DNA of 63,970 nt, the filler included, from Stramenopiles sp. TOSAG23-2 (taxonomy: Eukaryota), in NCBI GenBank assembly GCA_900128395.1. It is 4 parts of 4 records of this genome, joined end to end, with 100 filler letters (N's around TTAATTAATTAA, not from the genome) between each part and the next. Parts side by side here need not be neighbours in the genome. Positions count along the whole stretch, not along the records: positions 48,381 to 63,970 come from LT649702.1; 3 more parts are not named here. One strand, written 5' to 3'. The position numbers and the translations under genes were made by a program. The notes under the pieces were generated by a model. That model made no database searches and was not told the DNA's origin. It saw only the letters and a program-made list of their open reading frames with translations. Positions 1 through 63,970 of the stretch are shown here, one piece after another. How positions within the stretch are numbered: the stretch's first letter is position 1; every line of letters begins with the position of its first letter.

Positions 1-378
1 GAGTTTGTAGTATATAATTCTGGGAGGGGCGTTTTTCAGTGAAAAAATAAAATATGTCATAGCATACAAATAGGCTTGGGATGTTGACTTTTTTTTTGAA
101 ATTTTTTATTTTCAAGGGAGCCCTAACTCTTTAGCGGGTACACACCATTGGAGTAGGGCTCCTAGGGTTGGGGACACAGCATGGATATCGGACAAAAAAG
201 AAACTGAGAGAAGAAGAAGGTACGACGTGTGAAAGTATAAATTGATGGGGGATTTTTTATTGCAACAGTGTTTAATATATATATAAAAGTAGAACAAACA
301 TTGTGAAAATACACAATATTAAATTATATCAAATAATATTTATTTATATTATAAACGGTGTCCTATTATTGATATACC

Positions 379-1167
379 ATGTACATATATAACAAAATGC
401 AATATTTTTGGAAAAAACAAAATATTTTAGTGCAAAATATATTATTGTTGGTGTTAACATACTCCATTTTTCTCGTTCATTTTAGTCAAGCAATAGGAGC
501 AAACGGAGCTCCTTCATGGTATAAAAACTTTCCTCCATGGTGGATCAATGCAAAAAGTATGCCACCAGGGTATACTACCAATCTTGCAAGTGTAGGTGCA
601 TTACACCCACCGAATTCATATGACACAATACAAGGTAGTAGAGCAAAGGCATGGTTTTTAGGTATGCAAAACTATGCCAAAATGCATAGTATTGTCCCCC
701 CAGCAAACCGCCCTCCTCAAAGTGTCCAATCGCTTGAGAAAATGTTATCACCAGACCAATTAGGACAATCAAAAACGGATCTTTTTGCTGCAGTATCTGG
801 TTCAAGTTTAGTTCCAACGAATAGACCAGGTATTAATGGTGGAATTTTGTCTGCGCATCTAGCAAATTCTGGTTTGGCACATATGGATGGAGATGGTATA
901 TTAGCAAATCCACTTGCAGTAAAAGAGGCAACACAGTTACATCAACAAGTTAGTAATCATGCATATGTACCAGGTACAATAACGAAAGAACAAAAACAAG
1001 GTGGTCTAGCCATCACGGCCATTACGCATACAGTTGGCAGTGGGTACCATTCCTTTAAAAGTACCAATGCAAATTTAATGGCAGCAAATCCAAATAATAA
1101 TATAAAAAGTATGTCTTCTGCATTGCGTGGAAATAACAACATATTACAAAAGAAGAACGGAAGTTAA
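379..1167 (+). CDS. Hypothetical, probably secreted protein (262 aa; start may be the second Met at 397)
   Basis: Long ORF with a hydrophobic N-terminal segment (ILLLVLTYSIFLVHFSQAIG); no recognised domain. Confidence 0.65.
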   Translation: MYIYNKMQYFWKKQNILVQNILLLVLTYSIFLVHFSQAIGANGAPSWYKNFPPWWINAKSMPPGYTTNLASVGALHPPNSYDTIQGSRAKAWFLGMQNYAKMHSIVPPANRPPQSVQSLEKMLSPDQLGQSKTDLFAAVSGSSLVPTNRPGINGGILSAHLANSGLAHMDGDGILANPLAVKEATQLHQQVSNHAYVPGTITKEQKQGGLAITAITHTVGSGYHSFKSTNANLMAANPNNNIKSMSSALRGNNNILQKKNGS

Positions 1168-1525
1168 AATTATAAAAAAACAAATTTTTTTAAAGCTTTT
1201 GTATTGTAACAAGTATATTATAATATTTTGTCCTCTCATTCTTTCCTTCCTTTCTTTCTTCTTCTTCTTCTTCTTTCTTCCTTGTTTCTCTTGCATTTTC
1301 CAGCATTCCAGGCATTATTATCTGAGGAGCTCTTCAAAAAAAAATAAAAATTGAAAAATGTATTTGAGAAAAGTTTTAGAAAAGAAGAAGAATTTCATCA
1401 ATCATCCAAATTATTTGAACGAAAAATTAGAAATATAGAAGGATTTGATCCATTTACTAACGATTGGAAAAACATAATTGAAAACACTCCTGTACTGGAT
1501 AAAATTTGATTGTTTATAGATAATT

Positions 1526-3064
1526 ATGGACGAACAACAACATTTATTATTGAATTCAACTGCTGGTACTAACAATACAAAAAAAACTGTGAAAGAAATT
1601 TTCTGTAAAAATATTTGGACACCCTTCCTATTGTTTACATTTGGGTGTTTTACTGTATTTTGTGCATACAATGGCTCGCAAAATATTGCATCATCGATGG
1701 GTGGTTTAAAGGAAAATGGTTTAGATGGCAATTATGCATTAGGAATTTTATATGCTTGTTTTGCATTAACATGCTTTGTCGCCCCTATTTTAGTTAGAAA
1801 TATTGGTGCAAAAAGTTGCGTTATTATTCAATTTTGCTTTCTTGCTAGTTATGCATCGTCGTACCTTTATCCACGATGGTATACCTTGTATGTTTCTGCC
1901 GCATTAGTAGGTATTGGAGCTGGGCCAATGTGGGTTTCGCAAGGAATGTACATGAGTGCATTGAGTTCAAAATATGGTAGGTTGATTATAAAACATGGAA
2001 ATTTACATAATTTGCAAGAAGATTATAACGGGCTGTTTCAAGGATATTTCTTCGGTAAGTAACTTTCATATTCCCCAAAACCTAATAAAAAGGACATACT
2101 CTCTAACACATCGCTCGTTCATACGCTACGCTCGACAGGTATATTTCAATTGACTCAAATATTTGGTAATTTAATTTCAGGTTATATCGAACATGTAGCA
2201 AACGATAAATTATTATTCCTTATTTATCTAGGGATGATATTAATAGGCGTGATTTTAGTATGTTGCGTTCCAACATTAAATACATTTCGAGATAAAGGCA
2301 GTAAATCGATTGTTAAAAATGTGATTAATAATATTGAACGAATTAAAGCACACCATCAAATGGAGAATGATGAAGATGATTATTCTAATAATAACAATAT
2401 GACTGGTGGTACATTTGATGTTGAGAAATCATTAAATACTGGAAACCACGACGACGATGATGATGAAAGTCAAGAAGGTGATAATTTATTGACTACGATA
2501 AATATATTGAGAAACAAAAAAGTTTTATATATTTTACCTGCTTTTTTCGCAATCGGTATGGAACAGTCAATTATGTTTGGCGATGTTACAGCATATATCT
2601 CGCGTGCATGGGGTAGAAGTAATATTGGATATGTCATGGCAATATTCGGTTTTGGTGATGCTTTAGCTGCATCAATTGTTGGAAATTTATCTGACAAATA
2701 TGGAAAAAAAATATTTTTAATTTTAGCAACTATTATTCAACTGACTTGTTGTGGATTATTCTTTTATCTTGGAAAAGCAACTCATGAATATCCATCATTT
2801 ATAATTTTATCTAGTATAGCATTTGGTTGGGGTGTAGCAGATGGTATTTGGAATTCAGTTGGATCAGCTGTATGTGCAGATACATTCCAAGATGCAAAAC
2901 AACGAAGAGGGTTATTTAGTGCATATAGATTATTACAAAGTCTTGGAATGATGTGTTTCTTTATTACAGCGGATTATGCTACATTTATGCCAAAAATTTA
3001 TGCATTTGGTGGAGTATTGATTGTTTCCTTGCTTGGTATTATTAAATTTAATACAAACAAATAA
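1526..3064 (+). CDS. UNC-93-like MFS membrane protein; exons 1526-2054 and 2139-3064
   Basis: Motifs FCAYNGSQNIASS, ALVGIGAGPMWVSQGMY and GLFQGYFF. The 84-nt GTAAGT...CTAAC...CAG intron joins in frame as GYFF-GIFQLTQIFGN. Confidence 0.88.
2055..2138 (+). other. Canonical spliceosomal intron (84 nt)
   Basis: GTAAGT donor, CTAAC branch point at 2103-2107, CAG acceptor; removal joins two ORFs in frame. Confidence 0.88.
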
Positions 3065-3269
3065 ATTGTATTCATATATAAAATAAAAAGGGTGCGCGTG
3101 TGTTCCAATAATTTCGTACGAGAGGGTAAATGAAAGAATAATGTGATACACGTATATGTGTGCGTGTGTGCATATTATATTTTTATATATGTGTTGTGTG
3201 TGTAATAAAAACTTTTTATATTTATAATATAGAAATAATAATATTCTCTATTATTATGGGTATATATAT

Positions 3270-3382
3270 CAACACATTAGTGTGAGATAGATTATTTCAA
3301 TATTATTGTATTCTTTTGAAGAGTAGGAATTATTATGAGAGTAAATTAAAAAATATAAATTTTAAGATGCGTAAACTTAAAT
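3270..3382 (+). repeat. Dispersed repeat family A, copy 1
   Basis: CAACACATTAGTGTGAGATAGATTATTTCA...TTGTATTCTTTTGAAGAGTAGGAATTA is shared with 25247-25348 and 31037-31140. Confidence 0.9.
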
Positions 3383-3443
3383 ATATAGAAATATAACATT
3401 TACACACATGGTACGCACACCATATTACGAATATCAAATATGT

Positions 3444-4250
3444 TCACTTTAATTTCTTTCTAATATTATCAATCAAAGCATCATTTGTAGTCCCATCACC
3501 ATATCGCATTAAACGTCTGCGATATCGTTCAGTATCATCAGCAACTTCTTTAACTGCTTTAATATATTCAATTTCAAATCGAAATGGACCTGGCTGATCT
3601 TCTTGACAACTAATTCCCAATGTCATAATTGTTCTTGGATCTGGTGGGCGTTGAAATAATTTATATTTACCTTTACCTAATAATACAAAATTATTGAAAT
3701 CTATTTCCATGACATTCCATTCACCAGCATTTAATTTTTGACCCATAATTAGACCTAAATGTACGTCATCATGAATCCATGTATCCGTAGTCATTGTTAA
3801 ATGATATTTTCGATAATCAGTTCGTACTTTTAATTGCAAGCCTTTAAATGGTTCTAAATTTAACTTTTCTTTTGGCTTTGGAGTTCGCATTGCAACATAT
3901 CCAGTACGGACTGCTTTTCCAGTATGTTCCACCGATATATCGCCAGAAAATACACTATAGCTTGATCCATCTTCATGAGATTCATATTCTAATTTACAAG
4001 TTGATTCACCACCAACATCTTGATCACTTCCAATAATCATAGAGGCAGCAACATCTGGATCTGAAAAATCTATAAGCATACGTTCATGTTCTGCGAACTC
4101 TTCAAAAGTATCGCCATTTTCATCTCTAGTTATGAAAGATATATTACGACGTAATTGTTGGACAATATTATTACTATTCTTTTTATTATACATATTCTTC
4201 CATTTATTAAATGACGATTGATTTATTATTTTTTTACATATATAATTCAT
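3444..4250 (-). CDS. NDUFAF1: Complex I intermediate-associated protein 30 (CIA30/NDUFAF1-like)
   Basis: Motifs SDQDVGGESTC, VRTGYVAMRT and GPFRFEIEYIKA; basic N-terminal presequence. Confidence 0.85.
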   Translation of the reverse strand: MNYICKKIINQSSFNKWKNMYNKKNSNNIVQQLRRNISFITRDENGDTFEEFAEHERMLIDFSDPDVAASMIIGSDQDVGGESTCKLEYESHEDGSSYSVFSGDISVEHTGKAVRTGYVAMRTPKPKEKLNLEPFKGLQLKVRTDYRKYHLTMTTDTWIHDDVHLGLIMGQKLNAGEWNVMEIDFNNFVLLGKGKYKLFQRPPDPRTIMTLGISCQEDQPGPFRFEIEYIKAVKEVADDTERYRRRLMRYGDGTTNDALIDNIRKKLK

Positions 4251-4659
4251 AGTGATTCTGTTTTGTTTTTGTTTTTTTTGAAGTTATATTGCGTTGAATG
4301 TGAATGTATATATATCTGTATATATATATATATATATATATGTATATGAAAATATTAATGATGATTAGAAAAAAAACAAAAATAAAATAGAGTAAAAGAT
4401 GATCACTATACTTTCAATCTATATACCTGGCAAGGTTATACAGTATCTATATTCATTTTTTACATCTTATTTGTAATAGTTCATCGAATTATTAGTAGAA
4501 CAAAAAACACGTGTGTCCATCCATATATCATCTCAATGCACACATAGAAAAAAGAATGAAACCTATAGAATAGAAAAAAAGATGAATCAATCAATTTATT
4601 TTTAATTGAAAAAAGAAATATTAATATTTGGAGAATAATATAGAAATATAATAACAACA

Positions 4660-6093
4660 ATGCCGATAAGATCGCGTGCAGCATCTACGAAAAAGAATTC
4701 TACTTCTTCTTCTGTGAAAAAAACAACAACATCATCAACAAAAACAAATAAAAGAAATGCAACAACATCAACAAAAGAAGAAGCAATAAATTCAAATCAA
4801 CTTTTTATATTTTTATTAACATATGTCGCCTATATTATGGTATATTTTACACGGAAACCCTTCAGTGTATCGAAAGCGACATTGAAAGACCATCAAGTAC
4901 ACACGGAATCGGAATTGGGTGGCATTGATACAGCATTTTTATTTGTATATGCATTATCACAATTCACCGCTGGTACTATTGAACGTATTTTAGGTGCAAA
5001 AGTAGGATTGACCTTCTGTTTTCTTGGAACGGCTATTTGTTGTTTTACTTTCGGTTCAAGTGATTCAAAACAATTGCGTTCGATTGGATGGACTATTAAT
5101 GGTATGTTTCAAGCATTATTTTTTCCATTTATTATGAGCGTATTAAGTGCATGGTTTCCACCAAGTAGTCGTGGACGTGCATTTGGTTTATGGACAACAT
5201 GTCAACAAGTTGGAGGATTTTTAACAAGTGCTTTTGGTTCATATGTATTAGGATCTGATAATTTAACATGGAATGTATTATTTACATGGAGTGCATATGG
5301 TGCCATAACATTAGCAATGGTGATTTTTTTCCTGTTAAAAGAAAAACCAGATAAATCACAAAAACCAACTCGATTGATTAATAAATATGCAAACAGATTT
5401 GATGAGAAGAAAAACAAAAATTCTTCAACAAAATCATCATCTACAACACAGAAGAATTTGTCGTTTTGTGATGTATTATTTTTGAAGAATGTATTAAATG
5501 TTGGTGGAGCATACTTTTGCATTAAATTGGTACGATATATATTTTTAGGTTGGTTGCCATTTTATTTAGTTGAAGTATTGGAATATAAAGCTTCAGAAGC
5601 TGTATTATTAGCATCAATATTTGATGTTGCTGGCGCTGTTGGTAGTATAACATGTGGTTTTGTTTCCGATAAAATATTTGGTGGAAGAAGTATTATTGTA
5701 TTGGTACCAATGTGTTTTTTAACGGGTTATTTCGCTGCGATTTATCCACATATAGCATCATATGGGAGATATTATAACATGGCGATTATGGCTAGTGTTG
5801 GTTTATGTGTTGCTGGTCCAGATTCCGTCCTTGGTGGTGCAGCATGTTCAGAAGTTTGTGATAAAGCAAAACGGCCAGATGCAATAACAACAGCTACTGG
5901 AATTGCAAATGGTATGGGATCAGTTGGTGCTATTGCAAGTGGTATGTTACCAATTTTGATTAAAGAATTATATGGTTGGGATGCATTATTTTATTGTTTA
6001 GGTGGATTATCAGTAACAGGTATGTTATGCATCTTTCCAATGGCATTGACTGGATTTGATGAATGGCAACATAGTATGAAAAAAAAGAATTGA
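4660..6093 (+). CDS. MFS sugar-phosphate/glycerol-3-phosphate transporter (SLC37/GlpT family)
   Basis: YFTRKPFSVSK, WFPPSSRGRAFGLWTTCQQVGG, CIKLVRYIFLGWLP and TATGIANGMGSVG; about 12 hydrophobic segments. Confidence 0.9.
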   Translation: MPIRSRAASTKKNSTSSSVKKTTTSSTKTNKRNATTSTKEEAINSNQLFIFLLTYVAYIMVYFTRKPFSVSKATLKDHQVHTESELGGIDTAFLFVYALSQFTAGTIERILGAKVGLTFCFLGTAICCFTFGSSDSKQLRSIGWTINGMFQALFFPFIMSVLSAWFPPSSRGRAFGLWTTCQQVGGFLTSAFGSYVLGSDNLTWNVLFTWSAYGAITLAMVIFFLLKEKPDKSQKPTRLINKYANRFDEKKNKNSSTKSSSTTQKNLSFCDVLFLKNVLNVGGAYFCIKLVRYIFLGWLPFYLVEVLEYKASEAVLLASIFDVAGAVGSITCGFVSDKIFGGRSIIVLVPMCFLTGYFAAIYPHIASYGRYYNMAIMASVGLCVAGPDSVLGGAACSEVCDKAKRPDAITTATGIANGMGSVGAIASGMLPILIKELYGWDALFYCLGGLSVTGMLCIFPMALTGFDEWQHSMKKKN

Positions 6094-6353
6094 ACACAGA
6101 AAGAGAGAGAGTATAGAGAAATTGGGTTATTGAAAATTATTGTATGTATGATGTATGTGATATTATTTCTTTCAAATAATGATCATAATACATCATACCG
6201 AAAGTGATTTGCATGCATGAGTAGACACGTATTTGGTAAGAGTGTCAAGATGTGTAATGAGGTATAATATCACAAATACAAATCTCGTAAATTTATATTT
6301 TAAAATATAATTTATGTACACACACATATACTCTCGTGTATTAAAAAAAGATT

Positions 6354-7073
6354 TTAAATCTTATTGCATTTAAATAAACGTTGACATACTCGATTTGGTA
6401 AATACCCATTCCAATAACCATCTTTCGTATCCCATAATTCCCACATTGTATCTACTAAATCATCTCCAATTGTTCCTACTAAACTTTTACATGCATCTTT
6501 ATAATCACGAACACATTTGGTACCAGGATAAGTCCATTTTTTAAAATGTTGTGAATAACATCCATCTTGCATTGCAAATTGCAAGGATTGATACGATGTT
6601 TTATCTGGTGCTTGAGACATGGTTAAATGGACTAAATCTACACATATAGTGCAATTTTCACGTCTGGAAAATAATTCTGGTATTTTTGTAGATGTCCCTT
6701 CAACTATTACTGGTCCATAACACTCGTTATTATATATAAATTCTTTTTTATTACTATTTAAACCAGAACACGATGCAAATACTTTTGTATTTCCACAATT
6801 GGAACAAGGTGGTACAGTCACTTCAATTTTATCCCATGCATCTGTAACAGCAGGTTTGAGACCTTTTTGACCACCAAATATTATGTCACAATCTATGTCC
6901 AAAAATCCCAAGTTACGCCCAGTAATTGTTGCTATATAACCACCTTCATCCGGTCCTTTATCAGGTTTAACATCAGCAATAAAAGGTACAGCTCTTGATT
7001 GACAAAATATATTATTATTTACAAATACAATTACAATGAAAACGTATAAGCATGCTAACATGATCGGGTGCAT
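6354..7073 (-). CDS. Secreted IPT/TIG-domain protein with a C-terminal saposin-like domain
   Basis: Signal peptide; PFIADVKPDKGPDEGGYIATITGRNLG (IPT/TIG); CTICVDLV...C...C...VCQRLFKC (saposin-type Cys spacing). Confidence 0.7.
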   Translation of the reverse strand: MHPIMLACLYVFIVIVFVNNNIFCQSRAVPFIADVKPDKGPDEGGYIATITGRNLGFLDIDCDIIFGGQKGLKPAVTDAWDKIEVTVPPCSNCGNTKVFASCSGLNSNKKEFIYNNECYGPVIVEGTSTKIPELFSRRENCTICVDLVHLTMSQAPDKTSYQSLQFAMQDGCYSQHFKKWTYPGTKCVRDYKDACKSLVGTIGDDLVDTMWELWDTKDGYWNGYLPNRVCQRLFKCNKI

Positions 7074-7706
7074 TATTCTATTTAAATACCGATCTTTCCT
7101 GCGATATTTAATGTTATTATCTATTGTTCTTGTTGTTGTTATGATGAATTGTTCTGTCTTTGTCTATTTATATCACGACACATTCATAAATTAGTCTCTG
7201 TAAAAATGTTATTTATTTGTTGTAGAAGAAGAAAAAAAGAGTTTTTCCGCTCTTTTTTTTTGTTGATGAAAATTATTATAAAACTATACACTATTGGAAT
7301 TTGGAATAATAAACTTCGCTTTTTCTGTTTTGATAGGATGTTAAAATGTGTATTTCAGATTTATTACTTGAAAGCGGGCAAAGTGCCAAGGCTTGTGCAC
7401 TTCTAAAAAACAAAAAAAATAATATCAATAATATCATAATATCTAATATCACACCATTAACTACCACAGGTGATAGGGAAGCAGTCGTAATTAGTATATC
7501 CCCCATCAAACGACAAAAGAAGTAGTTGAAAAAAACAACACAACAACTACTGGACAACAAAATATACGTCGATAATTTAAATTGTTAATAATGAAAATAA
7601 ATTTACAAACAAACAAGTATAATTATATACACAATCATTTCCACACATCGTATCACATCATATATATCACATCCCACAGTATTGCCTAACTGCGTAGCTA
7701 CCCATC

Positions 7707-8285
7707 ATGTCGTTCTATGATAGTTTGAAAAATTTAGTATTGGGAAGTAAAAAAAAGAAAGTTACACCACCACCAAAACCAAAACCATTGCAAGTGAAAT
7801 TATATGAAAATTATGTTGCGTCATTAAATGAAATAAAAGTAGGAGATATTGATTTAGTAGATAAAAAGAAACAAAAAATTGTATATTATAAATTAGGGAA
7901 AACTTGGATAGAAGCAGATGTATTTATAAATATATTTAGTTTTTTAAATGCAAATAGTCTATTGCGAAGTACTGAAGTATCAAGGCATTTTTTTTTGGCT
8001 GCCAATACCAATTATTTATGGGATGCGTTAGACGGGTTGTATAGTTATAAAACAAAACAATCGAAAATTTCATTTTCACAAGGTAGGCTAGATTATCGTA
8101 CTCGGCACAAATCCATTGTCTTAAGTGCAGAAGAAAAAGAAAAGTTTAGACGAAAATTGAGTAGATGGGAACAAGATGAGAATTTTGAAAGAGAATCTCA
8201 TGTATTAGACTCTGATGTGGAAAATGTACAATATGCAAAAGATTTAGTTTATGGCAAATTAATAAGAAAATTTCGTAAAAAATGA
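7707..8285 (+). CDS. F-box-like protein
   Basis: DVFINIFSFLNANSLLRSTEVSRHFFLAANTNYLW matches the F-box pattern. Confidence 0.7.
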   Translation: MSFYDSLKNLVLGSKKKKVTPPPKPKPLQVKLYENYVASLNEIKVGDIDLVDKKKQKIVYYKLGKTWIEADVFINIFSFLNANSLLRSTEVSRHFFLAANTNYLWDALDGLYSYKTKQSKISFSQGRLDYRTRHKSIVLSAEEKEKFRRKLSRWEQDENFERESHVLDSDVENVQYAKDLVYGKLIRKFRKK

Positions 8286-8511
8286 TTGATATGATATTTT
8301 ATGATATGATATCTGGATATGACATAATTATTTTAAATATAATATGATATGTGCTTTTTGAATACTTCGTGTATCATATCCAAAATACATGTGTATATAA
8401 CACAAAAATCCGCTCTTAAATACTTTTCTCATATCATACATGTGTACGTTTGTAAATTTTTAAAGGGGGTACATCTCTCGTCATGCAATACCCCCACAAA
8501 ACTTTTTTCAA

Positions 8512-11500
8512 TCACTTCCCAGCAGCAGCTGATTCTCTTTTCTTCCGTTCATATTTAATTCTAACTTGCTTAAAAAAATCATGTTGCAATGCATCTTGTA
8601 TTGAAATTCTATCCCTAGGTCGCCAACATATCATTTTTAATAATAAATCTTTCACGACATTATTCTCTCCTGTACCACCATTTTCAAATTTTGATATACA
8701 TCGTTCTAATGGTGCTCGTGTCTCTGCAACTAATGATGTTGTATCTTTCACTCCTAATTCTTTTGCCTTATTCTCTGCAATTCGTTTTCGTATTTTCTCA
8801 TATGTACCATCTATCAAACCTAATAAAATATGCTTTCCACTTTTTGGTATTTGACATTCTATAAAAATGTCTTTCAACTCCTCGCGTTTAGGGATACCAA
8901 TTCGTTGACTAATACTTGTTAAAACTTCTCGTGAGTTATTGCCAGTAAACAATGGCGTAGTTGCTCTTTCAACTGGTGTTTGTAACAACCATGCCATTAC
9001 ACATCCAACACTCCAAATATCCGAACTAGGTACTGCACTGTAACCAAACATCTCTGGCGCTGCAAAAGAGGAACCATTTTCTGTCGCCTCCGTGCCATCC
9101 AACGCTTTCATCACACCAAAATGTTCCAAAAATGCTTTTGGGAATTTACGTGTTGAAGTAGCAGGTGATTCCAGCAAAAAAATAGAGCTTGGTCGTATTT
9201 CCCTATGTATCAAATCTTTACTATGTATATATTTTAAACCTTCCAATATACGGTATAATATATCAGCAATCATTGGCACTGGCATCGATTCATTATTTTG
9301 ATTTAATTTGACATATGATGCTAATGAAGTATCAACCCAACGTTTCATTACACACGTATATTCAGTTGTTGCGTATAAATCTACTAAAGGTATTAAGCCT
9401 GGATGTCTTAAATCTGTTCGTAATGGTAACTGTGGTGGAAATTGTTTTACAATAACACGTTGTTTTTTTAATATATCCAATGCTTCAAAAACGTTTCTCC
9501 TAGTTTTGTAGTTATTATTATTGTTTGTCGTTATTCCACCTTTCTTTTTGTCTTTCGTCGAATTGGAATCCTCCCCGTTATCACTTTCGTCAATTGTAAC
9601 ACGGCGATTAAATATAATAAATCGATCTTTAATTTTTGAACCAGGACCAAGGTTATTATTATTGTCAACACTAGTATTAGACGTAGGAGTATTTGATATA
9701 TAATAATTATTATTGCCACCTTTTGGTGATCCAGGCGGTATTTTTGATTGATCATCTCCAACTGGTAATCCTGCTCCTTCTCTTTTCGCTATGGTTCGTA
9801 ATGTTTTTTGAGCTAAATGTGCAGCTTCAGCTTTACAATATGCTCTTGCTTCAACAAATGATGATGATAATTTTTGAGATGCTTGTGCCATTAAACGTCT
9901 AGCCTCTGGCAATGCTGTTGATAAAGCTTCTTCTTCCTCATCCAAACGTTGTAATAATTGTTTTTTCTCCATTGCATGTCTTTTTTCTAATTCTTGTATC
10001 ATACTTTCACGTCTACTAGTCCATCTTTCATTTCGTATTTTTCCATCTACTAATGATATATGTGAATTATATAAATTAGATTCCTTTGCTTTCAATTCAT
10101 AATCTACATCATTTGTCTTGTTATAAAACCATTGTTTCATTCGATCATTTGCATTTTTAATAACTTCTTTTGTACGTTGAAACTTCGATAATTTTAATGC
10201 AACAGAATATAACTGTGAAATAGCAATCCATTCTTCATCTGTGCGATTGTATGTTGGTTCACTGGTGATATTATTATTATTATTATTATCATTATTATTG
10301 TTATTGTTGCTATTATCATCATCATTTGTATTATTATTTGACTCGTATTTTTCAACTAATTTATTTAAAATATTATCAACTGTATCGTCTGTGAATGAAT
10401 TAGAACGTCTTCTACGTTGTTTTCGAATTATTGAGTTTCTTTCATCATTACTAATATTATTATGTACCTCAATTTTCAAATTTTTAACATTTCTAATAGT
10501 ATTAGTCTTATTATTACTATTATTATCAGGTGATTGTGCCAATGAAGTTGTCGATGATAAACGTCGTACCCTGGTTGTTATATTTGTATTATTTGTATCA
10601 CGTTTATTAGATTCTAATTCATCTGACATTTTATCGGATAATAATACATATCCATTACTTGTTCCCATAGATAAAACATCTAAATTATGATTATAATCTA
10701 ATGCAATTATAGAACCGAATGAATTTTGAACTATTTTTTTCAATGTTACTAAACCAGCACGACTAACTTGCCATGCAAATATTTCCCCATTCGTCGTACC
10801 ACCAAAAACAATATCACCACCATGATCTGTACTAGGTAATAATACGCTAACATGAATATCATAATCAAACAAAGGTGCTTTGTTTTCTAAATTTCCATTC
10901 CAGCCTTTTAACCTCCCATCTTTTGATGCGCTAATTAAGATTGAACCAGTGAAATTTCTTCCTCCACCTTTCTTTCGACTTTTATGTATTGTTGTCGTAG
11001 TAGTAGTGTTGTTGTTTTTTCCATCATTATTATTTGTTTTGTTATTATCATTATTAATTGATGTTGAATCCAAATGCATTATAGTATCCAATACATGACG
11101 ATCTAAAATTGGTAAAATTGACGGATCAACTCTAGATACGACCATTTGTGAAATTTCACTACGATGTGCTGTTTCATTTGATACGAGATGCGCACCACTA
11201 TTAGTATTAAATGATTTGATTGAACCATTTGCATATCCAATATATACACGCCCAATTTCACCATCATATGTTAATGAGGAAACTTTACTAGCTGGTATTC
11301 TTGGTGCAGACATTCTACGTTTCGACATTTTTGGAGAGCCAGGTGGAGATCCACCAAGTGGTCGAGGTAATTCAACTACAAATGAACGCCCATGGCCGTA
11401 TAGCAATGTTCCGGCATCATTAGTTTGCTTGGCGCTATCATTGGATGAGGACGAGGAAGCATTCGACGAGGTGGTGGAGCCTAAATCCCATAATTTTACA

Positions 11501-11883
11501 ATACCATTTCTACAACCACTTATTAAACGTTCTGGGCTATTTTGTGTACGTCGATTCCAATGCAATACTGTTATTGATGTATCATGTGCTTTATGAACTT
11601 GCAACAATTCAGCGCCTTCCGTTCGATATATATAAATATAACCATCTGCATCCGCTGCTACTAATAAGCCTTTTCCTGTTGATAAACATGCACAAGTAAA
11701 TTTTCTATTACCATTAGTTTTTTTTAAATCTTTTCTTGAACGTCTTGATGCACTACCTAAATTAAATCTATCTAATATTTCATTCGTTATGGTGACTACT
11801 TGTGCTGGTACTAAATTTTTCGCTGGGATGACACCAATAGCAAGTATTGGTCCTGACGTTTGTGCTTGTTGCGTATTTCCCAT
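8512..11883 (-). CDS. WD40-repeat protein with a C-terminal CMGC-like pseudokinase
   Basis: WD40 repeats (AHDTSITVLHW...LISGCRNGIVKLWD; LISASKDGRLKGW); kinase subdomains HREIRPSSI, EHFG, AAPE and DIWSVGCV; MGN N-terminus. Confidence 0.8.
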   Translation of the reverse strand: MGNTQQAQTSGPILAIGVIPAKNLVPAQVVTITNEILDRFNLGSASRRSRKDLKKTNGNRKFTCACLSTGKGLLVAADADGYIYIYRTEGAELLQVHKAHDTSITVLHWNRRTQNSPERLISGCRNGIVKLWDLGSTTSSNASSSSSNDSAKQTNDAGTLLYGHGRSFVVELPRPLGGSPPGSPKMSKRRMSAPRIPASKVSSLTYDGEIGRVYIGYANGSIKSFNTNSGAHLVSNETAHRSEISQMVVSRVDPSILPILDRHVLDTIMHLDSTSINNDNNKTNNNDGKNNNTTTTTTIHKSRKKGGGRNFTGSILISASKDGRLKGWNGNLENKAPLFDYDIHVSVLLPSTDHGGDIVFGGTTNGEIFAWQVSRAGLVTLKKIVQNSFGSIIALDYNHNLDVLSMGTSNGYVLLSDKMSDELESNKRDTNNTNITTRVRRLSSTTSLAQSPDNNSNNKTNTIRNVKNLKIEVHNNISNDERNSIIRKQRRRRSNSFTDDTVDNILNKLVEKYESNNNTNDDDNSNNNNNNDNNNNNNITSEPTYNRTDEEWIAISQLYSVALKLSKFQRTKEVIKNANDRMKQWFYNKTNDVDYELKAKESNLYNSHISLVDGKIRNERWTSRRESMIQELEKRHAMEKKQLLQRLDEEEEALSTALPEARRLMAQASQKLSSSFVEARAYCKAEAAHLAQKTLRTIAKREGAGLPVGDDQSKIPPGSPKGGNNNYYISNTPTSNTSVDNNNNLGPGSKIKDRFIIFNRRVTIDESDNGEDSNSTKDKKKGGITTNNNNNYKTRRNVFEALDILKKQRVIVKQFPPQLPLRTDLRHPGLIPLVDLYATTEYTCVMKRWVDTSLASYVKLNQNNESMPVPMIADILYRILEGLKYIHSKDLIHREIRPSSIFLLESPATSTRKFPKAFLEHFGVMKALDGTEATENGSSFAAPEMFGYSAVPSSDIWSVGCVMAWLLQTPVERATTPLFTGNNSREVLTSISQRIGIPKREELKDIFIECQIPKSGKHILLGLIDGTYEKIRKRIAENKAKELGVKDTTSLVAETRAPLERCISKFENGGTGENNVVKDLLLKMICWRPRDRISIQDALQHDFFKQVRIKYERKKRESAAAGK

Positions 11884-12471
11884 GGTTCTCTTGGTTGTAG
11901 TATGTGGTTGTTGTTGTAAAATTACTTTCTTCTTTCAATCATTTTGGTATTTTTTTTTGTAGATCTTATTGTAAATTATAAAATTGTATATATATATTTG
12001 GAATGAGAAGATGTGATAGTATAGTAAATTAATAGTGCATGATGCAGATGTGTCGAATGTAGCCGAATGTACCATTGTAGTGTTGCTATAATAGATAGTC
12101 ACGCCGTTGTTTCCTTCACACTGGCAAAATTGGATCGTAGGCAATGCTGTGTCAATGGTAAATATTCTAGCATAGGACTACGCCTAACACCAGTACAAGC
12201 GCTGGCTGATAGCACTAAAAAAAACTAAAGAATAACAAAAAAATTACCTAAGTACACCAAAATAAATAATAAGTGATATATAGTTTTATATTTACATGTA
12301 GTTACTATTGGAAGAAGTGCAACAACTATTTTTAATAAAACTATTATGCATCTATCATATTTGTATTAATATATATATTTATTTCATTTACAATATCAAA
12401 CTGAAAGAAAGAACATTATAATGCATATAATAAAATCGACATTTGTATTATAAAACAAAGAAACAACGAAT

Positions 12472-13535
12472 ATGCCACAAGACCCATTTGCTAGAGGTTG
12501 TGCGGATCTATCATCAACTACAACATCAGTGGGACGGGACGTATTGCCAACTAGTACGTTTGTATCTATATCACTTTTCTTTGCAAGTATTGGTACGGCT
12601 ATTAAAAGTATATTTCAAAGGTAACAAATATAATTAATTTTTAAAAAAAAGTTAGTCAGTCCTCTACAACTATAACCATAACTGTCCTATATAGTTAGTA
12701 TCGCTACAACAGTGTGCATACCACAATGAAAAATGGTTCGTTTGATATGGACGAACAGCCAGAGAATTCTAAGTTAGATGAAGAAAGTTTAAAGGAAATA
12801 TTCAATAAACATTATACAATAACTTCAAAAGATTCATATCCGGACGTGAAATTTAGAAAAACTAACCGTTTGTCGTTAAAAATGCAAAAGAAACCTTTAG
12901 TTCTGCCAAAAGTTTTAAGAAAAGAATTTAGTCAATCGTCATCTTCATATCAATTTGTTGAAGGTGAAACTATTGAAAGTGTTGAAACATTTTTAGATGA
13001 ACAACATTCACCACGTCTTTTTTTTGAAATGAGTAATAACAGTATAAGCAACAACAACAATAATAATAATAATAATAATAATAAAGGCTTAACAAAGATC
13101 AATAGCGGTAGTAGTAATGAAAATAGTATAATAAATAATACTAAAAACATAAATGAAAAAAATATATACAAAAACATGCATCAGCCATCGCTTGTACCAA
13201 TGTTGAATACAGCTATATCAACAACGAACAATAATCAAGTCGTTAATAATGCAATTTTTCGAAAAGAAAAAGGTACGTATTTGCAATTTGGACTTGGTCA
13301 TACAGTTCCAAATTATGACATCAAACCAAAAATTAAAGATGGGAAGAGGATGTGTAGCGAGTTAGTAGATGAACAAGAATTAAATAAATTTACACATGAA
13401 ATTGTAAATACAGTAGATCATCAAGGTGAAATATTAGATAAATTAAATGAAGAGATGAATGAAACGAGAAAAGATATTAGTAAAGCATATTTATTGATGA
13501 TGAAACATAAAGGTGGGAGTTTTATATTTGATTAA
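12472..13535 (+). CDS. Protein with a C-terminal Q-SNARE-like coiled coil; probable exons 12472-12620 and 12713-13535
   Basis: VDHQGEILDKLNEEMNETRKDISKA resembles a t-SNARE zero-layer Q motif; a GTAACA...CAG intron at 12621-12712 joins an upstream ATG in frame. Confidence 0.55.
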
Positions 13536-13895
13536 AAAAAAAAAGGTGGGTGTGCGTGTATAAAAGTAATGAAAATGTACAGTAAAAAATACGAAAAATA
13601 AATTTTACGAGGGTGTCGTATTATTTTTTATAGGGGCATAATTTATCATGTACTTCGTACCATTTTTTCGTTTTTATATACGAGTACACTCTGCATATAT
13701 ATATATATTAATATATTTAGATTTAAACCACATTATATTCTACTATACTGCTCTTTTTTTTAAATTTATGCTGCAGAGCACACATTTTTCTTTCTCTCCG
13801 TACAAGAATATGGTGTATACTTTTCTTCTGTAAGAGATCTTTTTACATCTTTGCGCAAATTTCATAATCTCTCTTTTAACTTTTACTTTTTTTTT

Positions 13896-15479
13896 TTAAG
13901 CAGTTGGATCTGACCATGCTCTTTTTGATTCTGGAAGTAATGATAAACATTCTTCCTCCGTAAGTGGTACTTTTCTTCTGTCTGGATCTTCCATTTTAGC
14001 AATAATAAAATCAAATACTGGACGAATCTCCCATTCTTTTGCTGCGGAGATCCAACGATTCATCAATGCTTTGTAAAGTGCTAATCCTCGCTCACCATTA
14101 GCAATTGCTCCAAATCCACCAAATGTTGAATAATACCATGAAAATGTTGAACCAAATGAATAATGAACTAAAAATTCATTCCATGAAAATGTACTTTTAT
14201 CAACACCACCGGCAATTAAAGTTTTGTAGTAATGTGCCAAACAATCGTATTCATGTTTTTGCCTAAATTCCGTCGATACGGACTGTGCAAAGAAATACGC
14301 CAATTCCCATCCTGGGTTAATTTCCATTACCAATTGCCAATCAATAGCAATAAACTCAGCAGAGCCATCTTCTTTTTTCATCACTTGCCCTTTATCATCA
14401 TATTTAAAAAACAAGTTATCCAACCTAAAATCACCGTGGCATAACGTGGATGATAAGAAATCTCCCCTCTCTTTCGACATTGCCATCGCATTTACATGTT
14501 TTGCAACCATTCCCTCCCCTGCTAAATAATCACCCCATTCTTTTGCCCATGGATCCATTTCTTGGTTAAACGATGGGAGTGCGGCAAGACCTCCACTCCA
14601 TGTTTGTCCATACATGATTGGAAATACTGCTGGCCAAAATGGATTAGTAAATGTTTTCGCAAATTCAACACATTTTTTCTCAACTGTTTTATTCCAATAT
14701 GTGGCATGTTGTTTTGCTGCAAATTCAAATGTAGTCAAAACAGAACCTTGTTGATCCATGTTTAAACCTTTTACTTGATCACCACATGCCATACCTCGTT
14801 CATTCAAATCTTCAATTAAAACTTGATAACGATATGCAACTGGGTCATATACTGCGAAATAACCTTTAGGTGCTGGTGTTTCAGTGTAATAATGCTTCGT
14901 ATTATATGCTGTACATTCCAATTCCCATGCTCTCATCCCTCTGCACAATCCTCTCAATGGCGCAAAATTAGGGTCTAAAGGAACCGTTTTGTAAATTAAC
15001 GATGTAGGTCCGGAACCTCCTTCATATTCGACTTGGATACGAAAGATACATGATAAAACACCTAAACGTCCATCTTCAGGAGTTTTTACATCACCATTTT
15101 CAATCACTTTTTTCGCAACAATTTTCGATACTGAAGTGTTTTCGTCAATTGTACCACCAGAACGTAATTCAGCTGTTAAAATAGCTTCTGTAACATTACC
15201 GATATGATAAGGAACACACATAGAGCCTTTCGATTTTTCAATAAATTCTTTTTCCCATGGCATAACAGCTTCCAATGGATCTTTTCCTGGTGCTTGATTT
15301 TCACTTTTAGCCATCCATTCATCCACAGTGGCATATTTTTCCTTCATCCATGAAGCATTTTCATGTGATGGGTCGTAACGAAGGAACAATCCAGTTGGAT
15401 TACCATTCATATCTAACACTGGTGCTCCGTCTGAGTTAAGATTAACTGGATTTTTTCTATCAAAATCTGAACTTGACAT
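13896..15479 (-). CDS. APH/choline-kinase-fold phosphotransferase (EcKL-like)
   Basis: Brenner-type motif LCHGDFRLDNLFF, AIDWQL, VLIEDL and AAKQHATYW. Confidence 0.85.
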   Translation of the reverse strand: MSSSDFDRKNPVNLNSDGAPVLDMNGNPTGLFLRYDPSHENASWMKEKYATVDEWMAKSENQAPGKDPLEAVMPWEKEFIEKSKGSMCVPYHIGNVTEAILTAELRSGGTIDENTSVSKIVAKKVIENGDVKTPEDGRLGVLSCIFRIQVEYEGGSGPTSLIYKTVPLDPNFAPLRGLCRGMRAWELECTAYNTKHYYTETPAPKGYFAVYDPVAYRYQVLIEDLNERGMACGDQVKGLNMDQQGSVLTTFEFAAKQHATYWNKTVEKKCVEFAKTFTNPFWPAVFPIMYGQTWSGGLAALPSFNQEMDPWAKEWGDYLAGEGMVAKHVNAMAMSKERGDFLSSTLCHGDFRLDNLFFKYDDKGQVMKKEDGSAEFIAIDWQLVMEINPGWELAYFFAQSVSTEFRQKHEYDCLAHYYKTLIAGGVDKSTFSWNEFLVHYSFGSTFSWYYSTFGGFGAIANGERGLALYKALMNRWISAAKEWEIRPVFDFIIAKMEDPDRRKVPLTEEECLSLLPESKRAWSDPTA

Positions 15480-15821
15480 GATTTGTTACTTTAATTTGTT
15501 CTTTTTTTTTTTTTAATAATTAATATGTAGATTATATTGGATCTTTTTATGATATATATATATATATATATAATAATGTCGTCGAACACTTTTATATTTT
15601 AAATATCTTTACACTTTTATTTTATTTATATTAGATATATATAGCACTCTATATTTACCTGTTAATTTTATTTGGGTGGTTGTTTATAGTTGAAGAAACA
15701 ACATCAAAATTTCGCGCATTTTAGCTGCTATTTGCATGCTATCGCATCAGTCCCATCAGCCACAAGCGAGTTTTGGAGCCGTCTCTTAAAGATTTTCGGA
15801 TTTTTTCCATGATTTTAATCC

Positions 15822-15934
15822 GGCTTTCCTGGCTTTCCAGTTTCCTGGCTTTTCCAGCTTTCCTGGCTTTCCAGCTTTCTGGCTTTCCTGGCTTTCCAGC
15901 TTTCTGGCTTTCCAGCTTTCCATCAGCTTTCCTG
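15822..15934. repeat. GC-rich minisatellite, about 12 units of (G/A)GCTTTCC(T)
   Basis: ggctttcct ggctttcc agctttcct ... read directly. Confidence 0.9.
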
Positions 15935-16069
15935 CGGCATGACGACATTGACTGAACACATATTACATCATCATCAAAAAATCGATCGGAAAAAATCATA
16001 TAAATATATACTAATAGATATTCGTTGATGAATACGTAGCAGTATAAGTATACAGGGAAAAGAACGAAG

Positions 16070-16169
16070 NNNNNNNNNNNNNNNNNNNNNNNNNNNNNNN
16101 NNNNNNNNNNNNNTTAATTAATTAANNNNNNNNNNNNNNNNNNNNNNNNNNNNNNNNNNNNNNNNNNNN
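16070..16169. other. Artificial contig spacer
   Basis: N44-TTAATTAATTAA-N44, with stops in all six frames. Confidence 0.98.
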
Positions 16170-16626
16170 TTAGGATTTTTACCCTATTTCTAACCCGATG
16201 ATCACAGCTCTCTTTGTTGTATTTAGCAGGTATATAGCACCACTAATAGAAAACTACCTCCGCTTTAGTCTATCAATTAGTAAGGGGATATTTGTAGCAG
16301 GTGCATAGCACTATCAGAGAATAAGAATTTCCAGAGGGAAACAAACAAACAAAAATGACAGCACACGTTGTTGTTTTTTTCAAATAAAATAACACTACAC
16401 ACTATGGGGAAAATCATATATATATTTTGATCCGAAAGAATAAAAAAATTAAAAAATAACCGTGTGTGTGTGTGTATGTACACGATCATGTCATACGAAA
16501 ATAAGATTGAAAAACAAGATTGAAAAACAACATTTCTTATATATATACGACAATACCTGTGTGTGTATTTGCGTTTTTGTGTGTGTGTGTGTTTGTTCGC
16601 GCGTGCATGTGTAATAAAATTACAAA

Positions 16627-19600
16627 ATGAAATCAAAATCATTAGAAAACCATTTAAAATGGTTAACAACAACAACATCTTCTTCTTCTTCTTCTTCCTC
16701 TCGTCAACAAAGATCAACAACGACAAATAGTAAAACATTTCCAGATGCAGCGAAATATCGTTTAAATAGACCAACAGAGAATAATAAACGCAATGCTGAA
16801 AATAATGGACGTGATGTTAAAAAAATCATGAATTCAACGGATGATAATCAAAATTATGAAAATGGTAAATCATTTCTTCGTCGAAATGCAAAAAAATCAA
16901 CTGGTTTGAAACCCTTTAAACCGCCAAAGCCTCTTAAACGTGCACCGAAAATAATAATACCAACCAAAAAGAAACAACAAAGTAAGAACAACAGTAGTAG
17001 CGGTTATCCAACAAAAAATACAATGAAAACAAATGAAAATTATCAACAAAATAGTAATAGTAGTAATCATAATAATAATCAATTTGCGAACGGTGGTAGT
17101 AACAACTATAGTACGAATAATAATAAATCAAATAATCAATCAAAAAATACTTCTTCTTTTGATGATTTTGACGATGATGAAGAATTATTCAAATATAAAG
17201 AACCGGAGAATTTTAGTGCTAAAAAGAAAAAGAAGAAGCAAGAGCAAGAACCACGACGACGACAAAATGTTAATAATACTATGACGAGAAATGTAAACAA
17301 TGGGGCAACAAATCAAAATTATGGAATGGATTTTGATGATGATGATGATATGTTTGCTAATATTGACGTAGATAAAGTTGTTGAAAAGACGAAGAAACGA
17401 CAATATAACAACAATTATGATAATAATAATGTAACAACAAGAACGACGACGACGACTAATAATAAAAATAATAACAATTATCACGATACATATAATGAAT
17501 TTGATGATGGTGATGATTTATTTGGTGGTATTGATCCTGATGCACTAGAAAAAGAATCGATACGAAAATTAGAAAGAAAAAAAAGTAGTCATAGTCAAAA
17601 CTCTCAAATATCAATGCGTTCATCTACTGGTTCTTCACAAAATAATAATAATGTCGATATCAATGCTTTAAAAGAACAATTAGAAAAAGCAAAGACAAAA
17701 AAAAAACAGGATGGTGCTGCTATATTGAAAATTATCGACAGCGGAAACGATGTTCCAAATGCAATTAAACTTCGGCAACCTAAATTGAAAAAGCAAATCG
17801 CAGAGTTAGAAAAGAAAATTGAAGATTATAATAATAAGATGCAATTGAACAGCAATATGAATCATACTATTACTAATAATAATAATAATAATTATGATCA
17901 ATATAACAATAATGATAATAATAACAACAACAACAATTATATTAGTACAATCAATGACAGTTTCAATAATGATCGCTCGAATAACAATGGATATGAAAAT
18001 GCTCAAAGTAATCAATATGAAAATAATAATTATGAAACGAATAATATGTACAATGGTGGAAACGATGATTATTATGATAATAATAACAATCCATATGAAA
18101 ATCTTCAAAACCATAATAATAATAATTATAATAATGATTCGTATTCTTCCAATAATAATAATAATAATACATATGAGAATAGTACCAATAGGGGCAATTC
18201 ATATTCGTACAACAGCTATGACATGCCAGCTGGTGGAGCAGGAAGAGATGAAGAATTAGGCATTGGAAAACATACTGACCAATTTTTAAAACAGCGATTG
18301 AAGAGACATTTATATGAAATTTATGGATTTCGTGATTTTCGTGATGGCCAGCTTCGTACAATTACAGCTGCTATGAGAGGACGTGATGCATTTAGTATTA
18401 TGCCGACTGGGCAAGGTAAATCATTAACATATCAACTTCCAGGGATGTTAAATCGTGGCATTACAATAGTTATTTCTCCATTGCTTTCTTTGGTACAAGA
18501 TCAAGTTGATTCGATCAATGTTTTGCAAGATGGAAATTGCGCCGTTTATTTGACCTCTACGCAAGATGAAGAGATTTCTAGGGATATATACAGGCAATTA
18601 TATCGATGTCAGCCAAATTTTAAATTTCTATTTGTCACGCCAGAAAAAGTAGCTAACAGTGGTAGCTTTTCAAATGTTATCGATAAATTAGAAGGTAAAG
18701 GATTGATTGCAAGAATCGTCATTGATGAAGCACATTGTGTTAGTCAATGGGGACATGATTATCGACCGGATTATTTAAGATTGAATATTTTCAAAGAACG
18801 TTGGCCAAATATACCAATACTAGCATTGACTGCCACAGCAACACCAAAGGTTCGTGAAGATATCACTAGAAATTTACGAATGAAAAATCCTGTGATAACA
18901 AAATTAAGTTTCAATCGCCCAAATTTAAAATACGAAGTTATGCCGAAAAAAGGTCAAAAACAAGTCATTAAGGACATGGCAAATTTAATTAAAACAAAAT
19001 ATCGAAACAAATGTGGAATTATTTATTGTCTTTCGCGAAAAAACTGTGAAGATGTAAGCGATGCATTAAATGACGAGTTAGGTGGAAACAGTGTATCGTA
19101 TTATCATGCAAATTTGGAACAGGAGGAAAGACAACGAAGGCATGAAAATTGGAGCAATGATCATGGAATACGTATCATGTGTGCGACAATTGCATTTGGT
19201 ATGGGTATCAATAAACCAGACGTGCGCTTCGTATTTCATTTTTCATTGCCAAAAAGTCCAACGCATTATTACCAGGAAAGTGGTCGTGCCGGCCGTGATG
19301 GTGAACCGGCAGATTGTATCATCTTTTATAATTTTAATGATCGTACGGCACTTCAACATATGATTACGAAAGATAGTGAAACGGGAAGAATGAAACGAAA
19401 TACAATTAGTTTGCAAAATCAAATTGAAAACTTAAATCGAATTCAAGAATATTGTACCAATGAAGTTGTTTGTAGACGTAAAATGTTAATCGAATTTTTT
19501 GGCGATACATATAATCAAAAATGTGAACATGGTATGCTTGTATGTGATAATTGCAAATTAAACAAGTCTCAAGTGAAAGAAGATTTTAAAAATGAAGCAA

Positions 19601-20958
19601 GGGATTTAGTGCGATTAATTGAAAGTACTAGTAATCAACTTACTATTATACAGGCAATCAAATACTATCGTGGAATGAAAAGCACGAGTAAAATTCCAGT
19701 TGATTGTTCCGATCCTACGTTATATGGCAAAGGGAAGAAACGTTCCCGAGCGATATTGGAAAAAGTCATTGCGCATTTAGTTTTAAAAGATGTTTTACAA
19801 ACATGTGATAAGAAAAACGGTATGTTTCGAAGTACTGTTCTTCGTACAGGACGTCAATCGCATTTCGCTAGAGATGGTAAAATTCCATGTTTAATAAGTA
19901 TCGCGACGAAGAAAAAAGGCGTTGATCCTGTCAAAAAGAAGAAAAAGAAAAAGGCGAAAGAAAAAAAGAAGAAACCTCCTGCTGCTAAAAAGCGAGGCAA
20001 AACTGCAAAGAAAAAAAATACAAATAATAATAATCAAGGAATTATTGATATAACAAATGATGCTTTTGATAATACAAGTGAAAATATGTTTCAATCGTAT
20101 GACGGTGGTGGTGGCAATAGTAGTACTAATAATCGTAATAATAATAGAAGCAATTTAAATAATAATACAAAGGCTAAACCTGTATATGATGTTTTTGGTA
20201 GTGAAGATGATGAAGAGAGCGATGATGAAGTTCAACATTATAGTCAAACGAATGAAGAATTGTTGGAAATACGTTTAAAGGATGTAGGTATGAGAAAAAA
20301 ATTGAAAGCACTCATCAAGAAAATCCGTGGTGAATTTGCAAAGAGGAAGAAAACGAAAGTATTTAATATTTTTGGTAATCACGAAGTTGAGAAAATGGCA
20401 AAATATGTACCGACGGACATCGTGCATTTCAAGCATCCAATGTTTAAAATGGTACCTAATATTCAAAAAATGATTGGTCCAGAATTGATACGCTCTATTA
20501 ATACATTTATAAAAGAAAAAAACATTAATCTTGTAAATGAATTCCCCCAGATGACTGAGAAAGAGCAAGAATTTGATACATTGATGTCACAAGATGTTCG
20601 TATTATTGATAATAACCAAACTAATAGCAGTAGTAGTAGCAGCAGGGAGAATGTGATAAATAATTCGAGAAAAAGAAAGAAATCGAGTTTGTATTTTTCG
20701 CCTACGGGTGAGTCGAATCAAAATGAAACGACGACAATGAAAATGAATAATTACAATAGTCAAAATGATGGTGGATTTTCGAATAGTAATGATAATAATA
20801 ATTATCCAAACATACAAAAGAAAAAGAAGAAAAAATTGAAAACGTTTGATGATGGTGATAATAATAATAATAATAATAATAATAGTGTAAATGCAGATGT
20901 TGATATGTTTGGTGATGATGATGCAGAAAATTGGGATGATATGGATCTTGTATGGTAA
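16627..20958 (+). CDS. BLM: RecQ-family DNA helicase (BLM/Sgs1-like)
   Basis: MPTGQGKSLTYQLP, IDEAHCVSQWGHDYRPDY, ALTATAT, AFGMGINKPDVRFV and YYQESGRAGRDG; RQC Cys cluster; HRDC-like region. Confidence 0.93.
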   Translation: MKSKSLENHLKWLTTTTSSSSSSSSRQQRSTTTNSKTFPDAAKYRLNRPTENNKRNAENNGRDVKKIMNSTDDNQNYENGKSFLRRNAKKSTGLKPFKPPKPLKRAPKIIIPTKKKQQSKNNSSSGYPTKNTMKTNENYQQNSNSSNHNNNQFANGGSNNYSTNNNKSNNQSKNTSSFDDFDDDEELFKYKEPENFSAKKKKKKQEQEPRRRQNVNNTMTRNVNNGATNQNYGMDFDDDDDMFANIDVDKVVEKTKKRQYNNNYDNNNVTTRTTTTTNNKNNNNYHDTYNEFDDGDDLFGGIDPDALEKESIRKLERKKSSHSQNSQISMRSSTGSSQNNNNVDINALKEQLEKAKTKKKQDGAAILKIIDSGNDVPNAIKLRQPKLKKQIAELEKKIEDYNNKMQLNSNMNHTITNNNNNNYDQYNNNDNNNNNNNYISTINDSFNNDRSNNNGYENAQSNQYENNNYETNNMYNGGNDDYYDNNNNPYENLQNHNNNNYNNDSYSSNNNNNNTYENSTNRGNSYSYNSYDMPAGGAGRDEELGIGKHTDQFLKQRLKRHLYEIYGFRDFRDGQLRTITAAMRGRDAFSIMPTGQGKSLTYQLPGMLNRGITIVISPLLSLVQDQVDSINVLQDGNCAVYLTSTQDEEISRDIYRQLYRCQPNFKFLFVTPEKVANSGSFSNVIDKLEGKGLIARIVIDEAHCVSQWGHDYRPDYLRLNIFKERWPNIPILALTATATPKVREDITRNLRMKNPVITKLSFNRPNLKYEVMPKKGQKQVIKDMANLIKTKYRNKCGIIYCLSRKNCEDVSDALNDELGGNSVSYYHANLEQEERQRRHENWSNDHGIRIMCATIAFGMGINKPDVRFVFHFSLPKSPTHYYQESGRAGRDGEPADCIIFYNFNDRTALQHMITKDSETGRMKRNTISLQNQIENLNRIQEYCTNEVVCRRKMLIEFFGDTYNQKCEHGMLVCDNCKLNKSQVKEDFKNEARDLVRLIESTSNQLTIIQAIKYYRGMKSTSKIPVDCSDPTLYGKGKKRSRAILEKVIAHLVLKDVLQTCDKKNGMFRSTVLRTGRQSHFARDGKIPCLISIATKKKGVDPVKKKKKKKAKEKKKKPPAAKKRGKTAKKKNTNNNNQGIIDITNDAFDNTSENMFQSYDGGGGNSSTNNRNNNRSNLNNNTKAKPVYDVFGSEDDEESDDEVQHYSQTNEELLEIRLKDVGMRKKLKALIKKIRGEFAKRKKTKVFNIFGNHEVEKMAKYVPTDIVHFKHPMFKMVPNIQKMIGPELIRSINTFIKEKNINLVNEFPQMTEKEQEFDTLMSQDVRIIDNNQTNSSSSSSRENVINNSRKRKKSSLYFSPTGESNQNETTTMKMNNYNSQNDGGFSNSNDNNNYPNIQKKKKKKLKTFDDGDNNNNNNNNSVNADVDMFGDDDAENWDDMDLVW

Positions 20959-21387
20959 AAAACAGAAAGGATAAAAAGAGAAGAGAGTGTACGAACTTCG
21001 TAGGAAGGGGAGAGGGGAGCGTGTATAAAAAGAAGAGCTTTAAATTAGCAGAGACATACAAAATTATATATATATTATATGAATTTTTAATCTTAATACC
21101 CTCGTAAAATATACGATTTTACAAACGACATTCTCGTGAATAATATATCTCCTTATAGAGCAGAGATCACATTCGTTTTTTGATTATACCGTAATTTAAT
21201 ATATGATGTATTTGTTTCATTTTTAATTTTTTTTTGACGTGAAGAAGTTATGGAGAGATCAACCGTTTTCCACATAAATAGTAATCATATATACATACAC
21301 TGCATATGATTCGATTTGGTTTGTACAATTTTCTTCTTCTTTTCTTTTCTTTAATATATTTACAAACAACGTATATTGCTTTTTTTG

Positions 21388-21741
21388 TTAAAGTCGGAAT
21401 AATCTTGTTGGACCAGTTTTTGGCAACTGCATTCCTGGCATCATAATAGTACTTAATCCTTCCAACGATTCACAACTCTCTAATGGTTCGCCTTCATCAC
21501 ATACTTGATTGTTGGATGCTGGATCTAAACAATAAGGACCGCTAACAATTGCAAACGATGCTGAGTTCTTTGGTGAGCGTGATTTTTTTGTACAAAACTT
21601 GCCGGAAAGTGCTACACAAGACGTACAACGGGTACATGCATCGTCTAACTCACAATAATCTGATCCACGCAATGCTATTGGTGGTTTTGCTGTTGTTGCA
21701 ACAATTGCAATTGCAAATAATAATATCGTAATAAATTTCAT
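21388..21741 (-). CDS. Small secreted Cys-rich protein
   Basis: Signal peptide MKFITILLFAIAIVATTA; 8 Cys in about 65 aa. Confidence 0.7.
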   Translation of the reverse strand: MKFITILLFAIAIVATTAKPPIALRGSDYCELDDACTRCTSCVALSGKFCTKKSRSPKNSASFAIVSGPYCLDPASNNQVCDEGEPLESCESLEGLSTIMMPGMQLPKTGPTRLFRL

Positions 21742-22471
21742 CGTAATGGTAATAGGTTTGTTTGTTTATCAATATGTAGTTTTTGTTGTTTCTTCTCTTT
21801 TTTGTATATCAACCTGTCTTGTCTTCAATATATTGTTTTAGTAATGCACTTATCACTTTAACTATCTGCAAAGTTTTAACAGAAAGAACAACTACACCAA
21901 AAACGCAGAGAAATCAATACTATGTACATGCTAATATAAATGGAAAAATCATTATTAAAAAAATATCAGTGATTATGACATGTAAATTTTGGTATTAACA
22001 ATGCCAGCGAACTTGTTTTGCAGATAGATCCTGGTGTGGTATTAATATAGCAATAGTATTACACAGAATAAAAAATCCCAAGGGCACATCTGTTCGCATA
22101 TTGGATCAACAATTGTCAGAGGAATTAGGAGATGCGATATGTTGAAATATCGGAAATTATTTATTTTTTTCGTGTAGGATGTCCGGTATAAAATGGTAAT
22201 AATGGGCATTTAATGCACTATTAACAGTTTCGCGGCATCAACTTTGAGGGACCTTTTTGCAAGTTTCACGGGAAAAAACGTAGAAATACACATAGAAAAT
22301 AGATATATTGTTGGGTATATTGTATATACTTGCAATATATATATATATGTAGTTACAAAAGAAAAGAAAACAAACGTAAAACAAACGAAGAACATATCAA
22401 GATCATATATTATTATACTCTATTACATTAACGAAAAAAAAAAGAAAAAATACAAAACAAAATTCAAAATT

Positions 22472-23593
22472 ATGCAGAAAATTTGCAATACCTTGGTTGA
22501 GTTAGGATTATTACCTAAAGAAGATTTAACTATGGATACAGACGTATTTGATGAACAATTACCATATTCACCATCTTCATCACCAAGTAGACATTCTATT
22601 GGGAGTGTATCTGATAGTGGTGATTCTATTGAATATTTAGAAGAAACGGCAGAAGCTACACCAATGAAAAAAGGTTCATGTGCACGTATTTCAGCAGAAG
22701 AATATGAAAGACAAGGACGTGAATATACACAAAAAATGTTATTACAACTAGTGGAACAAATGAAGAAAGATCAAGCAAAACTTGGTAAACGTGTATTAAG
22801 AAGTAAAGCAAAAAGTTTCAATGAAATCATTAAATCATCTATTTGGTCGATGTTTTCCAACGATATTAATAAATCAAATGAATTAAGTGAAAATGAAAAA
22901 GTGAAAGCGGTTGAAGATTTAGCAGATAAAATTATGAAAACACATTATTATTACAATGGTAATTCTAGTACTACTACAACGACGACGAAGGAGAAGAAAA
23001 ATGTAAATACGAATAATAATAATAATAATAACAAAGCCACTGCAACATTTGTACAAAAAAATGAAAATACAACAACAACTTATTACAATTCCCCATTTAG
23101 TAACATGCCGAAAAAAGTATTATTTAGTGGCATTAAAAAACGAAAAGGATTAAATGATATTACAAATAGTGGTGAAAAATCAAAGAAAAAACAAAAAAGA
23201 CGTAGTAGGCGTAAATCAATAAATCATAAAAAAAATGGAGGACCATTACTTGCAAAAAGATTACCATTTAATCCATTTCTTGCTGATATTAAAGGTGGTA
23301 TAGGACAAAGTAAATTGAAAAAAGCAAGTATACGTCCATTTGGAGGATCAACAAGAGGCAATATTGTTAAACCAATGACATTATTAGAAGAAATTAAATT
23401 AGCACAACAAAAACGTTTATTAAAAACAATTGGTAGAAAATCACCAGGTGGTACACCATTAAAAAAACGTAAACCACGACAAGAAAATACAATGAGATCT
23501 GCATTAGAAAATGCATTGTTAAAACGATTTAAAAATGTTAGACGTGATAGTGATAGTCCAGCAGGGTTAAGTCCGTGTGGTAGTGATTTTTAA
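22472..23593 (+). CDS. Protein with WH2-like and PRR11-like C-terminal motifs
   Basis: FLADIKGG..LKK, LLEEIK...LLKT, RKSPGGTPL and ALENALLKRF; first ATG at 22472. Confidence 0.6.
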   Translation: MQKICNTLVELGLLPKEDLTMDTDVFDEQLPYSPSSSPSRHSIGSVSDSGDSIEYLEETAEATPMKKGSCARISAEEYERQGREYTQKMLLQLVEQMKKDQAKLGKRVLRSKAKSFNEIIKSSIWSMFSNDINKSNELSENEKVKAVEDLADKIMKTHYYYNGNSSTTTTTTKEKKNVNTNNNNNNNKATATFVQKNENTTTTYYNSPFSNMPKKVLFSGIKKRKGLNDITNSGEKSKKKQKRRSRRKSINHKKNGGPLLAKRLPFNPFLADIKGGIGQSKLKKASIRPFGGSTRGNIVKPMTLLEEIKLAQQKRLLKTIGRKSPGGTPLKKRKPRQENTMRSALENALLKRFKNVRRDSDSPAGLSPCGSDF

Positions 23594-23756
23594 ATGATGG
23601 TGGAGAAGAAAAGAGAAGGGGGAGATTTGGGTATAAATACAAATATTACAAACATATAATACTTCGTATTATATAAAAATATATCAGGTATTATATAATA
23701 TATTTTAAATATATATTTTTAATTTACGCATAATTTATTTATAATATGATTATAAA

Positions 23757-23943
23757 TGGTTAAAATCTAAGTTAATAATATTTTTACACTTCTCGTGTTA
23801 AAGTAATATGCTCAATACCTCAATCGCAAGAATAATATGTTATCCTACTATAGTAAAGCTCTAATGCACCTCTGCAAACTAATACTCTACAAGCACAAGT
23901 AGGTCTCTATCCTTCCAACATGTTCGAACGTTGAACGCGTTGG
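23757..23943 (+). repeat. Dispersed repeat family B, copy 1
   Basis: Aligns with 48517-48717 (AAGTAATATGCTCAATAC, TCAATCGCAAGAATAATATG, ACTCTACAAGCACAAGTAGG). Confidence 0.9.
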
Positions 23944-24090
23944 ACGCCGGGCTCATTCGACAACGGTGAGGTTGTCAAAGTGAAAGATCCTGTTGTGAAC
24001 AACAACCGGTAACTATTCGTATAAAGATCTTGAAGTGCACGGTTGTGGCAAAAAGCCGCAGTTTTGATTTTCACTTTAGCTTGATATATA

Positions 24091-24142
24091 AAAAATTCTC
24101 TTATTTATAAGTTAAAGATTTTATTTTACTCATAATGTTAAT
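24091..24142 (+). repeat. Short repeat C, copy 1 (copy 2 at 25356-25410)
   Basis: AAAAATTCTCTTA(A)TTTATAAGTTAAAGATTTTATTT(T)ACTCATA is present twice. Confidence 0.8.
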
Positions 24143-24221
24143 ATGATATATATATAATGATATATTTAATTATGATAGTGCATAGAACTTATTTTTTTAA
24201 ATAATTTACTCATGATAATTC

Positions 24222-24765
24222 CTACTCTCCATCGTCCTCATCGCTATCATCGTCCTCATCGCTATCATCATCATCATCATCTTCTCTATCATCTTCGTCA
24301 TCCTCATTGTTCTTATCAATCTCATCGCCTTCTTCATCTTTATCCTCTTCGTCATCGTTTTTTTTATTATTATCATCTTGTTGAATATCGTGTTCTATAT
24401 CCATATTTTCTGTTTGTTGATACCCGTTTGATCCATCTCTTTTATATTGTTCTATAGCTTTTAATTGTGATATCATATTATCACTAAGTTGATTATTACG
24501 TAGGTCCAAGTGATGTAATGTATTATTTGTTTTTAATCCATCAATAATACTTTGTATTCCACTATCATCAGTGATATTATTACCACGTAGGGTCAATTTC
24601 GTTAATGTCTTGTTTGTTTTTAATCCTTCACCAATACTTTGTACGTCAGTAATATTATTATTATCTAGGTACAATGCCTCTAATGTATTGTTTGTTTTTA
24701 ATCCTTCACCAATACTTTGTACGTCAGTAATATTATTATTATCTAGATCCAATTTCGTCGTGTCT
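24222..24765 (-). CDS. RNI-like leucine-rich repeat protein with acidic tail; 5' end unclear or truncated
   Basis: Four LxxLxLxxNxI/L repeats of 26-29 aa (LDLDNNNITDVQSIGEGLKTN); no in-frame ATG directly upstream. Confidence 0.7.
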
Positions 24766-25246
24766 GAAAAAATAACTGAGACAATAATATAATATCTGAT
24801 TCTTCTGAATCCATAATACACGTATAATTATTTCACAGGTCTTTCTGGAATGGGTATCAATTTATCTTTCATAGTAATGTAAAGGAGCAGTTTCTTTTTT
24901 GCGAGTATAACGCTCTACACACACAAAATTTTAAAATTTACTAATAATATAAATATAAGAGAATTTTTTATATCTATTGCACTAAACTGAAAGATGGACA
25001 ATGAATCGTAACATTGCGATAGAGTTCATTGTAATCCACAGAGTGTGCCAATATTTTTTTAAAGATAATAAAAACATTGGTGGAGGTAAATATATGCAAT
25101 TAACACATTATATGCATCAATTGAAAACCGTGTGTTGTTCAAAGGTGTGTGATACATCTCGTACTAGTACCGTGGTAGAGTGTCACTGATCCTTCTTGCA
25201 TATACAGTTTAAAGGTATTAAAAAAAAATATAGATTACGAGAATAT

Positions 25247-25348
25247 CAACACACTAGTGTGAGATAGATTATTTCAGTTATTGTATTCTTTTGAAGAGTA
25301 GGAATTATCATGAGTAAATTTAAAACAATAAATTATGCGTAAATTAAT
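25247..25348 (+). repeat. Dispersed repeat family A, copy 2
   Basis: Matches 3270-3382; contains the perfect palindrome CACACTAGTGTG. Confidence 0.9.
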
Positions 25349-25355
25349 TATATTA

Positions 25356-25410
25356 AAAAATTCTCTTAATTTATAAGTTAAAGATTTTATTTACTCATAC
25401 TGTTATATTC
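25356..25410 (+). repeat. Short repeat C, copy 2
   Basis: Matches 24091-24142. Confidence 0.8.
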
Positions 25411-25612
25411 GATATATATATTATATGTGTATAATTACCAGAAATAATAATTAAATGAAAGATATATTTTTTATTTTATCTTCCAAATTATATGATAGTA
25501 TAAGTTATTATCCTGGAAGATTTACTTTCGTACATTATCAATCACGAAATTATATTTGCACGAACTTCGTATCATAGTCATATAAATATCATACTTCTCT
25601 GTATATATATTT

Positions 25613-28600
25613 TCAACTCTGAAACTTCGCTTTTTTATTTCTCTCCGCACCTTCCAATGCCATCTTCTTCTTTTTCTTTTCTTTCTCAATTACAGCGAAT
25701 TGTGCAGCAATACGTTCTCTTTCCTTTTGCTTACGTTCATTTCTATTCTTTTCAATTAATTTTCTCTTCTTTGTCTTCACATTACGAACGGTACGTAATT
25801 GTTGCATCATGGTATACATTTTACGTTCTTTTGGCTCCATAATAACGGCAGTTGCTTTAGACAATTCGCTCGTTTTATTGTTTTTACGTTTCTTTTTATT
25901 GACTTTTGGTTTAGTTTTATATGGCAATGCTCGTTCTAATTTTTTTGGTATTCTCAATGGATTAAATTTACGCGTTTCTCGTACAATTGGTTTATACAAC
26001 GAATCTTTATTAATTGGTGCTTTTAATTTTAAATCATGTCTTAATTTACCAATTGTTCGCATACCTTGCCATTCTTCTCCTGGTGCAACTAATCGTGATA
26101 AAACAGGGTTATAAAATTTTTTGATTTCAACTTGAGTCCAAGAACGTAAAAAGATAATATCACTTAATAAAACTTTATCTTCAAATGTAGCACGAAATGT
26201 TCCAGTACCACCACGAGTTGCTTTTTTTATTTGTCCTCGAATACCACTTACTGTTTTAATAGATGCACCGATAAACTTTGCAACTTCCAATTCGCTATTA
26301 AACATTCCACGAACAAAACATGTATTTTTCATAACTTTATGTGGTGTACCGACTAATTTTAATTTTTTCACAATTTTAAATGAATGATCCAATTCAAGGA
26401 CAACACCCGTCGCGGCAACACGAAATCCTTTTTCATCCAAACCAAGCGATTGGAATGCCAATACACCAGTATTTGGTGGTATATTTGGTGCATAAAAATT
26501 TGCCAAACAATGCATATGTTCCGGTGTATATTTTAACATTCGATGACGTCCATTAACATCTTCTGTTGCATATATTGGTATGGATTGGAATCTACGCCAT
26601 CCAGCAGAAAAAATTAATGGATCATTTGATTTTAACAAACGCTTGTACCATCGATGTTTTTTTATTCGCATACGAGTAAATCCTTTTGATACCTCATGTG
26701 GTAATAAACCACCAACTAAAACAGGAATTTCTGGTTGAAAATTTGTTACAAATTCAGCTGGTAAACCATTTAATTCTATACGTACATATCGACCAGCTGA
26801 TATGCCTGTATGTTTTATATCTGAATTTTTAGTAAATTCCGTTTTACTTAATCGTTCCAATGCTGCTTTTTCTTCCATTTCCTTTGTTTTCTCCGGATCT
26901 TCTTCTTCATCATCATCAGATGAATCATTACCTTCATGTTTACCATGTTTTCCACCCGATGGTGGGGCAGATAAACGGTTACTTTTGGCACCATTACGAT
27001 TATTATTGTTCCTATCATCATCACTATTACCAGAATCAGATGAATTATCATCAGAATCCGAATCGTCTGAATCATCATCATCATTCGAACTATCATCATC
27101 GCTTAATTTCTTATTACTTTTTACTTGACCATCATTCGCAAAAATTTCACCAGTTTCTAAATCTTCAAAACCTTCATCATCATCACTACCACTATCACTA
27201 TCGCTATCTTTATTTTGTTTACTAGATGATGAAGAATCTTTCCATTCTCCAGTAACAAAACGATTTCGTATGCTTTCCTTTACATTTAATGAATTCCAAT
27301 CCTTTACACCACTTTTATGTTCTATTGATCCAGATGATGAGAATTTCGAACAGTCATCCATATTAATACTTTTTCCAACTTTTGTTAAATTATTCATGGT
27401 AGTATTATTGTTATTTTCTCCCACGTTATCGTCACCACTGTTTGGATTACTTTTACCATTACTATTGTCTTTTCGTATTGTGAAAAAATCATCATCACTG
27501 CTATCACTATCCCCATCATCACTTGAGGAACCACTATTATTATTATTATTATTATCTCCATATATTAAATCCATAAAATCTAGATTATTTTTTTCACGAT
27601 CAGCATATGCACGGGCAGCACGATTATCTAGATCATTTTTCCATTTCGAATTACTACTTCCACCAATTTCATCATCGTCATCAACCTCGCTACCACTACT
27701 CTTACTACTATCACTACCAGTATTATTCTTTTTCAAATCAGCAGCTGTTAATGGTTTACTATTTGCAAATAATGGCATAGCCGCTTCATCTAATTGTTCC
27801 AATCCAACAGAATCATCTTCATGAACATTTTGTAATGTTTTTACTAAACCAACACCTTCTGCCGTCTCATCTGTTTTACTATCATCAATACGTATATACA
27901 TCGCATCTTTATCCAGCAATATATTACCTACATTTGACATTGGTGCATATAATAATGTCTCTTTTGCATTTAATGCTCTTCGCATTGGTTTTACTTTCGT
28001 ACTGCCACTACTACTTTCACCATTATTATCTTTTCCAAAATTTAATGCCTCCGTTTCCGCTGCTTTTTTCGCTTCTTGTAATGCTTTAAATTGTGGTGAT
28101 GGACATGGATCATCCATTGCACTTATATCGTTAATGAAAAAATCACCAACACCTGCTATATGAACTTTTGCACCAATTTTTAAATTTGTCCCACGTGAAT
28201 ATCCATATAATAAAACATTACGATCACACGTTGGATCCTCATGAACTTCACTTGGTGATGTAATATCTTCATACCTATCCGCTATTAAATATGGATGTGT
28301 ATTACGCCATATTAATGGACGAAATTTTAAACGTGATATGAACAATGTTATGTTATGAATTTCTGTTTTTGGATATTTACCATTGATAATACCAGATAAA
28401 TAAAATAACTTTGCACCTTGATAAATATCCGTCCAAAACCGTGATTTTAATCGTTTCTTCGTTTTTCGTAAACGTTTTCCATCTTTAAAAGAATCTAAAT
28501 GTGTTAAAACTCCCAATACCTTTGGAAAACCATGTACTTGTAAAATATTTAAAAACTCAAACGTTTCCATTTGAAAGCCAACACTGGCATCAATCATTAA

Positions 28601-29047
28601 TAAAACTAAATCTGTTACTTTTGCTAAATCGATCATTGAATTTAAATCATTTGGGCATTCAAAAAATGTTACACGTCTAATTTTACTTGTAACTACCGTA
28701 ATTGGTCCGTTAATTTCAGAAAGAGTATGTTTTGTATATTTTTTAACAAGTGAACGCAATAAAGTCGATTTACCAACACCTTTTGGTCCAACAATTGTTA
28801 CAACAACTGGTGGTGGGTCAAACTCTGGTGTTTTATCCACTTGTGAAATAACTTCTTTTTTATGTTCACGATCTAAATTACGTTGCACCGCACGTGCTGC
28901 TTTAACCCTTGATTTTACAGTAAAAGCTCTTGGATTTTGACCTTTTTCATGTACACCACGTTTTTTTTTATCTCTTAATTTTTTCCTATCCGCTTTTGGA
29001 CCTGACCTAGATGGTCTATGTAATAAATTTGTTTGTAAATCTGACAT
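25613..29047 (-). CDS. BMS1: Ribosome biogenesis GTPase BMS1
   Basis: [51 protein letters not shown] and [15 protein letters not shown] at 29047. Confidence 0.97.
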
Positions 29048-29982
29048 TGATATTTTATAGTATATATACGTCAATTAACTTTTTTATTTCACTTGTTATA
29101 TATTACTTTTTCTAATAATAATTAATATTGATAAAAAAAAAAAGGAAAGGGGAGAATATACAACTATATCAATCACATATGTCTGTTTCAATATATATTA
29201 TTTCTTTTTTTTGGATATCTTTCTGTAATCCTTCATGGATAAATTATATTATATTATTGGGAGTTTATTTTCTTTCATGTAATTTGTGGTAAAATGAAAA
29301 ATGAATGGAGCGAAGACGTTTGAGGAAGATTAGCTGGTTAGCATTGAATAGCATTGGAAGGGGGGAATCCGGATGTTTAAGGTGTAATTCAAGTAGAAAA
29401 CGGAAAACCTGCAAAATGAGGAGTCGTCTCATATTATATATTGGATTTTCATGCTATAAATGATGTATGTTATGTCCTCCTTAAATGAACTTATCAAGTA
29501 CAACATGTTGATATACTTTATTAATGTTTCCTATGAGTAAAATGCATATTTATATTTATTACTTTTGCGTAAATATCTTAAACTTAGCTGCTTGCTTGAC
29601 AGAGCTTTTGGCAGATTAGAAATCTAAAGTCGTCTAGTCTTACTTCGTTTGTGGCACGTTTTTTGTTGTTTTTGTTGCGCGAGAAAACCAGAGAGAACGC
29701 GAAAATTACACTAATCGATTTAAGGCAAATTTTCTTACAATTACAACCACACTTAGCCCTTATTGCAACTATTTACGACGATCGATATAAACTAGATATA
29801 TATGACGACTCTATTGACCGAACGAAAGAAGGAAGAATATATATAGTTAGTTAGTTATATATATACAGATATTTTTTGTATTTATTTATTTATATATATA
29901 TGTATGTATGTATGTATGAATTATTCTACATCTATCCAAGTGAATATAACCTATTGAAAATACATAAATATAATATCTCAAA

Positions 29983-30825
29983 ATGTTACGGCAAGTAAAT
30001 AATACATTCAATTGTAAACATGCAAGAATGATCAAGAACAATTTATCATTAAAAAAAAAGAACAATATGAGTACTTTTTTTTCAACATTACAACCAAAAG
30101 ATATTAAAATTATTACAAACGGTGAATTAGGCACGACAAATTTTTCATTAAATTTTACAAATAGAAACAATGGTGAAAAAATCTCACCATGGCATGATGT
30201 AGCATTAGTGTCCGATATGGTAGATAGTAGTAATACAAAGTATTTCAATTTTGTCAATGAAATTCCAAGATATACAAAACCAAAGATGGAAATTGCAACT
30301 GATGTAGAATTAAACCCAATTGTACAAGATGTAAAAAAAGGTAAATTAAGAGACTATCATGGACCGTTGTATTGGAATTATGGTTGTTTGCCACAAACAT
30401 GGGAAGATCCAAATGTTGCTAATGCAGAAGTTGAAAATTACATGGGAGATAATGATCCATTAGACGTAGTTGAAATTGGATCGGAAACATTGGAAATGGG
30501 TGCTGTAGTGCCTGTAAAACCTTTAGGAATTTTAAGTATGATTGATAGTGGTGAGTTAGACTGGAAATTAATTGCAATTTGTGCAAATGATCCAATGGCA
30601 GAAAAATTAAATAATATCGATGATGTTGAAAAGCATTGTCCAGGCACAATTTCTGGTATTCGTGAATGGTTTCGTTGGTATAAAACACCAGATGGTAAAC
30701 CAATCAATGCATTTGGACATGATGAAGTTGCAATGGATAAAGATTATGCACTTGAAATTATTGATGAGACACATGTTTTTTGGAAAGAATTAGTAGAAAG
30801 AAATGGTGATGATTTATGGGTGTGA
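29983..30825 (+). CDS. PPA: Family I soluble inorganic pyrophosphatase with an organellar presequence
   Basis: ISPWHDV, EIPRYTKPKMEI, WNYGCLPQTWEDP, GDNDPLDVVEIG and DSGELDWK. Confidence 0.95.
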   Translation: MLRQVNNTFNCKHARMIKNNLSLKKKNNMSTFFSTLQPKDIKIITNGELGTTNFSLNFTNRNNGEKISPWHDVALVSDMVDSSNTKYFNFVNEIPRYTKPKMEIATDVELNPIVQDVKKGKLRDYHGPLYWNYGCLPQTWEDPNVANAEVENYMGDNDPLDVVEIGSETLEMGAVVPVKPLGILSMIDSGELDWKLIAICANDPMAEKLNNIDDVEKHCPGTISGIREWFRWYKTPDGKPINAFGHDEVAMDKDYALEIIDETHVFWKELVERNGDDLWV

Positions 30826-31036
30826 AAATAAAATTTTGTGGTGTGTAATAAAATCTACCGGGTGTACTTTCGTTTCGTATAACATATAATATACTTCGTA
30901 ATCTTTTTCTTCGATAATACCATATGTTCGTAGAAACAATTTTAATTTTTACGACACCCCGTGTAGTCTTTTATTATTTTTAATATTTTTATTATTATAC
31001 CAAAAACTTTTTTTATGGGTATCTATTATAATATAC

Positions 31037-31140
31037 CAACACATTAGTGTGAGATAGATTATTTCAATTATTGTATTCTTTTGAAAGAGTAGGAATTATT
31101 ATGAGTAAAATTAAAAAACAAATTATGGGTAAACTTAAAT
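31037..31140 (+). repeat. Dispersed repeat family A, copy 3
   Basis: Matches 3270-3382 and 25247-25348. Confidence 0.9.
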
Positions 31141-31428
31141 TACACATATATATACGTGTATTATATATAATATATTATATTAATATTTAAAACGCTTCTT
31201 CATCCTTCATGTTTTTTCTTTTTTTTCTATGATAGTTCTCCATTTTTTTTTATATGACGACGACGGCCTTCTTTCTGCTTCAATTTATACTCCAACGCTT
31301 GTTTTATACGTAATTCCATGTACATATGTTTCTCATCCCCTTCTTTACATTTCAATTTATGGTCTGCTAAAACATGTAAACGTTGAGACGTACTCATGTA
31401 TGGATTATGCTTGACTTGCATCACATAG

Positions 31429-31848
31429 GACCAAAACAATACAAAACTAACATATAAAAAATTTAGCAAGCATGGATGCAATGCAAAAGATGAAATTCTA
31501 TCAGAAAGATATGACAGTTGGGCAAATGGAATGTGCACAAAAAGGTCTGAAGTGCAGGAGTGGATGAGAGCAAGCGCTGATCGTTGTGATAGTTCCGATG
31601 TGAAACTCATAGGGACTATATATAGTGATGATAAATGCAGAACGATAAAATATGAAAAATTTATTCTCTCTTATTTTCCTGGACAATCAAACAAATGTTA
31701 TGATCTATCAGAGAATATATCGACCATATGGACATGTCATATTTGGGGGGGAATCTCGCCTGCCATTACTAGATATAAATTTGTGCCAATACTCCATTTA
31801 TTAATTGTTCTCATCAGTACAATAATGTGTGTGTTTTTTCAACAATAA
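31429..31848 (+). CDS. Possible terminal exon of a Cys-containing protein with a hydrophobic C-terminus
   Basis: Frame is open from a TAG acceptor-like site at 31426-31428 to 31848; ends in ILHLLIVLISTIMCVFF; conflicts with the minus-strand ORF 31227-31610. Confidence 0.3.
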   Translation, partial: DQNNTKLTYKKFSKHGCNAKDEILSERYDSWANGMCTKRSEVQEWMRASADRCDSSDVKLIGTIYSDDKCRTIKYEKFILSYFPGQSNKCYDLSENISTIWTCHIWGGISPAITRYKFVPILHLLIVLISTIMCVFFQQ

Positions 31849-32187
31849 AAAATGTATATATATAAAAGCAATTCATATACGCGTTCGTAATATTAAAAAA
31901 TATATTATTTTTTAGGGAGAATTGTTAATGTTATGGCAAATTTTTGACACCCTGAAGGTGGTGTATTTTTAAGGGATTTCGTCTAACATTTTTGTGTTAT
32001 TTATGGTTTTATGCTATCAATTATTTTTTCAGATCTAATAAAGTACGGACTTTCACCCCATTGTGTCTATGCTAGGACTTTTTTTTGCGCACCTGCTCGT
32101 TGATAAATCAACTCCCGACGGTGGCAAAAAATAAGCTAGCATGACACATGGGGATGAAATCCTAGCCAATTTTTTATAAGTTGGATC

Positions 32188-32287
32188 NNNNNNNNNNNNN
32201 NNNNNNNNNNNNNNNNNNNNNNNNNNNNNNNTTAATTAATTAANNNNNNNNNNNNNNNNNNNNNNNNNNNNNNNNNNNNNNNNNNNN
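32188..32287. other. Artificial contig spacer
   Basis: N44-TTAATTAATTAA-N44. Confidence 0.98.
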
Positions 32288-32498
32288 TACCACTACCTAG
32301 CCAGAAATCCCGTTGAATGTGACCTCAGGGAAGGTGCCTGAGAACATCAATTTTTAAATTTCATTTTCATTTTTTTTCATTTATATATATACTATTTGAT
32401 ATTTAGTGCTTTTGTAGAACAAACGGAGTGTGAGATCATTTTATATTAGTAATTGTGTGTGTGTTTGTGTGTCAATTCACTACATTATTATAGTAGTG

Positions 32499-32844
32499 GT
32501 TATTCTTGCCTTGTTATCATTGTTTTTGTACTGCGTATGTCGTTACCGACTTACAATAATACCACTAGAATAAGAAGAGCATCATCTGCACCACAATTAA
32601 ACTCAAATAATAATAACTATCATAGTATGTCTATTAACGGTGATCCAAACCAAAATTATAATCATTCTACAGTTATTCTTGCCTTGTTATCATTGTTTTT
32701 GTACTGCGTATGTCGTTACCGACTTACAATAATACCACTAGAATAAGAAGAGCATCATCTGCACCACAATTAAACTCAAATAATAATAACTATCATAGTA
32801 TGTCTATTAACGGTGATCCAAACCAAAATTATAATCATTCTACA
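32499..32844 (+). repeat. Exact 173-nt tandem duplication spanning the MFS gene start
   Basis: 32499-32671 = 32672-32844; ATG duplicated at 32537 and 32710. Confidence 0.92.
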
Positions 32845-34296
32845 GGAGGAAAATCATCTGCATTCAATAAAAATATGGATAAGCGAATATTGTTAGATGA
32901 TTTCAGTGATGAAGAGTCATATGATACGTCATCTAGAAGTGCATGTGATCCAAAACATAGACCAAATTCAACACTTGGTTATATTCTTTTAACTTCATAT
33001 ATGATTGGATGGAGCGCGTTATGGACATGTTTATTAGTTGTTGCCGTTCCATATCAAATAGAAATGATGGTTGGAGATGAAGGAAAAGGTTCTGCACTTG
33101 GATTCGTAGTTGCAGTTGGTGGTTTTAATTCCGTTGTAATACCACCTGTTGCTGGATATGTATCCGATCGCACGGTTACACGATATGGTCGTCGTAAACC
33201 ATATATAGTTATTGGGACCATTTGTTGTAGTCTTTTGATATTACTATTACCAGCATGCAAAACAATCGGAGCATATGCCACAATATGGTTTTTCCTTCAA
33301 ACAGCTAGTAATTTTGGCAGCAGTGCATTTTTAGGATTGCTACCAGATGTTGTGCCAAAAGAACAGCTTGGAAACGTATCTGGTATATTAGCTGCATGTA
33401 CTGCATTTGGTCAATTAATTGGTGCTGGGCTTGGATCAGGATTAAAACATGTTGGTGTTCTAAATGTCTATATCGGTTTAGCTTTTGTTCATATTTTTTT
33501 TATGCTTGTAACTGTATGCACGACGAAAGAAATAGTAAATGAATCGGATAATGGCAAACCAATGAATGATGGTTTCGGAAGAATTGATGGAGTAACAGGA
33601 GACGATGATTTTGATAATAATTTCAATAATAATAATGAGACATGCTGTGAAAAAATCACAAATTTTATGTCTGATATTATAAGACCATTTAAATCAAATG
33701 ATTTTAGATGGGTATATATCACGCGATGGTTAATACAAATGGGAATATACTCTGTTCAAGAATTTATTCAATATTTTGTAAAAGATGTAATTTATCCAGT
33801 GGAAAAAAATCATATTAATATGACAGTAACAACTATGACATCTGCATTATTATGCATCATTGTAATTGGCGGAGGCAGTTGTGGTTTTATTTGTGGCATT
33901 TTATCTGATAAATATGATCGAAGAAAAATATTTGTTTATTTTGCAGGGTTTTTTATTTCAATTGCTACAATTATGTTGATGTTCTCCACGTCATTTACTG
34001 CATGTGGGGTTGCTGCATTTGTTTTTGGCGTTGGATTTGGCTCATTTGCAGCTGTAGATATGGCAATGGTAGTCGAAGCTTTACCATCAGAGGAAAATGC
34101 AGCTACTGATATGGGGGTATGGCATACATCGTTGACATTGCCACAAATGATAGCAACACCAATAGCAGGAATTGTATTGGACAATGTGAAGACCAATGAA
34201 GGAGCACATGAAGGTTACGTAGCTGTATTTGGTATTGCTGTTGCTTATTTTGTATTGGGAACGTGTTTAATACAAAAATTGAAAAATATTAAGTAA
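32710..34296 (+). CDS. MFS transporter (GPH/SLC45-like sugar transporter)
   Basis: GYVSDRTVTRYGRRKPYI, GLLPDVVP, DFRWVYITRWL and GILSDKYDRRK; about 12 TM segments. Confidence 0.88.
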   Translation: MSLPTYNNTTRIRRASSAPQLNSNNNNYHSMSINGDPNQNYNHSTGGKSSAFNKNMDKRILLDDFSDEESYDTSSRSACDPKHRPNSTLGYILLTSYMIGWSALWTCLLVVAVPYQIEMMVGDEGKGSALGFVVAVGGFNSVVIPPVAGYVSDRTVTRYGRRKPYIVIGTICCSLLILLLPACKTIGAYATIWFFLQTASNFGSSAFLGLLPDVVPKEQLGNVSGILAACTAFGQLIGAGLGSGLKHVGVLNVYIGLAFVHIFFMLVTVCTTKEIVNESDNGKPMNDGFGRIDGVTGDDDFDNNFNNNNETCCEKITNFMSDIIRPFKSNDFRWVYITRWLIQMGIYSVQEFIQYFVKDVIYPVEKNHINMTVTTMTSALLCIIVIGGGSCGFICGILSDKYDRRKIFVYFAGFFISIATIMLMFSTSFTACGVAAFVFGVGFGSFAAVDMAMVVEALPSEENAATDMGVWHTSLTLPQMIATPIAGIVLDNVKTNEGAHEGYVAVFGIAVAYFVLGTCLIQKLKNIK

Positions 34297-34449
34297 AATG
34301 TGTGTGTGATTATTATACTTCATACGGTGTCGTACAATATCTAGTACGAACGTGTATGTGTGTGTGTGTGAGAGTGTGTTGGTTTGCAATTAAATGTAAG
34401 AAGAAATATACTTCGTATTTTATACAAAATCTCCTCTCCACCCCCCTAT

Positions 34450-36126
34450 TCATTTCAAACGAATGGTTCTTAAAAATATAGCATCTTCCTCATCATCCGT
34501 ATCATTTAATAATGCATCAAATTCATCAATATTATTCGATTCCTCTTCTAATTTTGGTAATGTATGATGATGAATTCGTCTATATACTAAATACAAACGT
34601 TGGGAACTAAATATTGCAAGTGCAGTCCATAATAACGATGTATAATGAAATTGATAAAATGCCGCACCAACACATGCTACATATGGAAATGCACACATTA
34701 CTGCAACTATCATTAAATATTGAAAATCTAAAGATGCAAATAATAAACCTTCATATATTTGTGCCGTCACAGAAAATGTTTGAGCTAAAATAAATGGAAA
34801 AATTCCGGTCCAATCCATTAAACCTGATGCTTTCGTTAATGGTGAACCGACTAAAAATGAAGCCAATACAACAGCAGATATTGAACATAACATACCACAT
34901 ACCAATGCAACTGTTGGAAATCGCTTGGCAAGATTTTCATAATCATATGGATTATACACACGATAGATTTCATTTAAATATTTACTACCAACAACGATAA
35001 GTACACAACTTACTGCATTGCCAAACATATATGGTATGCTTGATATTCTATGTATTGCATCAAATGCTGTATTGACGGTCCATTCTTTTTTAACATTTTC
35101 AGCATCAAATATTAAAGTAACAGCTGCATCTACGGCTAATAATATAGTAGAACGAACTCCCATAACAAATAAATCACCCCAAAATTGTTTTCGTATTTCA
35201 TTATATAATCGATCACGACCTTTACACATATAACAACAAAATCTACATGCATATGATGGACGGCAACAACGTCCTCCTAAGCAAGAATCCTTAGAATCAT
35301 TATTTCCTCCACTATCACCAGGTTTTTTTCGAGTCGCTTTAAAATTTGGTGTTTTAATTCTATTATCTACTTCTTTGAATTTATAATTTTCACGAAATGT
35401 AGTATTGTTCCGTAATAAGCGTTTCCATATTTTATATGTAATAAAATTACATAAAAAATCTGACAAACCAACTCCTAATAAACTAATATTCAATACATAC
35501 AATGACAAAAAAACACAAATAATCCAAATAATATTTTTGATGACAATTACACGAACAATTAACTCTGGTTTTCTCAAACCAAGAAGTACAGGAAGTGCAC
35601 AACTACTAACGATGGTATTGTATGGCAACGCAAATATGCGTATGGTATAATGTACCCATACACACATGTAAGAATTTTCATAACAATACATATCATGCTT
35701 TACAGGTGAGAATAGTTCTCTTGGTATGTACTCCATATGTCCTAATATTTGTAAAAATAAAATAATTAATGCTGCTAAAAAACTACCATAATAACACACA
35801 GTCTCTGCAATTTGAATACGCAATGTCACTACTTTATGTTTACCAACACCTTCATCTGTAGCAATCCTGGCAACTAACATCGGTAATAGCATGATAACGA
35901 AAAAACTAGATATATGACGCAATATAAAATCGATATAATCAAATTCATATAGACCTAAATCTTTTAGTTCTACTTCCAAAGCAGCTCTAACAATAGTATA
36001 AGAAATAATTTCAACAATACCAACAAAAATTAAATATACCGTCGATTTCATGAATTTCGGTCCATGATTTCCTAAGCCTGTTGTTGCATACATTTGTATG
36101 AAATATGTAGTAGCTAGTAATATCAC
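34450..36126 (-). CDS. Divergent MATE-family transporter (a short upstream exon 36202-36175 is possible)
   Basis: About 12 hydrophobic segments in two halves; C-terminal QIYEGLLFASLDFQYL...LLWTAL resembles MATE. Confidence 0.55.
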   Translation of the reverse strand: MILLATTYFIQMYATTGLGNHGPKFMKSTVYLIFVGIVEIISYTIVRAALEVELKDLGLYEFDYIDFILRHISSFFVIMLLPMLVARIATDEGVGKHKVVTLRIQIAETVCYYGSFLAALIILFLQILGHMEYIPRELFSPVKHDMYCYENSYMCVWVHYTIRIFALPYNTIVSSCALPVLLGLRKPELIVRVIVIKNIIWIICVFLSLYVLNISLLGVGLSDFLCNFITYKIWKRLLRNNTTFRENYKFKEVDNRIKTPNFKATRKKPGDSGGNNDSKDSCLGGRCCRPSYACRFCCYMCKGRDRLYNEIRKQFWGDLFVMGVRSTILLAVDAAVTLIFDAENVKKEWTVNTAFDAIHRISSIPYMFGNAVSCVLIVVGSKYLNEIYRVYNPYDYENLAKRFPTVALVCGMLCSISAVVLASFLVGSPLTKASGLMDWTGIFPFILAQTFSVTAQIYEGLLFASLDFQYLMIVAVMCAFPYVACVGAAFYQFHYTSLLWTALAIFSSQRLYLVYRRIHHHTLPKLEEESNNIDEFDALLNDTDDEEDAIFLRTIRLK

Positions 36127-36535
36127 AATTGGTGATTATTTCTGTCTATTAACTTTTAGTGTATATATGTATACCCACATATATTGGTGGTGTTCTTCTC
36201 ATTTATAGAAATATATTTTACATTTTAAATGATGCATGATGCATACTGGCACACTGGCATATAATACTATGTACTACTATGTGGCATAATTTTTTTTTTT
36301 TTTTTAACTGCCATCACAATACCAGAGCACCAGAATACACAATTCAATCCGGCTATACGTCTTGCGGGCTCGATTGTAAAAAATATTATTCTAAATATAG
36401 GACAGTTTAGCATCATAAGAATATGTGATAAACTAGGAAACCGATAATCGCGACATTTCCCTTAAATTAAAGTAAAGTAAAGTATTGTACCACAGGTCAA
36501 AGATACTAGTAAAATATATTAATATATTAATTAAA

Positions 36536-37750
36536 TCAAATTTTATTAGCCATTTCCAATCGTTCTAAATTGGATGTTCGTGCTGGATTTGTTTGCCATA
36601 TGCCTTTATCATCATCATTACCGTCACCACCTTTTGCTTTTGAATGAAACATTTTTAAATGTGTTTTAGAGAAAAAATAACCAATGACGCAGCAAATAAG
36701 AATGCCAACAATTACCAAAACAGTAATCAGAACTATATCATCTTTCATATCAGTACATACATCTGTTCCACATGGATTTGCTAAACATCCATCTTTATCT
36801 TTTGTATCGTCAACAACACGTTTACATCCCTTTTTTTCCTCAGCACATTTTACCATAGGGCATTCATGATGTGACATTGCTTTCAATATTCCACATGAGA
36901 CACGGCCACCTGCATTATTATGAATAATAAAAGGTTTGCCTTCCGTTGCTGTACTATTTTGTGCGGAAAATACAAATGAAGTATCGCCATTACTATCAGT
37001 TTCATGATACCTAATCGTTTTCCATGGATCATTTGTTCCAATAAAATAATGCCCACCTTGATCATCTTTTGATCCACAGCCAGTACCTTTATGTATATGG
37101 ACACCACACCCATTACCTGCTGTACAACTACCAGTTTGATCATTAATATTTGCTTCTAATTTTGAAGCTACTCCACTACCTACTACAACATTATTATTTG
37201 GTAAATTAAAAAGAGTCACTTCTCCAATAACTGCTGCACCATTTATACCTTTTGTATGTGCAATTTGAACAGACTGTTGCTTCTTTAAAATACCACAACC
37301 AACTCTACCACCAGCATTATTATGAATTACAAAGGCTTTCCCATTGATTGATGTAGCAGCATTATTAACGATAAATTCAAACTTTGCATTTCCGTTTGCA
37401 TCTGATTTTCGATAACGAACAGTAGACCATGGATCTGTATCTCCAGTAAAAAAATGTCCACCTTGTTCTTCTTTTGAGCCACAACCAGTACCTTTATGTA
37501 CATGCACACCGCACCCATTTCCTGCGGTACAATTACCAGTTTGATCGTTAATATTTGCTTCTAGATTTGATGCCGTTCCAACACCAAATATTTTTTTACC
37601 TTTTTGTATAAATATTGTTACTTGCCCGTTTACACCAGAGTTACCAATTGGTGTCATATCAGCAGTAAATACGTCAAAATGTTTATCATGTTTTGCATAT
37701 ATTACACATGGTAATAATATTACAAACAATATTTTTATAAATATCTTCAT
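36536..37750 (-). CDS. Extracellular type-I membrane protein with two tandem SOD1-fold domains lacking Zn ligands
   Basis: Signal peptide; two copies of GVH(V/I)HKGTGC...GGH(F/Y)F...F(V/I)IHNNAGGRV(G/S)CGIL; Cys-rich linker; TM segment IVLITVLVIVGILICCVIGYFF. Confidence 0.85.
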   Translation of the reverse strand: MKIFIKILFVILLPCVIYAKHDKHFDVFTADMTPIGNSGVNGQVTIFIQKGKKIFGVGTASNLEANINDQTGNCTAGNGCGVHVHKGTGCGSKEEQGGHFFTGDTDPWSTVRYRKSDANGNAKFEFIVNNAATSINGKAFVIHNNAGGRVGCGILKKQQSVQIAHTKGINGAAVIGEVTLFNLPNNNVVVGSGVASKLEANINDQTGSCTAGNGCGVHIHKGTGCGSKDDQGGHYFIGTNDPWKTIRYHETDSNGDTSFVFSAQNSTATEGKPFIIHNNAGGRVSCGILKAMSHHECPMVKCAEEKKGCKRVVDDTKDKDGCLANPCGTDVCTDMKDDIVLITVLVIVGILICCVIGYFFSKTHLKMFHSKAKGGDGNDDDKGIWQTNPARTSNLERLEMANKI

Positions 37751-38201
37751 CCGTGCTTATATATTTTTTCCCTGTTTATACTATACTATACTATACTATA
37801 TATATATATATTAATTTGTATTTTAATTTCGACTACAATCTTATTCTATAATATATTTTCATTTCATATATACCTGCCCAATGAACTTTAACTTCTTTAT
37901 ATTCTTCCGTCGTGCATCATGCTTCCGTGTGCTTCCCAGCTTCCCACTATATATACTTACATGTACTGGCCCTTCAAAAAAAAAAAAAAGATACGGAGCA
38001 ATGATTAGCATGGACATAGGCTTATTTATATATATACTATTCCAAATCTGGAGGAGGACCAACAATAATAATAATAATAATAATAATAAAAATCACAGTA
38101 TAAAAATCCAATTCCTTTAGTCAAAAACATAGTTGCAATATAACAATATACATTTTAAACAGAAATTCATAAAGGAATTATAATAGCAATAACAAAGAAA
38201 T

Positions 38202-39146
38202 ATGTCAGCAATACCATTAATTGCAATATGTGTAGCCGTATCGGCAGTAGTATTTATGACAATTCATAATATTACAGAAGGACATCGTGGTGTGTATTTT
38301 CGCGGTGGTGCATTATTAAATGTAGTTACAAAACCTGGCTTTCATATGAAATTACCAATAACAACATTGAAGGAAGTGCAAGTAACTGTACAAACAGATT
38401 CTGTTACAAATATACCATGTGGTACATCTGGCGGCGTGTTAATAAATTTTGGTAAAGTGGAAGTTGTAAATCGTTTGAAAGAAGATTTAGTATTAGAAAC
38501 AGTGAGAAACTATACTATTGATTATGATAAGACATGGATATTTGATAAGATTCATCATGAAATCAATCAATTCTGTTCTAGTCATACGTTGCAAGAAGTA
38601 TATATAACGCTGTTTGACACATTGGACGAATCCTTGCAAAGTGCATTGCAACGCGATTGTTTAGTTTGGGCCCCTGGAATTGAAATCATTGCTGTACGGG
38701 TCACTAAACCTCGCGTGCCAGAACAGATCAGACGTAATTATGAAAAAATGGAAGCAGAAAAAACACAATTATTAATTGCTATTGAATCTCAAAAAGTTGT
38801 TGAAATGGAAGCGGAGACGGATAAATTGAAAGCTACAATAGCAGCAAAAAAACAATTGGATGTTAGTGAGATTAAAATGAGACAAAAAATTCTTGAAAAA
38901 GAAAGCGAACAGAAAGTTGCTAAATTGCAAGATGAAATACAATCATCACATCAAAAAGCATCAAGTGATAGCGAATATTATAGGATCATGAGAGAATCAG
39001 AAGCTAATAATAAACGATTAACACCTGAATTTATTGAATATACACGTATTGTTTCCATGAGTAATAATACAAAAGTATATTTTGGTAATAAAATTCCAAA
39101 TATGTTGCAAACAAATGCAGTACCATCGACGACAAGTAGGTTGTAA
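38202..39146 (+). CDS. ERLIN: Erlin (SPFH/band-7 domain ER protein)
   Basis: GVYFRGGALL, PCGTSGGV, IFDKIHHEINQFCS, VRVTKPRVPEQIRRNYE and NNTKVYFG. Confidence 0.95.
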   Translation: MSAIPLIAICVAVSAVVFMTIHNITEGHRGVYFRGGALLNVVTKPGFHMKLPITTLKEVQVTVQTDSVTNIPCGTSGGVLINFGKVEVVNRLKEDLVLETVRNYTIDYDKTWIFDKIHHEINQFCSSHTLQEVYITLFDTLDESLQSALQRDCLVWAPGIEIIAVRVTKPRVPEQIRRNYEKMEAEKTQLLIAIESQKVVEMEAETDKLKATIAAKKQLDVSEIKMRQKILEKESEQKVAKLQDEIQSSHQKASSDSEYYRIMRESEANNKRLTPEFIEYTRIVSMSNNTKVYFGNKIPNMLQTNAVPSTTSRL

Positions 39147-39339
39147 AGGGCTGCGTGTGTGTGTGTATGGTGATATTAAAAGAATTTTAAAATACGAACC
39201 GTTCGTTCTATATATATATATATATAAAAAAGATATTTTTTTACACGCGCACACACGCGAATACTTTTTAAATAAATTACGGGCTCGTATATCATACGAC
39301 TTCGTAATATTTTTGTACACGTACTTTTTCTAAAAAATT

Positions 39340-42300
39340 TTAAAACCTCACACTCTTCAAAGTTGGACGTGCTTTTCCACAGACTTCACAATAAAATTTA
39401 TCATTAGAATTGTACTTTGTACATCCACCTTCCATTTGTGAACATTCCCATTGATCTCGAGGCACTTGTCTTCTACCATCCCATCCCAAATTGCACATCA
39501 CACACGTTTCATTTGCAATGGAATTGGCAAATGTACAACCGAGACATAACCAAACTTCATTTTTCTCAACAATTGCAGATCCAACGGCGCATTCTTTTGG
39601 TAAATGTGCATGTTTCAATGCTATAGGAAATGCTTTGGCAAATTCAGCTAAGTTTAATTTATCCGGGTTTTCACTTTCCAACATATGGAACATTTGTACT
39701 ACATCGACTAGTTTTACTTGAATTTTTAAATCTACGCATAATCTCATTAAACTTTCTGTATTTAAAAATCCACCAAGACCATATAATTTATAAATGCAAT
39801 CAACAAGTGTATCTTCCGATGGGGTCCAGGAATGCACACCACGTGATTCTTTTACCCCAACATTTGTTTTGACACTTAATGCAGCAGAACGTGCTTCTTT
39901 CTGCGCCACACTTGCAAATATATGCACAAGAGTATTAGTGGGCATATTTCCACCATCCAAATTTATGCCTGTTAGTGTACCACGTAAATTATCAGCAAGT
40001 GATCTTGCACCGAGTAAATGCCATTCCGATTCTGCTGTAAATAATTTAGCAACAGGTGTATCTGCCCATAAATTTCGTTCTCGAGATCGTAAACGTAATC
40101 CCTCCTCGAAAAATGTTAAACGATCATCTATTGGTGCTAACACTAATGCTTTGCTTAAACTTTTGATTTCTGTATCACTGTAATACATATCAGTGTTGAA
40201 AAAGCGGAAACAGCAAAAATTTAATTCGACATTGTTCCCTTCCTTACTTTCCTTAAAACCAGGAGATGCGTCTAATAGAAGACCACCGATTGTACGTATA
40301 GCAATATTTGCTTCTTTTAAAACAGGTTGTCTTGTATGATCATGTATCATACGTCTCAATGTTTCACCTTCTGCTAATGATAAAGCGACGAAATACCTCG
40401 AAGGATTTGATTGCGGTGCACGCGGTGGTAACTCACCTTTAGCAATCATCTGCAATGCCATTGCAGCTGCATCATTCGCTGCCATACCATTTTTTACTAA
40501 ATCTGAAAATATTTTTTTCATAAGTACTTTCGGATCGTTATCTACTGGTTCTAGTAATGGAACCCATTCTAATACCAATGCTATATTTTTTAATCTCCTA
40601 TCACCAATACCAATCCAAGACGGGCGGAAAAAATTGTCAGTAATCATCATGTCATTTGGAAATGGTAATTTTTTCAAATCTTTTCTTGTTTGAAAGTCTA
40701 ACGCTGGATAAAAAGGCGATGCACCAGGTAAATTAGCCATTTTCAAATCTGATGTTGGTGAATGGGATAATACTTCAACTTTCCATGGTTTTGGTTCTTC
40801 ATCGTCTCGTGAATACGCATTTTGCTTGATTTTTTCTTGTCGTACTTGTTTCTGAGCTTCTTCCTCTTGTTGCTTTTCATTTTCATGTACAACTTCAGAG
40901 TTCAAGGCGGCATTTCCATCGTCGCCTGACATAGTTACCCCTGTAGTAGCCTTTACCCGGGCTTTTACATTGTCAACACGTTTTGTTTCATGATCCTCCA
41001 TTAAAAATTCTTTATGCTCACCTACTAATTTATCAATACTTTCCACAAACGGTCTTGGGCGTGGTACTTTGTCTTCAACAGGGAATCCAATAGGTTCACG
41101 AAATACATTAATGCTTTTTTGCAACCAATCATTTCTATCAAATCGATGTAAACGTTTTAAACCATCATCCATACCTTTCGTAAATAAGCTAGATTTTACA
41201 TGAACTTCGTCGATTAATGTGCCAATCGCACGTTTTCGCCAAATATTATGTAATTCTTGTAAACTTAATTGAACAAATTGTAATCCTTCCATACGCATTG
41301 AGTTTAATAAAAGCCATGCTGGTACATCATATAAATAATCCCCAGTTGGACTTACAAGCTCTTCTTTAATACGATTGATCACTTCAGGTATTAGATAAAT
41401 CTCAATCGTTTGTCCAATGCCGATACCACGCATTCTATATGACCCTTGAGCATAATCACGGAACGTCATATCCTTCCCTACCGTGACAACAGCATGTGCG
41501 GTTGGCCCTTGTTTAATATCCATACCGGTAGTGTGTACTTGATCATAAAATGTAAATCGTTTTTCCGGGCGTATGCCACACTGTTCAATGCTAACCGCAC
41601 GTCCACTTTGTCGTACCAACACCATCTTACGATCTGAACGATCCAAGTATACAACACCTTCCATGTCTTCATGTAAATGTAACATCAAAAATTCTGCAAC
41701 TTCGCGATTATCCATACCTGTAATCAAAGCACCCGTGTCGATCAATGCGTGAACAGGTGGATCCGTTTGCTGTGCAATGTCTTTTAATAATGACTGAGCA
41801 GTCCAACTAGTTTTTGGACTCACTTTACATACTCGATGAGAAGACAATACGTGAACAATTCTTCCATCCGAACCTGGTTCGTATTGGCATTCCCCTAAAT
41901 CCATTGGCAATAAATTAGAAGGTGTACCACTGAACCCAACGCGCGATCCAAAAAGTAAAGAACTGCCAAGCTCATGCCCACATGCACTTACTTTCAACTT
42001 TTGGAAATTCATAGTTTTCGGGAAAATATGGTTTCGTAAAAAATAATGCAATAATTCTGGTAGTTTTCGTACCAATCCAAACAACCTGTTTAATTGTACT
42101 GGATCAGTTGGTTGAAATAATGGTAATGGCAAGACAGCAAGCGATCGGGACTTGCTTTTCCCTCGTTTTGGTGAATTTGTTGGACTTTGCTCAACTGCTA
42201 AATCCAACCAACGACGGAACAAAACGGCTGCAGGTCGGTCTATCCGTGGACCAATTTGCCGCGTATAATCTTGCTTTAATTGCATTACTATACGTTGTAA

Positions 42301-45300
42301 ATCTTTACGTCTTAAGCCGGAGTAACGATATGCAATTACAGTCAATCCAATCAATACATCAGGATGTGCAAATTCTGAGGAACGGCTCGGTACGTCTTTG
42401 CCAACAAATGGCACCGCCATAACACGACGACTGTATGGCATCCTTGGATCAGCAACGGCTAAGTCTGCTGGTGTTAATATACCAAATGAAACACGGTTAA
42501 TTTTGGACAAGACATGTGGTAGCAATGTTTGCACCCAATCGCACGCTAAATTTAGTAACTTCATCGTTTCACCGGTCATACCAGCCTCTAGAATGTTGGC
42601 ATATTTTTCACGCTCAACTTTTTGTATTCCCATCAAATATGCAGTCAATACTTCTGCTTTTACATTGCAACGACCAACGAAATGGTGTTGAAGCCATCCT
42701 AAAGCCCATTGAACGATCAATGGTTTCATTTTAGAATGATAAAATTTCAAATCCAATAGGACTAAATGCGGTGAACGTTGAATAGCATGGACTTGATATC
42801 CCTCTCGTATAATCGCACCAAGGCTTTCTAAAATTTCTTCATGATCAATATTTAGTGCTTCATATGCTTGAATATTTGGTTCATCTGATAATTTTCCAGT
42901 CTCTGCATAAAAAACAGCATCACATAAATGAATTGGTAAATTCCATCTATACCCTGATAAGTCAATAGGATATTTATGTCCAATCGGGAAGTTCAACTCC
43001 GACCTCAAAGGATGCAATAAAACATCTACTTCGTCCATAATTAAAACACCTTCCTTCCACATATCTAATATTTTGATCAATGAATCTGCCATTTCACTTT
43101 TTGCAATCATTTTATCTTTCATGTCCAGTGCAATTTCATTTTCACGAACGGAATTACCAGGAATTAATAATTTTGTATCAAATTCTTCAATGCTATGCAA
43201 ATGCTCCACAAATTTTAATGCTAATGATTTAATAGCCTCTGGTGCAGCACATACAACACAGCGTTCTTTCCTTGCGTCGTTTAATTTTGCATATAACTTT
43301 GAAACAAATTCTGCAGAATCTTCCACACTGCGCTCAAACTCCAAAGTGAACACTTTCTTCGGTAAAATTGCCGTTGAAAAGCATGATTTCATCACATCTT
43401 TCGTCTGCTGAAGCAACGCACTAGGCATGACTTGCATAATTAATTGGTTGCCATCTGCTAACATCAATGTTAATAATGGCCCAACAACGGTAGTCTTACC
43501 AGCACCCATGATCATTTGCTGTACACGTGAATCGCCATTCAAAATACTTTGATAAAAGGAAGTTACAATTTCAACTTGCCGTTTTCTTAAAATAATATCG
43601 AACACATATTCAAATACCAAAAATCGCGGATCATATTCCAATGAAATTTGATCAATAAAATATCGCTTTGTGCAAACTGTCTTACCCAACGATTGCGATT
43701 GTATCTTTATATACGTTGTTAACTCCTTTAAATCATTACCAGTTATATTGTTTTCGCGAAGAGATTTCATATTGCTTAAAAGTTTTTTCATTTTCTTTGC
43801 AGCATCAACAATTCTATTACCATGTCGTACACGTGATACTCGTAGTAAAATTTCCTCGATACTGTTTAAAATAGAATTTGTATCTTCGATAAACGGATTA
43901 ATTGCAGAGATATCATTATTTGATGTTGTAGACATAATCATACTTGTAACATGTGTAATATCTAAAACTGGTCTTTGCCTAGCTAGTCGAAGCAATCTAA
44001 AACGTGTCCTTTTTTCAAAATCGCTACCTGTTACGTTTGCATCTGGTATGACTGCAATATTTGATTCTACAGATTTAATTTTATTTGCAATAATTTCACG
44101 ATCATTGTCTCTCAATTTTACAACACGTTCTATTAAAGTGTTTAATGTCCCCGTAGCTTTTTTGATTGATGTACTCCATTCTTTCCCGTTTAACAAGTCA
44201 ATATCTTCAATTTTCAAACCAATTAATTTTGGATCTAACCGTCCTTCTTGACTCTTTGCAAACCCTTCTTTATCAGCTGCAAGACGTTTCATCATATCTG
44301 ATGCTATAGGCGTTTGAGATTCAGCATTTTTGCTAACATCAAAAGGGAGATCTGCTACAACTGTTTCTGCGGTAGAATCAAAAGTGATCAAATCATCTAA
44401 GTTTATAGCACCGATAGGTTGACTAGAGAAATATTTAGCATCTTCTTTTGAGACACCTCCAATATCATTAGTGGAATTATCATTATCTTTCTTTTCTTCA
44501 TCATCAACCTTAGATGCAATCACTAATTTACGAGCATGTAAAGAGAAATCGGATACTTTGATCGGCAATGCATTTGAATTGACAATTAACGATCTTACTT
44601 CAGGGTTACTTAAATTAAGTCTCTCTTCAAGCAAATTAACATTTAAAATGCTCTCAAGGCGCGAGGAGTTTCTCATTTCTATTTGCTTCGTATTGATCAT
44701 AGCACTATGCTCCTCGCACATAACAGTTTGCTTAAACTCTGCATCTAAAAACTGGAAGAAAAGCTTAACCATTTGAGCATCGTCTTGCTGCGGTTGTTGC
44801 CTAAACATCATTCCATTACCACCCAAAAACCTTCGACGCATCTGCCGTTGCCGGGAACTTCCATGTAGATCAATACCTTGTTTCAATAGTTCAAGACTTA
44901 CATTATCTTTAGGCACAGCCGGCCATTGCCTTTGGGCATTGTTTAATCTAGTTATTAATTGAATCATTTCCCTTGAAACTTCTGCATCTTGTTCCCCTTC
45001 ATTCACCGCTTCTCTACCCCATCTAGCGTGCTTTAAGTGGAAACTACGAGTCAAAATTTCTGCGAAGGAACGTGTACAATCATTTCCACCTAACACAAAT
45101 TTGAACTCATTCTGAATCATTTGATATAAAAATATTATTCCCAATTGTCGATTTGCACCACTTTCCTCATCTAACATCAATTCCTCGGTCCAAAGAAACT
45201 TAAATACTTCATCATCTTTCATTAAATTTGGATATTGCGTCTTCGGCATTTCATATTGTACGTAATGCATCTTCGATCGTAATCTTTCAGCGATATATGC

Positions 45301-48280
45301 CGGTTGCAATATAGCAAGCTTCCACCATGGTTGACCACCAATACGTGGTGATCTACCTTTCAGTTCAACTTTGTCCAATTTTTTCTCGTCAGCTAATAAC
45401 ACTGCTAAACGATTTTTCAACGATGCGTTTGCTACTTTACACAATATCAAAAGGTTTTTTTCTTCAACGTGCGACAAACGACATGCGGCAGAGACGTGTG
45501 CGACATTTTTTAAATATCGTTGAAATATAACATTTGTTTCCCACATCATTTCGTTGGAACTATACATAATTGCCAATATCAGCTTCAAGCGTACAGCTTC
45601 TGCATCTGGATGGGAATCAAATTGAGCTCTTTCTTGGATCAAATTAAAAACCCATTTTTCCTCTGGCGTGAACTTCACATCAATCGCACATACTTCAATC
45701 AATCGATAAGCTTCTTCATATTGCCTAGCTAATAATTTTAGTAAAATTAAATATAAGCGACAAGATAATGTCGTCGTTATCAAAAAAGATTTTGATGTAT
45801 GTATTGGTAACATGAAATACCGCCTTTCCATCACTTCTTGCCACGTAGCGGAGCTACGATCAAACACTAGATTAGTCGAGAATGGTATTCCGCGGACAAG
45901 TGGTCGATGCACATCGTGATTACATAATAGTATTTGAAATTCATCTGCTTGATTTTGAAGTAATAAACTATGAGGCAAACCAATTAGATGCTGCAAAATC
46001 GCCTTGCGTTCTAATGATACAGTTCCATCGCTCTCCTCTTCACCGTCAGTTATTGAGTAGTAATCTGTAAGAAACCATTCATCTGCATCTGCTATATGTA
46101 ACCGTATGGAACCGTCAGCATGAGTTTTTTGAGAAAATCTTAACTTTAAACGAGGTAGTTCAATCAATACTATTTTCATAGTATCATTATCACCTTCCTC
46201 GCCCCAGACTAAAATGTGAGAAATGTCTTCAATTCTAGTCAATGTATTTCTTAAATTAGTAAGAGTTTCATTTTTTGCATTTTTAGGGTCGAGCAAATCT
46301 ACTAAAACCATGACGTCTTTCTCTTTTTCATCCTCGTCCATTACAATATCCACATCTACATCATCAGTCTTGACTTCTGAGGAAGAATTATTGTTTGGAA
46401 GAAACGACTCTCTGTTTTCCTGTGAAAGCCATATACGCGATAATTCTAAGGCATTATCTTCTCCACGAAACATATTTAATGCATATTCTGCAAGTTTATC
46501 TTTATGTCCTTCGCTTACAAGGATATCGACTTTGTCCGTAAAAGAACTAGTACGTTTTAATGGAGGAGCACTAAGACTATTATTGTTATTATTATTATTT
46601 GCCTCCTCACTTATGTTGACAGCACTGATAATGCTTGCGTTGCCTTCGTCAAACAACCATGCGGCTGCACGTTCAGGATCTGATGCATTACGTTTCAATG
46701 CAAGCTTAGCAGATGCTGGTGTAAATCCCAAATTAATCAATTGTAAGAGCGAATTTTCGTTCTCATCGCTTGCTTCATCCGCATTGCGTCCAAGTGAACT
46801 TTGCCTTAACAATGACACAGCAGTCTTAGCTTTCTGTGACATGCCTGCACTTTCCTTGGCTGATTTTTGTGCAGACCGAGAAATCTTTGCATTCAATATT
46901 TGGCTTTTGTCATCATTTAATTCAACTTTTACGTCAAAATTAAACCACTGAGACACTTCATCAAGTGCTTCCCCACTTAAACAATTCTTTTCGTCTTGCC
47001 AAAACCTAAACGCTTCCAGAAGAACTGTTGGTACGACACCCTGAAGTAACCTTGCAGGAATGTACGTCTCGCGTCCTCCATGTTTCTCATTTTGTCGCAT
47101 AATTACTAGAGACCCAGATGGTTTTCTGTAGTCTTTTAAATCCCCTGCGCTATATTGTACCTCCTTTGGAACTGGTCCACTTTGTGCACCTACTTTGACT
47201 GGTAAAGAATGATAAGAAAATCTGGAGTCAGACGTATATATCAAACTTCTATATGCTCTTCTTCCATGTGGTATTAAATTGAATATATGAACCACCGGAG
47301 GTGATTTTATAACTTGAACTTCCTTCCAAGTCATATTACCTTTATCCGCATTTGCACACCCTACCAATCGTACCATATCGCAGGCTTCATCGTACGGATC
47401 ATTTGGTAACATCAACTTGTATTTCATAGGTTTTTGAGGTGGAAATTCTACTAAAATAGCAGATTTCAATAGATCAACGAACCATTTCTCACTTTCATGT
47501 TCGTGGGGCTTTTCTGAATATGGATCAAATTCACGAGTATAATCAGTCTCCATATATTTTGCCGGCAATGGTTCAGGAGGACCTTCTTGTCCCCCACCTT
47601 GCTTTTGCCCTCCCCCTCCGCCACCACCATTACCTCCATTATTTACTATTGCATTATTTATTATTGCACCAGGTCTCGGCGTACCACAAACATTACAAGT
47701 TGCTCCACCCTCATTGAGCATTGTACATGCGGGACATGACCAAAATAAAGGTTGATGTACTTCTGCTACAATTTTCGTCGGCATTCCAATCCCTTGATCA
47801 TCCTTGTCTGGTTCATCCCATTCAGCAAGATCGCAATTTTTTCCAACTATATGTACCCATAAGCGATGTTCTTCTCTACGCACAATACCACAATGCAAGG
47901 GCTCTCTTCCAAATAAGGAATCGTAATCATTGTACTGTACCATGCTGTCTGGTACTGGCCTTAACTCATCATTACGCCAAAGTACTTCAGCTGATTGAAT
48001 ATCAAATTTCAATTCAATGCTATCTGCAACATAATTACCAACACCTTGACCTTTCCAGCCATCAAATTCGAAAGTCTTATTTTTAAGCGCTATTGCCATG
48101 ATCCTATTCAATGCGCGATCTAACTTGCCTGCATCACAGCTTGTAAACCATTGAACAACAGAGCGACGTTTATGTTGCAACATTAATAACAACGCTGCTT
48201 CTGGTAGCTCAGCTGGTGGTAATTTATTTTTATCAAGTTGTCTCTTAAGCAGATAGGGGTGTGGATCGGAGGTAGGGTTC
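39340..48280 (-). CDS. Giant DUF3638/DUF3645 P-loop protein with RanBP2-type Zn fingers and UBA domains; 5'-partial (>2970 aa)
   Basis: QMIMGAGKTTVVGPLL, LIMDEVD and MAVPFVGKDVPSRSSEFAHPDV; WxCxxCTxxN fingers; UBA-like LLQLINLGFTPASAKLAL; frame stays open to the contig edge. Confidence 0.85.
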
Positions 48281-48380
48281 NNNNNNNNNNNNNNNNNNNN
48301 NNNNNNNNNNNNNNNNNNNNNNNNTTAATTAATTAANNNNNNNNNNNNNNNNNNNNNNNNNNNNNNNNNNNNNNNNNNNN
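48281..48380. other. Artificial contig spacer
   Basis: N44-TTAATTAATTAA-N44. Confidence 0.98.
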
Positions 48381-48516
48381 TATCATGTGATCGATTAAAT
48401 GGCGTGACGCAAAAATTTCATTTGTAGAGAGAGAGAGAGAGAGAGGAGTGTGTGTGGTGGTGGTGGTAGTAGTAGTAGTAAATCTTCAAATATATATATA
48501 CGTAATATAAATGATG

Positions 48517-48717
48517 TGGTTAAAAAATCTAAGTTATAATTAATTTTACACTTCTTGTGTTAAGTAATATGCTCAATACTCAATCGCAAGAATAATATGC
48601 TATCCTACTACGTATATGAGTAAGAGCTCTAATGCACCCTCTGCAAACTAATACGATCGTACTCTACAAGCACAAGTAGGTTTCTATCCTTCCGTGCGCA
48701 CTCGTTGAACGCGCTGG
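48517..48717 (+). repeat. Dispersed repeat family B, copy 2
   Basis: Aligns with 23757-23943 with small indels. Confidence 0.9.
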
Positions 48718-49110
48718 TATAATATATATACGAATATACCGTATTATAATATAATTAAAATTATTAAATGCACGCGTATTTTAATTTTTTATTCCTATCT
48801 ATACTTAAGTAAATCTTCATATATATATATATATAAAATGTTCTCTTACTCATATATATTATATACTCTTCGTATAAATTTCTTTTACTCCCGTTCATTA
48901 ACATCTCAAATCAAAAATGATTTATAAAGTTTAGTAAAAATTATTTAGTATTCAAAAGATTGTTCCTCTGTCTGTGATTCAGAGTTAGACGAAAGAGCTA
49001 CTCCTTCATAAAGTTGTAAATCACATTGTTTAAATCTTCATATATATATATATATAAAATATTAAAAATATTAACTATTAAATGCATGCGTAAATTAATT
49101 TTTTATTTCC

Positions 49111-49635
49111 CTAACCAATTGGAATACTGTCATCTGCCTCACACGAACCATCATACAAGCACTCAGGTACACAGTTATCATACAAGACACATTTTTTGCA
49201 GTCTTTGACTGTCATGCTATATGCAATCGTACGAGCTGATGGATCTGCTTTCACATCTGGTATAGGTATATTTCTCTCGTAATCCCATCTTTGGCTGGTT
49301 CTTTCCCAGATATTTCCATTCTCTCCCCCAGGACGAGATGCTTCATCATATAAACCGGACAATGATAGACATTGGGGCATGCAACCAGACGTTAAGCCTA
49401 AAAATATTGTACAATCATCGATAAATTGTGCAGCCGGCTCCTTGGCATCACAATCATCTTCTTCATCCCCCGCAACTTCCTCCTTCACAACAATATCATT
49501 CCTCCCACCACTACCTCCTTCTGGTTTTACCAAGTTAGAATCAATAAGAATACATTCTAACACCCATGTTTCCATATCAATAGTATTATGTTCATCCTCT
49601 TCATCTAATAAACTTATTGTTTCAACTATTTCCAT
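49111..49635 (-). CDS. Hypothetical acidic, Cys-containing protein (exon boundaries uncertain)
   Basis: 174-aa ORF with coding-like composition; no recognised domain. Confidence 0.45.
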   Translation of the reverse strand: MEIVETISLLDEEDEHNTIDMETWVLECILIDSNLVKPEGGSGGRNDIVVKEEVAGDEEDDCDAKEPAAQFIDDCTIFLGLTSGCMPQCLSLSGLYDEASRPGGENGNIWERTSQRWDYERNIPIPDVKADPSARTIAYSMTVKDCKKCVLYDNCVPECLYDGSCEADDSIPIG

Positions 49636-50229
49636 TTCATCGCCAAAATCAATATCATCATTATCATCTTCAGCTAGGTGTGAGATGATATGTGCATGTA
49701 CATCGATGATGGAAAAGTGGAAATTTGATAGTATTAAATATTAATAAATACCATGTATTACTATGTAATACCATATACATTCCGAATTTCTTTTCAACAA
49801 GTACAAACATTTTGTATTCATAGATGTTGCAAGTTTACCTAGTTCAATCAATCATTGATCATTGATGACATTTTTTAACATTTGAATATACGAGTGCAGT
49901 AGTATACTAATACTGTAAGCTATTATAGCTTATCTACAATAGTGCTGGAGTGTGGTGATAATACCACACTGGTAAACTGGTAATTTTTAATTTGCAGCAG
50001 AGAGGAAAAAAAGAGCACTTCTTCTTTAATAGCACTTCGTATTTTCCCCGACTTCTTATTATATATTTACTGGTGATGTGATGGTATGCAACGTAGTCGT
50101 TCATGTGCTCGTCGTCTTTTGATTGAATAAATATACAATATAATGTACAAACAATTGTGATACTCAATACATAAGCTACAATCTATTGTATATATGACAA
50201 ATAAATCATAATAATCATCGTATTATATC

Positions 50230-53200
50230 ATGGAGGAACCACCTGATGAATATGTCCGTTTACATGATTTTCATACTGGTAATTTCATTATATGTACAAA
50301 TGGTAAAAATTTAAAAGATTTCCAATGGTTACAACAGTTTCAAAACGTAAATGTAGAAAAGACTCGTAATGGTTTAAAATATGCGATCAACGTTGCTGAC
50401 GATTGCGTCCCATATCTAGACGATACAAAAACATTTTCCCATGACGATATGGTTGGAGCGGAAGAGCTAAAATCGCAGAAAAGACTCGTAATGGTTTAAA
50501 ATATGCGATCAACGTTGCTGACGATTGCGTCCCATATCTAGACGATACAAAAACATTTTCCCATGACGATATGGTTGGAGCGGAAGAGCTAAAATCGCGT
50601 TGCAAAACAATTGTTCAATATAGTACATATATGCATATTTTTTTAGGGTCAAACGCTGGAAATTTTATTATATCATGTTTAAGAGGAAGGTCACGTTCAC
50701 CTTGTGTTATTTTATGTTTTTTGATTCTCTTTCGAGGTTTTAATACAGAAAGAGGTATAGAATACTTGACAAAAGCATTTCGCGACCAACGACCAACTAT
50801 GGCACGATCTAGTAGCAACGATTCGAAAAATTTTCCAAATTTAAGACGATATTTAAATATATTTTCATATTTAGAAAATTTAAAACATAATGTATTATTA
50901 TCATTGAATAGTCGTAGTAGTAGTAGTAATAATAATAATGATCAACAAAATAATGATAATAATAATAATAATGGTGTTGAAGATTATAATAATAATAATA
51001 ATAATAATTGGTTATTAAATACCATTACAACGGTTTGGGATAAAATATGCATAGCAATGCCCCATATGAAAAATAATAAAAATTATATACCACCAATGGT
51101 ATGTTTGCAACAAAAATTTGAAGAATTATGGAATGTATCGAAAAAAATCAAATTGCTTGAAGATTTGAGGAAAGACCATCCACATTTACCAGAAACAAGT
51201 GTATTTACAATTCCAGAAAATCTGATTGGATCATCTTATAATAATAATATATTTAATACCTTTCATGAATCAGGAATATCATTTATGCGTTTAGGCAATG
51301 ATATTAAAAGAAGAAGAGTTGCACCACAAGTATATACAATAACCGATATTGGGGAAAATAATAATGAAAATACATCAATATCCAAAGTAAAAGTAAAAGC
51401 AAAACCTCAAATTCGTACAGCATTGACCCCATTGTTGCGTAATAAAATTATAAAACCTGGAAAGGAAAAGTTATATTTTCAAGTGGAAGGCAATATTTAT
51501 AAAGCAGATATTATGAAAGATGGTCGAATTGTATATAATAGACCGTCAAAGAAAAGAAAACGTTTCAAAGGCCCAAGGGGTTTGATAACATATATATACG
51601 GAAAGTTTCATCAATCAAAAAAAACAGATGTTGGTAGCATGGACCCTTGGGCAGTAATAAAATACATTGACAAGGATATTATTACGAATAATGATGATAC
51701 TATTACTACTACTACTGCTAGTAATAATAATAATAATAATAATAATAATAGCAACATTATGAACGACAAGGATATTATTATGAATAATGATGATACTATT
51801 ACTACTACTACTGCTAGTAATAATAATAATAATAATAATAATAATAGCAACATTATGAACGACAAGGATATTATTATGAATAATGATGATACTATTACTA
51901 CTACTACTGCTAGTAATAATAATAATAATAATAATAATAGCAACATTATGAACAATAATAATAGCAACATTATGAACAATAATAATAGCAACATTATGAA
52001 CAATAATAATAGCAACATTATGAACAATAATAATAATAATATAAAAGATGGAGCAAGAATAATGATGAATATGTCCCCGCAAAGCAGCCAAACGAACGAA
52101 GAAATAATGGCAACAACAACTACTAGTAATATTGCTGTTGCTGTTGCTAATACTACTACTGCTAATACTACTACTACTACCACCACCACCCCCACCACAA
52201 CGACGATGACGACATCACAATCACTACCAACAACAACAAATAAAGATATACACACACAAGCATTGTATTATTCTTTACGTGAATTAAAATTTGAAAGTCA
52301 AAATGTAGAAAATCAAATGAAGAGAAAGGCACAAAAACAACAACGTACAAAAAAAAGGAAACTTGGTGTCGTTAGTAGAACTGCTATTACTACTTCTAAC
52401 AATAATAACAAGAAGATTCATCGGAGAAAGGGTAAAAAATTGAAAGTAATACGTCCTAAAGTAGGTGGTAGAAGACGAAAAAGTCGGTATAGTTTAGCTA
52501 AAGTAATACGTCCTAAAGTAGGTGGTAGAAGACGAAAAAGTCGGTATAGTTTAGCTGTCAAAGAGGAAACTATAAAACGTTTTAGAGAATTTTACGCAGA
52601 CAATGATTTTCAAACGCACGATACTTTTCCAAACAGCAAACTACCGCTTCCTGGGATGTATATGTATTTAACGCTTCGAGGATCATTTGTGGAGTCAAAA
52701 ATCAAAACGAAACATACAGCATCAAAGTTTTCAGATGTCTATTGGTTTTTCCACAATAAAAAAACTGGCATGACAACACGATGTAGATCAACCGTTGAAG
52801 TAAAGAAATATTTTGCTTCAAAACATCGTGATTTGTTGAAAGATGATGCAGGAATTAAAACCATGTTTAATGCAGTTGCCTGTATGAAATTGAAATGTTG
52901 TCTAGTACATGTAAATGGATCACCTCGACCACCGCATCCATATGATGTCAATTATGAAATTGAACTAGAAAAATATAAGAAATTACAAAGTGAAAGATTG
53001 AAAAAAGACCTCGACCACCGCATCCATATGATGTCAATTATGAAATTGAACTAGAAAAATATAAGAAATTACAAAGTGAAAGATTGAAAAAAGAGGAAAA
53101 TATGACTAGTACTAATAATGCAACTGCTGCTGTTGCTGCTGCTATTATTACTGCTACTACTACTGGTGGTACTACTACTACTACTACTGGTGGTGGTACT

Positions 53201-54724
53201 TCTACTACTGGTGGTGGTACTACTACTACTGGTGGTACTACTACTACTATTGCCACCTCTACAACAACAACAACGTCTTCTAATACCAATACTAATGTAG
53301 ATCAGAAAATGTTAAAAATGGAAAAAGAAGAGGAATTACAAATGGAAGAAAGAAGTAATTTGGATGATACTACTACTAGTGGTGATAACAAAATGTCAAC
53401 AACAAAAGCTTCAAGAAAAACCTTAGAAAAACTTAGAAAGCAACATGATAAAGAATATCATTCTGCCGTATCGAAATATCTTGTAGAATTAAATACAAAC
53501 GAATTGAGGAGTTTAAAAGTGAACGATTTTGTATATGCATTTTATCCTGGATCAGAATTATCTGATAGAAAATATAGCCGATTTAAAATCTTGGCAGATT
53601 TGACAAATTGCAACAAGAAAAAACAATTAAAAAGTTCGCATAAACGAAATTGGGGATTGAAACTTTTATGGGAACCAGACTTCCCACACTCACAAACAAA
53701 TAAAACTCCATTTAAAATTAGTATGATAAGGCCTGCAAAATTAAGACCAGGATATAACCACTTGCCATCATTAAAAGAGTTAATGCATCATCACGATAAA
53801 GATATATTAGTTCATGATGATTTGAATGGTGGGACATCCATTGCATCGGTAAATAATATTCGACAAGCTTTGTTGCCAAAATACATTGAACAACAACAAA
53901 AACAAGATGTTTCTGCTAAGATTACGCAAGAATTGCAAGTCTCACTATCAAAAAAAAGAAATGGTTCCTATATTGATAATAATAATAATAAGAATGATTA
54001 TAATAATGATAATAATAAAAATGATTACAATAATATAAAATCAAATAATCATAATAATAATTTGAGTGATAAAAACAATACCAATAACGAAAAACAATAC
54101 GACAGCGGGGGATCATCTTCAGCTGAAATTGATGCTATTTTATCAAGAACGGATAGTTTATTTGAGAGCATACCAAATTTAAATAAGTTGGACAAAATTG
54201 AGAAAGAAAAAATGTCTGGATCGGATACAACTACACATACTCCTATTGGAGATATAAATGACAGTGAAGGGGATGATGATGAAGACAACTTGATAAAAGA
54301 TATTGATACTAATGCAGGTTCATTATTACGATCAAAGAAAAACGATGCTAATGATGATAAAATAACGGCAACTGATGTTTTGCAAAATAGCCGTGAATTA
54401 AAAGCTAATGAAGAAGTTCCAAACGATTCATATGTTTATATTATCCAAAATCAAGCAATTGGATGGGAATACGTACAAGTGATTGAATCCAGGGCAAGTA
54501 ATTCTGGTAAACTGTATTTAAAATTGAACTTTAATCGAGAAAATGATGATGGGGAGGAGTCGTTATTAAATGGATATTGGTTTGGTAAAGAGGAACTTTC
54601 ATTACGCGTCCCTTTAATTACAATTACAGATCCAGATGGTCCTGCGTTAGGTTCAATTTTTCCATCAATCGTCGGGATTGTACCAGAAGATTTTATAGCT
54701 AGGAAAGGTCGATGTAGTCAATAG
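50230..54724 (+). CDS. Single multidomain gene of about 1430 aa once duplications are collapsed: dual-specificity phosphatase + RAMA-like + MBD-like + Tudor-like domains
   Basis: ORFs 50230-50499, 50571-53054 and 53084-54724 join in frame when the exact 122-nt and 86-nt duplications are removed; CX5R motif SCLRGRSRS; domain motifs are given in the findings. Confidence 0.7.
50355..50598 (+). repeat. Exact 122-nt tandem duplication (frameshifting)
   Basis: 50355-50476 = 50477-50598. Confidence 0.93.
51669..52025 (+). repeat. In-frame coding tandem repeats (three ~96-nt units, then 24-nt units)
   Basis: DKDIIMNNDDTITTTTASN...SNIMN three times, then NNNSNIMN units. Confidence 0.85.
52443..52556 (+). 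repeat. Exact 57-nt tandem duplication (in frame)
   Basis: KVIRPKVGGRRRKSRYSLA twice. Confidence 0.9.
52922..53093 (+). repeat. Exact 86-nt tandem duplication (frameshifting)
   Basis: 52922-53007 = 53008-53093. Confidence 0.93.
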
Positions 54725-55117
54725 TGTTTTTCTAGAATATTTTGGAACATGAACTCTTTTTAAGTTGTTGTTTGCTTCATGAAAATTTTTAAATAATTTT
54801 TTTTCTCCTGTATTTTATTTCAATTTTTTTTACTATTTCTTATTCGTATTATTATTTTTCGATATCTGATATAGAGAGTGATGACTTGTTAGACTAAGAC
54901 TGCACCTGCACAACCAAAAGCCAGAAGGGAGAAAAAAGTAAGCTGGTAAGCTACCAGGTAAAAGGTGGTGCTATAAAGAAGAAATCTTCTGCACTTCTCC
55001 CTGAAGAAATCAAACCACCTGGCAAATCAAAAAGTATATTTAATAGAACTAAATTAATCATAGTAGTGTGAAAAAGATGTTGTATAGTTAGTTCATTTTT
55101 TTGTTTTCTTACAGAAA

Positions 55118-55349
55118 ACAAGAATTTACAACAATGACGTCTATGACAACACCACCTCGTACACGAAAACAACCGTTGCGGCTGGCATTGCGGACGGATA
55201 TATTGACACCGAAAGCAATATTAATGAAACATCACAAGAATTTACAACAATGACGTCTATGACAACACCACCTCGTACACGAAAACAACCGTTGCGGCTG
55301 GCATTGCGGACGGATATATTGACACCGAAAGCAATATTAATGAAACATC
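55118..55349 (+). repeat. Exact 116-nt tandem duplication spanning the NMNAT-like start
   Basis: 55118-55233 = 55234-55349; ATG at 55134 and 55250. Confidence 0.92.
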
Positions 55350-56086
55350 TTGATGAACAATTTAAGAAAAATGAAAATAATAATAATAATAATAAGAATT
55401 CAATAACACCAATTGTATTGTATACTTGTGGTTCCCTGTGTCCAGTTCATTTGCAACATGTTGCTTTGCAAGAAATGGCAAAAGAATATTTGGAAAAACA
55501 TTATAATTTAAAAGTTGTCGGTGGTTTCTTAGCTACTTCAAATGATCTTTATGTTGGACAAAAATATAAAATGTCTGGTCGTCTTGAGTCATATTTAAAT
55601 TGGAGTCAACGTTCTGAGTTAATTGATTTAGCACTTGAAAACCATCCCTTTCTTTGTCAAGATAAATGGGACGGAGAAGAGCAACCTCGTTTTCAAGAAT
55701 ATTTCATGGCACAAAAGCATCTTCAAGACCATCTTAATACTTGGTGCAAAGAGCAAAATTACCCGAAAATCCGCGTATTAGCTGTTCATGGAGCAGATCT
55801 TGTAAACAAATGTAATATAAATGAATGGTTTCCAACAGAAGGATTAGGCTGTGTTTGCATCGAAAGACCTCCAAATAAATTGCCTTCTGCTAATCCAGAT
55901 AAATATTTCTTTTCCATGCCATTACCTACTGAATATAAAAATCGACAAGGGGATAATATGAGTATATCATCAACACGAGTACAAGAACTTTTAAGAGGTG
56001 ATGTGAGAAAAGAAGGCGAAGTATCTGTACAGGAAATGTTGCATCCAAAAGTATTAGAGAAATTATGTCAATTGTGGAATTTGTGA
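55250..56086 (+). CDS. Nicotinamide/nicotinate mononucleotide adenylyltransferase-like (HxGH-type nucleotidyltransferase)
   Basis: GSLCPVHLQH (GSFxPxHxxH), VVGGFL, GADL and ISSTRV. Confidence 0.8.
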   Translation: MTSMTTPPRTRKQPLRLALRTDILTPKAILMKHLDEQFKKNENNNNNNKNSITPIVLYTCGSLCPVHLQHVALQEMAKEYLEKHYNLKVVGGFLATSNDLYVGQKYKMSGRLESYLNWSQRSELIDLALENHPFLCQDKWDGEEQPRFQEYFMAQKHLQDHLNTWCKEQNYPKIRVLAVHGADLVNKCNINEWFPTEGLGCVCIERPPNKLPSANPDKYFFSMPLPTEYKNRQGDNMSISSTRVQELLRGDVRKEGEVSVQEMLHPKVLEKLCQLWNL

Positions 56087-56161
56087 AGTGAAGTATCTGT
56101 ACAGGAAATGTTGCATCCAAAAGTATTAGAGAAATTATGTCAATTGTGGAATTTGTGAAGT
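56018..56161 (+). repeat. Exact 72-nt tandem duplication spanning the NMNAT-like stop
   Basis: 56018-56089 = 56090-56161. Confidence 0.92.
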
Positions 56162-56350
56162 GTGTATGATATACATATGATATAATATATATATATGTAA
56201 AAAGGGAGTGTTGGCCACACAGCTGCTGGCCTTATCTAGATTTAGATTATCGCTGCTATCTACGTATATTAGTTGCTAAATAACACATGCCAGTTTTAAT
56301 ATTTTAATATTTTTTGGTTACGAATATCACAAAACCTTCCACCCACTCCC

Positions 56351-59300
56351 TTACCGATCACTCGAAATGTAATTTTGAAAACTATGTCTAGATGAAGGTC
56401 GTTGCTGTTCTTCCATTTCTTGTATTTGCACATGACGGTTACCATTATTACGTCTTCCTTCTTTGCTGCTTTTTCTATCACGACGGTCATTGTTATCATC
56501 GTCATCTGAATCAATCATTTTTGATGATGATGTTCTTGATTGTTGCTTCAAGTCTTCCAATTGATCCATTTCTTGTATTTGCACATGACGGTTACCATTA
56601 TTACGTCTTCCTTCTTTGCTGCTTTTTCTATCACGACGGTCATTGTTATCATCGTCATCTGAATCAATCATTTTTGATGATGATGTTCTTGATTGTTGCT
56701 TCAAGTCTTCCAATTGATCTTCTAAATCTTCAATATAATATTCTACATCATTAATTTGTGCTTCAATTTCAGTTCTTTCTACACTATTAGCAGACGTTGT
56801 GATCCATTCTGCTGCTGCATATAAACGTCGTAAATGTGTTTGCTGTCTGCGTATCTCATTTTCAAAATATCGTGCTTGACGTTGTGGTGTACCAGATACG
56901 GTACTTAATCTTGAGCTAGCACGACTACCGATGGATGAACGCGAAGATGGACGCCGTTGCGGATTTTCTGGAAAGTCCTTACGACTTCTTGGTTTTCTTC
57001 TATAATTATCATCATCATGATCATTATCATTTCGCCTACGACGTTCATATGATTGTTCTCGAGCTCGACGTTTTTCATCATAATCTCCATTGTTATTAGC
57101 TTTCTTACGCCTTCGATGTTCCATAACTGCTTTGTCTATGCTATTATTATCTTTCTTATTATTAGTATGATTGTTATTGCGATAATCATCTCCACTGCCT
57201 TTCTCTCGTGATCTTCTCTTTTCCAATCTTTGCTCAGTGCTATCGCGTTGTTTCCTTGGAGGTTTTCGTTTGCTATTATTGTTGTCATAATTATTAATAT
57301 CCACATCTTGCTCGTTATCATTATCATCATTTTTATCTCGTCGATTTCTTCTCCTATTGGCGCTTCTATTTTGTCGTTTATCTCGATTTTTTCTATCATA
57401 ATCCTCTTCTTCTTCCTCCTCCTCCTCCTCCTCCTCATATCGTTGTCTTTTATTTTCATCACTTACACGATCTTGTTCACGTTGTTTTTGTAAATGTTGT
57501 TGTATCTGACTACGTCGATTATTTTTATATCCACGTTGAGTATGAGGAACTGGCTCACCTAAATCAAATCTATTTAAACGATTTGGTTCTATTTTATTAT
57601 GCCTTTCCCTTGGTATTAAATTTGAATCCAACGATCCACGACTTGAGCCTCTACTATTTCTGCTATTGCTTCTCCTATTATTATTATTATTATTATTATT
57701 ATTACTCATATTTGTATCACGACTATTTAATGAAGATCGTATTGAAGCATTTGATCCTCTTTCTGCTTCTTCGCGTCGCCTTTCCCAATCGCGTATACGT
57801 GCACGATAACTTGGAGTACTTGATACAATACTTTGCCTTTCATCATCATCTTCACTGTAATATTCTTCCTCCTCTTCATCATTATAAGTGTCTTGTGCAT
57901 ATTTACGATCACGTCTATTTTGATTTTGCCTTTGTTTTTGTTGTTCACGTTCCATTTCCTCCGCCTTTTCACGCTCACGTCGCTTTTCTTGTTGTCTTGC
58001 AACATGTTTTTCATATTTATTATATTGCCTTTTATCATTACTTTTTTCTCTGTACACAACATTATCATCGTCGTTCTCCCCTTCTTGCATTTTCGATGAT
58101 CCTAATAACGAAGCTCTATCAGAAGCATTGCTTCGCATGGATGAACGATCATCTCTTCTTATTTTATTCTTCCGTCTTGCCTCGTCTAATTTTCTATGAT
58201 GTCTTGCAATCCAATCTTCTTCATCTTTTTTCACAGCAGCTAGTTTTTGCTTCTCCTTCTTACGTTCTTTAGCATATTGATCATCACGTTCGTCATAGTT
58301 ATTGGAAGCTCGATCTTCCTCACGATATTCGTTTCGGCTTCTTCTACGATTGTTGTTGCGATCATCATCATCATCATTTTGATTTCTTTGTCTTCTCCTT
58401 TCTTTCACATCATTATAATCCCTTCTTTCAGCTTTTCCATTATTATTCTTATCTGCGTGCCTTTTATTGCCAGATGGTGGACGATCACTTTTAACAGAAC
58501 CAGCTCTAGAGTTTTTGTATTTACGACGTGAACTAGTTGATTGAGGACGATGTTGATCTTGAGAAGATCGAGGTGGTTTATCACCCATCGTTGATCCAGC
58601 TCTTGAATTATTACTTGCGCTTTTTCGACTATGTGCAGTTTTTGGCCGATCATTGTATTTACTTTTACTTTTATTACTATGTTTATTATTATGAAAATTT
58701 GTCATTGGTGGCCTATCACCCATCGTCGAACCAGCTCTTGAGTTACTTTTTCTACTTCTACCCCCTTCACTTCCATTTCTTTTATGACGACGACGATTTC
58801 TATTCCAATTATCTTCTGATAATTTTTCATTAATTGGATTTTTCTTATTATTATTCCCATTTCGATTTGATTTTTTCGTCATATCTCTTGTATTTCCATG
58901 TTCATCTTCTGTATCCCCACTTTCATCACCGCTTTCATCATGGTGATTTCGAGAACGATCACGACGATTGTTAGTATTTTCAATATTTTTACGTTGTACT
59001 TTATTATCATTAGTATCTTGTTTTTGCTTTGTTTTTACAAGATTATTATTATCACCATTATCATTACCATCATTCATATCCTCTTCATCCAATACATTGT
59101 CCAACCATCCAAGTATCTCACGTATACGTGGCCGTTTAGATTGATCTTTATTTAACATAGCAGCAATTAAATCTACTAAAAATGTAGAATAATGTTCTGG
59201 TATTGGATCGTATTTTCCTTTACTAATAGCATTTGCTAATGCCATTAAATTTTTACCAGAAAATGGATGTTCCAAAGCAGCTAATTCATATAAAACAACA

Positions 59301-60019
59301 CCTAATGACCAAATATCAGTCAATTCATTATATGGTTTATTTTCACATAATTCAGGACTTGCATATAATGGTGTACCATAAAATGTATTTACCATGACAG
59401 TTTCTATTGATAATTCACGCCCTACTCCTAAATCTCCAATTTTAACAATTGGGACAGCATCATCGTCGTCATCACTATCATCATCATTTACATTGCCACC
59501 AATAATAAGACTACTTGTTTTTTCCCTCCTATTATTATTATTTCTAGTAACATTTTTTGGTTTATCTAATAAAATATTTAATGTTTTGATATCACGATGA
59601 ATAATACCCATTTCATGCAAAGCACATACACCTTTGCATATTTGTTGAAAAATTCGAAGCACAACCTTTTCTGGGTAATATTTCTGCTTCGACCGTCGTT
59701 TTAATATTTGTTTATATAAATCACCACCAGTTGCATATTCTAATACCATGAAAAACGATCCTGATCTAGAAGTTGCACTATTTGCTCTAAAATGTCCATA
59801 ACATCGTATAACGTTTGGATCTTGAACTTTTTCCAATAATTCCACTTCATGCTCCATCACTCCACGTCCACGTCCTAGTTCTGGTGCACGCCTTTCCTTC
59901 AATACAACCATTTCACCACTCCTACGAACACGTGCTTTGTATACTGCACCAGTATTGGATCGAAAAATTTCTTCTATAATATGAAAATCACTTTTACTGA
60001 ATGATTCAAGATTAATCAT
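56351..60019 (-). CDS. NIMA-related kinase (NEK) with a long charged, low-complexity C-terminus
   Basis: VVLKE, VLEYATGGDL, HRDIKTLNILL, KIGDLG, GTPLYASPELCENKPYN and DIWSLG. Confidence 0.92.
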   Translation of the reverse strand: MINLESFSKSDFHIIEEIFRSNTGAVYKARVRRSGEMVVLKERRAPELGRGRGVMEHEVELLEKVQDPNVIRCYGHFRANSATSRSGSFFMVLEYATGGDLYKQILKRRSKQKYYPEKVVLRIFQQICKGVCALHEMGIIHRDIKTLNILLDKPKNVTRNNNNRREKTSSLIIGGNVNDDDSDDDDDAVPIVKIGDLGVGRELSIETVMVNTFYGTPLYASPELCENKPYNELTDIWSLGVVLYELAALEHPFSGKNLMALANAISKGKYDPIPEHYSTFLVDLIAAMLNKDQSKRPRIREILGWLDNVLDEEDMNDGNDNGDNNNLVKTKQKQDTNDNKVQRKNIENTNNRRDRSRNHHDESGDESGDTEDEHGNTRDMTKKSNRNGNNNKKNPINEKLSEDNWNRNRRRHKRNGSEGGRSRKSNSRAGSTMGDRPPMTNFHNNKHSNKSKSKYNDRPKTAHSRKSASNNSRAGSTMGDKPPRSSQDQHRPQSTSSRRKYKNSRAGSVKSDRPPSGNKRHADKNNNGKAERRDYNDVKERRRQRNQNDDDDDRNNNRRRSRNEYREEDRASNNYDERDDQYAKERKKEKQKLAAVKKDEEDWIARHHRKLDEARRKNKIRRDDRSSMRSNASDRASLLGSSKMQEGENDDDNVVYREKSNDKRQYNKYEKHVARQQEKRREREKAEEMEREQQKQRQNQNRRDRKYAQDTYNDEEEEEYYSEDDDERQSIVSSTPSYRARIRDWERRREEAERGSNASIRSSLNSRDTNMSNNNNNNNNNRRSNSRNSRGSSRGSLDSNLIPRERHNKIEPNRLNRFDLGEPVPHTQRGYKNNRRSQIQQHLQKQREQDRVSDENKRQRYEEEEEEEEEEEDYDRKNRDKRQNRSANRRRNRRDKNDDNDNEQDVDINNYDNNNSKRKPPRKQRDSTEQRLEKRRSREKGSGDDYRNNNHTNNKKDNNSIDKAVMEHRRRKKANNNGDYDEKRRAREQSYERRRRNDNDHDDDNYRRKPRSRKDFPENPQRRPSSRSSIGSRASSRLSTVSGTPQRQARYFENEIRRQQTHLRRLYAAAEWITTSANSVERTEIEAQINDVEYYIEDLEDQLEDLKQQSRTSSSKMIDSDDDDNNDRRDRKSSKEGRRNNGNRHVQIQEMDQLEDLKQQSRTSSSKMIDSDDDDNNDRRDRKSSKEGRRNNGNRHVQIQEMEEQQRPSSRHSFQNYISSDR
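56412..56717. repeat. Exact 153-nt tandem duplication (in frame, NEK C-terminus)
   Basis: 56412-56564 = 56565-56717. Confidence 0.92.
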
Positions 60020-60584
60020 TTTTTTTAGACTATTATTATTTAAAATAAAAAAATAAATGTGGTCTTTCTTCTTTTACATAAATGTCTATATATATATATG
60101 ATGCACAATAAAGGAAATAAAAACAAACTTTTTGTAGTTTGATTTAATGCTCTATATATCAATACTATTTCCAGATAATATATTGGAATGAATAAATGAA
60201 ATGGAAGAAAGGAGCAATTTGTCTATGAATCAGTTTAATATATATAATTTATTAAGTTTTGAAAAAAAAAATATAACTGTTTTTGGTGCTTTGTTTGTTG
60301 AGATGATTGATAAGATTTTAGACAAGTATTATAGTTATTACACTATCAGATTACATAGGAGAAAAGTAAATCTTCATTCTAGTTTCTTTTCTATAGTTAA
60401 TATAATTTCATCCCAACACATGAAGAAGAAATGAGTGTAATTACAATATTATATACAGTATATATATTGCAGTATTCTTATTATTAAAAAGTACACAAAC
60501 GCACACACACACAAACGCACACACATCCCCAGGTTCACATTATTCCTACTTTCCAGCATCTATAGTTTTACAATTTCCCAAAAT

Positions 60585-60816
60585 TTATTTTTTTTTATGA
60601 AGATTTGAACTATAAATACCTTTCTTTACAACACTATGAACGGCATATGTTTTTGGTGTGGAGGACGGTTTCAATGGTGGTCGTTCACGTAATTTTTCTG
60701 GAATTGCTTCAAATCTTTCTTTTGCTCGACCAATACGTACATCATCCATATCTTCTGGCATATGAGGCGGGAAATTTGTATGTGAACCATCGGTATTATG
60801 ATGTCCAAAATAACCT
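60585..60816 (-). CDS. 3' end of a gene that runs into the N gap
   Basis: Open frame GYFGHHNTDG...RERPPLKPSSTPKTYAVHSVVKKG...KKK* with the stop at 60585-60587. Confidence 0.6.
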
Positions 60817-61417
60817 NNNNNNNNNNNNNNNNNNNNNNNNNNNNNNNNNNNNNNNNNNNNNNNNNNNNNNNNNNNNNNNNNNNNNNNNNNNNNNNNNNNN
60901 NNNNNNNNNNNNNNNNNNNNNNNNNNNNNNNNNNNNNNNNNNNNNNNNNNNNNNNNNNNNNNNNNNNNNNNNNNNNNNNNNNNNNNNNNNNNNNNNNNNN
61001 NNNNNNNNNNNNNNNNNNNNNNNNNNNNNNNNNNNNNNNNNNNNNNNNNNNNNNNNNNNNNNNNNNNNNNNNNNNNNNNNNNNNNNNNNNNNNNNNNNNN
61101 NNNNNNNNNNNNNNNNNNNNNNNNNNNNNNNNNNNNNNNNNNNNNNNNNNNNNNNNNNNNNNNNNNNNNNNNNNNNNNNNNNNNNNNNNNNNNNNNNNNN
61201 NNNNNNNNNNNNNNNNNNNNNNNNNNNNNNNNNNNNNNNNNNNNNNNNNNNNNNNNNNNNNNNNNNNNNNNNNNNNNNNNNNNNNNNNNNNNNNNNNNNN
61301 NNNNNNNNNNNNNNNNNNNNNNNNNNNNNNNNNNNNNNNNNNNNNNNNNNNNNNNNNNNNNNNNNNNNNNNNNNNNNNNNNNNNNNNNNNNNNNNNNNNN
61401 NNNNNNNNNNNNNNNNN
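60817..61417. other. Scaffold gap (601 N)
   Basis: Run of N without the linker. Confidence 0.98.
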
Positions 61418-61589
61418 TACCGTAAAAAAAGATATGTTGTTGTTGTCCTCCTGTTGTTGTCGTCTGTTGTTGTTTGTTATTTCAGAAACATTGATGAAAG
61501 TATTAAAAGTATATAATTAAACTGTATAAATGAAAGACCTCTATAATTAAGATATTTTTGTAGCGTGAATGTATATGTAATAATACAAC

Positions 61590-63970
61590 ATGAAATATCC
61601 ATTTTGTTGTTGTTTAATAATATTTTTTTTATTATGTTTACAAATCCATGCAGACGGTGATTTTGCTTCAGATGGCGACAATGATGATAACGACGACGAC
61701 GATAGTACTTTACATAAAATCACTTGTACAGATAAAAATAATAATGCTTGTTATGGTAGTGGTACAGTAATTACACATGGAGGAAGACCAAATGACGATT
61801 TGCTTTTAGAGTGTAAGGGAGAAGATGTATGCAAAGATATCACATTGAAATGTCCACCAAACGCTGATTGTTTAGTCACTTGTAAAGGCAAAGTGGCATG
61901 TGGCGGAGACTTTAAAATAAATTGTGGAAATAAAGAAAAACTATGCGCAATATTAGATATTGGTATAACTGATAAAGATTGGAAAGGTTCTCAGAAAAAC
62001 ATCAAATTTAACAATATACCACAATGCGATGATGTTGAAGTGATTTATTCATATGATGATTCACTAAATAATTATTTATGGAGTTTTGATAACAATGGAG
62101 TAGTTAAAGAAATCCAATATTGTAAAGGACAAAGTAGAAGTACAGGTGTTAATTCAATGTTTATTCCATATTGTCCATCAACATGTGATAAATGTTTTGT
62201 TCCTGCATCTAGCCCTTCCAATTTTAAATGCTTTGATGAGCCTAATAGTAACCAATACAGGGAAAGTAATTGTAACAATTTCTATGACAACAAATTGCAT
62301 GTTTGGTGCGAAGCAATTACTAGTTGCAAAGATGTGAATGTGAATAATCCTTCAAACCATGGCAATACCGGTACATGTTCATCTACACTTTCTCCTGGTG
62401 GTACATGTCAACCCAATTGTAATAAAGGATATGAACCAAGTGGTGCAACAAAATGCAATGATAAAACCGAATTAATACGTACAACATGCAATGAATGTTC
62501 ACCTGGTAGTTATAAGGTTGGTGTGAATGCAAATTTATGCCAGCCATGGAGTACTACAGAATGTTCTCCTGGATTTGAACTCAAAGGTGGTAGCACTACT
62601 GAAGATAAATCATGTTATAAATGTGAAAATGGAAAATATAAAAAAGGTCAAAATTCAAATAGTTGTCAATCATGGGATACAATAGCATGTGGTCCTGGGT
62701 ATGAATTGATTAATGGCAATACAACACATGATAGAACTTGTATTGAATGTGAAAATGGAAAATATAAAAAAGGACAAAATGCAAATAGTTGTCAACCACA
62801 TACCACTTCATGTAGCAATCCAGCCCAATATAATTTAGTTCCTGGTACAAAGACAAAGGATGCTATTTGCATAAAAAAAGAGAAAGAAATTTGCAATGCA
62901 ATATTTCAAAAAAAAATAAATAAATGTTGGAATTGTCAATATAACGTAAATCAAAAATCTTGGGGAGCAAGTTTTCCCCCAAATGGTAATTTTGCTTGGT
63001 GCAATGTAGTCAAAACGGTCAGAAAAACATGTAATGAATGCTGCAGTAGACCTGTGCCGCCAAAACCTGTATATCCTAATATTATCGTCTCTGAATTACG
63101 TATCCCATTTGATTATTCTTTCAACATATTGACATCTGAAACATGTCGAGATGCATTGGAATTAGTATCATGTACGTCAAATAATACAGATGAAGTTACT
63201 GTTGATTATGTTAAATTCGATGGGCATGTACATAAAAACATGTCAAGATATATATTGCAAATTTCAGGTGTCATGGATTATATTAATCTCGATGGAAACC
63301 AATTTGCAAGTATTGAATGTATGACAAATTATGGATCTTCTCATTCTTATTTAGTTGAAAATCAAGATATTTTATTTCCATTCTATGAATTTGAAATATT
63401 AACAACAGGAACAGACTGTAATTTCTTATTTGCAGGTCGTAGATTTCAAATAAATGCGCTAGGGAAAATGGAAGGGCCAACTTTTTTCAATAATAATATA
63501 ACGCGCATATATATATCGGGAAAATTAATATCAAATGAGACATTTCTATTGAATGAAAATGGGCGTTCCATATCTTTTATAGTACCGACGGAGGGGATAT
63601 GTTCTAAATTAGATTGTGAAGTTAGATTACATATTGAAAACAACTTTCATACGTTTATATCATCATCAAGTGTTCAAAGTGCACATTATACAAAATCTTC
63701 TTGCCACAATAATCCAAAATGTAAAGAAATCCCAGATGATTATCGAGATTATCCTTCAAATAATTGCCCATATGGCCATGCAGGGCAGTGTAAGTCATGT
63801 CCATTGGGAGCGAGGTGCCCTGGAGGTGATAGAATATGGGCGTTGCCTGGATTTGCAAGCATCATGGATTTTGAAACGAATATGCAAGTGATTGAACCTT
63901 GCCCAACTCCTGCGGAAAGATGCTTAGGATATCAAGAAAAAGCAAACGGGGAAAAATGTGCTATTGGTTA
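61590..63970 (+). CDS. Large Cys-rich extracellular/receptor-like protein with TNFR/GCC2-like repeats; 3'-partial and absent from the ORF track
   Basis: Manual translation from ATG 61590 (MKYPFCCCLIIFFLLCLQIHA) stays open to the window end; repeats CENGKYKKGQN(S/A)NSCQ; ends CPLGARCPGGDRIWALPGF...CAIG. Confidence 0.85.
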   Translation, partial: MKYPFCCCLIIFFLLCLQIHADGDFASDGDNDDNDDDDSTLHKITCTDKNNNACYGSGTVITHGGRPNDDLLLECKGEDVCKDITLKCPPNADCLVTCKGKVACGGDFKINCGNKEKLCAILDIGITDKDWKGSQKNIKFNNIPQCDDVEVIYSYDDSLNNYLWSFDNNGVVKEIQYCKGQSRSTGVNSMFIPYCPSTCDKCFVPASSPSNFKCFDEPNSNQYRESNCNNFYDNKLHVWCEAITSCKDVNVNNPSNHGNTGTCSSTLSPGGTCQPNCNKGYEPSGATKCNDKTELIRTTCNECSPGSYKVGVNANLCQPWSTTECSPGFELKGGSTTEDKSCYKCENGKYKKGQNSNSCQSWDTIACGPGYELINGNTTHDRTCIECENGKYKKGQNANSCQPHTTSCSNPAQYNLVPGTKTKDAICIKKEKEICNAIFQKKINKCWNCQYNVNQKSWGASFPPNGNFAWCNVVKTVRKTCNECCSRPVPPKPVYPNIIVSELRIPFDYSFNILTSETCRDALELVSCTSNNTDEVTVDYVKFDGHVHKNMSRYILQISGVMDYINLDGNQFASIECMTNYGSSHSYLVENQDILFPFYEFEILTTGTDCNFLFAGRRFQINALGKMEGPTFFNNNITRIYISGKLISNETFLLNENGRSISFIVPTEGICSKLDCEVRLHIENNFHTFISSSSVQSAHYTKSSCHNNPKCKEIPDDYRDYPSNNCPYGHAGQCKSCPLGARCPGGDRIWALPGFASIMDFETNMQVIEPCPTPAERCLGYQEKANGEKCAIG

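Follow-up and report, generated by a model that had tools for sequence, protein, structure and literature searches.

The stretch of DNA analysed here (the window, 63,970 nt from Stramenopiles sp. TOSAG23-2) carries at 50230..54724 a single gene without introns, from an uncultured marine protist with AT-rich DNA, and the likeliest function of its product is that of an atypical phosphatase tethered to DNA or chromatin. All features described below lie on the + strand, and coordinates are those of the window. The combined proposal, that this is one gene in which a RAMA-like domain and several basic modules would hold a Cys-based phosphatase on DNA or chromatin, is given a slightly better than even chance of being correct.

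As deposited, the gene has the appearance of three ORFs (50230-50499, 50571-53054 and 53084-54724). That appearance comes from exact tandem duplications made by the assembly of the record, not from frameshifts. Two of them shift the frame: a 122-nt duplication (50355-50476/50477-50598) and an 86-nt duplication (52922-53007/53008-53093). When one copy of each is deleted, a single stop-free frame of 1428 aa runs from an ATG at 50230 to a stop at 54722-54724, as the preliminary description had proposed. A third exact duplication, of 57 nt and in frame (52443-52499/52500-52556, repeating KVIRPKVGGRRRKSRYSLA), was not used in that description; taking it out as well leaves a product of 1409 aa. The second copies (50477..50598, 52500..52556 and 53008..53093) are recognised as artefacts because metagenome contigs lack the duplications and homologues read through both frame-shifting junctions. 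In one metagenome DNA contig (X6 record 23; 762 nt, 0 differences) position 50354 runs straight into 50477, and in two more (X4 record 20, 829 nt; X6 record 25, 640 nt) 52442 runs into 52500 and 52921 into 53008; none of the 122-, 57- and 86-nt duplications is present in the independent seawater-metagenome contigs. P0001 and P0002, both homologues, run on unbroken over the two frame-shifting junctions. Among fragments, P0003 (from another assembly) shows the 19-aa unit once and crosses the 86-nt junction without a break, P0003, P0006 and P0008 each have one copy of the unit of the 57-nt duplication, and P0003 and P0014 (both from other assemblies) bear out the single-copy junctions and the connection of the middle region with the RAMA-like domain. 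Every feature of the preliminary description was relocated in the sequence by its peptide: IISCLRG at 50667, LRNKIIKPG at 51435, DPWAVIKY at 51642, YYSLRELK at 52266, LPLPGMYMY at 52641, VEVKKYF at 52794, LKVNDFVYAFYPG at 53513 and NDSYVYIIQ at 54422.

The same kind of fault recurs nearby: the record has at least seven tandem duplications in 64 kb, each exact, in two copies and 57-173 nt long, and six of these fall inside 6.4 kb, over at least three genes. Gene calls from the record need correction, since the duplications break genes. The deposited record does carry the exact duplications, and one could read the locus as a pseudogene in three ORFs whose duplications were real in the sequenced cell. 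This is very improbable, given that contigs from two independent metagenome studies skip five of the six duplications in the compared stretch, that none of the contig pieces listed has the duplicated form, that protein fragments from other assemblies have the single-copy form, and that the cluster of six duplications across at least three genes looks like a local assembly fault. RNA contigs from two libraries map to stretches of the gene and contain no splice joints, a hint of expression. The sequencing runs closest to the record are X1-X3 (share 0.87-0.95); the duplication check used other metagenome contigs.

The N-terminus (50230..50810, a range that takes in the artefactual copy 50477-50598) is supported as an atypical dual-specificity Cys-based phosphatase domain by profile and motif. 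Pfam DSPc (PF00782) matches with 32.4 bits (E 9e-8, profile positions 16-119 of 133, window 50478-51200) against a gathering score of 33.5 bits, the window fragment being without its first 42 aa; of the homologues, P0001 scores 34.3 bits, above the cut-off, and P0002 32.4. Weak PDB matches of the region are to DUSPs, CDC14 and PTPMT1, and the best match by sequence is 2hcm_A, with GRSRS common to both in the printed alignment. The active-site P-loop, C-L-R-G-R-S-R at 50676..50696, is a complete CX5R loop, so that the intact loop reported in the preliminary description holds good; CLRGRSRS (50676-50699) is of the CxxGxxRS type, and IISCLRGRSRSPC is invariant in 3/3 homologues. At 36-37 residues before the Cys there is an invariant FSHDD, whose Asp pair could supply the general acid; in this family the acid is expected some 30 residues before the Cys. 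By profile the domain would belong to the same catalytic family as the atypical DUSPs (PDB 2hcm, DUSP26, DUSP13, VHR/DUSP3, PTPMT1) and shares their CxxGxxRS P-loop, but there are two distinguishing characteristics. First, those enzymes are small and single-domain (chains of 151-219 aa), whereas the present protein adds more than 1200 aa of basic modules that look to be of DNA-binding type. Second, Ser takes the place of the His that usually comes before the catalytic Cys, in 3/3 homologues.

The change from His to Ser implies that activity may be low. Carried further, it would make the phosphatase dead or nearly so and the protein a DNA-bound scaffold or substrate trap, akin to a STYX-type pseudophosphatase. 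The replacement in 3/3 homologues and the DSPc score at the cut-off are consistent with such a loss, and 2hcm_A is also without the His (YCKNGRSRS in the printed alignment), yet the nucleophile Cys, the P-loop Arg, the Gly, the next Ser and the upstream Asp pair are all invariant. Classic pseudophosphatases have lost the Cys or the Arg, and both are kept here. A dead enzyme is unlikely.

Downstream of the phosphatase, at 51393..51665, is a domain whose identity as RAMA-like is probable from profile and sequence matches. The isolated segment matches Pfam PF18755 with 29.7 bits (E 6.4e-7, profile positions 11-88 of 107), and in the PDB sequences its best match is 7ydt_A, the RAMA domain of MPND (E 0.012, 18.8 bits, query 26-108 against chain 67-142); the matches after it are at E 0.88 or more. 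An independent bacterial RAMA HMM gives 12.4 bits and hhalign E 0.003, with the N-terminal half alone matched. The domain is called “RAMA-like” because, for all its significant E-value, its score lies under the curated cut-off of 35.2 bits, at 29.7 for the isolated segment and 25.1 within the 827-aa ORF; the resemblance to the MPND domain noted in the preliminary description stands with this qualification. P0014, X4 record 19 and X6 record 24 each connect it with the region upstream. Profile positions 89-107 of PF18755 find no match, and the last part of the domain may sit past a low-complexity insert of ~190 aa. A candidate for this displaced element had been put forward, YYSLRELK at 52266..52289, by its likeness by eye to the PID-LR end of bacterial RAMA segments. 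When the insert was removed in silico the bacterial HMM gave 11.9 vs 11.9 bits, 105/200 controls scored as high, and only the N-terminal half was aligned.

What the domain binds can be approached through its relatives. The MPND RAMA binds dsDNA backbone and histones (PMC9963953), through the backbone-contact residues S113, S115 and W135 (PMC9963953 section 2.4). In the alignment with 7ydt_A, W135 is opposite W, S113 opposite G and S115 opposite R, so that two of the three contact residues (S113, S115) are not kept. Like proteins of the MPND/MYSM1 type, the present protein would thus combine a RAMA-like domain, with the DNA-contacting Trp apparently kept, with a chromatin-directed enzyme; the partner there is a JAB/MPN deubiquitinase (PMC4738411, PMC9963953), here a Cys phosphatase. 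With bacterial CcrM-type RAMA the N-terminal half is alike (G-l-kpG ... A-v-DG), but GSIH and CNGWTFW, which vary little or not at all among 28 bacterial segments, are replaced, with the Trp of DPW alone kept, and the present protein is without the methyltransferase domain of that type. The literature on 6mA selectivity is divided: in a pull-down the MPND RAMA was selective for a 6mA oligo and the MYSM1 RAMA was not (PMC6591016), while the RAMA-DNA structure has backbone-only contacts and 6mA was without effect on binding (PMC9963953). The RAMA domains examined to date bind dsDNA and not ssDNA (PMC9963953).

A second conserved region, at 52641..52814 (LPLPGMYMYLTLRGSF...SKFSDVYWFF...RCRSTVEVKKYF), is kept in 3/3 homologues and has the look of an MBD/TAM domain (MeCP2, MBD1-4) in its motifs: LP-x-W, R-G-S, DVY-aromatic and R-S-x-V-E-x-x-x-Y-F/L. 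No test gave this likeness a significant score. Pfam HMMER searches of the window segment and four members of alignment A2 found no MBD family at E<=10, searches of PDB sequences with the A2 profile, the window core and the P0001 stretch found no MBD chain at E<=10, and no MBD was among the 11 matches that the A2 profile drew from 1.84 billion proteins. An AF2 model of the P0001 counterpart, with a mean pLDDT of 40, has the order strand, strand, strand, helix. Its first Foldseek match of 33 rows (350,542 chains) is 3c2i_A, the MBD of MeCP2, at a non-significant E of 2.2 and probability 0.08, with a TM of 0.36 on target and an rmsd of 5.1 over 60 columns at 30% identity on this pLDDT-40 model, in an entry that lists no range on the query; rank 10, 6ogk_A, is likewise a MeCP2 MBD. 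Both hairpin loops of the present module are longer than those of MeCP2, by 3-14 residues. The places of MeCP2 R111, D121, Y123, R133 and E137 are presumably taken by the R of LRGSF, the D and Y of DVY, the R of RCRS and the E of VEV, by a hand alignment to the MeCP2 motif, and all five are invariant in 3/3 homologues. In MeCP2 these residues are two Arg fingers, an Asp, a Tyr and a Glu salt bridge (PMC8811898). The MBD-like module is best described as a conserved motif only, by its sequence, and its identity as an MBD is unproven: the likeness in motifs noted earlier is there, but the profile searches, and Foldseek on a pLDDT-40 model, do not carry the assignment further.

Directly after this module is an invariant Cys/His cluster (ACMKLKCC..H..GS.P.HPY, 52878..52943), whose invariant alignment columns are C802, C807, C808, H811 and H820; its residues suggest that it may bind metal. 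We know of no such cluster after the module in MBDs. On one reading the RAMA domain and a highly divergent, zinc-associated relative of the MBD place the Cys phosphatase on methylated DNA (6mA and/or 5mC), which we regard as improbable. If true, it would be the first case of DNA-mark reading wired, in a single polypeptide, to the erasure of a phospho-mark on chromatin.

Two further segments had been described as Tudor-like, and both identities are unproven. Pfam searches of 53405-53812 and 54374-54721 found no Tudor-clan family at E<=10, PDB matches were at chance level, and the two segments are not related to each other. The first is a conserved basic module (53441..53767; tblastn 48%/45% identity to P0001/P0002; alignment A2) with no Pfam, PDB or Atlas match and an AF2 model at pLDDT <50. 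The second is an acidic all-beta domain at the C-terminus (54428..54685), not in P0001 and P0002; one of five single-sequence models of it is all-beta at pLDDT 67, and this weak model would make it a generic small beta-barrel.

These results bear on the full model of the preliminary description, in which 6mA would be read by RAMA, 5mCpG by a true MBD and methyl-lysine or methyl-arginine by Tudor domains, all coupled to dephosphorylation. In its favour, a RAMA-like domain is supported, that of MPND was selective for 6mA in one pull-down study (PMC6591016), and eukaryotic RAMA with TAM/MBD and RAMA with Tudor are both known (PMC4738411). The invariant residues at the five MeCP2 positions (in our own alignment to the MeCP2 motif) and the first place of the MeCP2 MBD among 350,542 chains also point towards it. 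Against this are the Foldseek E of 2.2 (probability 0.08) from a pLDDT-40 model, Pfam and PDB sequence searches with no MBD or Tudor match at E<=10, MBD loops that would exceed those of MeCP2 by 3-14 residues, and the two unrelated “Tudor” segments, as well as a MYSM1 RAMA that is not selective for 6mA (PMC6591016) and an MPND RAMA on whose binding 6mA has no effect (PMC9963953). The full model is accordingly quite unlikely, and to have the protein read both 6mA and 5mC is more than the evidence bears, the RAMA-DNA structure showing no 6mA effect (PMC9963953).

The protein as a whole is basic (~1409 aa, pI 9.2), and so are several of its parts: RAMA has a pI of 10.3, the linker one of 10.9, the MBD-like module 9.6 and module 2 10.1, and there are four Lys/Arg runs of 4-5 consecutive residues. 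Low-complexity sequence lies at three places: an Asn-rich insert (50904..51018), not in the homologues and treated as a repeat by reads; an Asn/Thr-rich stretch (51669..52250) of 96-nt x3 and 24-nt x4.4 repeats, open in frame; and a Thr/Gly/Ala-rich stretch (53094..53300) with very high foreign depth in metagenomes. The Asn/Thr-rich stretch, from RAMA to the rest (51685-52252), is the sole joint without a bridging independent contig or protein. P0001 and P0002 (952 and 954 aa) are the only two known homologues; the family occurs in three lineages only, and RAMA in the present lineage only. The domain is missing from both homologues and hence is not needed for the core function of the family. 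The 23 population variants in the gene (10 synonymous, 13 non-synonymous) imply only moderate constraint.

Given these parts, the proposed tethering could work as follows. Three elements, namely the RAMA-like domain, the linkers rich in Lys/Arg and the MBD-like module with its basic charge, would bind dsDNA or nucleosomes and keep the phosphatase at chromatin, where it would take phosphate off chromatin proteins or off a strongly anionic non-protein substrate; the doubly basic P-loop (CLRGRSR) favours the latter. In eukaryotes, RAMA proteins belong to chromatin (PMC4738411), and a CX5R loop with basic residues has been noted for the lipid phosphatase PTPMT1 (PMC3576122). The same P-loop (CLRGRSRS), so cited as PTPMT1-like (PMC3576122), would also suit an enzyme that acts on RNA or another polyanion (inositol or lipid phosphate), with basic modules whose ligand is RNA and not DNA; one of the weak PDB matches is PTPMT1 (3rgo_A, E 0.35), and the modules after RAMA are without an assigned fold. 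This is unlikely, as RAMA domains, where examined, bind dsDNA and not ssDNA (PMC9963953) and the domain searches found no RNA-binding family and no transmembrane or lipid-binding domain.

The preliminary description knew of no characterised protein with this architecture, which is new only in part. The partners of eukaryotic RAMA are mostly deubiquitinases, with rarer SET, PHD, Chromo, Tudor, Bromo, BRCT, TAM/MBD and RING domains (in the parts of PMC4738411 drawn on here), so that RAMA with Tudor or TAM/MBD was already listed, but a phosphatase is not among the partners listed there by Iyer et al. (PMC4738411); nor did a full-text literature search, judged by titles and the openings of abstracts of the papers listed, find a RAMA-phosphatase fusion. 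RAMA is a domain borrowed from bacterial restriction-modification systems. If the protein is as it looks, it would be a compact test case for 6mA sensing by RAMA, and dephosphorylation would join the enzyme activities that eukaryotes tether to DNA by way of this domain.

Between 50230 and 54724 on the plus strand, three open reading frames (89, 827 and 546 aa) are separated by two exact tandem duplications, one of 122 nt (50355-50476 / 50477-50598) and one of 86 nt (52922-53007 / 53008-53093). Once one copy of each unit is removed, a single stop-free frame of 1428 aa remains; removing also one copy of a third exact duplication, 57 nt long and in frame (52443-52556), gives a protein of 1409 aa (pI 9.24; 13% Asn, 10% Thr). 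The preliminary description had proposed that the three frames are one hidden gene, and this reading holds: the collapsed frame is open, and metagenome contigs and homologues are without the breaks. The peptides it quoted were all found where it placed them.

Seven exact, non-periodic two-copy tandem duplications (57-173 nt) occur in the window, six of them within 50.3-56.7 kb and spread over at least three genes. Outside the gene studied here they are a 173-nt unit at 32499-32844, which lies at the beginning of an ORF for an MFS transporter or immediately ahead of it; a 116-nt unit at 55118-55349, which covers the beginning of the adjacent gene (ORF 55250-56086, itself with a weak cytidylyltransferase-like match); and units of 72 nt (56018-56161) and 153 nt (56412-56717), both skipped by metagenome contigs. 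The stretch is present in many marine/seawater metagenomes (13 studies), and contigs of two DNA runs (X4 and X6) and two RNA runs (X15 and X16) were placed on 49000-57000; the runs closest to the record are X1-X3. One contig from DNA run X6 (record 23, 762 nt, 0 differences) joins 50354 directly to 50477. In X6 record 25 (640 nt) and record 20 of DNA run X4 (829 nt), 52442 is followed directly by 52500, and 52921 by 53008. We infer that a de Bruijn contig running from unique flank through one unit to unique flank means that the junction words are absent from the reads. Independent DNA is without five of the six duplications in the stretch examined, and the duplicated form was not found among the contig pieces listed on 49000-57000; for the 116-nt duplication at 55118, no informative contig was found in the compared runs. 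P0003, a protein fragment from another assembly, has the 19-aa unit in single copy and reads through the 86-nt junction. On the evidence of the metagenome contigs and the protein fragments from other assemblies, the three duplications within the gene are artefacts.

Contigs from a cDNA and a poly(A) metatranscriptome map to the gene in eight places and have no splice joints. None was found to bridge a duplication junction, and neither RNA run (X15 or X16) covered bins 51136-51936, which contain the RAMA segment, so a single mRNA is unsupported by the RNA contigs. Mapping had been proposed as the way to confirm one transcript: the DNA contigs skip the gene's duplications, and the RNA contigs do not span them. 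The placed contigs contain 23 single-base variants, 10 synonymous and 13 non-synonymous. Summed contig depth was very high (19,173 in X4) over a Thr/Gly-coding ACT/GGT repeat at 53005-53271; this depth evidently comes from many unrelated organisms and is uninformative on this gene.

Two homologues, P0001 (952 aa) and P0002 (954 aa), were found with the first 400 residues (37-39% identity; E 6e-49 and 8e-46), and both are uninterrupted at the two frame-shifting junctions. Common to all three proteins are the phosphatase, a middle region, the “MBD-like” module with its Cys/His cluster, and the first “Tudor-like” segment. P0001 and P0002 have no Asn/Thr runs, RAMA-like domain or C-terminal domain, and they carry about 165 extra N-terminal residues (1-165) that are conserved and belong to no Pfam family. 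A tblastn search of the window with P0001 and P0002 found no exon for this extension; the window protein begins at the phosphatase domain, or there is an unseen exon upstream. Compared with 1.84 billion representative proteins, a profile of two C-terminal modules (A2) gave only 11 matches, all short fragments, which by our reading of their sequences would come either from the window's species or from that of P0002. The RAMA segment drew 99 candidates among longer proteins, none at E≤0.01, and the middle region plus RAMA found two same-species fragments among shorter proteins and nothing else. Pattern matches in JGI metagenome contigs (174, with family alignment A1) and in viral contigs (nine, with the RAMA segment) included no relatives. 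As these searches yielded further fragments of the same species or no relative at all, the family is known from three lineages.

The N-terminal phosphatase with a CX5R loop, as first described, is borne out. Over positions 16-119 of its 133, the Pfam DSPc profile matches 50478-51200 with E 9e-8 and 32.4 bits (the first 42 residues lying outside the query), and P0001 scores 34.3 bits, over the cut-off of 33.5. The P-loop, IISCLRGRSRSPC, is invariant in 3/3 homologues, as is FSHDD 36-37 residues upstream, and Ser stands in place of the usual His before the Cys. Small atypical DUSPs, CDC14 and PTPMT1 give weak PDB sequence matches, the best of which, 2hcm_A, has GRSRS in common with the window protein and likewise has no His. 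One study (PMC3576122) gives “CX5R with basic residues” as PTPMT1-like, and the two extra loop Arg may recall phosphatases of anionic non-protein substrates.

In the same frame, a RAMA-like domain (51393-51665) matches positions 11-88 of the 107 in Pfam PF18755, with E 6.4e-7 and a score of 29.7 bits, short of the cut-off of 35.2. Its best PDB sequence match is the RAMA domain of MPND (7ydt_A, E 0.012), all others having E≥0.88. The proposed RAMA-phosphatase fusion stands, with the domain called RAMA-like. MPND contacts the DNA backbone through S113, S115 and W135, according to PMC9963953; the Trp is retained in the window domain, whereas the two Ser are aligned to Gly and Arg. Bacterial RAMA domains were found in 112 of 401 Pseudomonadota genomes sampled (a count that includes the unpublished genome G388, used in no other result). 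They are mostly C-terminal in open frames of ~380 aa resembling CcrM-type methyltransferases, with GSIH and CNGWTFW nearly invariant (L122-L151). An HMM from 28 bacterial segments gave the window core 12.4 bits, and hhalign gave E 0.003 over 47 columns, both for the N-terminal half only. YYSLRELK, after the insert, had been proposed as a displaced last element of RAMA and resembles the PID-LR end of the bacterial segments; a score test of this was uninformative. The RAMA segment is linked to the upstream region in P0014 (an independent protein fragment), X4 record 19 and X6 record 24. No independent record was found to bridge the low-complexity repeat downstream (51685-52252), and continuity beyond it comes from this assembly and the open frame.

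The “MBD-like” module (52641-52814) is strongly conserved across homologues, with the motifs LP-x-W/M, R-G-S, DVYW and R-S-x-V-E-x-K-K-Y-F/L. Aligned by eye with the MeCP2 motif, it has invariant residues at what we take to be the places of R111, D121, Y123, R133 and E137. Roles of these MeCP2 residues are described in PMC8811898. The conserved motif stands, but a family match does not: at E≤10, MBD was found neither in Pfam (window segment or any A2 member) nor among PDB sequences (A2 profile, window core or P0001 stretch), and the best Protein Atlas score, 0.79, was uninformative. A low-confidence AF2 model (pLDDT 40) of the P0001 counterpart has the predicted order strand, strand, strand, helix. 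Its top Foldseek match among 350,542 chains was the MeCP2 MBD 3c2i_A (30% identity over 60 columns, E 2.2, probability 0.08), with a second MeCP2 entry at rank 10. This model-based match is not significant, leans on a sequence likeness already seen at the outset and has no query range. The chances of a true, divergent MBD/TAM relationship appear roughly even. Directly after the module lies a C-x4-CC-x2-H-x8-H cluster (52878-52943), invariant in 3/3 homologues, which may bind metal and is a candidate zinc site.

Of the two segments called Tudor-like, the first (53441-53767) is a genuinely conserved module (45-48% identity to homologues) and the second (54428-54685), unrelated to it, is confined to the window's lineage; a Tudor family match was found for neither in Pfam at E≤10. 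Segment 1 had no Pfam family, PDB or Atlas match (best Atlas score 0.78, uninformative) and no usable AF2 model. Among five single-sequence AF2 models of segment 2, one attained pLDDT 67; it is all-beta, and the segment would at most be a small beta-barrel, possibly SH3-like. Foldseek with the C-terminal model gave nothing at E≤0.001, the best match being a lipocalin (E 0.17).

The genes nearby are of ordinary eukaryotic kinds (kinases, RecQ, BMS1, MFS transporters, pyrophosphatase, CIA30, Band 7). Pfam scans of 24 ORF translations from the window showed no DNA methyltransferase, and scanning the window for Rfam families and for tRNAs gave 0 matches each. A 2950-aa ORF on the minus strand (39340-48192), with DUF3638, DUF3645 and a weak UBA-like match, encodes a giant protein without assigned function. 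GC is 0.20 at 60001-62000, against ~0.30-0.39 in the rest of the window.

As to the headline of a triple reader, the hidden gene and the RAMA-phosphatase fusion remain, but triple reading by RAMA, MBD and Tudor is not established. The architecture is only in part new: combinations of RAMA with Tudor or TAM/MBD are already catalogued in eukaryotes, including stramenopiles, in PMC4738411. RAMA with a phosphatase partner was not found in print, though supplements of the cited papers may list further architectures. PMC6591016 reports that the MPND RAMA bound 6mA selectively and that of MYSM1 did not; in PMC9963953, the MPND structure has backbone-only contacts and 6mA is without effect. Reading of methyl marks by the protein is possible but unsupported. 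Its likeliest function, with slightly better than an even chance, would be that of an atypical phosphatase tethered to DNA or chromatin.
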